Assembly (NCBI GenBank): GCA_032718475.1
Contig: JAUCBJ010002801.1
Span: 7,156-71,155, forward strand
DNA: 64,000 nucleotides
Source of the DNA: Nemertoderma westbladi
Taxonomy: Eukaryota > Animalia > Xenacoelomorpha
Direction: 5' to 3'
Positions within the stretch are counted from its first letter, which is position 1, and each line of letters opens with the position of its first letter. The notes beneath the pieces are model-generated. The model was not told where the DNA came from and made no database searches. It saw only the letters and a program-made list of their open reading frames with translations. Positions 1 through 64,000 of this stretch are shown here, piece after piece. The position numbers and the translations under genes are program-made.

Positions 1-959
1 TCCCATTCGAACTCCCGAGTTTGGAACTGTAGTGAAACGGTGCGGTATCCGTAGGTCCGATGGAAGTTTTGTTGGCAGCGATGAGGGGTGGGCCATCGCG
101 ATTCGCGCGAGTCTCGCAAGTCGTTGCCGGAATCACACTGACCTCGGCCCCGGTGTCCACTAAGAATCATTGCTCGGAAGCGCGATCCAAGGCAAAAGGC
201 AGCAGATTGGGGTGGGCGGCCGTGTGGCAGCTGCTACTGATGGCTGGCCGGAGCATTTCCCGGGAAAGTGCAGGGTGGGCGGCACTTCATAGCATTGGTA
301 CCGAAGGTTCGATGGTAGTAACACCACTCGTCCTGTGCAGTCACGGTTGAGGGTGATGAGTTCGTTGGCTTGGAGGCAGGGGTTCAAGTTGAGGTAGTCT
401 TTCCGGTTTTTGGAACCATTTTCAGCCCAACAACTGCTGGTTTCGTAGCAGCGTGAGCGGAGAACGAGTTCTGCCGTGAGGTCTCCCAAAGCGTGTCAGC
501 CCGGTCCGCGACTCGGTCGAGTTCGCAAAAGTCCTCCTTGGCTAGTTGAAGGCGGATGTTGGCGGGCATCTGCCGGAGGAACGCTTCCTCAAACAGCAGG
601 CAGCTGTAGTTGTCGCCAAGTAGTGCCTGCATCTCACTGAGAAGTTGCGAGGGATGGCAGTCACCAAGGCCGTTCAAATCCTAGAGCCGGGCAGCGCAGT
701 CATGGCGAGAAAGTCCGTAGGTCTTTAACAGCTTCGCCCTGATCGTGGTATACTGTTCGGTGGTGGGTGGGTTTCGAATAAGGTTGAGGAGTCGGCTGGC
801 GGTGTCCTGGTCGAGGGCCCCCACCATGTAGTAATAATTAGTTTCCTCAGCCGTTATCCCCCAGAGGATGAACTGGGCCTCGGCCTGCGCGAACCACACC
901 TCCAGCTGTGTGGTCCAGAAGGTCGGCAGTTTGAGTGAAACTGCGTTGGCTTCAGCCAT
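1..959 (-). pseudogene. Gypsy gag-protease with stops/frameshifts
   Basis: ORF pieces 681-959 and 384-677 are consecutive gag segments; the aspartic protease DTG motif follows downstream, preceded by a stop. Confidence 0.8.
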
Positions 960-1030
960 TGCCTTGCAGCACTTGGAAGGTAGAAGTTGTGCAGTGTTCT
1001 AGGGCTAACTTTAAAAAACGTTCAAAGTCA

Positions 1031-1041
1031 CTGGGTCACCA
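1031..1041 (-). promoter_or_regulatory. tRNA primer-binding site (TGGTGACCCAG, resembles the tRNA-Trp 3'-end complement)
   Basis: Begins with TGG (CCA complement), 1 nt after the LTR end TGCAACA. Confidence 0.7.
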
Positions 1042-1042
1042 T

Positions 1043-1218
1043 TGTTGCATCTGGTTGTTGCGACTCAATAATAATGAAACACTACAGACAGAATGATACC
1101 CTGTACCCTAGGCCTACCTAAGTCCCAGTGGTTGCTAAGCAACCATATAAACATTTTAACCGTTTTATCTAATTTTCGAGTCTGTGTAGATTGCAGAATG
1201 TAATATGTGGCCGCCACA
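1043..1218 (-). repeat. Putative 5' LTR of the Gypsy element (~176 bp)
   Basis: On the minus strand it starts TGTGGCGG and ends TGCAACA next to the PBS. The second LTR is not in the window, so the outer boundary is inferred. Confidence 0.55.
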
Positions 1219-1319
1219 ATAACCACATTGTGTTAATTAGTGTAAACCACTGCAGTTGGCCGCTGCTTATGTCCAACAGAATGGTAAAGTCAACTAATAG
1301 TTGAACCATTCCATGTACT

Positions 1320-1850
1320 GAGGTGCAAAAATCGCAACGCGTTGTGCGCGTATTTGAAATAGTGCGCGGTAAAAGCGCGCGGAATTGAAATAAAAGTGCG
1401 CGAAATTATGTGAAAGACAACAAAAGTCCGCAGTAATCTGTGGCTGTGCAAAAGATCAAAAGTCATAAAGTGCGCGTACAGGCTGACAGGACAGGTGGAT
1501 GAGGTGTAAAAAAGTTTATGTGCATGCAAAGTGCTGAAGTGAGAAAAGTAATTTGCCACAAAAAATTTCGCACGCTTCGCTCGCGTTTCTTTGCATTTCA
1601 GCATTTAGCATTGTCAGATTCTTCAAAATGTCTAAATTTCCCTCACTTTGAGTTTTGCTCGCGCTTCTTTTTCTTTTTGCATTGTTAATGAAAAAATTTT
1701 GCTCGCTTCGCTCGCGTCTGTTTTTAGTTTACATTGTTAAAATGTGGTGTGCGCGTTTTTTTCGGTGCATGCGCGCGCGGTATATTGTCCAATATTGCGC
1801 GGCTGAAAAATTGTGCGCAGGCGTTGTGCGCGGTTCAGTGGTGGTTTGCA
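1320..1850. repeat. Unclassified repeat with recurring GCGCG / CGCTTCGCTCGCG motifs
   Basis: AAAAATTT-n-CGCTTCGCTCGCGT occurs at ~1561 and ~1692; many TGTGCGC motifs; no credible ORF. Confidence 0.35.
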
Positions 1851-2527
1851 GCCTGGTTGAGAAGTATAATTCCAGTGCCAGTCCAGTTTCCAGTCCATCA
1901 TAACATTGCTTCATTTGAATATTATTCTAATCAGGCCTACAGTAGATACATAAGCTTTGTGACTTAAAAAAAGATAATAGTAGGCCAACTGTCCAAAATA
2001 ATAATCCAAATATGATTTGTCAACTCCTACCTAACTCGGAATTCCCCTGCCCTAGTTTCTAAGGGATTCGAATTTGTTAGCTATCTATAAATTAATTTTT
2101 AAACATTCTGACATTATTATATTGTTCAAAATATAAGATTAAAAAATAAGATTGTAATTGATTGGAAATAAATGATATTCCGAAGCATTTTTAATTTACT
2201 GGGCCATAAGATATTGACTTGAAATTCAGAAATTTTGATAGTAAATTTGTTCAAAAATTTTTAAATTTTTTTCAAAAATTTTTTTTCTAACATTAGTTTT
2301 TACTTTTTTCAGAACATGCTATATCCCTTTTTGGTCGGTTTCTATATGAACTGGCCACATATGGTTTAATTTTGTAAATTCGATCTACTTTTGGGGGTTT
2401 AAATTATTGTTTAGGTGATAAATTCTATTTCCATTGCATCTCAGGTTTTTAGTGAGTCAAAAATCTTCGGAATTTTTCAGAATCTTCCGGAAACCTATAC
2501 TAGTTTCCGGGTTTCCGGGTTTCCAGG

Positions 2528-4992
2528 TCAGTAGTTCCATAGACCAGACAGTTTCGTACAAAGCATTGTTCTATTTATAGAGTCAAATGCCTTTCGGAAG
2601 TCGACAAACACGCAATATGCGTGTCCGCCGGGAAGTTGGATAGCGTCATGGATGTAGTCGTATATTGCTTTCACAGCCATAAGAGTAGATCGCAATTTAC
2701 AGAAGCCAAACTGTTCCGGGGGTAGAATATTGTGCGACTCAGCCCATTTATATAAACGCGTTGCGAGAATCGATGTGTATGTCTTTAGGAGGCAGGATAA
2801 TAGCGCTATGCCACGATAACAGTCTGGTGCAGTTCGACTGCCTTTACCTTTATAGAGAGGCAAGAGATATGAGGTGAGCCATGTTATGGGACATAACCCC
2901 ATGGAAAGGCAGGTTGTGAATAAAATAAGTAAATATGGCAGCAGATGTCAAATCCTGGACTTCAATACGTCGTTTGTGATGCCATCCGGGCACGTGGCTT
3001 TCCGGGGTTTATTCGAGTTTACAGCTGCAGTGACTTCCGCTGCATCGATTGGGTAGTCTAGTGCCCTAGTGGGAAGCTAGAGTTCTCTGGTATATTAGGC
3101 ATCTGTGTGTCGGTATCGGTTGTTAATAAAGTAGTGAAATGGTTGGCCCAGATTTCCTCTGGAACTTGCTGCGCGACTGGTTGCGAGTTATGCTTGCTCC
3201 TAATATGTTCCAAAACGAAGATTTATCTTTCTCGCACCGATCTAAAAATAAATGTTCCTCCTTTGATTTAAAGATGTTTCGTTTATCCTTAATTAATTGT
3301 TTGTATTTTCGCTGACTAAGTTTGTATTGTTCGCGGCTCTGTTCATTTGGGTTTGCTTTCATCTCGTTAAATTGTGCAGACATTTTGTGGCGGACGGCAT
3401 GACAGCTGGAATCAAACCATGGTTTAGATTGCCGAGTTCTGGGTACGATTACAGAGTTTGTGATTGCCGTTGTGATGTAGGTACAGGCTGGATCAATTCC
3501 CAAGCCGAGTAAAGTTTCAAATTCGTCCATGTTCAACAACACAACAGGTCATTTAACTTATCAGTATCGATTCTTCGAATAGGTTTATTTCGTAGTTTTC
3601 TGTTAGGACTTAAATCTGTTAACGATAGATTGACAGAAACTCGTTGATGTTTTGTATTCATCGTCAGTAGCACATTTATTGATGCGTGGTCCGTTAGCTT
3701 AGCGTCGGTAAACACAAGGTCGATACAGCTTTCCCCGTTCCAGCAGTGGTACGTAGGTGTATCGGGATCATTAAGGCAGTTTAGTCCTGCACCAAGCAAG
3801 CCGCAGCTTAGCAGGTCCCCGCGGTTGTGATTTTTATCCAATCTGCAATTAAAATCTCCAGCAAGTAGGATTGGGTTGTTACTTTTCAGGTGGATCAGGT
3901 TTATTGTAGATATTAGTTCTATAAGGATGTCAGCAACATCAGTCGCTGGTATAAAGTATCCAGCAACAATCACCAATTCATTGGTGCTAATTGCAAGTAA
4001 ATTTTCACTTTTATAAACAACAGTTTGGGATGTGTGGAGTCTAGCATTTAACGCCACAGATACACTGTATGTCACCTTTAGGGCGGCCTAAGTCTCCCTT
4101 GGAACATGGTATGTTGTGGCAGGTGAAACCAGGTATCATTAAATCCGTTACCATAGTCTCACTGAGGAGGAGCAAGTCCGTGGTCTCGAAAGTAGTATCA
4201 AGGGTGGTTTCCATGGTAGATTTAATACCCTCAACATTCCAGAGTATCGCATTCAACTGGTGTGAGTTCCCATTATTCTCCGATTGCGGTGTGCTGGCAA
4301 CCATTGTGAATGGTAGTTCCGCAAGCAAACCTATGTTGCATGCAGATTGGAAGCGAGAGCATACTGTAGTTTCTGGTGACGTAACAGACTTCCAGCATAG
4401 CGGTATGGTTTAGAGCAGCCCGTACATCTTAAAGTGGGTGTTGGAGATGTGCGCTTACATTGCGGATGAGTCGTATTGTTTGCGCGGTTGGGTTGTCACA
4501 AGTTCCCGGTGTCCATACAGTTGCCGGCCCCGGTTGGTGGTACATCAAGCGCTACCCCTTGTCCTTGTGTTATCCCCCGGTGCAGCACCTTATGCGGTCT
4601 AAGATTGGGTGCAGCGCGCTCAGCATCGTTCAATCGATAGTTCCGGATAACAACGCCATTTGGCCAGTTCTCTGGATTCATTACGTTTTCTCTATCCCCC
4701 TGATTGCAGGTTATATGGAATGATCGAGTTGGGTTATCGGTGTCATAGAGGGTGGATTGAGGTCATGGAGTTACATCAAGGCAAGGTAACTGCTCTCGTC
4801 CAACATAGCTTTTAATATCGTCCCGTGTGACCCTTTCTTTAAATCGACCCACATATACATGGGCGAGTTGAGTTTCTTTGCGTATTTGAGACGGAGCCGC
4901 ATCTAGGCCAGTTTCCGCCTTTTTTCCGACTACCGGAGCAGCCCGATTGTACCTCCGTCGCTTTGTCATCGTGTGCCAGTTCTCGTTGCCAG
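2528..4992 (-). mobile_element. Degenerate LINE (APE endonuclease + RT N-terminus, ORF1 C-terminus), 3'-truncated and cut at its 5' side by BEL-1
   Basis: ORF1 RRM-like VYVGRF...NPENWPNGVVIRNY. APE motifs WNVEG, LSET, AGDFN, PTY..SCIDLVF. RT motifs YRGIALLS, QFGF, VDFRKAFDS. Several frameshifts. Confidence 0.85.
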
Positions 4993-6235
4993 TGTTCGCG
5001 CTTTTAAGACCTTTGGCAGTTTAACCCGCCAAATCTATATGTCTTCTAGGTTATAAATCTACTCCAGCCTATGACAAGTATTGAACACCTATAATAATTC
5101 TAACATTAGCCAAAGCCAGTCTGTGCGCGACCATTCACCCGCTGGATATACCCGGGAGACTGGATTTGGATGCTTTAATTTGATTGCGGTGCAGGCCTAC
5201 CGTACTATTCGATTGATCGTTAATATATAATCTCTGACGAATATTATTCACTTTCGGGAAATATTAGCAGTTCCTTTAGGACGTGGCGCTCTATCTATTT
5301 AAACAGAGCTATGACTTACACTATACACAACAGTATGTCTTATAGATCACCAAAGTGCATTCTTTAGGAAATGCTTTGTTACTCGGTCAAGCACACACAG
5401 ACTATTGCATACAACTGCACACTGAATTGCCGACATTCACTGATTTTAATCATATATAAAGAGAATAACAACCGACATTTGTAGGGCCTATTAAGTAGCA
5501 TTGAACTCACTACAAACCACGATAATGTATGTCGCAAATTGTTATATGTAACCGGTCTCTCTAACCTTAGTGTATCAAGAAGATTGGGTTTTCGGATTGT
5601 TCAATATTCTTCCCAATAATAATATGTAAACGAACGATACAATTAACAACACAGTAAATAGCAGTAAATAATGCGGCGAAAAGCAGTTTACGTCAGGGTG
5701 AGCTTTTACAGATGCCGAGTTGACCAAGTTAACCGAGACCGAGACCGAGACCGAGTTAACAGTTTGATGATCTTATAATTAAAGACGCTCTAATGTCAGA
5801 AAACATTCCCCGGCCGGTGTTCTAGGCGTGGGGGAAACATCAGTACTGAATCCTGTAATTCTGCTGTACAGCTTTTACACAAAGAGGGAATCTCTGATTG
5901 GTCGAATGGCCAAAGGCTCCACGTGGACACAGCTGATAGATGTCGTCATTTTGAGCTGAGCAGAACAAAGAACCAAGGCAAGGCTCCGGGCAAGCTACAC
6001 GTGTAAAGCTCAGCCGTTAGCTGTCGTCATAGTAACGACACTGTTTCAAGAGGATCTAGGGCGTTGCGTCATAGAATTGCTACTTATGTCCTCTAAAGTA
6101 CACATACAGAAGAAATAGCTTTTATGTCCCCTAAAAACACCGGTACAGCAATGACACGGCCTTTTATGCCTGCTAAACCAACTACAGAGTACTTTACGGG
6201 GAAAATAACCGGGCAATTCTGCAAAAGCTTTTACA
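4993..6235 (-). repeat. BEL-1 3' LTR (1243 bp, TGTAAAA...GCGAACA)
   Basis: 4993-6140 matches 15541-16690 with only a handful of differences; TG/CA termini; PPT adjacent. Confidence 0.93.
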
Positions 6236-6243
6236 CCGCTCCC
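6236..6243 (-). promoter_or_regulatory. Polypurine tract GGGAGCGG
   Basis: Immediately precedes the 3' LTR start; identical at 53373-53380 in BEL-3. Confidence 0.75.
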
Positions 6244-6312
6244 AGAAAATGGGATTTTAGTCTATAAAATATACAAATCACAGTTTCTAAAATATAAAGA
6301 TACTCTAAACAG

Positions 6313-7604
6313 TTAGTTTTTCTTGCGCGGACGGCGTTTACGCAGTTTCTTGAGACTAGCAAGAGTCCTTTTCTCTTTGGGGCGAGCCACTTTACTAGGA
6401 GGGCTATAACTCCTGGGTGAAGGGTGCAATACAATTGCATCAGAAGTATTGGATTTAGTGTTACGATCAGTGTCTCGTCCATTTCGATCTGCTTCTCCTC
6501 GAGCTGATTTTCCTCCGCTTGTCGTTGGACACGCTCGTCCAAAACTCTCGCAGAGAATAGGGTTGTCTAAGCTCGATATCTTCTTAGAGATTCAAGATTT
6601 CCCAATCGAACTGAGATAAAGCCAATTCGTTTACCGCTTGGACTTGCTGTTATAACTTACGTTTATCTGAACAAATGCAGGTTTCCTTTCTGATCTTTGT
6701 AGAATAGCGTTTAACTCGTTTCGTACAACGCTCTCCTTCACTTTGGTGAAGGGTTGTATCGCGTTAAACTGGGACGACCATAAGGTTGGATGGTGATATT
6801 AGGTTTCCGCGTCCCAATCCGGCTAGGTAAGATGGGCGGCTAGCTAGAAATCACTGTCGGAGTGTTACCGATTAATTGTTAGGGTAGCAATAGATCTTTG
6901 AACAGTGAATACAGCTCGTGAGGATCCGGGATATCATCAGAATCGAAAGTCTGAGGTCTAATCAAGGAACGAGGTGGTCTGACCGAGTATTCCGGAACTA
7001 TGATCGTAGGTTTACTCAAGGATCGTCTGAGTCGAGCGAGTGTAGGTGATATGTCGAACAAGTTTCGGTTTCCGTGGATGTTTATGTCTTTCCGTTTATT
7101 AGTTGGGTCTAGGGCATTTATCGTAATAATACCAAAGACGCACGTCTGGTAGGGGAAACGCGGATGATATTTATTTGTTGTTACAATGCTTCTATCAAGA
7201 ATTCCAAATATACGTTAGAGTTACCGCGTCCATTTGTCTCTCTAATGTCTTTTCTTTCTAGTCGATTTCGAATAGAATTTTCGCATTCGAATTTCAGTTT
7301 ATCGTTCCGACTCCGCTGGGTAGGATATATGTTCGACATAGTCCGTATCGTGTGAATCGATAGAATGGCCAATGGTTAAGAAGTCCATATACGTACTATT
7401 ACGATGCGTGTAGCGAGCGGTGAATTTTCCATAGTCCAATTCACGCGTAAGTTGCTTCGAGGAAATCGTCGGTTCGATATAACGACCATCGTCCTCCGTA
7501 GTAGTTGGACTAGCGTCGCCGCGTATCAAACTATCAACAAACACTTGTAAAGGTAGAGTATATCGCTCCCCGATACCAAGACCATCTTCTATCAACTCCG
7601 TTAT
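6313..7604 (-). pseudogene. Deleted/degenerate relic of accessory ORFs A and B
   Basis: Fragments (IEDGLGIGERYTLPLQ, FDISPTLARL) match BEL-2 36853-38220; the exonuclease part is absent. Confidence 0.85.
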
Positions 7605-9254
7605 ATCTGCTATATATGAGTTTATTAATATTATAATGAGCTTATAATTAGGCTAGCGAGCGTCGCTGCCTACCCCAATCAGCCCCCGGACAGTGTACGA
7701 TCCTCAGCGCAAATGTATCGTCGTCGCTGTGTTTTCCGCCAACGTGTAGCTACACAACGACAACGACACTAGCACGAGTCACTCCACTGTCCGTCCCAAA
7801 GGCTTAGATACACTTCAGGTTCTTACTGGAGAGTTAGGGTTACTTTCACAATTGCGACTCGCTACTGTAAACACACCTTAGTAGTAACATTCGCCTATAA
7901 ACTCACAAATTCCACACACACAACTGTCACAAATTACACACACTCGGGCCATTTGTCCGTTAGTCAGTGCCTTCCAGAATGCCACGTTATTATTATGTAT
8001 CCTTGGATACTAGCAGTGCGCTATTTATTTCTTACTATGCAATGGGGCAAGCTTTCTATTGTTCTTTTTAACTTGCTTCTAATTCTAGCGTGGGTGTTAC
8101 TATGGTGACATTATGGAAAGCTAGCGGTAGAATTAGGGTAATTCCAATGCATACAGATCTGGGATGCTATTTAATAGTAATTCTTTAATGGTCCAATATC
8201 TCGTTTATATATGATTTTATAAATTTTATCGGCTATTGACTCATACATGGGAGATTCTCACACTCTAACACACTTAATAGGATGAATCTCCACTCCCGTG
8301 ATCTATTAATTAATGGGATTTTGGGAATGTTATAAATTGCACAGAATGACAATTTATTAAATTCATTAAAATATGAATTCAAATTTATTCCCTGAAATTT
8401 TATTATTTGATAGTGCAATTGACACAATTTGATTCCAGAGCAGGTCTGGGGACATAGGATCCTTAATTCTATGAAAATTGTCTTTTAAGAGTATCGGTAA
8501 CTGCTACGATATCTTAATCGACTAGAATTGTTAAAGGATCTGAATTTTACAGATTTTGATTTATAGATTTATAAATATTAAATAATTAATATTTGAGATG
8601 GGCACCAATTTATTCCAGAACTTGTCTGGGGACGTTAACCACTGATTCTAGAATTTGTCTTTCAAGTATATCGGTGGGTGCCGCGATATCTTAATCGACT
8701 AGAATTACAGATGGTCAAAAGGTTTAACAGATTTATTTGCGTTTCACGCTACTGTTAGAGGGACATCACGCTACTATATGTATTATTATATATGGTATGA
8801 GAGCAATATCGCACGAAGCAATGTCAGTGTGAAGAGGCAAGTCGTTTCCAAGGTCTACCCAGAGCTTGGTTTAGCCGAGACACGAGGATCTGAACTTTGC
8901 ATTCCTAATACTCTGCCTACCAATAATACTTGAATGTAGTAGTGGCTTTATTGTACTTTAATAAGTACGGACATTTCATCTTACTGTAGTCACGTATTTA
9001 TAATATGATACGGACAGTAAGGAAAGAGAAAAAATAATTATTTCTCGCCGTCGCACTAAATATATATTATAAGTAATTACGTACGTAATAAACACTAATA
9101 TATTGCACTAATCTACTAAATAATCACTAAAATAACATTCTACTAAATAAAATTAAAGAAAACGATTATAATAAAATTACATAATAATACATACATAAAT
9201 ATAAAATAAAAACAAATATAAAATGATATAGTCACACGCCCACTCCATATGTTA

Positions 9255-12200
9255 TTACGTTATGGAGTCCCTAGATATTTGTCGGATTAGGGAAGTGGTC
9301 GTAGGAAGAGTATCTTGCCTTCCATAGTTTCCGGACAGTTTTCGGTCTCTTTCCAGTAAACATAAAAGACCAGCTGGGCGATTGAGTTGTTGTGTTACTT
9401 TCTCCGCTCCCTTGGCCTGTCTAATCCCCGCCGTGGTAAGATGAGGAGGCCATTCTTCTTCTTCTTTACTTAAGAAGTCGGATCCACCTAACCAGCCTGG
9501 AGTATCTATCAGTTCTTGAGGAGTTGCTCCTCTGGAAGCAATGTCGGCTGGATTAATCGTCCCAAGGCAATGTCTCCATTGATCTATAGTGGAGTTAATA
9601 TCGTCATTATCTGAGGAGTATGGTGTTCCCTCAGTTGGGTCGTCCACCTCACTGCTCTCCACTTCCCATTCCTTTACTTGGTATACCTGTTCTTGAGGTA
9701 ATCTCTCTTTGAGAGTTCTACGGGAAGGGCCAGTGAAGTACCAACCTACTCTAGTTCTTACCGCATAGGTTTGTAGTGGCTGTGGTTGATCAGGCCGTTT
9801 CTCCAATGTCTCTAGCGCCTCATGCGCGTTTTGGCCGATGAGTATTTGCACTCCAGGATAATCTGTGTGGAATCGAGGTATCTTAAGCTGCTGGATGCTC
9901 TCGTCCTCGTCCCAGTTATAAGGTTCTACTTGGGTAGTAGCGAAGTTCTTTATATAGCCACCATTTTTACTGACCTTATACTTTGTTCTCCTAATTTATC
10001 CTGGGGGGTGGACAACACACCTACATAGTAATCTGCCGTTATGGTAGATTTCACCTGCATAATTCCTGACATATTCAACTTAGTTCGGAATTTGGGTTGT
10101 CCAGCAAAGATGTCTTCAGCTAGTTCTTGATCGATGAATGTTCCTGTGCTGCCGGAGTCAAGGAGGGCTTTCACTATGTAACCTTTGTTAGGACCGTGAA
10201 CTCTTACCTGCACTACAGGAAATTCTCTGATTCCTACGTTGGAAGTTGGAGGTTTCCAAGATGGTTGTCTGTCAAAGGTAGTTGGGGGGAACTCATTGTC
10301 GGTGTCCTTTTCATACGTAAGTGCTCGATACACTGCGGTATTTATTAGGTAACAGGATTCGTTGGCGTCGGAGAATTCGTCCGTATAGAATCCTTCCATC
10401 TCAGATTCTTGATCAGTGTCATTTACATCACTGAATTGGACATGTAGTTCGGGCTCACTTACCTGACTCGGGTTGTTTCGTTCGAATTCACTGTGTAACA
10501 AGATGTGATGTTTTGCACCGCACTTTGCACACCTTACGTCGGAGTAACAGGTTCGCCATTGGTGTCCTTGTCTGAGGCAATTATAGCATAACCGCTTATC
10601 CCACATGACTTCACGTCTGTCTACCAGGGATTTCTTTAGGAATTCAGCACACACACTCAAACGGTGGGGCCCGTCGCACAGCGCACATTTTGGTTTGATG
10701 TTACTCACTTTACCTTGGGTAACGTTATGCACTCTCGTTCTTTCTTCGGGCTTTCTTCCGTGAATTCTCTTAGGAGACGTAGGAGGAGTTGTTGTTACCT
10801 GTTCTCTCCTGTCACTGGTTCGAGACTTATATTTACTTACGTCTTTATAGGTCTTGTTGTCATAGTAGGATTTTGCTGTGTCTTTCCCGCTGTCCTCTTC
10901 CTGAGAGACTTGGCTTTCGCCGTCGTCAGTATAACACACTGGTGTTACCCTTCTCCTAGAAACGGGTTTCTCACTTACCTTATTTTCCGATATTTTCTCT
11001 CTGGACTGCTTTATGAGTTGTAATTTTACTTCACTATCTAAGAAGGACATGAGATCAGCCATGGTAGGGTCTCGTTGTTGTTGTTCCATCATATATAACA
11101 CTTTCTTGTCCCAGCGTGTACCTACTCCACCCTTTGGTAAAGTAGATGCTAAGGCTCCTACAACCATAGAGTTCTGGTATTCATGAGACTTACCTAACCA
11201 ATCTAGTTGTCTACAGATCTCCTGAATCTCATCGGAAAATTCTATAATCCCGCTGCTAAGAAACTTTCGGGGCGCCATTAATTTCGCATATAAATACCTA
11301 GCTATGTTAGTCCTATTACCATACCTGATGTTTAATGTATCCCAAACTTGTCTTAATCCATCTGGATGTCCAATAAACTTTAACGCCATTAACTTGGGAG
11401 GTCCTTCCAAGCACTTGATGAGGAATCTAAGTTTCTCTCCGTTAGATAGTACAGAGTTCTGTATGCTATCTTTGTAATATTCATTGAAAGGTAACCATTT
11501 CATCTCATCTCCATTGAATTTGACGATTTCTCCCACTTTGACCGCTTGGCGGGCTTCTGTTCTAGCCATCTGACGCGTAAAGCTTTCTTGGGCCATCGTG
11601 TTATTTAATATCGAATTATCGGTATATAAATTTCTCGGATTATTATCAGGTCTATAGGGAATATCATTAACAACAGGTTTATAATCACCCTTAATAGGGT
11701 TTGCTATAGGAGTTTCTACTTCACTAGCAGTATAGATGCGTGTAGGCTCCACACCTTGCGCATGTAATACTTCAGACCTAACAGGTTGACACAATGTTAC
11801 AGGGGGTATTGGTATACCCTTTTGTATATTGACTAATTTGTCGCGTTCCAGCGCGATGCTTTGCTGCACTTCTTGCAATTCTACCCTACTTTCCCTTACT
11901 GTTCCCTTGAGTTGGTGGACAGTCCCTTCTAAATCCCGGATCTGCTGTGAGGAACATTCTCGGTGCTCTCTCAGCTGCCCGAGCAAGAGACCCATCTCCC
12001 GCCGTCCCTCATCAACCCACTCGACCGCCGAAGCGGGAGTCGCCAACGTAGTAGCGGGCCGACGTGAGACGACGGGAGACAAATCTTGGATTTCTCTCTC
12101 AGCGTCAAGAACCGGGACATTCTCTGGGACTGCTCCACCGGGTGCAAACAGTTTCGTACTGTGTAAAGGGAATTTGGTTGTAGGTTCGGGGAGTACAGGG

Positions 12201-13360
12201 GCCTCTCTCACCGAAGGGGTGTTTTCGAGAACAGGCTTAACTATTTCAGGCTCATCTACTATCGTAGGGAGTCTTTTGACCTTAATAATTTGGTCTGTGG
12301 GTTCTGTACTACCTAAGTCTGTGCTAGCTAGTTGTCTTCTAACAGCTGGGGGCAAATCAGGCAATTTTTGACGGTGAGATGTTTTTCTACGCCTGCTTAG
12401 ACGAGATCTATTTCCTCCGCCTTCAGGATCGGTGGTCTCGCCTTCCTCCGATGATGTGTATTCTTGGCGCTTGGGAGTAGATCGACTCATCATCTGCATT
12501 TGACTAGCAGTTAACTGTTTATTTATGCAGTCTTGCGTCTCTTGAAGATTTTCCAACTTCAGTTGGGTGGTCTCTTCAGACGCTCTCTGTTCTGCTTCTG
12601 CCAATGCTATTGCTGCTGCTGCTTTTGCTGCTTCCACTGCCGCTGCCGCTTTTGCCGCTGCTAATGCCTTTCTGTCCTCTATCGCTTTTTTCTTTACTTG
12701 TTCTTCTTGGACTCTAGCGAGGCGGAGTTTTTCATCAAATTTAGCTTGGTTTGCAGCTAACATTTCCGCATCGATTGCGTCTAACACAAGCTTGGTTCCT
12801 TCACTATTAGGGCGAAGTCCAGACAGTCGTCTCCTCAACTCTTCGTCTCCTAGGAATCGCTGATAGTCTGACAGATAGATGTCAATGGCGTCTCTAGTTC
12901 GCGGCTTCTCTGCTGCTGTTAATTCGCTTTCCACTTCGCTTTCCACTTGAGAAGAAGTGGCGTCGGTTGATTCTTCATAGGTTGGCCGCTCATCATAAAC
13001 CGTATCCGCCATCTTCGCTCCGCGTTCGGGCGTCCGCTCAACAGTATCCGAACTACTGGAGCTATTGGGCCGCTGAGAACTAGGTTCTTGGCTAGGAGGT
13101 TGCTGCTGTTTGATAGCTGCTTCTTGATCCCGCTTGACTTGGGCCCGAGTGCCTATGGCAGACCAACGGCGCTTCACTAACTTCGCAAATTGCGAAATCG
13201 CTTCTACCAACCTAGGTTCTGACACAACCACTGCAGGGGTTGCCCTTCTTACAGTATGAGGTGTTTCAGACCTCGGTCTGGGATTCTCTACACTTTGATC
13301 TGAGAAACAGGTTGTTGTTTCTAGGAGACTATCTGACAGAGTTTGCCTTGTGTCAGCCAT
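9255..13360 (-). CDS. BEL Gag-protease (1136 aa open), then a frameshifted, internally deleted pol remnant
   Basis: KFNGDEMKW..F gag core, CALCDGPH/CYNCLRQGH/CAKCGAKHH knuckles and ALLDSGSTGTFI. Frameshift at ~9950. The remnant joins DNDDI to DQWRHC..NPADIASRG and then to the integrase tail. Confidence 0.88.
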
Positions 13361-15529
13361 GTTTGATTGTACAGTTGAATGCCTGCTGCTATATTACAGC
13401 TAAAGCAAGTCTAGTAATTCAGTATCACTGTTAGCCTAATAATTAATTACCGATACTGCTACTCAGTGTAGCGTGATATATATAATATATTAGAATACCG
13501 GTATGCTTATAGTAGATATATAAGTATTATTACAGACTAGATTTGTCACAGAATACCAGTATATAATTTTAGCACAAATATATATAAATATATAATAGGC
13601 CTATCGTGAATACCGGTATACAGCTGACACTTATAGTATATATAAGTATAATTATTACAGACTAGAATTAATTACAGAATACCGGAATGATTTCAGCCTA
13701 AATTTATAGAATAAATATAATAAGCCTATTGTAAATACCGGTATGTCAATTATTTTAAAAATAATTGAATTTCTGAATATTAGGGGTTACTTGGTTACTT
13801 TACTTACTTTATTACCGTTATTTGAGCAGCAGTCCAACTGATATTAAGACCTAAGTGTTGTATAACAGGCCTACTATTTTATTAATAGATTTAGTGGATT
13901 TATAGGTACCCGTATGAGGGGTTTTGTTACAATATTGAAATAGATGTTATTATTTCTGGGAAGTAATCACTACACAAACGCTGTGCGCTCTCAGTGAAGT
14001 ACTACTTATTGGACACTAAAACAAATAATTCTACTTCCTAAGTTACTTATCTACGAATTACTTACAATACGGGTGAGATTAAATCTCTAATTAAACACAA
14101 CAAAAATATTACGTACGAAATTTTAGGGTAATTTTACAGGGAACTACAAACCAGCCTAACAGAGTGTTAGATTTTCTGGTTATTACAACGGACAGGATAC
14201 TACGGTATTTGAAAATAATAAGTAGTAGTAAATACACTGTGTTGTCCAGATAGGAAAATACCACCGCCTGACGACCTATAGCCGTATCGCTATAGGTACT
14301 ACGTTATGTATCACGGAGTGTCCCTACCTAGAAGTTAATTACCGCGGTCTACCAGAACCAACGTGCCTATTAACCACTTTACAACACAAATATACTGCCT
14401 ACACACTAATTACCCTCGGAAAGCACTGTACACTAAACCCTAAATTAGGTACAAGTACTTGTATAACAAATAATCAGTAGTTAAAAATACTTGAACAGCT
14501 AAAAGAACCACGGCATCTGCTGGAGTGACCGGTGCACAAAATCACCAGTCTTTACCTACGCCAAGCAGCCCGTGTAGTACCGGGGTTAATTTAACTATAA
14601 CGGTATGTGTAACAAGCACAATTACTGTAGGAATAAACTTAGGGATATGAATGTTGCGAATAATCGCATAAACTCTGAATAATAAATATTACGCTACCTG
14701 TACAAACTACTCAAACAAATTACAAACCAAATGCTGGCAGACTACCATCAAGCCTAAATAAATTACAGTATGTGCAGATTCCGAAATAGTTAGTTAGTAT
14801 GCGTTCTAACCTAGTAGTACGACTTATTCTTTAGGTGGGGATTTACCTTACAGCTCTGGCTGCCCCTACTTCCTAACCGTCACTTTATCGGACAGATACT
14901 CTACACACACTACAATCCCTTCAGACCCAACAACAGCCAGACAACAATCTAGCCTATAAATTATCTGAATAAGAAATATTACGGTACCTGTACAGACTAC
15001 ACAAACAAAGTACAGACCAAACGCTGGCAGACTACTATCAAGCCCAAATAAACTACAGGACATGCAGACTCCGAAATGGTTAGGTAGTATGCATTCTAAC
15101 CTAGTAGTACGACTTATTCTTTAGGTGGGGATTTACCTTACAGCTCTGGCTGCCCCTACTTCCTAACCGTTCTTTATCGGACATACACTCTACATGCACT
15201 GCAATCCGTTCAGACCCAACAACAGTCAGAACAACAGTTCAGCCTACAAATTATCTGTACAATCTGAGCAGGGTTACACGCCTTCTGCTCAATATTAGCC
15301 TACTAGTAAATAAAACTGACAGAAATAAGTAAAAATCCCAATAAAAAACCAGGGCTGCAGTCCCCGATTTAATATCAAGACCTACCGGTATATAATTATC
15401 AAAATCGAATAATACTGCTGTACCTGTACTGTTGTAAGTACCGGTCCGGATGATCAGGCAGTCAGGCCTACTGGTTACCGGTCGACCGGTACTTTAGTCT
15501 TGATCGCTTACGCCGCAATCAAGATCCTA

Positions 15530-15540
15530 CAAACTGTTAT
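15530..15540 (-). promoter_or_regulatory. Non-tRNA primer-binding site ATAACAGTTTG, complementary to own LTR site 16307-16316
   Basis: Directly follows the 5' LTR end; lacks TGG; 10-nt complement CAAACTGTTA lies in the LTR on the minus strand. Confidence 0.75.
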
Positions 15541-16690
15541 TGTTCGCGCTTTTAAGACCTTTGGCAGTTTAACCCGCCAAATCTATATGTCTTCTAGGTT
15601 ATAAATCTACTCCAGCCTATGACAAGTATTGAACACCTATAATAATTCTAACATTAGCCAAAGCCAGTCTGTGCGCGACCATTCACCCGCTGGATATACC
15701 CGGGAGACTGGATTTGGATGCTTTAATTTGATTGCGGTGCAGGCCTACCGTACTATTCGATTGATCGTTAATATATAATCTCTGACGAATATTATTCACT
15801 TTCGGGAAATATTAGCAGTTCCTTTAGGACGTGGCGCTCTATCTATTTAAACAGAGCTATGACTTACACTATACACAACAGTATGTCTTATAGATCACCA
15901 AAGTGCATTCTTTAGGAAATGCTTTGTTACTCGGTCAAGCACACACAGACTATTGCACACAACTGCACACTGAATTGCCGACATTCACTGATTTTAATCA
16001 TATATAAAGAGAATAACAACCGACATTTGTAGGGCCTATTAAGTAGCATTGAACTCACTACAAACCACGATAATGTATGTCGCAAATTGTTATATGTAAC
16101 CGGTCTCTCTAACCTTAGTGTATCAAGAAGATTGGGTTTTCGGATCGTTATCAATATTCTTCCCAATAATAATATGTAAACGAACGATACAATTAACAAC
16201 ACAGTAAATAGCAGTAAATAATGCGGCGAAAAGCAGTTTACGTCAGGGTGAGCTTTTACAGATGCCGAGTTGACCAAGTTAACCGAGACCGAGACCGAGA
16301 CCGAGTTAACAGTTTGATGATCTAATAATTAAAGACGCTCTAATGTCAGAAAACATTCCCCGGCCGGTGTTCTAGGCGTGGGGGAAACGTCAGTACTGAA
16401 TCCTGTAATTCTGCTGTACAGCTTTTACACAAAGAGGGAATCTCTGATTGGTCGAATGGCCAAAGGCTCCACGTGGACACAGCTGATAGATGTCGTCATT
16501 TTGAGCTGAGCAGAACAAAGAACCAAGGCAAGGCTCCGGGCAAACTACACGTGTAAAGCTCAGCCGTTAGCTGTCGTCATAGTAACGACACTGTTTCAAG
16601 AGGATCTAGGGCGTTGCGTCATAGAATTGCTACTTATGTCCTCTAAAGTACACATACAGAAGAAATAGCTTTTATGTCCCCTAAAAACAC
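15541..16690 (-). repeat. BEL-1 5' LTR, lacking its first ~95 bp
   Basis: Identity to the 3' LTR stops after CTAAAAACAC at 16690, where a LINE 3' tail begins. Confidence 0.92.
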
Positions 16691-17379
16691 GGTTCATTTC
16701 ATTTCTTTGTTTAATTCGCATGTAGCGACAAAATAATAAACATGATAAAAAATGTGCACGCATTAATTACACATGTGTGAAATAATCCAGTTAAATATTG
16801 CACAATTGTAGAGAGATATATATATATTTAAAGATACACCCCCAGCCGGGGTAAGGTATATGATAGAGTGTTCAAGACAAATTCTGCAGAAAAATAGCAA
16901 TAAGTAAAATCGATTAAACGAAAGACCTTATAGTGGTTTTGAAAATAAGTGCTTTAAATAAAATTAATGTTTGAATATACTATATTAAAAAGAAAGATAC
17001 AGTAGCTGGTCCTTATTGATTTTATTGAATTTCCCATCAGCTGCTTATGTGGAGTACGCCTACTGCAAGAGTGACTAAGATACCAAAGTATATAATAAAC
17101 ATATACAATAAGCATACTGTAGTATAATTGTAACTATACCAGATCAACTAATATCATCATTTGATTTAATTCGCACGAGGCGACAATACCGGGTAAATGT
17201 AAATAAAAATGCACGCAAATGCACAATAAAAACAGCTGGCTAAAAATATAAAGTATGTGATTAGAATATGGATTGATATTATGTATATGTATTGATGATA
17301 TAGGGATTGATATTATTATATATATGATATGGATTAAGATTGATAGAATCCAAATAAAATCATAGTCAGACAAAGCGAA

Positions 17380-20300
17380 TTATCGGTCAAAGTATTGCTG
17401 GATCCGCCTTCTTTTGGTACTAAAGGGAACATTGCACCTAAAGCAGTTTTGGATGAAATTCACCCCACCCAATTCTGGGATTGTAAGTGATCCCGACTCG
17501 ACCCGTGTCCTAAGTTGTCTCCTGTCATACCTGGCCGTGCAGAGAGACCTTACGCTTGGAAGTGGATACAGGGAGCTGCAAGTTTGCTGACAAGAGCTCA
17601 GACCACCATGGGATTTAATTGTTGAGTGAGAAAGGTATCGACAGACAAGAAAGTTACATTCTGTGGCATTCGGACCATTGCAGGCACGTTGCAAGCAGCA
17701 CATGTTGTCATAAGCGATCACAGCGGAGATTGGAGTTGTGTTAGTAATCTTGTGCAAAACAGCATTTGGCACGTAACAGCTTACGTGCATCAGTCCACGC
17801 AGCACCTTCCTATAGGAAATGTCAAGTTCGCGCAGTTCCTTGTCAGTTAGCCGTCCCACCAGGAATCTCATCTTGTACAGTAGCGATGGGACCGCCGCTG
17901 TGTTCCATAGAGCGAAGAGTGTGCTCGGGTTTATTCTCCTTGCGGTCCAACCCTTCTGGTGGAAGGTCTCTGAGATTATTGTTAGATATCGTTTGAGTTC
18001 CTTCAATACTGCGGTCCTTTGTATATTTAGTGAGACGCCAAGGAATGATAATGACTTTGTTGGCTGTATAAGTACACCATTTATTTTAAGAAAACATGGA
18101 ATCCCCTGACCATTACGTCCAGATCCTAGGATATAAGTCCATTCTGTCTTTGAGCCTTCCACAGATAGACCCACACGTGCGAGTTCACGAGAGATTATCA
18201 CTATCATATCTTCTAGATCCTTAACTGACTCCCCGGTTAAAAATAGATCATCCGCGTAACAAAAGAGATGAGAGTATGATGCCAGTTTTCCTGGACCGAA
18301 TCCCGATTCCTTCAGTTTATCTGGTAAGAATCCGATATAGAAGGTGAATAGTACAGGTGAGATTAATGAACCTTGCTTGAGGCCACGAGTCAACTTGATT
18401 CCAATGGACTCAACCAACTCCCCAAATTTCAGATGAATCATTGTTTTCCTATAGTAGTCAAGCAGGACTGCACAGATATGGGGATTTAATACTTCCAGTA
18501 GCTTGTCATGGAGAACATGAAATTCGACACTGTCGAATGCTGACTTGATGTCCAGCTTGCACAGGATTGAATTCCTCCCATTTTCCCGTTGCATCTCCAA
18601 TTGTTCCATGATTACTGCTAGTGCAATATCTGTACCCAACCTTTTCCTATAGGCGAATTGCGAGCGGGGTTTAGGAAGTGCCATGAGGTATTCTGACAGA
18701 ATCACAGCCTCAAACACTTTGGAAAGAATGCTTATAGAGGCGATAGGCCTGAATGAGTTGGTTTTTAGTGGATCCCTTTGTTTTCCTTTGAAAATGTTTG
18801 TGACTACAGTCCTGCCAAAGCAAGAGGGGACCTTGCCCAGTCTGAGACAGGCATTCAATAGCTTGGCTATTGTGTCTGTAGCAATGTCCAGACTTACTAG
18901 GAGTATGTGCTCTATTACTAAAGATCCAAAATCTGGCGCTTTCCCTGGGGATATGGCTAGGATAGCCCTCCGTACTGTAGCTTTGGACACCGAAGGAATG
19001 TTACTGTGCTGGCACGCCACTGATATATTATGCTCCACTTCCCGTGTAAGATTTTCGTTTGCATCTGCCTGTGCTGCTTCTTGATATTGTTTAATTAGTT
19101 TCTCTTCGACATCCTTATTCGGGCTAATCATGGCCCTTGGGTTGATATTCCTCCAGAAATTTCGTGGATCCTTCTTTTCCAGCTGAGTGATTTTTTCCAC
19201 TTCTTGAGTTTCTTTATTGCGGAGGAGCCAGTTCTTGAGTCGCCTGACCCCACGTTTGGACTCCTTATATGATTCCTCTAACTTTGTACTTAAGACGCAG
19301 TCAGGTGCTGCTATTTTCCACAGTGAGTGTAGCTGTTTTGTTTGCCTTGACCGCTGGGCCAAATTGGCAGATTTTATTCGGTGCTGGTGTCCTTGGCGCC
19401 TGTTCTTTTTTATTGGTATATGTTCTAATGAAGCTGTGAGAAATATTTGTTCAAGCTGGACTGCCGCTGGTTCCAAGTTGGCCTCCTTCCAGGTTGCGCT
19501 AGCATGTTGTGTTGCCCAGAACTCTTCTAACTTGGTACTAACACTCTGGTTATAATCTGACAACTGTTGGGGCGTTGCTCAGTCCCAGTTAAACCGCGTT
19601 TGTTTAGTTTTCTTCCGTCCTTGGGTGGGCTTGATTCGAGTATTGACATTGCCTTTATCCATGATCGATATGTTAGCAATTACAGGTCTGTGGTCTGAGC
19701 AGTTTATAATTCCATCTTGGTCAGGATTATCATCAAGGACTTCGCCATTGGTAATGAGTGACCTTCCTGTCTTTGTTGTAAGAATATGGTCAATATAGGA
19801 TGAGGAAGTTGGCCCTGCATACGTGGATAATGGACCTGAGAAGCAACTGTATGTATCCGCTGCAAAAAGGTGTTGTTCATGCAGGAAGCGGGATAAGCGC
19901 TTCCCACGGGTGGATGCATTGTACCTATTGTATCGGGGTCCTTGTGTAGATCCGAGGTCTCCGTTTGTGTCTGACAGAATGAATGGAATAGCATCAGAGT
20001 TATTAAGCAGTAAGGATTCCAGGCGATTCAGGTGGTGTTCATATTCATCGGTTGGTTTGCTGGCATCCGGAGCATAACTGGAAATTAGCAGGAGTTTGCC
20101 CAGTGAGCTGACTGTGTTTGCTTTTATCCCGATTATGTCGTCCCCAGATTCAACTATTGATATGTTAGTGAATACATTCCTTCTATAAAAGAGGGCCACC
20201 CCACCAGCACATCGTTTCCTGTGTGGGTTACCCATTCGCCCCCCTACTACATGTAAATACTCAAAGTCCTTATTTAACATTGATAGATGTAGGCGTGATT

Positions 20301-20450
20301 GTAGTTCGTCCAGCCATGTCTCTTGTATTGCAAGTACATCCGTCTTTTCCAGTAAGTGGTTGATGAAATCCCAGCTGCTTGAGAAGCCATGGCAGTTGAA
20401 TGTTGCGATTCTCAGGTTTTTAGGTGCGTCCCCCCTGGTACCCTTTTCAT
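17380..20450 (-). pseudogene. LINE ORF2: APE endonuclease + reverse transcriptase with one in-frame TGA (19579-19581)
   Basis: IATFNCHG, IQETWL, GGVALF, SDTNGD, SYIDHI, SDHRPV; then FRPIAS, LDIKSAFDSV, GLKQGSLISP, YADD, FLGV. The two track ORFs are in the same frame. Confidence 0.92.
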
Positions 20451-20452
20451 TG

Positions 20453-23356
20453 TTAAACCCGCCGATTGGATTGGTGGGTGCCAGGGGACCATTCCCTGAC
20501 TCTGTCTCCTCTGTACCCCCACGATGAGTTCATTTGTAGGTTTGGTAGGTTCCCTCTGTCGCAGCATCTAATGTTGCTTGGCCAGAAGTCATGCTTAAGG
20601 GTCTTAAGTTTATCTTTAATATCAATAGTGGCCCGGATTCGTTTTGATTGGGGGTTAAGACCAGATAAGCTGGTTGTTGTGCGCTGTACCATTACTCCTC
20701 TGCGTTCTAGGTAGTTAGTGACATCAGCTTCATTCTCGCACTGGTGGAGACCCGTGATGTATATGACTGCTGGATTTCGTACCTGCTTAATGCTGGTTCT
20801 TCTAATCTCCCGTTTCCCATTGTGGTTGAGGTTGCAGGGTTTGGAGTTAACATAGTCCTTCCTCTGCCTGTGTAAGCTGGTGCTTATATCCTCTTGGGAT
20901 CTGAGTGGCTCCTTTCTCGTTTCCCTGGTTATGTTGTTGCAGTATGGATTAGCTTCTCGGGATAGTAGTTCATACTTGTTGCTTGTCTGGGTTTTGTTTA
21001 TGACATCTTTAGTTTTACTGTCAGTCCTACCATGTCGTTTTGCTTGTGGTCTTGGTCTATTGTTACTTTTAATTCTACTGCAGTCAGAACTGATGGTGTC
21101 GATCACAATTAATTCTTCCAAATCGCTCCGAGGCGGACTCTTGTTTTCTCCTTCATATATTTTCTTATGACTTCGTCTTTTACCAGTGATGTCGACCAAG
21201 CTATTGTTCTCCTTGGATTTATCTTGAATCAACTTAATCTTTTTGTTCATTATTTGCCCTTGAATAGAAATGTTTCTGTTATTATTTACTGACACTTGAG
21301 GTTGCATTATTTTGTCAGTGTGTGGCTTCATTACAGACATTATTTTTGCCTCTAGGATTAAGCGAGCACCCCGTTCTTCGTTCAGGTCTTCCTTAATCCG
21401 TTTATTTTCCTCCTCCATTGTGTCTACATTATTCTCCAGGGAGCAGATCCTGGCTTGTAAGGCTGCAACGGAAGATATAAGGTCTGATCTTAATTGTTCT
21501 AATGATATTGCTGATGGAGAGGTTTCTGTTTGCACTTTTTTCTTCAGACGTTTTCGAGCCGCATCTGTCAGGTTTCCAACCTGGATTGCAAGTAACAGTT
21601 CATATATGTCCAGCGAAACCTCGCTAGGTGAGCCACGCTGCCTGAGCTCAAGAGTGACCTGTTGTGTTGGGGCCATGAGCTGCACCACCTCTGCGAATAA
21701 CTTAGTTCTAATATTTAATCGGTGCTCTGATGAGAAAGTATTTAGTCTTTTTAATGTTGCTTTCTTAGAGCCCAAGAGGAGGGAAGACATGATATTGCTG
21801 GTTGAATCTGATGAATCCTGGCAAGATGGTTGTATATTCCCGGATAAGGTAGGTGTGCCAGGATCCCCACAAGACAGGTTGTTAGGGTTATCCGTGGATC
21901 TATGACTGGCATTACCTAGGATTGGCCAGGTGGTGTTTGTCTGATGGCCATGGGTTATAGGTGTCGGGTTTGATGCCACTGCCATAAAGGATGATGGCGG
22001 CACCAGCTGATGTGATGTGGGTGTACAAATGAGGTCACTGTCGATTTTGACATCTTTAATGACACCTTCCAACCATTTGCGTATACCCCCATTAAGTTTT
22101 TGGAATACATCTTTAGCACCTGTGGCTAAGTAAATGGCATATATGCAGATAAACGGGCCACAGTCGTGGCCATTGGATTGACTTGGGATTTCGCGGTGGC
22201 GCATTTCTACTTGCCATTCCGGACCTGCAACTCCTTTGACTCTATGAATCAAGTTGAGCAGGTTGCATAATATGGACTGATTTATGCCGCTATAATCTCT
22301 TTTGATTGGGCAAAAAGAGTATAGTTTCCTGGTGGTCACTTCTGCAATGTGTAAAGTATACTGGCTGTTGGTGCACTCAGGGAAGAATATTAATTCCTCA
22401 GTCTCTAGGTCACAGCTACTTGTGATGTATCTTACTGCGGCAGATACATCGAATTTGTCTTGGCTCAACTTGAGGCACAGTGAACTGTCAACAGAGCGTA
22501 TGTGTGGGAAATGTCTCTCCAGTAAGCCAAAGAAGCAGTCTATTATACCGGTAGTTACTAACGAGGTTCCCTGCAAACTTTCCATATCAAGACCACCTTG
22601 CACTGGGTTGAATAGTGGTTTTGGTGAGTGTCTACGTGGCTTTGTGATAGCCTTCACTACATCTAATTCATTGAAACCAGGTTCAATGTCGGCATGAAAG
22701 ATGCCTTCTAGTACTGAGTCACTATCTTCTTCCATGATGCTTAGTCCTGGTCTGGTGGGTCTGCCTTCTTCGTGAGATACATTTTCATTCACTGAACTGG
22801 TGGGCTTGGGTTCATTATATAGAGTATCGCTCAGTGGTTGGAACTCTGGGCTATTTGGATTTAATATGTGTGCGCTAGCCTTTATTGCTGTTGGCTGTGA
22901 CTTCTGGAAGAAATCGGTAATTTTCTTCACCTTTCTGCTGCTGCTTCGATTGCATATAGCTATGCATTCTACTCCCGGGGAAGACACTGCATGGTTGTGA
23001 GTGGTAGAATTTCCTGGTGGACCTGCAACTCCTTCTGGGATAGTGTTGGTAAAAAGAGGGCTTATTGGATCAGCAATTGACCCAGCATTGTCGAGACATG
23101 TGACCTTGGGTTCGCTTGCAATGCCTTGACCTATAGGGTTAGTTGATGGGGCTGTAGCGTACTGTTGGTCTGTGGTGTGGTTGTTTTTTGGGCGTGGGTA
23201 TGCATTTATGGTGATATATCTGGGCTTCCAGGTGAGGTCATCCTGGAGGTCATCCACTCTGTGTATCAGTGTCTCCTGCCCAGTTACTGCACCTTGAATA
23301 GAATTGGAACACATGTGGTCCCCATAGTTCTCCTCTGGTCCCTGCAAATTTGCCAC
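20453..23356 (-). CDS. LINE ORF1 (at least 967 aa): disordered N-terminus, Ulp1/SENP-like domain, coiled coil, C-terminal RRM-like domain
   Basis: IPSQSNGHDCGPFICIYA resembles the C48 protease Q-x-N-x-x-D-C-G motif. Coiled coil LQARICSLENNVDTMEEENKRIKE. RRM-like VIYITGL...FWPSNIRC. ORFs 23284-23529 and 23554-~24298 are probably frameshifted upstream parts. Confidence 0.8.
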   Translation of the reverse strand: MANLQGPEENYGDHMCSNSIQGAVTGQETLIHRVDDLQDDLTWKPRYITINAYPRPKNNHTTDQQYATAPSTNPIGQGIASEPKVTCLDNAGSIADPISPLFTNTIPEGVAGPPGNSTTHNHAVSSPGVECIAICNRSSSRKVKKITDFFQKSQPTAIKASAHILNPNSPEFQPLSDTLYNEPKPTSSVNENVSHEEGRPTRPGLSIMEEDSDSVLEGIFHADIEPGFNELDVVKAITKPRRHSPKPLFNPVQGGLDMESLQGTSLVTTGIIDCFFGLLERHFPHIRSVDSSLCLKLSQDKFDVSAAVRYITSSCDLETEELIFFPECTNSQYTLHIAEVTTRKLYSFCPIKRDYSGINQSILCNLLNLIHRVKGVAGPEWQVEMRHREIPSQSNGHDCGPFICIYAIYLATGAKDVFQKLNGGIRKWLEGVIKDVKIDSDLICTPTSHQLVPPSSFMAVASNPTPITHGHQTNTTWPILGNASHRSTDNPNNLSCGDPGTPTLSGNIQPSCQDSSDSTSNIMSSLLLGSKKATLKRLNTFSSEHRLNIRTKLFAEVVQLMAPTQQVTLELRQRGSPSEVSLDIYELLLAIQVGNLTDAARKRLKKKVQTETSPSAISLEQLRSDLISSVAALQARICSLENNVDTMEEENKRIKEDLNEERGARLILEAKIMSVMKPHTDKIMQPQVSVNNNRNISIQGQIMNKKIKLIQDKSKENNSLVDITGKRRSHKKIYEGENKSPPRSDLEELIVIDTISSDCSRIKSNNRPRPQAKRHGRTDSKTKDVINKTQTSNKYELLSREANPYCNNITRETRKEPLRSQEDISTSLHRQRKDYVNSKPCNLNHNGKREIRRTSIKQVRNPAVIYITGLHQCENEADVTNYLERRGVMVQRTTTSLSGLNPQSKRIRATIDIKDKLKTLKHDFWPSNIRCCDRGNLPNLQMNSSWGYRGDRVREWSPGTHQSNRRV

Positions 23357-24298
23357 CTCTGAGCATGTATTAGCATCCCCCTGAGAATCGAGTTGCAGGA
23401 GGCAGCATCAGGTTCATTTCTTCCCAGATAAACATCATTGTTGACCACCTCAGAGATGAATGCTTCCTTTAGTATGTCAACCTTACCTTGTCCGCTAAGT
23501 CGCTCTAATCCACTCTCTGATATATCCATGAATGGTGGGCAATCTGGGATCAGCTAACCAGGCTGCGTCAAAGAGAAACTATCAGTCACTGTTATAGACA
23601 CTGGAGAAGGTGGGTCGCTGGTTGCGGCTGCACCTTGATCTGCATTCACATCATTTTGATCTGCAATCGGCTCTATTGCTCTATTAGGTTCTATTGCGTC
23701 TGGTGAGTCATTAACCTGTCTGGGATTGTAGGGTATTGACTTAGGAAGGGCACCTTGGCTCCTGGTATGCGGTCTGGTTGCCTGGCATTTCTTCCCAAGC
23801 TGCTGCCAGTAACCAGGACCCCTCTTAGCTCGGCGAACAGCTGTACTTACCAGTGGTTGTTTGGCTGCTGATATAGTAGTGGTAACACAGTTACTATAAC
23901 TAGTAAATATAGAAATATTATTAGGTATACGCACCAAAAAGTTTGTATTTGTAACTGGGATAGGGCTAGTACCAGCGCCAAACTTGGAGCCATTGTTTGT
24001 GCTTTCCTGACGCACCCGAGCCGGGTCATTGGCTGTATGGTTACCCGGGCCTAACCAGCTTGGGTGTGCAGTATTGTAAACGCCGCCAGAATGGGGTGGT
24101 TTCATATGGATAGGTGTAGTAGTCGTCCTATTGCACCAGCTACCACCATCTGCTGGGTCCTCAACCATAATAGCGTTATTCACAGAGTTTGTGGTGGTCG
24201 AGATTGGTGGGGACATTGGAGTCGTCATCTTACCCGTAGATGGATCAGATCCTGAGACTATCATATTAAAGTTGTCGTTCCAGTTTTCAGGAAGACAC

Positions 24299-25347
24299 AT
24301 GTGTACTTTAGCGGACATAACAAGCCATTTTATGCCGCAATGCGCCAAAATACTCTTAATACAGTGTAGTTCAGATGACGACATCTATCAGCTGATATGT
24401 CGACGTGGAGCTTTTTGGCTTTCTTTGTTTAGGCTCACTCACTCGACCAATCAGAGCGATTTTCATTTTATTTGCACAGAAGCCTCCGGGAAATCGCGCA
24501 ATGCATTATGGTCTTTGTTTACCTTTTTTCCTGAGCCTAGAACATCGGCTGTGGAATTATTCTGTGTTTCAGACTTTAGCCAAACATTAGAACGGCTTTG
24601 ATCATAGAAACGTATAACTGTTATCTAATCAAATCTATCTACCACCTATCATATCATAACTATACGTACCTTTCACCGCATTATTTTACTGCTATTTACT
24701 GTCTGTTATTAATTGTTATCAGTTGATGGAATGTTGCTATATTTGGAGAATATCGATAAATAATCATAAAACCCCAATCTTCTTGATATACTAAAGGTTA
24801 CATATAGCAATTGCGACTTACATTATAGTGGTTTTGAGTGAATTGAATGCTATTTCATAGGCCCTACATGTGTCAGTTGCTGTTCTCCTTATATATGATT
24901 AAAATTAGTGAAGGTCGGCAGATCAGTGTGCAGCAGTGTGCGGTATTGTACATGAGTGTGATAGATAACAAAGCATTTCCTAAAGAATGCGTTTTATACA
25001 TAAAACATTAGCCATCCCGTTGTGTTTAGTGTAAGTCATAACTCTGTTCACATACTTAGAGCGCCACGTCCTAAAGGAACTGTTAATATTTCCCGAAAGT
25101 GAATAATATTTGTCAGAGATTATATATTAACGATCAATCGAATAGTACAGTAAGCCTACACTGCAATAAGGTCAGAGCATCCGAATCCAGTCTCCCTTAA
25201 CCGTGGGTGAATGATCGCGCATAGGCTGGCTTTGGCTAATGTAACTTTATGTGTATCAAATACTTGTTATAGGCTAAAGTCGATTTATAACCTAGAAGAC
25301 ACCTAAATTTGGCAGGTTAAACTGCTAAAGGTCTAAAAGCGCGAACA
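24299..25347 (+). repeat. BEL-2 5' LTR lacking its first ~130 bp
   Basis: Aligns to the BEL-3 LTR from ATGTGTACTTT onward; ends GCGCGAACA; CCAAT box (GACCAATCAG) at ~24445. Confidence 0.9.
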
Positions 25348-25360
25348 ATAACAGTTATAC
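25348..25360 (+). promoter_or_regulatory. Non-tRNA primer-binding site ATAACAGTTATAC, perfect complement of LTR 24612-24624
   Basis: 13/13 reverse complement of GTATAACTGTTAT; abuts the LTR end. Confidence 0.82.
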
Positions 25361-27164
25361 CTTTCTTTATTGCAACGTAGGCAATAAAGGTAAAAGTACC
25401 GGTCGACCGGTAACCAGTAGGCCTAACTACCTAAACACCCGAACCGGTACTTACAGCAGTACAGGTACATCAGTATTATTCGATTTTGATAATTATGTAC
25501 CGGTAGGTCTTGATATTTAATCAGGGACTGCAGCCCTGGTTTTTTATTGAGATTTTACTTATTTCTGTCAGTTTTATTTATCTGTAAGTTAATATTGAGC
25601 AGAAGGCGTGTAAGCCTGCTCAGATTGTACAGATAATTTGTAGGCTGGATTGTTGTCTGGCTGTTGTTAAGTCTGAAGAGATTGCAGTGTGTGTAGAGTG
25701 TATGTCCGATAAAGTACTAGTTAGGAATGTGGGGGCATCCAGTGCTGTAAGGTAAATCCCCCCCCCCCCCCCCCGAAAGAATAAGTCGTACTACTCGGTT
25801 AGAACGCATACTAACTAACCATTTCGGAGTCTGCATATACTGTAGTTTATTTAGGCTTGATAGTAGTCTGCCAGCGTTTGGTCTGTATTTTGTTTGTGTA
25901 GTCTGTATGGGTAGCGTAATATTTATTATTCAGAGTCTATGCGATTATTCGCAACATTCACAACCCCAAGTTTATTCCTACAGTAATTGTGCTTGTTATA
26001 CATACCGTTATAGTTAAATTAACCCCGGTACTACATCAGGACTGCTTGGCGTAGGTAAAGACTTGTGATTTTATACTCTGGTCACTCCGGCAGATACCGT
26101 GGTTCTTTTAGCTGTACAAGTATTTTTAACTGCTGGTTATTTGTTGTATAAGTACTTGTACCTAATTTAGGGTTTAGTGTACAGTGCTTTCTGAAGGTAA
26201 TTCGTGTGTAGGCAGTATATTTGTGTTGTAAGGTGGTTAATAGGCACATTAGCTATAGTAGGCTGCGGTAATTAACTTCTAGGTAGGAACACTCCGGGTA
26301 CATAACGTAGTACTTATAGCGCTACGGCTATAAGTCGTCAGATGGTGGTATTTTCTTATCTAGACAACGCAATATATAAAATTAACCCTAAAAATTCGTA
26401 CATGTAATTTTTGTGTTTATTTAGAGATTGTAATCTCACCCCGTATTGTACGTAATTCGTAGTAATAAGTAACTTAGGCAAGTAGAATTATTTGTTTTAG
26501 TGTCCAACAAGTAGCACTTCACTGAGAGCGTACAGCTTCTGTGTAGTGACTCCTTCCTAGAAATAATAACATTTATTTCAAATATTGTAACAAAACCCAT
26601 TAAACGGGTATATATATTATAAATCAACTCAAACCGATTTATAAAATAGTAGGCCTGTCATACAACAATTAGGTCTTAATATCAGTTGGACTACTGCTTA
26701 AATAACGGTAAAGTAAAGTAACTAAGTAACCCTAAAAATTCAGAAATTCAATTATTCTAAAATAATTGATGTACCGGTATTTACGATAGGCTTATTATAT
26801 TTATTTCTATAAATTTAAGCTGAAATTATATACCGGTATTCTGTAATTAATTCTAGTCTATAATTATACTTATATATACTATAAGTGTAAGCTGTATACT
26901 GGTATTCACGGTAGGCTTATTATATATCTATATATTTGCGCTGAAATTATATACCGGTATTCTGTGACGAACCCTAATATCCGATCCGTAATAATACTTA
27001 TATATGCTATAAGTGTATACCGGTATTCTAATATATTGTATATATATCACTTTACATAGAGTAACGATATCGGTAATTAATTACTAGGCTAACAGTTGAT
27101 ACTGAATTACTAGACTTGCTTTAACTGTAATTATAGCAGTAGGCATTCAACTGTACAAACAAAC

Positions 27165-30100
27165 ATGTCTGACACAAAGCAAAACCTGTCAGACAGTCTC
27201 CTAGATACAACCATCTGTGACCCAGATAGGAGTGTGGAACGTTTGAGACCAAAGTTCAACTCACCTCCTACTGTAAGAAAGATCACCCCTCCAGTAGTAG
27301 TATCAGACCCTAGGCTAGTCAAACACCGTAGGTCTATCATAGGCACTCGGGCTCAAGTCAAGCGGGACCAAGAAGCAGCTGTTAAACAGCAGCAACACTC
27401 GAGCCGAGAACTTATTTCTCAGCGGCCCGATAGCTCCAGTAGTTCGGATACTGTAGAGCTGACACCCGAGCGCGGAACAAAGATGGCAGAGATTAACTTA
27501 TCGGAAGCTGCCTGGGAAGACTTACACAGGATGGGAGTGACAAAAGACACTAGTGATCCAGCTGTGTGGAAGAGGTCGGCAGCAGGATATGTACAGAGAT
27601 TCTTTAGCTCTTTGGAGCGATTAGAGGAACAACTGTTTCAACAACCCCAAGGACCTCAAGAGCAGGGAGAGCTGCTTTATCAAGTTTGAGAAAGAATTCT
27701 AAGAATCAGACTAATCCTATCGGCCTTTGAGGAAGCTTCGAAAAGAAGACAAGACACGTCGTTGCAAGTTGCCGTAAAGACTTGGTTCCAGCGGGTGAGT
27801 CTCAAGGTTCAAAGAACGGCCCAGTGGAAATTTCAGCTGTCTGAGCGCTCAACCCACGGAGAATCAACAGACGCTACCTTTTCTCAAGTGGAAAGCGAAG
27901 CGACAGCAGAGAAACCGCAGAAGAAGGACGCTATTGACATCTATCTGTCAGACTATCAACGATTTCTAGGTGACGAAGAGTTGAGGAGAAGGCTGGCTGG
28001 ACTTCGTCCTAATAGTGAAGGAGCCAAGCTTGTGTTGGACGCAATAGATGCGGAAATGTTAGCTGCGAATAAAGCTAAATTTGATGAAAGCATCCGCATC
28101 GCTAGGGTCCAAGAAGAACAGGTAAAGAAAAAACGTATAGAAGACAGAAAGACAGCAGCAGCGGCAGCGGCAGAAGTTGAAAGAAAAGCGGCAGCGGCAG
28201 TGGCAGAAGCAGAGGCTGAAAGGAAAGCGGCAATGGAAGCGGCAGAAGTGGAAAGGAAAGCGGCAATGGCAGCGGTAGAAGCGGAAAGAAAGCGAGCAGC
28301 GGCAGAAGCGGAAAGAAAAGAGGCAGAGGCAGTGGCAGAAGCAGAACGGAGAGCGTCTGAAGAGACCACCCAACTAGAGTTGGAAAATCTTCAAGAGAAG
28401 CAAGACTACATAAATAAACAGTTAACAGCTAGTCAGATGCAGATGATAAGTCGATCTACTCCCAAAAGACAGGGATTTACATCATCTGATGAAGGCGATA
28501 CCACCGATCCTGAAGGCAGAGGAAATAGATCTCGTCTAAGCAGGCGTAGAAGAACGCCCCACCGTCAGAAATTGCCTAATTTGCCCCCAGCTGTAAGAAG
28601 GCAACTAGCTAGCACAGACTTAGGTAGTACAGAACCCACAGACCAAATTATTAGAGTAGAAAGACTCCCTACTATAGTGGATGAACCTGAAATAATTAGG
28701 CCTGTTCTCGAAGCCACTCCCTCTGTAATAGAGACCACTGTACTTCCAGAATCGAACTATAAATTCCCTTTGCACAGTACTAAACTACCTGTATCCCGTG
28801 GGACAGTTCCTCAGTCAATTCCGGTCCTGGACGCTGAGCGAGACATTAACAATTTGTCGCCCGTCGTCCCTCGTCTACCCGCTACTATGTTGGCGGCTTC
28901 CGCTTCGGCGGTTGAGTGGGTGGATGAGCGACGGCGGGGGATGGATATTCTCCTCGGGAAGATGGAGGAGAATCAGGCTCGCTCCTCCCAACAGGTCCGA
29001 GAGTTGGAGGGGACTGTTCAACAGTTAAAGGGAACAGTAAGAGAAAGTAAGTTAGAATTACAGGAAGTGCAGCAGAGTATCGCGTTAGAACGCCATAAGT
29101 TAGTAAATTTACAAAAGGGTATACCAACACCCCCTGTAACAATGTGTCAACCTGTTAGGTCTGAAGTATTTCATGCGCAAGGTGTGGAGCCTACATGCAT
29201 CTATACTGCTAGTGAAGTAGAAACTCCTATAGTAAACCCTATTAAAGGTAATTATAAACCTGTTGACAATGATATTCCATATAGACCTGATAATAATCCG
29301 AGAAATTTATGTACCGATAACTCGATATTAAATAATACGATGGCCCAAGAAAGTTTTACGCGTCAAATGGCTAGAACCGAAGCCCGTCAAGCGGTAAAGG
29401 TGGGAGAGATCGTCAAGTTCAATGGAGATGAGATGAAATGGTTACCTTTTAATGAATATTATAAAGATAACATACAGAACTCTGTGCTATCTAACGGAGA
29501 GAAACTTAGATTCCTCATCGAGTGCTTGGAAGGATCTCCCAAGTTAATGGCGTTAAAGTTTATTGGACATCCAGATGGATTAAGACAAGTTTGGAATACA
29601 CTAAACATCAGGTATGGTAATATGAATAACATAGCTAGGTATTTGTATGCAAAATTGGTAGCGCCCAGAAAGTTCATTAGCAGCGGGATTATAGAGTTTT
29701 CCGATGAGATTCAGGAGATCTGTAGACAATTAGATTGGCTAGGTAAGTCTCATGAATATCAGAGTTCTATGGTTATTGGAGCCGTAGCATCTACTTTACC
29801 AAAGGGTGGAGTAGGTACACGCTGGGACAAGAAAGTGTTATATATGATGGAACAACAACGAAGAGACCCTACCATGGCTGATCTCATGTCATTCTTAGAT
29901 GGAGAGGTAAAATTACAGCTCCTAAAGCAGTCCAGAGAGAAGACACCGGAAAATAAGGTAAGTGAGAAACCCGTTTCTAGGAGAAAGGTAACACCAGTGT
30001 GTTATACAGACGACGGCGAAAGCCAGGCTTCTCAAGAGGAGGACAGCGGGAAAGACACTGAAAGATCTTACTATGTCAACAAAGCGCCTAAAGACGTAAG

Positions 30101-33100
30101 TAAATTTAAGTCTCGAACCAATGACAGGAGAGAACAGGTAACAAAAACTCCTCCTACGTCTCCTAAGAGAGTTCACGGAAGAAAGCCCGAGGAAAGAACG
30201 AGAGTGCACAACGTTGCCACAGGTAAAGTAAGTAACATCAAACCAAAATGTGCGCTGTGCGACGGGCCCCACCGTTTAAGTGTGTGTGATGAATTTTTAA
30301 AGAAATCTCTAAAAGATAGACGTGAAGTCATGTGGGATAAGCGGTTGTGTTATAATTGCCTCAGACAAGGACACCAACGGCGAACCTGTTACTCTGACGC
30401 AAGGTGTGCTAAGTGCGGCGCGTAACATCATATCTTGTTGCACACTGAATTCGAAAGAAACAACCCGAGTCAGGTAAGTGAGTCCGAACTACATGTCCAA
30501 TTCAGTCATGTGAACGACACTGACCAAAGTTCTGAGATGGAAGGATTCTATACGGATGAATTCTCCGACGAAAACGAATCCTGTTACCTAATAAATACCG
30601 CAGTATATCGAGCACTTACATATGAGAAAGAGACAGATAGTGAGCTCCCCCTAACCACTCCTAACCGACAACCATCTTGGAAAGCACCAACTTCCAATGT
30701 AGGAATCCGCGAATTTCCCGTAGTGCAGTTGAGAGTCCACGGGTCACAAAAGAGCTATATAGTGAACGCCCTCCTTGACTCCGGCAGCACAGGAACATTC
30801 ATCGACAAAGAACTAGCCGAAGACATCTTTGCTGGACAACCCAAGTTCCGAACTAAGTTGAACATGTCAGGAATTATGCAGGTTTGGAAATCTACAGTAA
30901 CTACAGACTATTATGTAGGCGCATTGTCCACCCCCCAGGATGAACTAGGAAAACACAGTATAAGGTCAGTAAAAATGGTGGCGATAAAGAACTTCGCTAC
31001 CAGCCAAGCGGAACTTTATAACTGGGATGAGGACGATTTCACCCAACAGCATAAGATACCTAGATTCAATACAGACTACCCTGGAGTACAAATACTCATC
31101 GGCCAAAATGCGCATGAGGCGCTTGAGACATTGGAGAAACGGCCTGCTCAACCGCAACCACTACAAACCTATGCGGGAAGAACTAGAGTAGGTTGGTACT
31201 TTACTGGACCTTTCCGTAAAACTCTCATGGAAAGGCTACCCAAAGAACGAGTCTACCAGGTGAGTGAATGGGAAGATGAGACCAGTGAGGGAGACGACCC
31301 ACATGAGGGAACACCATACTCCTCAGATAATGACGATATCCACCAACTATTCGACGAGGAGAATACCATCGACCTCCTTACGGAAAATGAAACTTGGCAA
31401 AACCAAGTGAACCTATGTCACCTCATTCATCCAGCGGAACAAGTCGATTACAACGACGAACTGAATGAAGTGATAGATCGCTACAATGCGAAGACTCGTG
31501 ATGAACATGCCGTACGATTCTTTACTCAAGAGGCTGTAGAGCCCAATTCCTACGATAAGGCCCTATCGGTAGAAGAAGAAAGAGCCAAGCAGATACAGGA
31601 AACAACTACACGTTTTCTTAAAGATCAAGGTAGATATGAGATTGGTCTGCCTTTCCGACGGCGAGAACCCAATTTTATAAACAACCGACCCTTGGCGGAG
31701 AAGAGAATTGCGCAACTACATCGACGCCTTACGGCAAATGCTTCAGCTAAGGAGATGTACAAGACCCAGCTGAAGAAATTCATTGACAAGGGATATGCGG
31801 AGCGAGTACCGGAAGGAACACCCATAACTGAGAGAACATACTATTTAACACATCATTACGTTCCCAAACCCGGTAAACCCAATGAAGTCCGGGTAGTATT
31901 TGACGGCTCCGCCCTCTACATGGGCCAATCCCTTAACTCCGAGTTGTTGCCAGGACCCAACTTACTCCAATCCTTGTTGGGAATACTCTTAAGATTACGA
32001 CAATATTCAATCGCTTTCGCTTCCGATATAGAAGGCATGTTCTTACAAGTTAAGGCGCTGGATAGGGATCGAGACAGCCTACGATTTCTGTGGTGGCCTG
32101 AAGGAGACCTCAACCAGAACCCGGTGGAGTACTGGATGACCATCCAGGCTTTTGGGATCATCTCGAGCCCTTCAAACGCCTGCTCAGTAGTGCGTACCAC
32201 TGCTGATGACAACCGGGACGCCTTCTCCAAAGAGGTTATCGACAACATCAAACGGGATATATACATGGACGACAATTTAAAGTCCCTCCCATCGGTGGAA
32301 GAAGCCATTGATGTCGCCAAAGGAACGGTAGAGTGCTTGAAAAGAGGTGGATTTCGATTAACTAAATTCACCAGCAACTCCTGTGAGTTTCTGGAATCGA
32401 TCCCGGTAGAAGACCGAGGAGTTAAAGATCTAGACCTAATCAAGGACGATCTTCCAGAAACCAAGACGCTTGGTTTGAAATGGGACACAGAGAGAGATAT
32501 ACTGTTTTTCCAGCTAAAACAGCGAGATAATCCAGTTCGGACTAAATGGATTTGTCTAAGTATCCTGAGCACTTATTTCGATCCATTGGGATTTATTAGC
32601 CCAGTTATATTGATTGCTCGGAGTTTAGTACAACAAATGTGGCTTGAAAACCACTCATGGGACGATCCACTTAAGGGAGAACTATTAAAGAAGTGGATGA
32701 AATGGGAAGATTCTCTACCATCCATCGAGAACTTTATAATTTCCCGTTCCTATTTTGGTCATGTTCTCCCCACGTATTCCTATCAACTCCATGTGTTTGG
32801 AGACGCCAGTGATATGGGAATAGGAATAGTAGCCTACCTGAGAGTTGAAACTCCGGATGGAATCAAGGTCGCCTTGGTTACCTCTAAGGCCTTGATAAAC
32901 AACAAGTTGAAAGTTCCTCGAGCGGAGTTAAAAGCGGCTCTATACGCTACAGCCATCGGCCGGAATGTAACAGAACAGATCGACTATCCACTGGAGAAAA
33001 TTATCTATTGGACCGATGCTTTACTCGTGTTGGAGTATATAACCAATGAAGTCTGTCAGTTCAGCGTCTTCATTACCAACAGAGTAGCCATTATACTTAG

Positions 33101-35147
33101 TCGCACGAAGATAGATCAATGGAGACATTGCCCTGGGACGATTAATCCAGCCGACATCGCCTCCAGGGGAGCAACTCCGCAAGAACTGATAGATACTCCA
33201 GACTGGTTAGGTGGACCCGACTTCCTAAGCAAGGAAGAGGATGAATGGCCTCCTCATCTTACTACGGCGGAGATTAGACAGGCCAAGGGAGCGGAGAAAG
33301 TCAAACCTAAAACTCGGGCGAGTAAATCGAAGTTATTTAAACCCGTGATAGATCTGTCTGTCCTACACACTTCCGGAGACGACGCTTTGGATCCGAAACC
33401 CACAGCCACAAATAAGTCTGTTGTGGAAATCAGAGAGAGAGATTGGAAATCTGGAATACCAGACGTCTCGCAAGGACTCTCACCTCTCCTGCAGAGAGCG
33501 ATACATCACTATAGTTCCTGGAATCGGCTCTGTAAGGCCGTTACATATTTAAAGCGATGTTTTCATCATCACTACTCCAGGACGAAGACCACTAGTGATA
33601 CCGCTCCACTGACATCTGCGCAGGTCCATGTTGTTAAAGATCTTCCCAAATACAAGATATCAGACAGGTTTCTGAAGGAGAAGATCAGATACCAGGAGCA
33701 TGAAGAAACCAATAAGCAGATACTGAGACTCCTGCAATGCTATGAGGATTCCGATAAGTATTTCCTGTTGTTGAGAAATCCACAGATGCGCTTAAGGGAT
33801 CGTTTCTCTAGCACAATGATAGATGGGTTAATACGCGTTGGAGGAAGACTAACTAATGCTCCATTATCCTTTGACACTAAGTTTCCCATACTCATTAGAA
33901 ATCTTGAAATACAAATCAAGATGATTGTAGATGTTCACAGTAAGCTTTATCATGCTGGTAGAGAACGAGTTCTTAGCGAAATTCGAACTCGCTATTATTT
34001 TCATAAACCCCATAGAGCTCTGAACCAAGTTCTTAGGAACTGCATACCCTGTAGGAAAGCGTTCAGTAGGCCTTTAACACAGCGAGAGGCAGAATTACCT
34101 AGGGAACGAGTAAGCTTCTATGAACCACCCTTTACTAATACCGGTGTGGATTTATTTGGCCCTATTGAAGTATATCGTGCTAGGACTATAGTCAAGAGAT
34201 GGTGTGTCATATTTGTCTGTATGACTTGTAGAGCTATCCATCTCGATATGGTGAACGATCTATCTACCAACAGCTTCATACTGAGCTTACGCCGACAGAT
34301 CGTTCGCTTTGGAACTAGTAACACGATGAGATCTGATAAGGGAACGAACTTCATTGGTGCCAACAATGAAATCAAGGATTATGTCAAAGATTGGAACCAA
34401 AGACAGGTGGACGATCAGCTAAGGGTAACAGTGTCTAGCTGGACCTTCAACGCCGTCGACGCCCTGTGGTGGGGAGGAAGTTGGGAGAGATTAATCAGAA
34501 GCGTGAAGACCACATTTCACTTTATAGTGCCTTGCCGCGCGTATCTCACCGACGAACTTTTGCGGATGTTAATGGAGGAAATCGCCACCTATCTCAACGA
34601 GAGACCGCTTATGCCAGTCTCATCGAGTCCCGATTCCCTGGAAGCGCTAACACCCGCGCACTTCCTACTGAAGAAACCTGTAGCCATGCTCCCACGATCG
34701 GATATCACGGACGGAGACGAATACTGCCGGCAAACTTGGCAACTTATGCAGTTGTTATCCCGCCATTTCGCTGACCATTTTGAAAAACATTATCTGCCTA
34801 TGCTACAACTTCGAACTAAGTGGTTTGCGCAGCAAGAAAACGTCAGCGCAGGAGACATGGTCCTTATTGTGGATTCAGATCTTCCACATAAGCGGTGGCA
34901 GACAGGTCGTATCATCGAGACTCATATCTCGGATGATGGTTTGGTGCGATCGGTAGAACTCGTCATCATGCGACGTAACTTTAAGAAACCGGGAATTGTC
35001 TTCGAGATGCAGCAGCTCAATCGCCCAATTGGTCGTTTATGTTTACTGGAAAGAGACAGAGAACTCTCCGGAAACTATGGAAGGCAAGATACTCTTCCCA
35101 CGACCACTTCCCTAATACAACCAACATCCAGGGACTCCCCAACGTGA
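27165..35147 (+). pseudogene. BEL gag-pol polyprotein, single frame of 2661 codons with two premature stops (27687-27689, 30423-30425)
   Basis: Three track ORFs share one frame. Zn knuckles; DSG protease; RT VRVVFDGS, DIEGMFLQV, YMDD; RNase H FGDAS, PRAEL, WTDA, NPADIASRG; integrase HAGRE/CIPC, GVDLFGP, SDKGTNF, WWGGSWERL. Domain order is BEL/Pao. Confidence 0.95.
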
Positions 35148-35696
35148 CAGCGTTTGGAGTGGGTGTGTGACTATATTATTTCATATATTTTCATCATTTT
35201 TATATTTCTGTATGTATTATTATGTAATTTTATTATAATCGTTTTCTTTAATTTTATTTTAGTAGAATGTTATTTTAGTGATTATTTAGTAGAATAGTGC
35301 AATATATATATTAGTCTTATTACTTAATTACTTATATATTATATATTTAGTGCGACGGCGAGAAATAATTCTTTTTCTCTTTCCTTACTGTCCGTATTAC
35401 ATTATAAATACGTGACTACAGTAAGATGAAATATCCGTACTTATTAAAGTACAATAAAGCTCCTACTATATTCAAGTATTATTGGTAAGTAGAGTATTAG
35501 GAATGCAAAGTTCAGATCCTCGTGTCTCAGCTAAACCAAGCTCTGGGTAGACCTTGGAAACGACTTGCCTCTTCTCACTGACATTGTTTCTTGCAATATT
35601 GCTCTCATACCGTATATTAAATAATACATATAGTAGCGTGATGTCCTTTTAACAGTAGCGTAAAACGCAAAATAAATCTGTTAAACCCTTTGACCA

Positions 35697-36040
35697 TCTG
35701 TAATTCTAGTTGATTAAGATATCGCGGCACCCACCGATATACTTGAAAGACAAAATTCTAGAATCAGTGGTTAACGTCCCCAGACAAGTTCTGGAATAAA
35801 CCGGTGCCCATCTTAAATATTAACTATTAATATTTATAAAATCTGTCAAACAAATACAATAGAGTAAATACTTACAAGTTAACTCTAGAAAATCTATAAA
35901 TCAAAATCTGTTAAAATTTAGATCCTTTAAAATTCTAGTCGATTAAGATATCGTAGCACTTACCGATACTCTTAAAAGGACAAATTTCCTAGAATTCAGG
36001 ATCCTAGTCCCCAGACATGCTCTGGAATAAAATTGTGTCT
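35697..36040 (+). repeat. Imperfect ~110 bp direct duplication in the pol-to-accessory-ORF spacer
   Basis: AATTCTAGTYGATTAAGATATCG...GTCCCCAGAC..TCTGGAATAAA occurs twice; also present in BEL-1 and BEL-3. Confidence 0.7.
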
Positions 36041-36852
36041 ATTTAATATTAAATAATAAAATTTACGGGAATAAATTTAAATTCATATTTTTTAATGAAT
36101 TTGATAAATTGTCATTTTTATACAATTTATAACATTCCCAAAATTCCATTAATTAATAGATCATGGGAGCGGAGATTCACCCTATTAAGTATATTAAGGT
36201 GCGAGAATCTCCAATATATAGTCAATAGCCGATAAAATTCATAAAATCATGTATAAAGAGGAATATTGACAATTAAAGAATTACTATTAAATAGCATCCC
36301 AGATCTGTATGCATGAGAATTACCCTAATTCTACTGCTAGCTTTCCATAATGTCACCATGGCAACAACCACGCTAGAATTAGAAGTGAGTTAAAAGAACA
36401 ATAAAGCTTGCCCCATTGAATAGCATAAGGAATAAATAGCACACTGCTAGTATCCAAGGATACACAATAATAACTTGGCATTCTGGAAGGCACTTGACTA
36501 ATGGACTAATGGCCCGAATGTGTGCGGTTTGTGACAGTTGTGTGGAATTTGTGCGTTTATAGGTGAATGTTACTACTAAAGTGTGTTTACAGTAGCGAGT
36601 CGCAATTGTGAAAGTAGCCCTAACTCTGCAGTAAGAACCTGAAGTAAATCTAACCCTTTGGGACGGACAGTGGAGTGACTCGTGCTGGTTATCATTGTCG
36701 TTGTGTAGCTACTACGTTGGCGAAAAACACAGCGACGACGGTACATCGGCGCTGAGGATCTTACACTGTCCGGGGGCCGAGAGGGGTAGGCAGCGACGCC
36801 CGCTAGCCTAATTATAAACTCATTATAATATTGATAAACTCATATAGCAGCT

Positions 36853-37362
36853 ATGACTGAGTTGATAGAAGATGATCTTGGTATCAGGGAGCGATATACT
36901 CTACCTTTACAAGCGTTTGTTGATAGCTTAATACGCGGCGAAGCTAGTCCAACTACTACGGAAGACGATGGTCGTTATATCGAACCGCCAATGTCCCTGG
37001 AGCAACTTACGCGTGAATTGGACTATAGAAAATTCACCGCTCGCTATACGCATCGTAACGGTACGTATATGGACTTCTTAACTACTGGCCATCCTATCGA
37101 TTTACACGATACGGAAGATGTAGACACCGAAAGGGAAATGGTTTTATTTAAATATCATACCCAGCGGAGTCGGAACGATAAACCGAGAATAGAACACGAG
37201 AATTCTATTCGGAACCGACTCGAAAGAGAAGACGTTGAAGAGCCGGATAAACGCAGCGACTTCAACGATTATCTGGAATTCTTGAGAGAAACATATCTCA
37301 ATATTGCCAGTCAACAAAATCTAACACTCGATATCCTCAAGGTATACATCATGACCCTATGA
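36853..37362 (+). CDS. BEL accessory ORF A, 169 aa, unknown function
   Basis: Intact ATG-to-stop ORF; homologous relics occupy the same position in BEL-1 and BEL-3; its stop overlaps the next start (ATGA). Confidence 0.7.
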   Translation: MTELIEDDLGIRERYTLPLQAFVDSLIRGEASPTTTEDDGRYIEPPMSLEQLTRELDYRKFTARYTHRNGTYMDFLTTGHPIDLHDTEDVDTEREMVLFKYHTQRSRNDKPRIEHENSIRNRLEREDVEEPDKRSDFNDYLEFLRETYLNIASQQNLTLDILKVYIMTL

Positions 37363-40190
37363 TAGAACTCAAACGGCTCTATTTCACTATGATGTATCTT
37401 ACCGCCGATCGACCGCTACCTGTCGTCCCAGATAGCTTCGAACAGATGGAGGAATATTGTAAAACTGGAGAACGATCACCCGCGTTTCCCCTGCAGGACG
37501 TGCGTCTTTGGTATTACTGCGATGAATGCCCTAGACCCAATCAGCAAACGGAAAGACATAAGCATCCGCGGAAACGTTGCGCTAAACACAGTTTTACACG
37601 ATACACTTATGGAAGTTTCGAGCGAAACCTGTTCGACGTATCACCTACGCTCGCTCGACTCAAACAATCCTTAAATAAACCCATGATCAGAGTTCCGGAA
37701 TACTCGGTCAGACCTCCTCATTCCTTAGTGAGACCTCAAACGCTTGATCCTAATAGTATAACGGATCTCCCTGAACTGTACTCACTATTTAAAGATCTTG
37801 TGTTACCCGAACAATTAATCGGTGGCACTCCGGTAGTGGGCTCGCTAGATATTCGCCCTTCCTACCTAGCCGGATTGGGACGCGGGCATCTAATATCGCC
37901 GTTCAACCCGTACAATCGTCCCGGTTTAACCCCGATACAACCCGTCACCGAAGTCGAGGAGAGCGTTGTACGAAACGCGTTAGACGCTATTCGGCAGAAG
38001 ATCGGAAAAGGAACTTACGATTGTCTAGAGAAACGCAAATTGCAGCAACAAGTCCAAGCGGTGAAAGAATTAGCTTTACCCCAGTTCGATCGAGAAATCC
38101 AGAACCTCGAGGAAGACATCAAACGTGGATGAACCTATTCTCTGCAAGAGTTCCTAGACGAGCGTTTACAACAACAAGCGGAGGAAAATCAGCTCGAAGA
38201 GAAACACATAGAAATGGATGAGAGAGAAGAAGCAGCTTTAGCCCAGCCAGAAGCTCAAATCCTTATGACTGATCTCTATTCTAAAACCATCATCCATCCT
38301 TCGATGGTTCCTCATTTCGGAGACAAACTCTTCGCCACGGCACAACCTCAACCGGTTGATATCAACCTAAGATCTCGAGATCTTATCGCTGACGCTCCTA
38401 TGTTGCAACGTCCGCCAATCGAGGCCGCTCGTGTCGACGGTATACTCGTTGAACCTCCGGACAATAGAGTGGATCTTGTCCGTCGTATGGTACACGAGGT
38501 CAACATACGCGCTAGACCTTTACCGAACTCGTTTTATGGGATCAAAGATCACCCTTATTATGTCAATCTAACTCAATATTACATGGTAAAACCGGAAGAT
38601 CCTACACATAGTCTAAGGTTTCTACCACTAATAAATCCTCTCGATCTTGTCGAACTCGAACAACTGCAGAAACATCTGGATCAGTTAGTGAAAGTAAACT
38701 CCTTCCGAAAACCCTATAATGTTTCCAGAATAGAGAAAGATACAATACCTCCGTATAATCTCAATGGATTTATCAAAACTCGATTAGTCCACTGGAATCT
38801 CGACGTGTTATTCAAGGAGGAAAGAATACAACGATATGGAGATGTAGAAACATATACTACACAGTATTTGAAGTATAGAGATCTACCTAATGCTAACGAA
38901 TGCGCCACCTTGTGGCATCCAGTGGGAATGACTCTAGAAAACGCCACTAAAGAGTGGAACGAAACTCTTAACGTTATCGAGATGTATGGAGTTGTCACTT
39001 ACGATAACGAAGGTAGCGTTCCGGTTGGAGAACTGGGAACTACGCGCATGATACATATACGAGGACTAGCTGGTTCTACCCACATATTTACTCGAGCGTG
39101 TTCCGATGTGATTGATTATTCTTTTGAGACCCTCACCGAGATACAAAAGAAACTCCGACATGGACAATTCGAACTCGTGCAGCGTTACGTCACTGACACC
39201 GAGCGCAAACCAGCCATGGGTATCGATGGATCGATGTTACCCCAGCCCGTGCTCGAGATGTTGTTTAACGAAAGAATACTTAAAATCGGCTCAGCTGTTT
39301 ATGGAGATCTCCAAAACGACTTTAGGAACATGAAGAATATCCCATATCCTTTCGTAGATACTCAGCTGATTGCTCCCTGGGCAGAAGGCCGAGGTTTCTT
39401 TCGAACTATGTATGCCAATACACCCAGCGGCATCACTAAAGTACAACGACCCTCCATCGGACATCTTGCCTTTCAAGAATACGGATGGAATTTCAAGGTC
39501 GGAAATCCTATCAACTATCAACAAGTATATGGAGATCATTATTCTCGATTATACTTCGATGGACCATTGACAGCACCAGGTGTCGTGTATAGCTTCATGA
39601 GTGTTCCACTTCGTCCCTCCTTAGCTATATACACGATCTTTGAAAACGCCGCACTTGCCGGTTGGCTAGCCGATGTGTGCAGTCGTACTATACGCGCCCA
39701 TCCCTTAATACTTGGAACCAAACTCGCCAAGCTAGATGAACACAATAAATTCATCCGCTTCGAATGTTTCAGGCGCTTTCTGACTCCGTTCCGTAACGTT
39801 GATAGTCAGTTCAAGGACCGCGCTCTGACTAAGCTCAGCCTAAGAGACTCAGCAGCTGAGAAGTTAGACAGCGCTGGATTCGCCATTTTCAAGGACGTTT
39901 GTATACAGAACTTACATTCCTCTGTTATACAAAGACCTCGAATACCCACGGGTTATTCTATCGTGGAAGTTCAGACAGTGGGTTCGCTTGAGGAGACAGC
40001 CGCACCTACCTCAGCTATGCAATTGGAAGACGAACCAATATGCTTAGAATCCAAGGAGATTCAGCTTACAGCGCCCCGGAGCAGCGACAACGACTACGTC
40101 TTGGAATGGTATCAAGGTCCACAATGTCTCACCGCATACGATTATCGGCACACCAACTATGTTTTGGTGTTTATGTTTTGGTTTTTATAA
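37359..40190 (+). CDS. BEL accessory ORF B (~940 codons, one in-frame TGA at 38130-38132) with a DEDDy 3'-5' exonuclease-like domain
   Basis: Track ORFs 37359-38132 and 38214-40190 are in frame; sister copies have CGA/CAA at the TGA. Motifs VVTYDNEG, LPQPVLEMLFNERILKIGSAVYGDL, FVDTQLIA, SIGHLA and PLRPSLAIYTIFE resemble WRN/EXD/RNase D exonucleases. The C-terminus is probably non-native. Confidence 0.72.
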
Positions 40191-40830
40191 CTGTTTTGGT
40201 TATTGATTTATGTTCTGGAACATATTATTGTAGACTCATTACATGTTAAATTTTTGTGGTAGCTAGTGTTTTTATAGTAGCTACTGTAATTTTTTTTAAT
40301 AAAAAAAATCTTATTTTTTTAAATTAATGTTATTTGCGTTGTACTGTATGCACGGTAGCACAACATTATTTTCAAGAACTCTTATGAGTGGTGTCAATCT
40401 GAATATATTACGAAAGAATATCCTTTGTAACGTTCCATAACATAAATCAATAGTCAAAAACAACTATAAAAAAGGCAGAATAATGGTGACACGGGCTAAA
40501 CTACCCTAGTACCGATGGTACTCATAGCCTTTGAAATATAATTTATACTTTTATAATATATCACTTTTAGAATATTAATATACATATGTAATCAACGAAA
40601 CGAACTATTTATATATTTTTCACTATCATCATCGAGAATTAACCCCTTAAGAGTAGCTACTACAAAAAATATCATGTTGGATGAATGTAAACTATCTTCT
40701 AGAAAACTAGTACCAATTCATTATATTATTAAAGTAGACACCATTTAGGTAAATAACGTTTGTAAAATGTAAAGTATCGAGATATTTTCTAATAAAGGCC
40801 AACAAACTGCCCAATAAGGTAAACTACACC

Positions 40831-41738
40831 ATGAATTACGAAGACTTCAGCAGTATCAGCCCCCCAACCCGCTGGAGTTTGACCCAACCATCCGACAGAT
40901 CCGACACATCTCACCGACTGGACACTGCCGTCCGACCTGCCATTCTCTCCCACCCCATCCTGAAGGAAGACGACCAAGTCTACCGCTACAGAATGGATAA
41001 TCCCAACCGGGGTATCGCCATTATCATTAATGAGATTAACTTTGACCGCGTACGTCCACGACTCCTCCCTGAAGCGAGACACAAAGCCGGAGCCGACATC
41101 GATGGTAACAGTTTCTTCGAGGCTTTGGAGCATCTCGGCTTCACAGTTTTTCTCTACAACGACCTAACTATGCGCGAGATTCATGATCTGGCTAAACACA
41201 TTGCTAAACTCGACCACACATCCAACGACATGCTTATCTTCTCTGTCTTTAGCTACGGCCGCGATTATAACTGTGACAATTATACGATATATGCGGTGGA
41301 CGACGATTTCGATGCCTGTATGATTACCTCGAAATTCCGACCGAGAGAAGCGCCAACTCTGGTGGCTAAACCGAAAGTTGTTATATTCCAGGTGTGTCGG
41401 GGAACTGAAGCGGATCCCGGTTGGCAGGAGGAGCATTCAGACTTTGGAATTATGCAAATGAACAGCGACAAGGATATGTTGATCTGCTATGCTGCCTCGC
41501 CGAAACACATCGCGTTTAGGAACGCAGAGACGGGGTCCTGGTATATCGAGGCATTATCTAAGGCTCTCTAAAGAAATGGGGCTTCCGTTTGAGTTTACAG
41601 CAGATCCTAACGAGAGTTAACTACATTGTCGCTTACCAGTACGAGAGTCATGACTTCAAAGAAGAGTACAACAGGAGGAAAGAGATCCCCTGTATCTCAT
41701 CCAGGCTAACGAAAGACATATTCATGACTCAAAAATAA
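40831..41738 (+). pseudogene. Intronless effector caspase-like gene (caspase-3/7 type), frameshifted at ~41565
   Basis: RGIAIIINE, LGFTV..YNDLT, SYG (for SHG), KPKVVIFQVCRG, GSWYIEAL. Removing one CT restores ALKKWGFRLSLQQILTRVN...KEIPCISSRLTKDIFMTQK*. AATAAA at 41761. Confidence 0.9.
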
Positions 41739-41818
41739 TATTGTACCTGTTGTAATTTGAAATAAACATAAATAATAGTGACGGGGGTCTACAGTAGAAG
41801 GCCCGATAAGGAACCAAC

Positions 41819-43005
41819 TGTAAAAGCTTTTGCGGAATTAGCCGGTTATTTTTACCGCAAAGTACTCTGTAGGTGTTTTAACGGACATCAAAAGCCGTTT
41901 CCTTACTGTACTGGTGTTTTAGTGGACATAAAAAGCCATTTCTTCTGTATGTGTACTTTGGCGGACATAACTAGCAATTCTATGTCGCAATACGCTAAAT
42001 CCTCTTGAAACAGTGTAGTTACTATGACGACAGCTAACAGCTGATCTGTACAAGTGTAGCTTTTTCCTTGTTCTCTGTTGTTTCTTTGTTCGGTCAACCA
42101 ATCAGAGCGATTCTCCTGCTTTTTGTACAGAAACCTCCGGGAAATCGCGCAATGCATTATGGGTCAATGTTTACCTTTTTTCCTGAGCCCAGAAGACCGG
42201 CTTTGGAATCTCTGTGTTTTCAGGCTTTAGCCCAACATTAGTAGGCTTAATCACAGAAACGTATATCTGTTATCTTAACAAATCAATCATAACATAACTC
42301 ACCTAATCATATTGTCAACTACAAACACCGCATTTTTACTGCTATTTACTGTCGGTCATTAATTATATCGGTTGATGGAATATTATTATATTTGGATAAT
42401 ATCGATCAATAATCAGAAACCCCAATCTTCTTGGTATACTGAAGGTTAGAGAGACCGGTTACATATAACAATTGCGACTTACATTAAAGTGGTTTTGGAG
42501 TGAATCTAATGCTATTTCATAGGCACTACATGAGACGGTTGTTGTTCTCTTTATATGTGACTAAAATTAGTGAAGGTCGGCAGATCAGTGTGCAGCATTG
42601 TGCAGTAGTGTGTATGATTGTGACTGATAACAAAGCATCTCCTAAAGAATGCGCTATATACGTAAATCCATAGCCATCCCGTTGTGTCTAGTTTAAGTCA
42701 TAACTCTGTTTACATATTTAGAGCGCCACGTCCTAAAGGAACTGTTAATATTTCCCGAAAGTGAATAATATTTGTCAGAGATTATATATTACGATCAGTC
42801 GAATAATACAGTAGGCCTACATCGCAATCAGGTTAGGCTTCCGAATCCAGTCTCCCGGGTATATCCAGCGGGTGAATGGTCGCGCATAGACTGGCTTCGG
42901 CTAATGTAGTGTATCAAATACTCATCATAGGCTAAAGTCGATTTATTATCTAGAAGACATCCAAATTTGGCAGGTTAAACTGCTAAAGGTCTGAAAGCGC
43001 GAACA
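41819..43005 (+). repeat. BEL-3 5' LTR
   Basis: TGTAAAA...GCGAACA; near-identical to 53381-54567. Confidence 0.96.
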
Positions 43006-43017
43006 ATAACAGATATA
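43006..43017 (+). promoter_or_regulatory. Non-tRNA primer-binding site ATAACAGATATA, perfect complement of LTR 42262-42273
   Basis: 12/12 reverse complement of TATATCTGTTAT. Confidence 0.82.
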
Positions 43018-43389
43018 ACTTCAGAAATATAGTTGTCTATTGTTCTGGTAAGAACAATAACAGATATAAAATTCTGATTGCAGTGTAGGCAATAAATGCA
43101 GTTTAATATTGTTCTGGTAAGAACAATAACGGTTATTGCTTCTGTATTGCAGTAGGCAATAAAGCTGAAGTACCAGTCAACCAGTACCCAGTAGGCCTGA
43201 CTACCTAACTACCCGAACCGGTACTTACAGCAGTACAGGTACAGGAGTATTATTCGATTTTGATAATTATATACCGGTAGGCCTTAATATTTAATCAGGG
43301 AGGGCCCGCCCTGGTTTTTATTGAGATTTTACTTATTTATTTACTTGTAGGTTAATATTGAGCAGAAGACGTGTAAGCCTGCCCAGATT

Positions 43390-43980
43390 ATACAGATAAT
43401 TTTTAGGCTGGACTGTTGTCTGACTGTTGATAAGTCTGAAGAGATTGTAGTGTGTGTAGAGCGTATGTCCGAAAAAGTACTAGTTAGGAAAGTAGGGGCT
43501 TCCAGTGCTGTGAGGTAAATCCCCTCGAAAGAATAAGTCGTACTACTCGGTTAGAACGCATACTAACTAACCATTTTGGAGTCTGCATATACTGTAGTTT
43601 GTTTAGGCTTGATAGTAGTCTGCCAGAGTTTGGTCTGTATTTTGTATGTGTAGTCTGTATGGGTAGCGTAATATTTCTTATTTAGATAATTTGTAGGCTG
43701 GATTGTTGTCTGGCTGTTGTTAAGTTTGAAGAGATTGCGGTGTGTGTAGAGTGTATGTCCGATAAATTACTAGTTAGGAACGTAGGGGCTTCCAGTGCTG
43801 TGAGGTAAATCCCCTTGAAAGAATAAGTCGTACTACTCGGTTAGAATGCATACTAACTAACCATTTCGGAGTCTGCATATACTGTAGTTTGTTTGGGCTT
43901 GATAGTAGTCTGCCAGAGTTTGGTCTGTATTTTATTTGAGTAGTCTGTACGCGTAGCGTAATATTTATTATTCAGAGTTT
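43390..43980 (+). repeat. ~300 bp tandem duplication in the 5' leader
   Basis: The unit AGATAATTT.TAGGCTGGA...GAATAAGTCGTACTACTCGGTTAGAA...GTAGCGTAATATTT occurs twice. It is also doubled in BEL-1 (~14690-15260) and single in BEL-2. Confidence 0.85.
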
Positions 43981-45308
43981 ATGCGATTATTCGCAACATT
44001 CACAACCCCAAGTTTATTCCTACATTAATTGTGCTTGTTATACATACCGTTATAGTTAAATTAACCCCGGCACTACATCAGGGCTGCTTGGCGTAGGTAA
44101 AGACTGGTGATTTTGTGCCCCGGTCACTCCAGCAGATACCGTGGTTCTTTTAGCTGTACAAGTATTTCTAACTGCTGATTATTTGTTGCATAAGTACTTG
44201 TACCTAATTTAGGGTTTAGTGTACAGTGCTTTCCGAAGGTAATTAGTGTGTAGGCAGTATATTTGTGTTGTAAGGTGGTTAATAGGCACGTTGGTTCTGG
44301 TAGACCGCGGTAATTAACTTCTAGGTAGGAACACTCCGTGATACATAACGTAGTACTTATAGCTATACGGCTATAAGTCGTCAGACGGTGGTATTTTTCC
44401 TATCTGGACAACGCAGTATATTTACTACTGCTTTATTATTTTCAAATACCGTAGTACCCTGTCCGTTGTAATAACCAGATATTCTAACCCTTTGTTAGGC
44501 TGGTTTGTAGACTTCTTGTAAAATTACCCTAAAAATTCGTACGTGTAATTTTTGTGTTTATTTAGAGATTGTAATCTCACCCCGAATTGTACGTAATTTG
44601 TAGTATTAAGTAACTTAGGTAAATTAGAATTATTTGTTTTAGTGTCCAACAAGTAGCACTTCACTGAGAGCGCACAGCTTCTGTGTAGTGACTCCTTCCC
44701 AGAAATAATAACATTTATTTCAAACATTGACAAAACCCATTATAAGGGTATATATATATTATAAATCAACTCAAACCGATTTATAAATAGTAGGCCTGTC
44801 ATACAACAATTAGGTCTTAATATCAGTTGGACTACTGCTTAAATAACGGTGATAAAGTAAAGTAAAGTAACCAAGTAACCCTAAAATTCAGAAATTCAAT
44901 TATTCTAAAATAATTGACATACCGGTATTTACAATAGGCTTATTATATTTATTTCTATAAATTTAGGCTGAAATTATACCGGTATTTTGTAATTAATTCT
45001 AGTCCATAATTATACTTATATATACTATAAGTGTAAGCTGTATACCGGTATTCACGATAGGCCTATTATATATTTATATATATTTGTGCTGAGATTACAT
45101 ACCGGTATTCTGTGACAAACCTAGTCTGTAATAATACTTATATATATATACTATAAGTGTATACCGGTATTCTAATATATTATATATATATATCACGCTA
45201 CACTGAGTAGCAGTATCGGTAATTAATTACTAGGCTAACAGTGATACTGAATTACTAGACTTGCTTTAACTGTAATATAGTAGTAGGCATTCAACTGTAC
45301 AAACAAAC

Positions 45309-48300
45309 ATGTCTGACACAAAGCAAAACCTGTCAGACAGTCTCCTAGATACAACCATCTGTGACCCAGACAGGAGTGTGGAACGTGTGAGACCGAAGTT
45401 CAATTCACCTCCTACTGTAAGAAAGATCATTCCCCCAGTAGTAATATCAGACCCTAGGCTAGTCCAACATTGTAGGTCTATCATAGGCACTCGAGCCCAA
45501 GTCAAGCGGGACCAAGAAGAAGCGGAACAGCAGCAACACTCGAGCCGAGAACTTATTTCTCAGCGGCCCGACAGCTCCAGTGGTGCGGATACTGTAGAGC
45601 TGACACCCGAGCGCGGAGCTAAGATGGCAGATGCGGTTTATTCGGATCCCCTTCTCATCCTTCCTGCAGCCGTACTCACTAGGGTATTGATTGCGGTGGA
45701 GGAACACCAGATTGATTGGGCGAGAAGTAAGCGATCGACCAAGGATAGTTATGCGGGATATACAAGGGAAGAACTGAAGTCTATTGTCGAGTCGCAATGG
45801 AACTTCCCCGGACCCGGACTCCCGTTTGACTTATCGGAAGCTGCCTGGGAAGACATACACAGGATGGGAGTGACAAAGGAAACTAGCGATCCAGCTGTAT
45901 GGAAGAGGTCAGCAGCCGGATACGTACAGGGATTCTTCAGCTCTATGGAGCGATTAGAGGAACAATTGTTTCGACAACCACAAGGACCTCAAGAGCAGGG
46001 AGAGCAGCTTTATCAAGTTAGAGAAAGAATTCTAAGAATCAGACTAATCTTATCTGCCTTTGAGGAGGCTTCGAAAAGAAGACAAGACACGTCGTTGCAA
46101 GTTGCCGTAAAGACTTGGTTACAGCAGGTAAGTCTCCAAGTTCAAAGAACTGCCCCGTGGAAATCTCAGTTGGATGAGCGCTCAACCCATGGGGAATCAA
46201 CAGACGCTACCTTTTCCCAAGTGGAAAGCGAAGCGACAGCAGAGAAACCGCATAAGAGGGATGCTATTGACATCTATCTGTCAGACTATCAATGATTTGT
46301 AGGTGACGAAGAGTTGAGGAGACGGCTGGATGGACTTAGCCCTAATAGTGAAGGAGCCAAGCTTGTGTTGGACGCAATCGATGCGGATATGATAGCTGCA
46401 AACCAAGCTAAATTTGATGAAAGCATCCGCATCGCTAAGGTTCAAGAAGAACAAGTAAAGAAAAAACGTATAGAAGATAGAAAGACAGCAGCAGCAGCAG
46501 TGGCAGCGGCAGAAGCGGAAAGAAAAGCGGCAGAAGTGGATAGAAAAGCGGCAGAGGCAGTGGTAGAGGCAAAAGTGGCAACAGTAGAAGCGGAAAGAAA
46601 AGTGGCAGCGGCAGAAGCGGAAAGAAAAGCGGCCGAAGCGGAAAGAAAGATAGCAGTGGCAGAAGCAGAACGGAGGGCATCTGAAGAGACAACCCAACTA
46701 GAGTTGGAAAATCTTCAAGAGAGGCAAGACAACTTCAATAAACAGTTAACAGCTAGTAATATGCAGATGATGAATCGATCTACTCCCAAAAGACAGGGAT
46801 ATACATCATCTGATGAAGGCGATACCACCGATCCTGAAGGCGGAGGAAATAGATCTCGTCTAAGCAGACGTAGAAGAATGTCCCACCGTCAGAAATTGCC
46901 TGATTTGCCCCCAGCTGTTAGCAGGCAACTAACTAACACAGGCTTAGGTAGTACAGAACCCACAGACCAAATAATTAAAATAGAAAGACTCCCTACTATA
47001 GTAGATGAGCCTGAAATAATTAGGCCTGTTCTCGAAGCCACCCCTTCGGTGATAGAGACACCTGTACTCCCTGAACCTACCTCTAAATTCCCTCTGCACA
47101 GCACTAAGCTACCTGTGCCCCACAGAACCACCCCTGAAAATGTTCATGTCCTGGACTCCGAGCGAAATATTAATGATTTGTCGCCCGTTGTCCCTCGTCC
47201 GCCCGCTACAACGTTGGCGCCTCCCGCTTCGGCGGTCGAGTGGGTAGATGAGGGACGATGGGAGATGGGTCTCCTGCTCGGGCAGCTGAGGGAACACCGT
47301 TCTTGCTCCTCTCAGCAGGTCCAGGAGATGGGGGAGACTGTGCAGCAGTTAAAGGGAACAATTAGAGAGGGTAGGTTAGAGTTGCAAGAAGTGCAGCAAA
47401 GTATCGCGTTAGAACGCGACAAACTAGTAAATCTCCAAAAGGGTATACCACCACCCCCTGTAACAATGTGTCAACCTGTTAGGTCTGAAGTATTTCATGC
47501 GCAAGGTGTGGAGCCTACACGCATCTATACTGCTAGTGAAGTGGAAACTCCTATAGTAAACCCTATTAAGGGTAATTATAAACCTGTTGACAATGATATT
47601 CCATATAGACTTGATCATAATCCGAGAAATTTATATACCGATAACTCGATATTAAATAACACGATGGCCCAAGAAAGTTTTACGCGTCAAATGGCTAGAA
47701 CCGAAGCCCGTCAAGCGGTAAAGGTGGGAGAGATCGTCAAGTTCAATGGAGATGAGATGAAATGGTTACCTTTTAATGAATATTACAAAGATAACATACA
47801 GAACTCTGTGCTATCTAACGGAGAGAAACTTAGATTCCTCATCGAGTGCTTGGAAGGATCTCCCAAGTTAATGGCGTTAAAGTTTATTGGACATCCAGAT
47901 GGATTAAGACAAGTTTGGGATACCCTAAACATCAGGTATGGTAATAGGAATAACATAGCTAGGTATTTGTATGCAAAATTGGTAGCGCCCCGAAAATTCA
48001 TTAGCAGCGGGATTATAGAGTTTTCCGATGAGATTCAGGAGATCTGTAGACAATTAGATTGGCTAGGTAAGTCTCATGAATATCAGAGTTCTATGGTTAT
48101 TGGAGCCGTGGCCTCTACTTTACCGAAGGGTGGAGTAGGTACACGCTGGGATAAGAAAGTGTTATATATGATGGAACAGCAACGACGAGACCCTACCATG
48201 GCTGATCTCATGTCATTCTTAGATGGAGAAGTGAAATTACAGCTCCTAAAGCAGTCCAGAGAGAAGACACCGGAAAACAAGGTAAGTGAGAAACCCGTTT

Positions 48301-50311
48301 CTAGGAGAAAGGTAACACCAGTGTGTTATACCGACGACGGCGAAAGCCAGGCTTCTCAAGGAGAGGACAGCGGGAAAGACACTGAAAGATCTTATTATGT
48401 CAACAAAACGCCTAAAGACGTAAGTAAATTCAGGTCTCGAACCAATGACAGGAGAGAACAGGTAAGAAAAACCCCTCCTACGTCTCCTAAGAGAATTCAG
48501 GTAAGAAAGCCCGAAGAAAGAACGAGTGTGCACAACGTTACTCAAAATAAGGTAAGTAACATCAAACCGAAATGTGCGCTGTGTGACGGGCCCCACCGTT
48601 TGAATGTGTGTGATGAATTCCTAAAGAAATCATTAACGGATAGACGGGAAGTCATGTGGGATAAGCGGTTGTGTTATAATTGCCTCAGACAAGGACACCA
48701 ACGGCGAACCTGTTACTCCGACGCAAGGTGTGCAAAGTGCGGTGCGAAACATCATATCTTGTTGCACACTGAATTCGAGCGAAACAGCCCGAGTCAGGTA
48801 AGTGAGTCCGAACTACATGTCCAATTCAGTGATGTGAACGACACTGACCAAAGTTCTGAGATGGAAGGATTCTATACGGACGAATTCTCCGACGAAAACG
48901 AATCCTGTTACCTGATAAATACCGCAGTGTATCGAGCACTTACGTATGAAAAGGACACCGACAGCGAGCTCCCCCTAACTACTTCTGACCGACAACCATC
49001 TTGGAAAGCACCAACTTCCAATGTAGGAATCCGAGAATTTCCTGTAGTACAGTTGAGGGTCCACGGACCTAAAAGGAGTTATATAGTGAACGCCCTCCTT
49101 GACTCCGGTAGCACAGGAACATTCATCGACAAAGAACTAGCCGAAGACATCTTTGCTGGACAACCCAAGTTCCGAACTAAGTTAAACATGTCAGGAATTA
49201 TGCAGGTTTGGAAATCTACAGTAATAGCGGATTATTATGTAGGTGCGTTGTCCACCCCCCAGGATGAACTAGGAGAACACAGTATAAGGTCAGTAAAAAT
49301 GGTGGCGATAAAGAACTTCGCTACCAGCCAAGTAGAACCTTATAACTGGGATGAGGACGATTCCACCCAGCAGCTTAATATACCTAGATTCAACACAGAT
49401 TACCCTGGAGTGCAAATACTCATCGGCCAAAATGCGCATGAGGCGCTTGAGACATTGGAGAAACGGCCTGCTCAACCGCAACCACTACAAGCCTATACGG
49501 GAAGAACTAGAGTAGGTTGGTACTTTACTGGCCCTTCCCGTAGAACTCTCATGGAAAGGTTACCAAAAGAACAGGTATATCAATAAGTGAATGGGAAGTG
49601 GAGAGCAGTGAAGTTGACGACCCAACTGAGGGAACACCATACTCCTCAGATAATGACGATATTAACTCCAATGTAGATCAATGGAGACATTGCCCCGAGA
49701 CGATTAATCTAGCCGACATCGCTTCCAGAGGAGCAACTCCTCAAGAACTGACAGATACTCCAGACTGGTTAGGTGGACCCGACTTCCTAAGTAAAGAAGA
49801 TGAATGGCCTCCCCATCTTACCACGGCTGAGATTAGACAAGCCAAGGGAGCGGAGAAAGTCAAACCTAAAACCCGGACGAGTAAATCAAGGTTATTTAAA
49901 CCCGTGATAGATCTGTCTGTACTACACATTGCCAGGGACGACGCTGTGGATCTAAACTCCCCCACCGCGAACCGATCTGTTGTGGAGATCAGAGAGAGAG
50001 ACTGGAGATCTGGAACACCAGACGTCTCGCCGGGACTCTCACCTCTCCTGCCGGGAGCGATGGACCACTATAGATCCTGGAATCGGCTTTGTAAGGCCGT
50101 CGTGTATTTGAAGCGATGTTTCTATCGTCACTATTCCAGGACGAAGAGGAAACCTGGAATTGTCTTCGAGACACAGCAGCTCAATCGCCCAGTTGGTCGT
50201 TTATGTTTACTGGAAAGAGACCGAGAACTGTCCGGAAACTATGGAAGGCAAGATACTCTTCCCACGACCACCTCCCTAATCCAACAAACATCTAGGGACT
50301 CCCCAACGTAA
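45309..50311 (+). pseudogene. BEL-3 gag-protease (one in-frame TGA at 46293-46295, frameshift at ~49584) plus deleted pol remnant
   Basis: Same gag/PR motifs as BEL-2; junctions DNDDI-NSNV-DQWRHC and YSRTK-RKPGIVFE remove RT, most of RNase H and the integrase core. Confidence 0.92.
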
Positions 50312-51945
50312 CAACGTCTGGAGTGGGTGTGTGACTATATTATTTTATATTCTTATTATTTTATATTTATGTATGTATTATTATGTAATTTTATTATAAT
50401 CGTTTTCTTTAATTTTATTTAGTAGAATGTTATTTTAGCGATTATTTAGTAGATTAGTGCAATATATATTCGCGTTTATTACTTAATTACTTATATATTA
50501 TATATTTACGTGCGACGGCGAGAAATAATTATTTTTCTCTTTCCTTACTGTCCGTATTACATTACAAATACGTAACTACAGTAAGATGAAATATCCGTAC
50601 TTATTAAAGTACAATAAAGCTCCTACTATATTTAAGTATTATTGGTAAGTAGAGTATTAGGAATGCAAAATTCAGATCCTCGTGTCTCGGCTAAACCAAG
50701 CTCTGGGTAGACCTTGGAAACGACTTGCCTCTTCTCACTGACATTGCTTCGTGCGATATTGCTCTCATACCGTATATTAAATAATACATATAGTAGCGTG
50801 ATGTCCCTTTAACAGTAGCGTACAACGCAAAATAAATCTGTTAAACCCTTTGACCATCTGTAATTCTAGTCGATTAAGATATCGCGGCACCCACCGATAT
50901 ACTTGAAAGACAAAATTCTAGAATCAGTGGTTAACGTCCCCAGACAAGTTCTGGAATAAACTGGTGCCCATCCTAAATATTAATTATTAATATTTATAAA
51001 ATCTGTCAAATTTTAGATCCTTTAAAATTCTAGTCTATTAAGATATCGTAGCACTTACCGATATTCTTAAAAGGACCAATTTCCTAGAATCAAGGATCCC
51101 AGTCCCCAGATATGTTCTGGAATAAAATTGTGTCTATTTAATATTAAATAATAAAATTTACGGGAATAAATTTAAATTCATATTTTAATGAATTTGATAA
51201 ATTGTCATTTTTATACAATTTATAACATTCCCAAAATTCCATAAATTAATAGATCATGGGAGCGGAGATTCACCCTATTAAGTGTATTAGTGTGCGAGAA
51301 TCTCCAATATATAGTCAATAGCCGATAAAATTCATAAAATCATGTATAAAGAGGAATATTGACAATTAAAGAATTACTATTAAATAGCATCCCAGATCTG
51401 TATGCATGAGAATTACCCTAATTCTACCGCTAGCTTTCCATAATGTCACCATGGCAACAACCACGCTAGAATTAGAAGTGAGTTAAAAGAACAATAAAGG
51501 CTTGCCCCATTGAATAACATAAGGAATAAATAGCACACTGCTAGTATCCCAGGATACCCAATAATAACGTGGCATTCTGGAAGGCACTGACTAACGTACA
51601 AATGGCCCGAATGTGTACAATTTGTGACAGTTGCGTGGAATTTGTGCGTTTATAGGTGAATGTTACTACTAAAGTGTGTTTACAGTAGCGAGTCGCAATT
51701 GTGAAAGTAGCCCTAACTCTCCAGTAAGAACCTGAAGTAAATCTAAGCCTTTGGGACGGACGGTGGAGTGACTCGCGCTGGTTGTTGTGGTTGTTGTGCA
51801 GCTACGACGTTGGCGATAGGCACATCGGCGAAAGTACACCAGCGCTGAGGATCTTGCGCTGTCCGGGGGCCGAGAGGGGTAGGCAGCGACGCCCGCTAGC
51901 CTAAATATAAACTCATTATAATATTGATAAACTCATATAGCAGAT

Positions 51946-53303
51946 ATGACTGAGTTGATAGAAGATGATCTTGGTATCAGGGAGCGATATACTCTACCTT
52001 TACAAGCGTTTGTTGATAGCTTGATACGCGGCGATGCTGGTCCAACTACTACGGAGGACGATGGTCGTTATATCGAACTGCCAATGTCCCAGGAGCAACT
52101 TACGCATGAATTGGACTATCGAAAATTCACTGCTCGCTATACGCATCGTAATGGTACGTGTATGGACTTCTTAACTACTGGTCATCCTATCGATTTACCC
52201 GATACGGACGATGTCGACACCGAAAGGGAAATGGTACTGTTTGAGTATCCTGCCAGCGGAGTCGGAACGATAAACTGAAAATCGAATGAGAAAATTCTAT
52301 TCGAAATCGACTCGAAAGAGAAGACGTTAAAGAACCGGATAAACGCAGTAATTCCAACGTATATTTGGAGTTCTTGAGAGAAATGTTGTAAAACCGAATA
52401 AATATCACCCGCGTTTCCCCTACAAGACGTGCGTCTTTGGTATTATTGCGATGAATGCCCAAGACCCAACCAACATACGGAAAGACATAAACATCCGTGG
52501 AGACGTTGCTTTTAACACGGTTTTACTCGCTATATTTACGGAAGTTCGAGCGAAACTTGTTCGATGTATCACCTACGCTCGTTCGATTCAAACGATCCTT
52601 AAATAAACCTATGATCAGAGTTCCGGAATACTCGGTCAGACCTCCTCATTCCCTAGTTAGACCTCATGACTCTTGATCCTAATAGTATCACGGATCCTCC
52701 CGAACTGTACTCACTGTTCAAAGATCTAGTGCTACCCGAACAGTTAGTCGGTGGCACTCCGGTTGTGGGCTCCCTAGATATTCGCCCATCTTACCTAGCC
52801 GGATTGGGACGCGGACATCTAATATCGTTATTCAACCGTATCATCGTCCCTGTTTAACCCGATACCACCTGTCACCGAGGCGGAGGAAAGAATTGTATGA
52901 AACGTGTTGGACACTATTCGTCAAAAGATCGGAAAATGAACCTACAATTGTTTAGAGAAACGTAAATTGCAGCAGCAAGTCCAAGCGGTAAACGAATTAA
53001 CTTTATCTCAGTTCGATCAGGAAATTCAGAATCTCTAAGAGGATATCGAACTTGGACGACCCTATTCTCTGCAAGAGTTTTGGACGAATGCATCCAACGA
53101 TAAGCGGAGGAAAATCAGCGCGAGGAGAAGCATATCGAAATGGACGAGACATCGACCGTAACCCTAAACCTTCCGACGCAATTGTATTGCACCCTTCGCC
53201 CAGGAGTTACAGCCCTCCTAGTAAAGTGGCTCGCCCCAAAGAGAAAAGGACTCTTGATAGCCTCAAAAAGCTGCGTAAACGCCGTCCGCGTAAGAAAGAC
53301 TAA
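51946..53303 (+). pseudogene. Deleted relic of accessory ORFs A and B, ending in a basic tail (KKLRKRRPRKKD*)
   Basis: Homology to 36853-38220, then a jump to a tail not present in BEL-2. Confidence 0.85.
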
Positions 53304-53380
53304 CTGTTTAGAGTATTTTTATATTTTAGAAACTGTGATTTTTATATTTTATAGACTTAAATCCCATTTTCTGGGAGCGG

Positions 53381-54567
53381 TGTAAAAGCTTTTGCAGAAT
53401 TAGCCGGTTATTTTTAACGCAAAGTACTCTGTAGGTGTTTTAACGGACATCAAAAGCCGTTTCCTTACTGTACTGGTGTTTTAGTGGACATAAAAAGCCA
53501 TTTCTTCTGTATGTGTACTTTGGCGGACATAACTAGCAATTCTATGTCGCAATACGCTAAATCCTCTTGAAACAGTGTAGTTACTATGACGACAGCTAAC
53601 AGCTGATCTGTACACGTGTAGCTTTTTCCTTGTTCTCTGTTGTTTCTTTGTTCGGTCAACCAATCAGAGCGATTCTCCTGCTTTTTGTACAGAAACCTCC
53701 GGGAAATCGCGCAATGCATTATGGGTCAATGTTTACCTTTTTTCCTGAGCCCAGAAGACCGGCTTTGGAATCTCTGTGTTTTCAGGCTTTAGCCCAACAT
53801 TAGTAGGCTTAATCACAGAAACATATATCTGTTATCTTAACAAATCAATCATAACATAACTCACCTAATCATATTGTCAACTACAAACACCGCATTTTTA
53901 CTGCTATTTACTGTCGGTCATTAATTATATCGGTTGATGGAATATTATTATATTTGGATAATATCGATCAATAATCAGAAACCCCAATCTTCTTGATATA
54001 CTGAAGGTTAGAGAGACCGGTTACATATAACAATTGCGACTTACATTAAAGTGGTTTTGGAGTGAATCTAATGCTATTTCATAGGCACTACATGAGTCGG
54101 TTGTTGTTCTCTTTATATGTGACTAAAATTAGTGAAGGTCGGCAGATCGGTGTGCAGCATTGTGCAGTAGTGTGTATGATTGTGACTGATAACAAAGCAT
54201 CTCCTAAAGAATGCGCTATATACGTAAATCCATAGCCATCCCGTTGTGTCTAGTTTAAGTCATAACTCTGTTTACATATTTAGAGCGCCACGTCCTAAAG
54301 GAACTGTTAATATTTCCCGAAAGTGAATAATATTTGTCAGAGATTATATATTACGATCAGTCGAATAATACAGTAGGCCTACATCGCAATCAGGTTAGGC
54401 TTCCGAATCCAGTCTCCCGGGTATATCCAGCGGGTGAATGGTCGCGCATAGACTGGCTTCGGCTAATGTAGTGTATCAAATACTCGTCATAGGCTAAAGT
54501 CGATTTATTATCTAGAAGACATCCAAATTTGGCAGGTTAAACTGCTAAAGGTCTGAAAGCGCGAACA
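53381..54567 (+). repeat. BEL-3 3' LTR
   Basis: Preceded by GGGAGCGG; followed by the TSD CCAAC. Confidence 0.96.
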
Positions 54568-54600
54568 CCAACCTTTTATTTCATAAAACAGTCAACTACC

Positions 54601-55010
54601 AGAGGTTGCGAATTTGAGTTCCTGGTTATAAATCTGAATCTCTAGTTACAAATATGAGAGTCCTGTAACAAATTTGAGTCTCTGGTTACAAATCTGAGCG
54701 TCTGGTTACGAATTGGTGTTCCTAGTTACGATTTTGAGTACCTGGTTACAAATCTGTTTTCCTGGTTGCAAAGCAGTATGTTTGGTTACAAAAATATAAA
54801 CACCATGTCACAGTCTGAAATCCCTGGTTATTATTTGTTGCAAATGGTTACAAATCTGAGCACACAGTTACAAATTTAACTGCCCAGTTCCAAATCCAAT
54901 TAACCAGTGCTAAATCCAAGCACCATGTAACAAATCTTAGTAACCAAGAGCAGATCAGACTGTCCAGTTACAAAATCGATTATTCAGTTACAAAATCTGA
55001 GTGTCAGTTA
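54601..55010 (+). repeat. Degenerate ~20-bp minisatellite (core approx. CTGGTTACAAATCTGAG)
   Basis: GTTACAAAT recurs at ~20-bp period about 20 times. Confidence 0.85.
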
Positions 55011-55079
55011 ACTTTTTATCTGCAGAACAACTTATACAGTAGGCCTACTTATCAAACAAGTGTATATATAACAAGTATA

Positions 55080-56451
55080 TGCGTTTTTTACTTTTTTTCG
55101 ATTTCATTGTTCTACCAGTGCGCAAACGTCGCCAAATGGTAAAAAATTAAAGCAAAAAAATTTCCCTAAAATTCATTGATATCTTGACGGATCCCAAGGG
55201 GGTTGAAAGTTTGAGACTTGGCGATGCACCACGATGAAATTTATAACAATATAACACACTAATGAAAGATCAATGACTCAAGAATGAACTTCCTGCTTGC
55301 ATCAAATGTCATCAAATGTGTCCAAACTTAGTTAGATACCAAAATTTTGATTTTGGAATCAAGGGAACTAATGCCACAGGCACATGGCCAGAACCTACCC
55401 TTTGGCGCAAGTGACTCTTATTCTAAATTTTTGCGATGGACAACTTTTATTTCTCCCTACTGCATTGATATTATGCTAATTAGAGCCGCAAGCCGGGGTA
55501 GACACAATCAAAACAATCGCAGAGCGAATAGTTCTTTAGATATTGCAGAAAATGTGAAGTCCGGCACAAGTCAACATTAGTGCCTTGATGTGATATGGAC
55601 AATTACTGTACACTAAAAATTATACTTTGAATTATCTCCAGGAATCAAGAATAAACACACCACAGAAATGATCGATGTAGTTGGTGTAGACACCTTCAAA
55701 AAAGGAGAAGAGTCATTACAGTAGGTCTTGATTATTTTACAATATGTCAAGACTATGTCCACCAATAATTGATTCTTTATTGATTTATTGAGTTGATCCA
55801 TTCCAGATATTTTGTACAAAAACTACTGTGTAGAGAACTAATCACTACTCTTTCATTTTGAAGGTGTCTGTATACATTAAATCAATTCGTTGCAGTGCTG
55901 TGTAGGCCTATATTTTTGATGCCTTAAGATAATTAAAAGCAACATTTTTAGTGTATCTGTCTAAAAATCATCAAGGCACTTAACGTTGACTTGAGACGGA
56001 CTTAACATTTTCTGCAATATCTTAAGAACTATTCGCTCTACGCTTGTTTTGATGGTGTCTACCCCCACAAGTCGGTCGTTGCGATTCTAATGAGCATAAT
56101 GTTAATGCAGTAGGAGAACTACTGTAAAAGTTCTCCATCGCGAAAATCGCTGGCCATGTTCCTGTGGCACTAGTTCCCTTGATCCCAAAATCAAAATTTT
56201 GGTATCTAACTAAGTTTGGACCCATTTCATGACATTTGGTGCATGCAGGAAGTTCTTTCTTGAGTCATTGACCTTTATATTGTTGTAAATTTCATTTAGG
56301 TGCAACGCAAAGGCTCAAAATTTCAACCCCCTTGGGATCCGTCAAGATTCCAAAGAAATTCAGAGAAATTTTTTTGCCTTAATTTTTTATTATTTGACAA
56401 CTTTTGCGCACCGGTAGAACAATGAAATTGAAAAAAAAAATAAAAAACGCA
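55080..56451. mobile_element. Long inverted-repeat element (foldback/MITE-like); arms ~55080-55590 and ~55970-56451
   Basis: Arms are diverged reverse complements, e.g. TCTTGACGGATCCCAAGGGGGTTGAAA vs TTTCAACCCCCTTGGGATCCGTCAAGA; no transposase ORF. Confidence 0.7.
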
Positions 56452-57087
56452 CCGCCCTAGTGTATATCTGTCATGCTTTCTACAGTATTTTCAAATTATA
56501 TATGCCAAACAGATATCCTCTATGACAATAAATGGGCTGATCTCAATTTCACTCAGCATAAATGTTGCCAAAACATTATTAACTTTCCTCTACAATTTTA
56601 ATTAAATACATTCAACATACTATTAGAGCATTCAACTCTACTAAACAGTCGGAAGTAGCAATAACTAAAAAATCATTCAGCTTACCAGCTATTCGCATTA
56701 AGCTAATAGATATTCGCATTCATTCGATTCAGTGAGTGTGAGAGGGCCATCATCTGGCGTGCAACAAATTACAAACACTAAGTAGGATTAATGTTTGCCT
56801 ATCTATGGTGGTGTGAAGGTGTGTCAGTGCGAGTTACCTTGGCAAAGAAAGTACTTTCTTGGTAGTTGGGCCCTCCCTAATGAATAGATTACTAGGCCCT
56901 CGCTATCCGCTTTCCATTAGCACAAGCTGGTATTTTTATCACGCCATACTAGCGGGAGTGTTAACCATTTTGGGTCCGAAATTTATAAATTAGCCAATTA
57001 GCAACCACGTTAGCTAGCCAATCAGATCGTTTCCTGCGAAGGTATTTAAGTGTCTGCTCTGTTGTTTCTATTTTTTAGCGAAATGTT

Positions 57088-57652
57088 ATGAATTACAAGA
57101 AGCTTCTGCCTTCCCGACCTTCCACATCCTCTATGTCACTCCACACAAGGAACTCTGGGAATGAGATACAGGCGTCGTTAACGTTGAAAGCAAAGTCTAT
57201 TCTCCCAAATTTGATAGAGATTGATGATAAAAATGAACTATGTGGAACTTTTTTTATTATGATCTATCAATTATTCACGCAAGAATTAAACATTCTAGAA
57301 TCTGTTTATAAGTTCGGAGACACGATAATATGTCGACTGCTCAAGTGGATTCAAGGGTTCGTGTTCTATTCCCAATTAAACTCCAACGAACTTTACATAA
57401 TAATAAAATCGCGATGGTGCGATGTGATTCTGTTGAAATCAATGATTATTAGTATAGTAAATGGGCGAGATCTGTTTTGGTTAAATGTATTTGCAGTCGA
57501 CTTAAAATTGGAAATTGCTAATTTCTACATATTCGATGGCACATTTGATGACATTGTCAGAAGTATAGAACGCTTGTGGAACGCTTTAAAAGAAATGAAG
57601 TTGCATAGAGAGGAACATCTACTTTTACAGACAGTTCATCTACTCGATTGTG
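57088..57652 (+). CDS. Nuclear receptor ligand-binding-domain exon (NR6A GCNF/HR4-like)
   Basis: FGDTIICRLLKWIQGFVFYSQL...IIKSRWCDVILL fits the helix 3-5 signature; LKEMKLHREEHLLLQTVHLLD fits helix 8; donor G|GTAAGT at 57652/57653. Confidence 0.7.
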
Positions 57653-58818
57653 GTAAGTTGCGCTATTGGAATATAAAAGCCACCGTTATGTTCTGGTTCG
57701 AACTCTTCCATCTTCTTATGTACAAATTAATTGTAAGATACATCTTCGAACCTTAATGATCTTAATTATTGATAAAAGGGATAGAAGTGATGGAAGGATG
57801 AGATCTCTAGAAGTATTCTAGAAGATCGCTTAAGTTCGGTCCAAATATTGGAACACGATTTCTTATTTGCTAATAAGCCAATTGCAAATTAATTTGTTAC
57901 TTACAGAATTCTTTGCAGACTGGTTTTATCAACAAATTGTCCTACATTTAATTGATTCAATTTTATTTATTTTCATAAATTCATTCAATTAATTAAATAT
58001 CAGTTTCTGTAAGTTAAGTTAGATCTTTAATTTGTCCAGGGTTTACGGTACGTCCACGGCAGTTAACCTTAGAATATCTGATAATTGAACCGAAAATCAA
58101 TATATAGCCGGTCACTGGGATACAGTATCATACAACTCATCAGTCTTTACACTACTGTATCTTATCTGGCAGTCGGCTAAAAAGGCAACATAGTGGCCAA
58201 CCTTTATCATTCCTGACAACTGTCTTGGCAATGCAGCAATTTGGAGATTATTTAAGAATTCCTACTTTTAATTATACGAATTATCAATTATATTATTTTA
58301 TATTGAAATACATATATTCTTAAAAATAATTTTTAATAATGTTTGAAATCTAAGCTCCATTCGCATATCTCTGCTTATAGCAGAATTCATGCTGATATGC
58401 TTTAATTAAATAAATCTAGAATCCGACGCAGAAATTATTGATTTAAATATAATTATATCCCCCCCCCCATCCCCAAAGATTTTGTCTAAAGTGGCCCTTG
58501 TTTACCGGATGTTGGCATGTGCATTATGCATACAGTACATACTGTATATATTTAGCTGTGCCGGCTTGACAACTGAACTGCCTGAATCACCTTAACTTTC
58601 GTTAGATTATCCGCATCTTCAAGGCCAGTTTCCTTTTCAGAGGAGTCGCAAGAAAGTCATTAATCCAACATGTTCCCCTGCATAAGGCGAAAGCTCTGCA
58701 ATCCGGCATTCACACACACACACACCTGAGTATGGGTGAATGTGGCAGATGTGAATGCCCGATGCCTGTTACTGTAGGATTAAATCCCTACTATTTCATT
58801 TTTATTCATATTTTCAAG

Positions 58819-59120
58819 GAGTTGGAGAGAGGGCTTCGTTACGGGAGATCCTAAAGACGGTGACCTCGACATTGGAAGAAATATCTCAACTGCGCTGGCC
58901 GAATCAACCAGATAGACAACACCTTCTACTGCAGTGTCTATGGCAACTGGAACTGCTATCCAAAAAACTTATAGCCTTACCTTATTTTATACTCCCGTAT
59001 ATATTAGCTGGGTTCTCTGGACATCAACCACGGAACATTAAACACAACTGGGTAATGGGAAATTGTTTACAAACGAGGAAATGTGAGGATATTAAAAATA
59101 CAAATATAAGAAAAATATAA
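58819..59120 (+). CDS. Nuclear receptor LBD, last exon
   Basis: Acceptor TTTTCAAG|GA is phase-compatible with the donor; WPNQPDRQHLLLQCLWQLELLSKKLIALP..LP resembles NR6A helices 9-11. Confidence 0.7.
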
Positions 59121-59989
59121 ATAACCAAGAAGATTATAAAGCCAGCGATAAAACTATAAATTTCATTGCTGCAGAAGTTTCGGATATCGACGATAATCCT
59201 AAATTGTTGGTCATCTTTAACAGGATATTCTTGATAAATATAATTCTGACATATTTTGTAGATTGTAGATTTCAATTCAACAATTATTTATAATAATAAC
59301 TAACTTCTGATTGCAAGGATAAATAATGTTCTTAATAATTGTTCTTATTTTGAGTAATGTAGTTTACATCAAAAACACTATAAAAATTCCGCACTTAAAC
59401 TTTAACTAAATATTTGTGCTTTAAATTTAGTGGTAATTATAAGTATATCTAGTCTAGTATGTTTCACAAATATATATATATATAATGTTCCTATTATGTA
59501 TGTGTTGGTGGTAGATATGATTGTTGTTTAAAATATTATTTTGGAATTGTTAACAAAACGCAGTTAATGTTTGCGTTCTACTGTATATGAATATATACTA
59601 TTCTCAGCCTCATAATAATCCACAAAGTTTTTTAGACACATTTAATAATTATTCGAATTTAACCGTTTAACGCCCACCCCTACTTCCCAATGTCAAAAAA
59701 GTTTCATATTTTGGAAACTACTCAAAATGGCCCAATAAAAAAACTTTGCTTTTACACTTTTGCAAAAAAAGTGTTTGTTCAGAAGTTAAAGCAGAAGTTC
59801 AGAAGTGAATGTTCCATTATGCGTTGGGAATTACTGTAGAGCACGTATATTTTTTCTACATATTATTCTATACTAACTCTAAAAACTCTATACTTTAAAT
59901 TAAAACACAAACTTTATAAGTTGTCATATCAGAAAGGGATTGGGTGTGACACAGTGATGAGCCTTCCATACGAAATAATAAATTACTAC

Positions 59990-60262
59990 AACCAAAGGGG
60001 TCTGCGTTTGATTTGGTCGACATCCAGATTCTATTCCAGAGGTTGTCCCTAGAGATAAACCCGTTCGTTTATATGTCGGCTTATTGTTAAAATACTATCT
60101 GAGTTGCAAAATGTTCTTCAAATTTGGTGAGGATGTTGATACAGAGTGGTTTTTCCCAAATAACGGCGTAAAACAAGGATCACTGAGGATATCATCGGTA
60201 CTTTTTAATTTCTATATTGCCAATGTGATGGGAAAACTGCAGGAAAGTGGTATAGGTTCCAC
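59990..60262 (+). pseudogene. LINE reverse transcriptase fragment
   Basis: GVKQGSLRISSVLFNFYI...KLQESGIG resembles the QG..SP motif of the LINE at 17380-20450; left boundary approximate. Confidence 0.7.
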
Positions 60263-60313
60263 CTTGGTGTAGTGGTCGCATTGAATTCACATCTCTCGTA
60301 GGTCGTGGGTTCG
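60263..60313 (+). mobile_element. tRNA-derived SINE head, interrupted at its B box
   Basis: A-box-like TGGTGTAGTGG and B-box-like GGTTCG with Pol III spacing. Confidence 0.55.
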
Positions 60314-61178
60314 AGTAGTATACAATACTGTGACCCGGCATCATGGTCACCCGTAGTCCATCATTACCATCCATTTCTGGTACTGCAGCCAATCAGAAGC
60401 CACCATTTCAACCTTTTGCGGTGGTCGTTATTATTTCAACCAATCAGATGACAGCATTTCATCCGTAACCATGGTAACTTCTCAAGTTCCCGCTTATTCC
60501 GCTAGAGGCGTTATTAGTCCCCCGACGCTAGTACTGCATCCAATCACCAACCTTTATTTTACAGGTGTTCGGGTGTCTACACTTAGCATCAGGTAACTTC
60601 TATTATTTTTCAAATCGCTATTTTTCACTAGTAACTAAATTTAATTTTGCAATTTTTCAGATAACAAAATATTCAACAGGGTTCGAACCCGGGACTGATA
60701 TAACTCCTCACAACTCACCAATCACTCTTCCATCCAACCTCGAGAGAAAAAGGCGATAAATATCTGATTTATACCATAGTCATTGAATTCTTCATCTTCA
60801 TCACTGGTAGCAGATGATTATAAATAGCTTCTAGTTCCTTAACATAATTACTATAGCGTAGAATACATTAATTCGACTATTAATAATAATCGATTTCTTT
60901 TATCGATGTAACTGATCGATCAACTAAGTTGAATATAAGTTAGAATGACTGGGCTAGCATTGATCACGTTGCATCTGTTACACGTTACTGCTATTTCACT
61001 CTCTAACTCACGCTAATGTAATAAATTTAGCTGTACACGTTGCATCTGTTACACGAAGCAACTATATTCCTCACTGTAAGTCACTCTGCTGTATTAAAGC
61101 AACCATATAAACAGAAGTTTTACAATCTAATAATCATTTATTTAGTTTTTATTTTTCAAAATAGTTTTCATTCTAATT

Positions 61179-62225
61179 ATGGATTTATTTAAAAAAACTT
61201 CAAGCAATACTTGGAAATTTACATTTAATAAATATACCTGTAGTATTGTTTATGGCAAGTACTTTATATTACTCTCAAGCGATAGCAATATAACAACGTG
61301 CTTCTCTTACCAGGATACACTCTACCTTCTAGACGTCTTAGAAATATTATTCAACCGACAAAAGGAATCACCAGTTTCAAGAGGTAATATTTATCCTAAT
61401 ATAGAATTTACAAGAGGAAAGTTAAATATTTCCACCTGTGTTATTACTGAAAACGTATATATTCAGAAGCAAGGTAAATGTCAAATTCTAAACAAATCAC
61501 TCATTAATTTATTACTTCAGAGTAAGACAGAAATATTAGAATTGTTATCACCACCACTCGAAATAATAAATCAGTGTTATGTTGTTAATTTAACCAACCC
61601 ATCTTTTGTTGGTTTTGTAAGCAAATATAAAGGAGCGACTTATATGGGACTATGGGAGATTTCAGCTAGATATTCTGATGCTATTGGTCTTAGGTATTAT
61701 AATGGGTTTAACTTAACAGCATCGGAAGTAAATTCATTGTGGTATGAATGGAATTATGAAATTAGTAACGAAGGTGTCTTTTCAGAGCTAGATACGGACG
61801 ATAAAGTAGCTTTATCTGACCGACTTAAAGTAAAAATAAATGTACAAGAAAAAAAAGTAATTATTACAGACAAGGAAAGCAAATATTTACAGTTACATTA
61901 CGATAAAGACATACCATATATAGAGTTTCTCTACGATATGATGTTAAAGGTTTCATCAACTGATATAGCAGACGGTTTCGTGATTCTATATCCACCAACT
62001 TGGAAGTTTAAGGATAATAAGTCATTTCCAGAAGTAGTTTCATCCACATTTAATCCAAAGACATACATCGAAGAGACCTCGAGTGATAGAAAGCGCAGAT
62101 CTACATCTCAATCATCTTCCATTCCCAACAATGATTCTATACCTACAAAGAAAATAAAAGTTACAAAAGCAAGTGAAGAGGTAGCAGATTACAATAAGGA
62201 ACATATAAAAACAGTATCAGATTGA
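61179..62225 (+). CDS. Polinton ORF, 348 aa, candidate PC4-like ssDNA-binding domain
   Basis: Intact ORF with TATAAA at ~61106; VSKYKGATYMGLWE...GFNLTASEVNSL resembles the PC4 pattern; basic C-terminal patches. Confidence 0.65.
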   Translation: MDLFKKTSSNTWKFTFNKYTCSIVYGKYFILLSSDSNITTCFSYQDTLYLLDVLEILFNRQKESPVSRGNIYPNIEFTRGKLNISTCVITENVYIQKQGKCQILNKSLINLLLQSKTEILELLSPPLEIINQCYVVNLTNPSFVGFVSKYKGATYMGLWEISARYSDAIGLRYYNGFNLTASEVNSLWYEWNYEISNEGVFSELDTDDKVALSDRLKVKINVQEKKVIITDKESKYLQLHYDKDIPYIEFLYDMMLKVSSTDIADGFVILYPPTWKFKDNKSFPEVVSSTFNPKTYIEETSSDRKRRSTSQSSSIPNNDSIPTKKIKVTKASEEVADYNKEHIKTVSD

Positions 62226-62780
62226 TTTATTATTAACTAGAGACTTTTCTTTTTCAGTTTCACACTGACTTGTAAAGGTAACTTTTTATCACAAAGCGTG
62301 ATTATTATAAAGTATTTGCATGTAAAGGTGACTTTATTGAGTAAATATTGGTGATAGTTTAATGTGAGCACGGGATTAGGTATAAAACATTCGCATGTAA
62401 ATGCGTGAGTTTACACCACCATAATAAAACATTTGCATGTAAAACCTACTTTATCAATGAAAATTAAAAACGCATTAGACATATCTTGGTTTAGACTTGA
62501 TTTTATTATAAAGAATTCAGTTGTAAAAGCAACTTTATTTATGATATTAGTTTCCAATGTAACTGTTATTTATGATTGGTTGGTATAAGTAGAAACTTGA
62601 AATATATATATATATATAAAGAGCTCAACTGATTCAATCGATCTCATTCTGAAAATATTAAATTAATTAAAGTTTAGATATTATATTTTATTTGTGTTGA
62701 GTAGCTTATGAATTTTTTTTTTGATTATATATATAACAATATTCATATTAATTTTAAATTGTTTTTAGGATAATAAAGAG

Positions 62781-64000
62781 ATGGATAAACAATTGAAATG
62801 TCCATTTTGTCCTCTTCAAATTTCTAAACGAAATTATTTAACACATGTGAAATCTCATTTTGAAGAATACAATTGTTTTAATTGTCGTGTGAAATGTTCA
62901 CGTGAAGAAATATGTAAACGACATGAATCGACTACGGGATGTAAAGAAATGAAGTTTTGCGTGTATGAAAAAACTTGCCCTACTTGTAATAAAGAGTATT
63001 TATATGAGAATTACTTACGTCACGACTGTCACCAACGTTATTATCATGTTAGACCACCACAACGGAACCAAAACAATACTATGGTATCTAGAAAAAGACT
63101 GAAATCTGGTCAAGGTTCATCAATTTTTAACATCGAACGAGTTGCACACGATAACCGTTTAGAAATCTATGTTTACAATCTTCCAGATGATGAAGATTTT
63201 CCTGATATTCATTCATCATTAATTAAAATTCTACCTCACATCCAAACTTTATTATTAGGAAAACTTAGCGAAATGAATGTACTTAGACCCTGGCTAGGTG
63301 TGAATATACTCATGTATCGATCACATTTTTCAGAGGGTGATCAAGAAGAAGCTTTCTATTTTAGTTCTTCAGGTGGTGCAGTTAATACCGTAGATTCACA
63401 TGAAAGTTTTGACACATGGTTTGAGTATGTATTAGAAAAATTAATGCAAAAAATAGCCATGTTTAACACTCGTGGCTCAGGGTGGCGTGTTAAATCTTTA
63501 TTAAGGGTTGAAATTAAAGTAGCTGAATCCAAGTATAGGTCGTTACTATATAAGGGACACGGTTATATGGAGTTACCTAAGGCTCTATCAGGTAAACAAT
63601 GTGTTATAAATATACAAACGGCTGATAATGATTGTTTTAAATGGGCAATTATAGCTACAAAATTTAGTAGCAAAGTGAAGATAAACAAAAACCGTACTTC
63701 ACAGTACAAAAATTATATGAATCATTTCATTTTTGACAACGGCAACAAAGATTATCCAACAGAATGGCCGCTTGCAATTAAACTTTTTGAAAAACAGAAT
63801 TCAACATATATAATTAATTTATTACTCTACGACAACAATCGAGTATCTATATTAAGACAGGCACCATTTAGTAAAATCACTCCAGATAAAGAGTTATTGA
63901 ATATATTACTTGTAAAAAATAAGAATAAATCAAAACAATCCCATTATGTTTGCATAACTAACTTGAATCGGATGATGAATACAAGAGGTAAGCATATTGG
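62781..64000 (+). CDS. Polinton protein-primed DNA polymerase B, N-terminal region with C2H2-like fingers (open at window end)
   Basis: My translation: MDKQLKCPFC...THVKSH...RGSGWRV...GYMELPKAL...VINIQTADNDCFKWAI...HYVCITNLNRMM. These motifs are typical of Polinton PolB N-termini; catalytic motifs lie beyond the window. Absent from the ORF track because it has no stop. Confidence 0.85.
   Translation, partial: MDKQLKCPFCPLQISKRNYLTHVKSHFEEYNCFNCRVKCSREEICKRHESTTGCKEMKFCVYEKTCPTCNKEYLYENYLRHDCHQRYYHVRPPQRNQNNTMVSRKRLKSGQGSSIFNIERVAHDNRLEIYVYNLPDDEDFPDIHSSLIKILPHIQTLLLGKLSEMNVLRPWLGVNILMYRSHFSEGDQEEAFYFSSSGGAVNTVDSHESFDTWFEYVLEKLMQKIAMFNTRGSGWRVKSLLRVEIKVAESKYRSLLYKGHGYMELPKALSGKQCVINIQTADNDCFKWAIIATKFSSKVKINKNRTSQYKNYMNHFIFDNGNKDYPTEWPLAIKLFEKQNSTYIINLLLYDNNRVSILRQAPFSKITPDKELLNILLVKNKNKSKQSHYVCITNLNRMMNTRGKHI

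Follow-up and report, generated by a model that had tools for sequence, protein, structure and literature searches.

A BEL/Pao retrotransposon family present in high copy number carries, at its PBS, a sequence that pairs with its own LTR, and this family likely dispenses with a tRNA and primes minus-strand DNA synthesis from about 11 nt of the element's RNA. Three related LTR elements of this family, BEL-1, BEL-2 and BEL-3, lie in the 64,000-nt stretch of DNA that was analyzed (the window). An earlier, sequence-only reading had proposed self-priming in a BEL lineage. The covariation of the paired sites, a variable spacer past PBS position 11 and the occurrence of the same signature in distant BEL relatives all speak for that part of the proposal; the borrowed origin that it also considered is unsupported, as is the "Tf1-type" label in its strict sense of a primer formed by the very 5' end of the transcript.

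The retrotransposon family

The LTRs of BEL-1, BEL-2 and BEL-3 are ~80 to 83% alike, and their main features are collected in Table 1. As the three copies share ancestry, they amount to the evidence of one family, not to three independent tests. BEL-3 has both ends intact, with the TG...CA LTR pair, short target duplication and PPT that characterize BEL/Pao elements. For BEL-2, the 3' LTR is absent from the window. The 3' ends of the LTRs were set by the second LTR copy in BEL-1 and BEL-3, and by homology in BEL-2.

Table 1. Positions of the LTRs, paired sites and coding regions of the three elements in the window.
Feature	Position	Strand	Remark
BEL-1 3' LTR	4993..6235	-	1243 bp
BEL-1 deletion-bearing region	9397-9598	-	
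BEL-1 PBS-position sequence	15530..15540	-	base 15540 unpaired, next 10 (15539-15530) paired
BEL-1 5' LTR remnant	15541..16690	-	~95 bp gone from 5' end
BEL-1 LTR site, putative self-primer	16307..16316	-	10 nt
BEL-2 5' LTR remnant	24299..25347	+	3' end is ACA; 5' part truncated beside LINE
BEL-2 LTR site, putative self-primer	24612..24624	+	13 nt
Predicted U5 multi-helix closing just before the BEL-2 LTR end	25217..25344	+	same predicted fold in 3/3 copies
BEL-2 PBS-position sequence	25348..25360	+	complementary to 24612-24624, 13 bp
BEL-2 gag-pol	27690..35147	+	DUF1759, protease, RT, RNase H, integrase, DUF5641
BEL-3 target duplication	41814-41818 and 54568-54572		5 bp
BEL-3 5' LTR	41819..43005	+	1187 bp, TG...CA
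BEL-3 LTR site, putative self-primer	42262..42273	+	12 nt
BEL-3 PBS-position sequence	43006..43017	+	12 bp pairing
BEL-3 deletion-bearing region	49662-50149	+	
Purine-rich tract preceding the BEL-3 3' LTR, putative PPT	53373..53380	+	
BEL-3 3' LTR	53381..54567	+	1187 bp; 1179/1187 positions same as 5' LTR

The gag-pol of BEL-2 is broken by an in-frame stop (30423-30425). Its Pfam matches include PF05380 (Pao domain, E 5e-35), PF18701 (E 4e-20), PF03564 and PF17921, and it encodes an integrase zinc finger besides DUF1759, PF05380 and DUF5641. In the alignment the motifs run in the order protease, RT, RNase H, integrase, and the RNase H domain is present with its first catalytic motif. All 99 homologues of the protein carry BEL-type Pfam families, the closest being just 37% identical. 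The domains and the PR-RT-RH-IN order place the family in BEL/Pao. The window element lies outside the Tf1/sushi group, which has the Ty3/Gypsy chromovirus-type RT, since its domains and homologues are those of BEL/Pao.

BEL-1 and BEL-3 are devoid of the RT and integrase parts (equivalents of BEL-2 31340-33110 and 33589-34984). Missing much of pol, they must be mobilized in trans. Their LTR pairs are 99.3 to 99.4% identical, which marks them as a non-autonomous sub-lineage that was mobile until recently. Public DNA runs of organism A, from three studies, show the family in great abundance, with 9279 contig records of run X1 mapped onto 1081 bases; the best-matching run may be the source sample.

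Other features of the neighborhood were recorded. A LINE with endonuclease and RT ORFs (17380-24384, minus strand) sits between BEL-1 and BEL-2 (window 16691-24298); the two elements diverge in orientation around it, and each is without the first ~95 to 130 bp of its 5' LTR. Past pol, BEL-2 has an extra reading frame (37251-40190, plus strand) of 293 + 685 aa, in one frame and split by a stop, the first part of which is retained in BEL-1 and BEL-3. A Pfam search with it gave zero matches, and its Atlas matches, all below 0.8, are to 3'-5' exonuclease clusters, a weak lead. Between this frame and the BEL-3 insertion lies an intronless caspase-domain frame (40753-41730, plus strand; PF00656, E 1.9e-31), in which a stop codon comes early, at 41569-41571. 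It is either a host retrocopy or element cargo, and a search for homologues returned none at E<=1e-20. Directly past BEL-3 is a 20-bp tandem array (54605-54772), and two open frames without Pfam match were also recorded (57079-57756 and 61146-62225).

Pairing between the PBS and the LTR

None of the three copies has a TGG at its LTR end or close to it, which confirms the absence of a TGG-initiated PBS noted in the sequence-only reading. The three pairs of 13, 12 and 10 bp that it described were all recovered, and the location of the LTR site, given as ~720 to 770 nt upstream, can be corrected to 723, 732 and 766 nt from the LTR end. The three LTR sites are homologous to one another. About 11 nt of the LTR is complementary to the LTR-adjacent PBS, as in Tf1. 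In BEL-1 the mismatch coincides with the position of the would-be primer's last base.

We compared the observed lengths with those obtained after dinucleotide shuffling of each LTR, with offsets of 0 to 2 allowed. They were reached in 0/5000 shuffles for BEL-2, 8/5000 for BEL-3 and 29/5000 for BEL-1, the complementarity of the latter taken alone having a p of ~0.006 in addition to its terminal mismatch. In a leader scan of 1500 offsets per copy, the LTR-adjacent offset was the longest or joint-longest, ties being found in BEL-3 with its own duplicated PBS and in BEL-1 with two other 10-mers. When each PBS was paired with each LTR, the cognate combinations gave 13, 12 and 10 bp and the six non-cognate ones 6 to 9. 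The claim that the two sites co-vary is upheld by three compensatory changes, at PBS positions 8, 10 and 11. The motif had also been described as absent after the 3' LTRs; this holds for two copies, not for BEL-2, whose 3' LTR is not in the window, and it is expected of any PBS.

Two further PBS-like copies are present in the BEL-3 leader (43038..43137, plus strand), starting at 43057 and 43126. A 9-bp inverted repeat, a mirror of the LTR/PBS junction, comes before each of them, and they are possibly scars of faulty strand transfer; the first unit is missing from many genomic copies. A longer primer, formed through one more short helix on the far side of the first mismatch, was considered and dropped; copies with a BEL-1-type PBS differ in the spacer letters.

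PBS variants in other genomic copies

Other genomic copies were taken from two DNA studies and compared with BEL-3 as the reference. Among the 12 listed out of 19, eight diverge from BEL-3 after PBS position 11 (43016) and one after position 12, and three have BEL-1-type letters after position 7. The inserts in the diverging copies are short and differ from one another (CTAGTCTGT, GAT, TTC, GATCG, T, TTAGTCTGT, TTGG and TCG), and the leader then resumes. One loose end with an additional PBS type was found in run X5. This pattern indicates that, in the PBS, the first 11 bases occur in a few discrete types, while the next 3 to 5 vary freely. Free variation past position 11 is as expected with an 11-nt primer. 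Run X5, which is RNA by guess, gave zero cover at 42180-42327, an uninformative result as this region diverges between subfamilies.

Promoter words and predicted folding

We looked for promoter words around the LTR site. No TATA-like word occurs within 330 nt upstream of it in any of the three copies. TATATA is found downstream, at 278 to 393 nt and at 509 to 537 nt; a promoter there would place the LTR site in U3. In BEL-1 and BEL-2 the nearer TATATA overlaps an ATTAAA that has GT-rich sequence behind it, and a poly(A) region is an equally good reading of it. Where relatives have a clear TATA box, the primer site begins ~30 nt downstream of it (L002) or 120 to 135 nt downstream (L031 and L045), so that the capped end does not have to be the primer.

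Folding of the whole region with the RNA start set 0 to 10 nt before the site gave a mean helix probability of 0.73 to 0.98 for BEL-2 and 0.43 to 0.96 for BEL-3. With a start 25 to 60 nt earlier and a 120-nt leader, the helix between site and PBS had a probability of just 0.06 to 0.19 (BEL-2/BEL-3). For BEL-1 it was at most 0.03 in all eight settings. The U5 multi-helix showed double-sided changes at 0/41 pairs and thus stays a prediction only. A tRNA search of the window found none. Rfam yielded zero matches at E<=1 for 24200-27700, too weak a test for a 13-mer.

The same signature in BEL relatives

Relatives were collected by a protein scan, and 80 of 495 confirmed metagenome loci and 15 genome-bin loci were retrieved (95 loci). 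A long-range direct repeat was present in 42 of the 95, and the 53 loci without one were unscored. At 14 loci, representing 12 distinct LTR families, both copies end at one point and then diverge, which sets the LTR end independently. None of the 14 has TGG within the first five bases. By contrast, TGG-initiated sites were found at L087/L088, whose self-complements are of 6 to 7 nt only.

A self-complement of 10 to 15 nt was found at 13 of the 14 independent-boundary loci. At 11 of the 14 the complement, of 11 to 15 nt, runs across a GT-AG junction in the locus's own LTR; it is contiguous at two (11 and 10 nt), and L034 has just 9 to 10 nt. The complement begins 0 to 4 nt from the LTR end, and the PBS sequences are unrelated across a dozen families. 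At 11 loci the observed length was equaled at 0/70 control leader positions, at two loci at 1/70 and at one locus at 3/70. In a cross table of 14 rows the cognate LTR came out on top in 12; that of L050 drew level with the LTR of its relative L015, and that of L034 was outscored by the LTR of its relative L089. One donor word joined the search after inspection of L025, and the L025 row is thus post hoc. The loop is 86 to 278 nt in the relatives versus 723 to 766 nt in the window family.

L031 and L033 are 99% identical internally and have the PBS in common. Compared with L033, the L031 3' LTR (6694-7103) has lost exactly one 536-nt GT-AG stretch, and its 11-nt complement is contiguous; the L031 5' end retains the 3' part of the intron. 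This exact loss from DNA indicates that the intron is truly spliced, although the splicing may have been in the 3' LTR copy. A primer-splitting intron was also sought in the window family and rejected; there is no strong donor upstream of the site, and the best junction score is at most 4.

Blind scans were run on loci without an independent LTR end. They gave plausible matches of 10 to 15 nt in 10/11 loci with a visible LTR start and in 6/12 circular contigs, with two misses and four in which no PPT was found. As 13 to 40 candidate ends are tried per locus, these matches count as weak support. The conserved LTR motif had zero matches in viral, metagenome and prokaryote collections, and 0/8 candidates from a protein scan of viral contigs were confirmed. 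The 15 BEL/Pao-encoding contigs found inside prokaryote genome bins (L081-L095) are most likely contamination from host animals.

Phylogenetic distribution

A tree was built from the RT-RNase H region (54 rows, 489 columns), leaving out L061, L089 and L090, whose matches are short. Loci without a PBS reading were mostly omitted, and the rows comprise unnamed loci and host-named proteins. The window element falls inside a 36-row clade with support of 100/97. This clade contains all 22 rows labeled self-complementary (11 with independent boundaries, the others read by eye or in blind scans); seahorse and bryozoan proteins fall in it too. Outside it are insect and nematode proteins and the TGG-type L087/L088. 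Forcing the window element into the outside group was rejected (p-AU 0.025), the group having been named after inspection of the tree and the branch being long (1.31).

The self-complementary trait spans a broad BEL/Pao clade, where an intron usually interrupts the primer site. As the sampling alignment came from the self-complementary clade, the sample is not a census of BEL/Pao. Being widespread in the clade, the trait is most simply explained by inheritance within it. The idea of self-priming acquired independently or borrowed by this one family is therefore too narrow, and borrowing from Tf1 is unsupported.

Proposed mechanism and alternative explanations

In the mechanism that we propose, the LTR site in the 5' part of the genomic RNA would anneal to the PBS, either within one RNA, with 0.75 kb looped out, or from one packaged RNA to the other. 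A cut 3' of the LTR site would then be made by the element's RNase H, and RT would extend the 3'-OH freed in this way through U5-R. Plus-strand synthesis would then copy the primer back into the PBS, which would keep the two sites in step, and untemplated bases added at that DNA end would give rise to the variable 3 to 5 nt past position 11. We infer the latter step for the window family by analogy with Tf1. In most relatives the primer site would exist only once the LTR intron has been spliced out, whereas in the window family the primer would be ready-made, through intron loss or as an older state.

Could the pairing have another meaning? It might be a structural long-range RNA contact, for packaging, for dimerization or between the 3'-LTR site and the 5' end, with priming, at this position or close to it, by some host RNA, for example a fragment from inside a tRNA. 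Copia lineages are known to include half-tRNA primers that lack TGG (available text of PMC6317226 and PMC5445492), and transcription may start downstream of the LTR site. Against it stands a complement of 10 to 15 nt that, in a dozen families whose PBS sequences are unrelated, begins 0 to 4 nt from the LTR end. The host primer would need to change over together with the LTR in every case, and the free variation sets in immediately past position 11. We consider this explanation unlikely.

It is quite improbable that the primer, albeit derived from the LTR, is a separate short RNA (a solo-LTR transcript or a small-RNA product) instead of RNase H-cut, packaged genomic RNA. The abundance of the family in run X1, the length of the loop and the failure of the cis fold for BEL-1 fit such a source. 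Nevertheless, each PBS fits its own LTR better than those of its sisters, even though BEL-1 and BEL-3 move in trans, and a common primer pool would blur this cognate matching. That the complementarity has no role, having arisen by chance or as the remains of an old inverted duplication, is very improbable and largely refuted: despite there being just three related copies in the window and the modest p value of BEL-1, the shuffle counts, the three compensatory changes and the signature at 13 of 14 independent-boundary loci weigh against it.

Returning to self-priming, the balance tips slightly toward a wider scenario. A broad, old clade of animal BEL/Pao elements may have abandoned tRNA priming, with the LTR's own RNA as the primer. 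In most families this primer would be assembled by host splicing, so that splicing would gate reverse transcription. The window family would be a deep-branching member with an unsplit primer, working via the 0.75-kb loop or a partner RNA and possibly cut from inside the transcript instead of forming its capped 5' end.

Such a scenario bears on several questions. Both ICTV and reviews regard BEL/Pao elements as tRNA-primed and consider their replication poorly understood. Among Gypsy elements Tf1 has been shown to self-prime, and one Copia clade is predicted to do so; a BEL clade, if true, would extend self-priming to all three LTR superfamilies. It would also bear on which came first, self-priming or tRNA priming, and would explain why PBS-dependent annotation misses such elements. 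The splice-split form of the relatives predicts spliced LTR reads and LTR-derived RNA on strong-stop cDNA. The window family, very abundant, young and with its site unsplit, offers a natural contrast to them.

Comparison with known systems

According to ICTV, the PBS of Belpaoviridae is 18 nt long and is the complement of the tRNA-Arg or tRNA-Gly 3' end, and their replication is poorly understood (PMC8742986). The window family resembles Belpaoviridae/Semotivirus in its LTRs (up to 1.2 kb in that group), its gag-pol with PR-RT-RH-IN order, its polypurine tract and its animal type (PMC8742986). It differs in the PBS: a tRNA-type site is missing from all three window copies and from the 14 independent-boundary relatives, whereas L087/L088 have a TGG-initiated one. 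The family therefore does not have the tRNA-Arg or tRNA-Gly PBS given by ICTV and is BEL/Pao by its proteins. In the literature searched, whose scope left out most subscription journals, Repbase Reports and supplements, we found no paper on self-priming in BEL/Pao. By term counts, the words PBS and tRNA are absent from the main text, to the extent available, of the BEL-related PMC3118150, PMC554778, PMC8556966, PMC12440569 and PMC6238403, and PMC8220671 mentions the PBS only generically.

Self-priming has been described for Tf1/sushi elements, and Tcn1 and the Copia TAR clade are predicted to use it (available text of PMC6317226, PMC3601003, PMC5445492 and PMC6934838). The fungal GalEa Copia elements, with their Conserved Hairpin Site, likewise have no tRNA PBS in the published portion available and show inverted complementarity at the PBS position; both of their arms are in the leader, 12 to 41 bp apart, whereas one arm is deep in the LTR in the window family (PMC5445492). 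In the plant Ty1/Copia TAR clade (Houba, Osr-1), self-priming was likewise predicted from sequence alone, in a lineage apart from Tf1 (PMC6317226, available sections). Superfamily and host kingdom differ between that clade and the window family.

The closest parallel is to Tf1, in which annealing of the site to the PBS, the RNase H cut, extension by RT and copy-back have been demonstrated (available text of PMC7175516, PMC5341516 and PMC4600332). RNase H cuts the Tf1 primer, which is 11 nt long and whose copy comes to lie at the end of the cDNA, to which RT appends untemplated bases (PMC7175516 and PMC11042837, in the parts available), and about half of the cDNAs retain the PBS as a single-stranded 3' end (PMC11042837, same proviso). 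Like Tf1/Tf2 of Schizosaccharomyces pombe, Tj1 of S. japonicus, the Tf1/sushi group and Tcn1 (Ty3/Gypsy), as far as the available descriptions go, the window family has no tRNA PBS and has ~11 nt beside the 5' LTR complementary to its own LTR. The first five bases of its PBS, ATAAC, are also those given for Tf1 (PMC11042837, available text), likely a coincidence since the BEL relatives start differently. Unlike in the Tf1 systems, the proteins are those of BEL/Pao, the site is 723 to 766 nt from the LTR end, and most BEL relatives have an intron-split site. Priming in the window family is most likely Tf1-like, yet in an element outside the Tf1/sushi group. These features most likely represent a known mechanism in a superfamily without prior description of it, of which the relatives appear to show a stranger, splice-built form.
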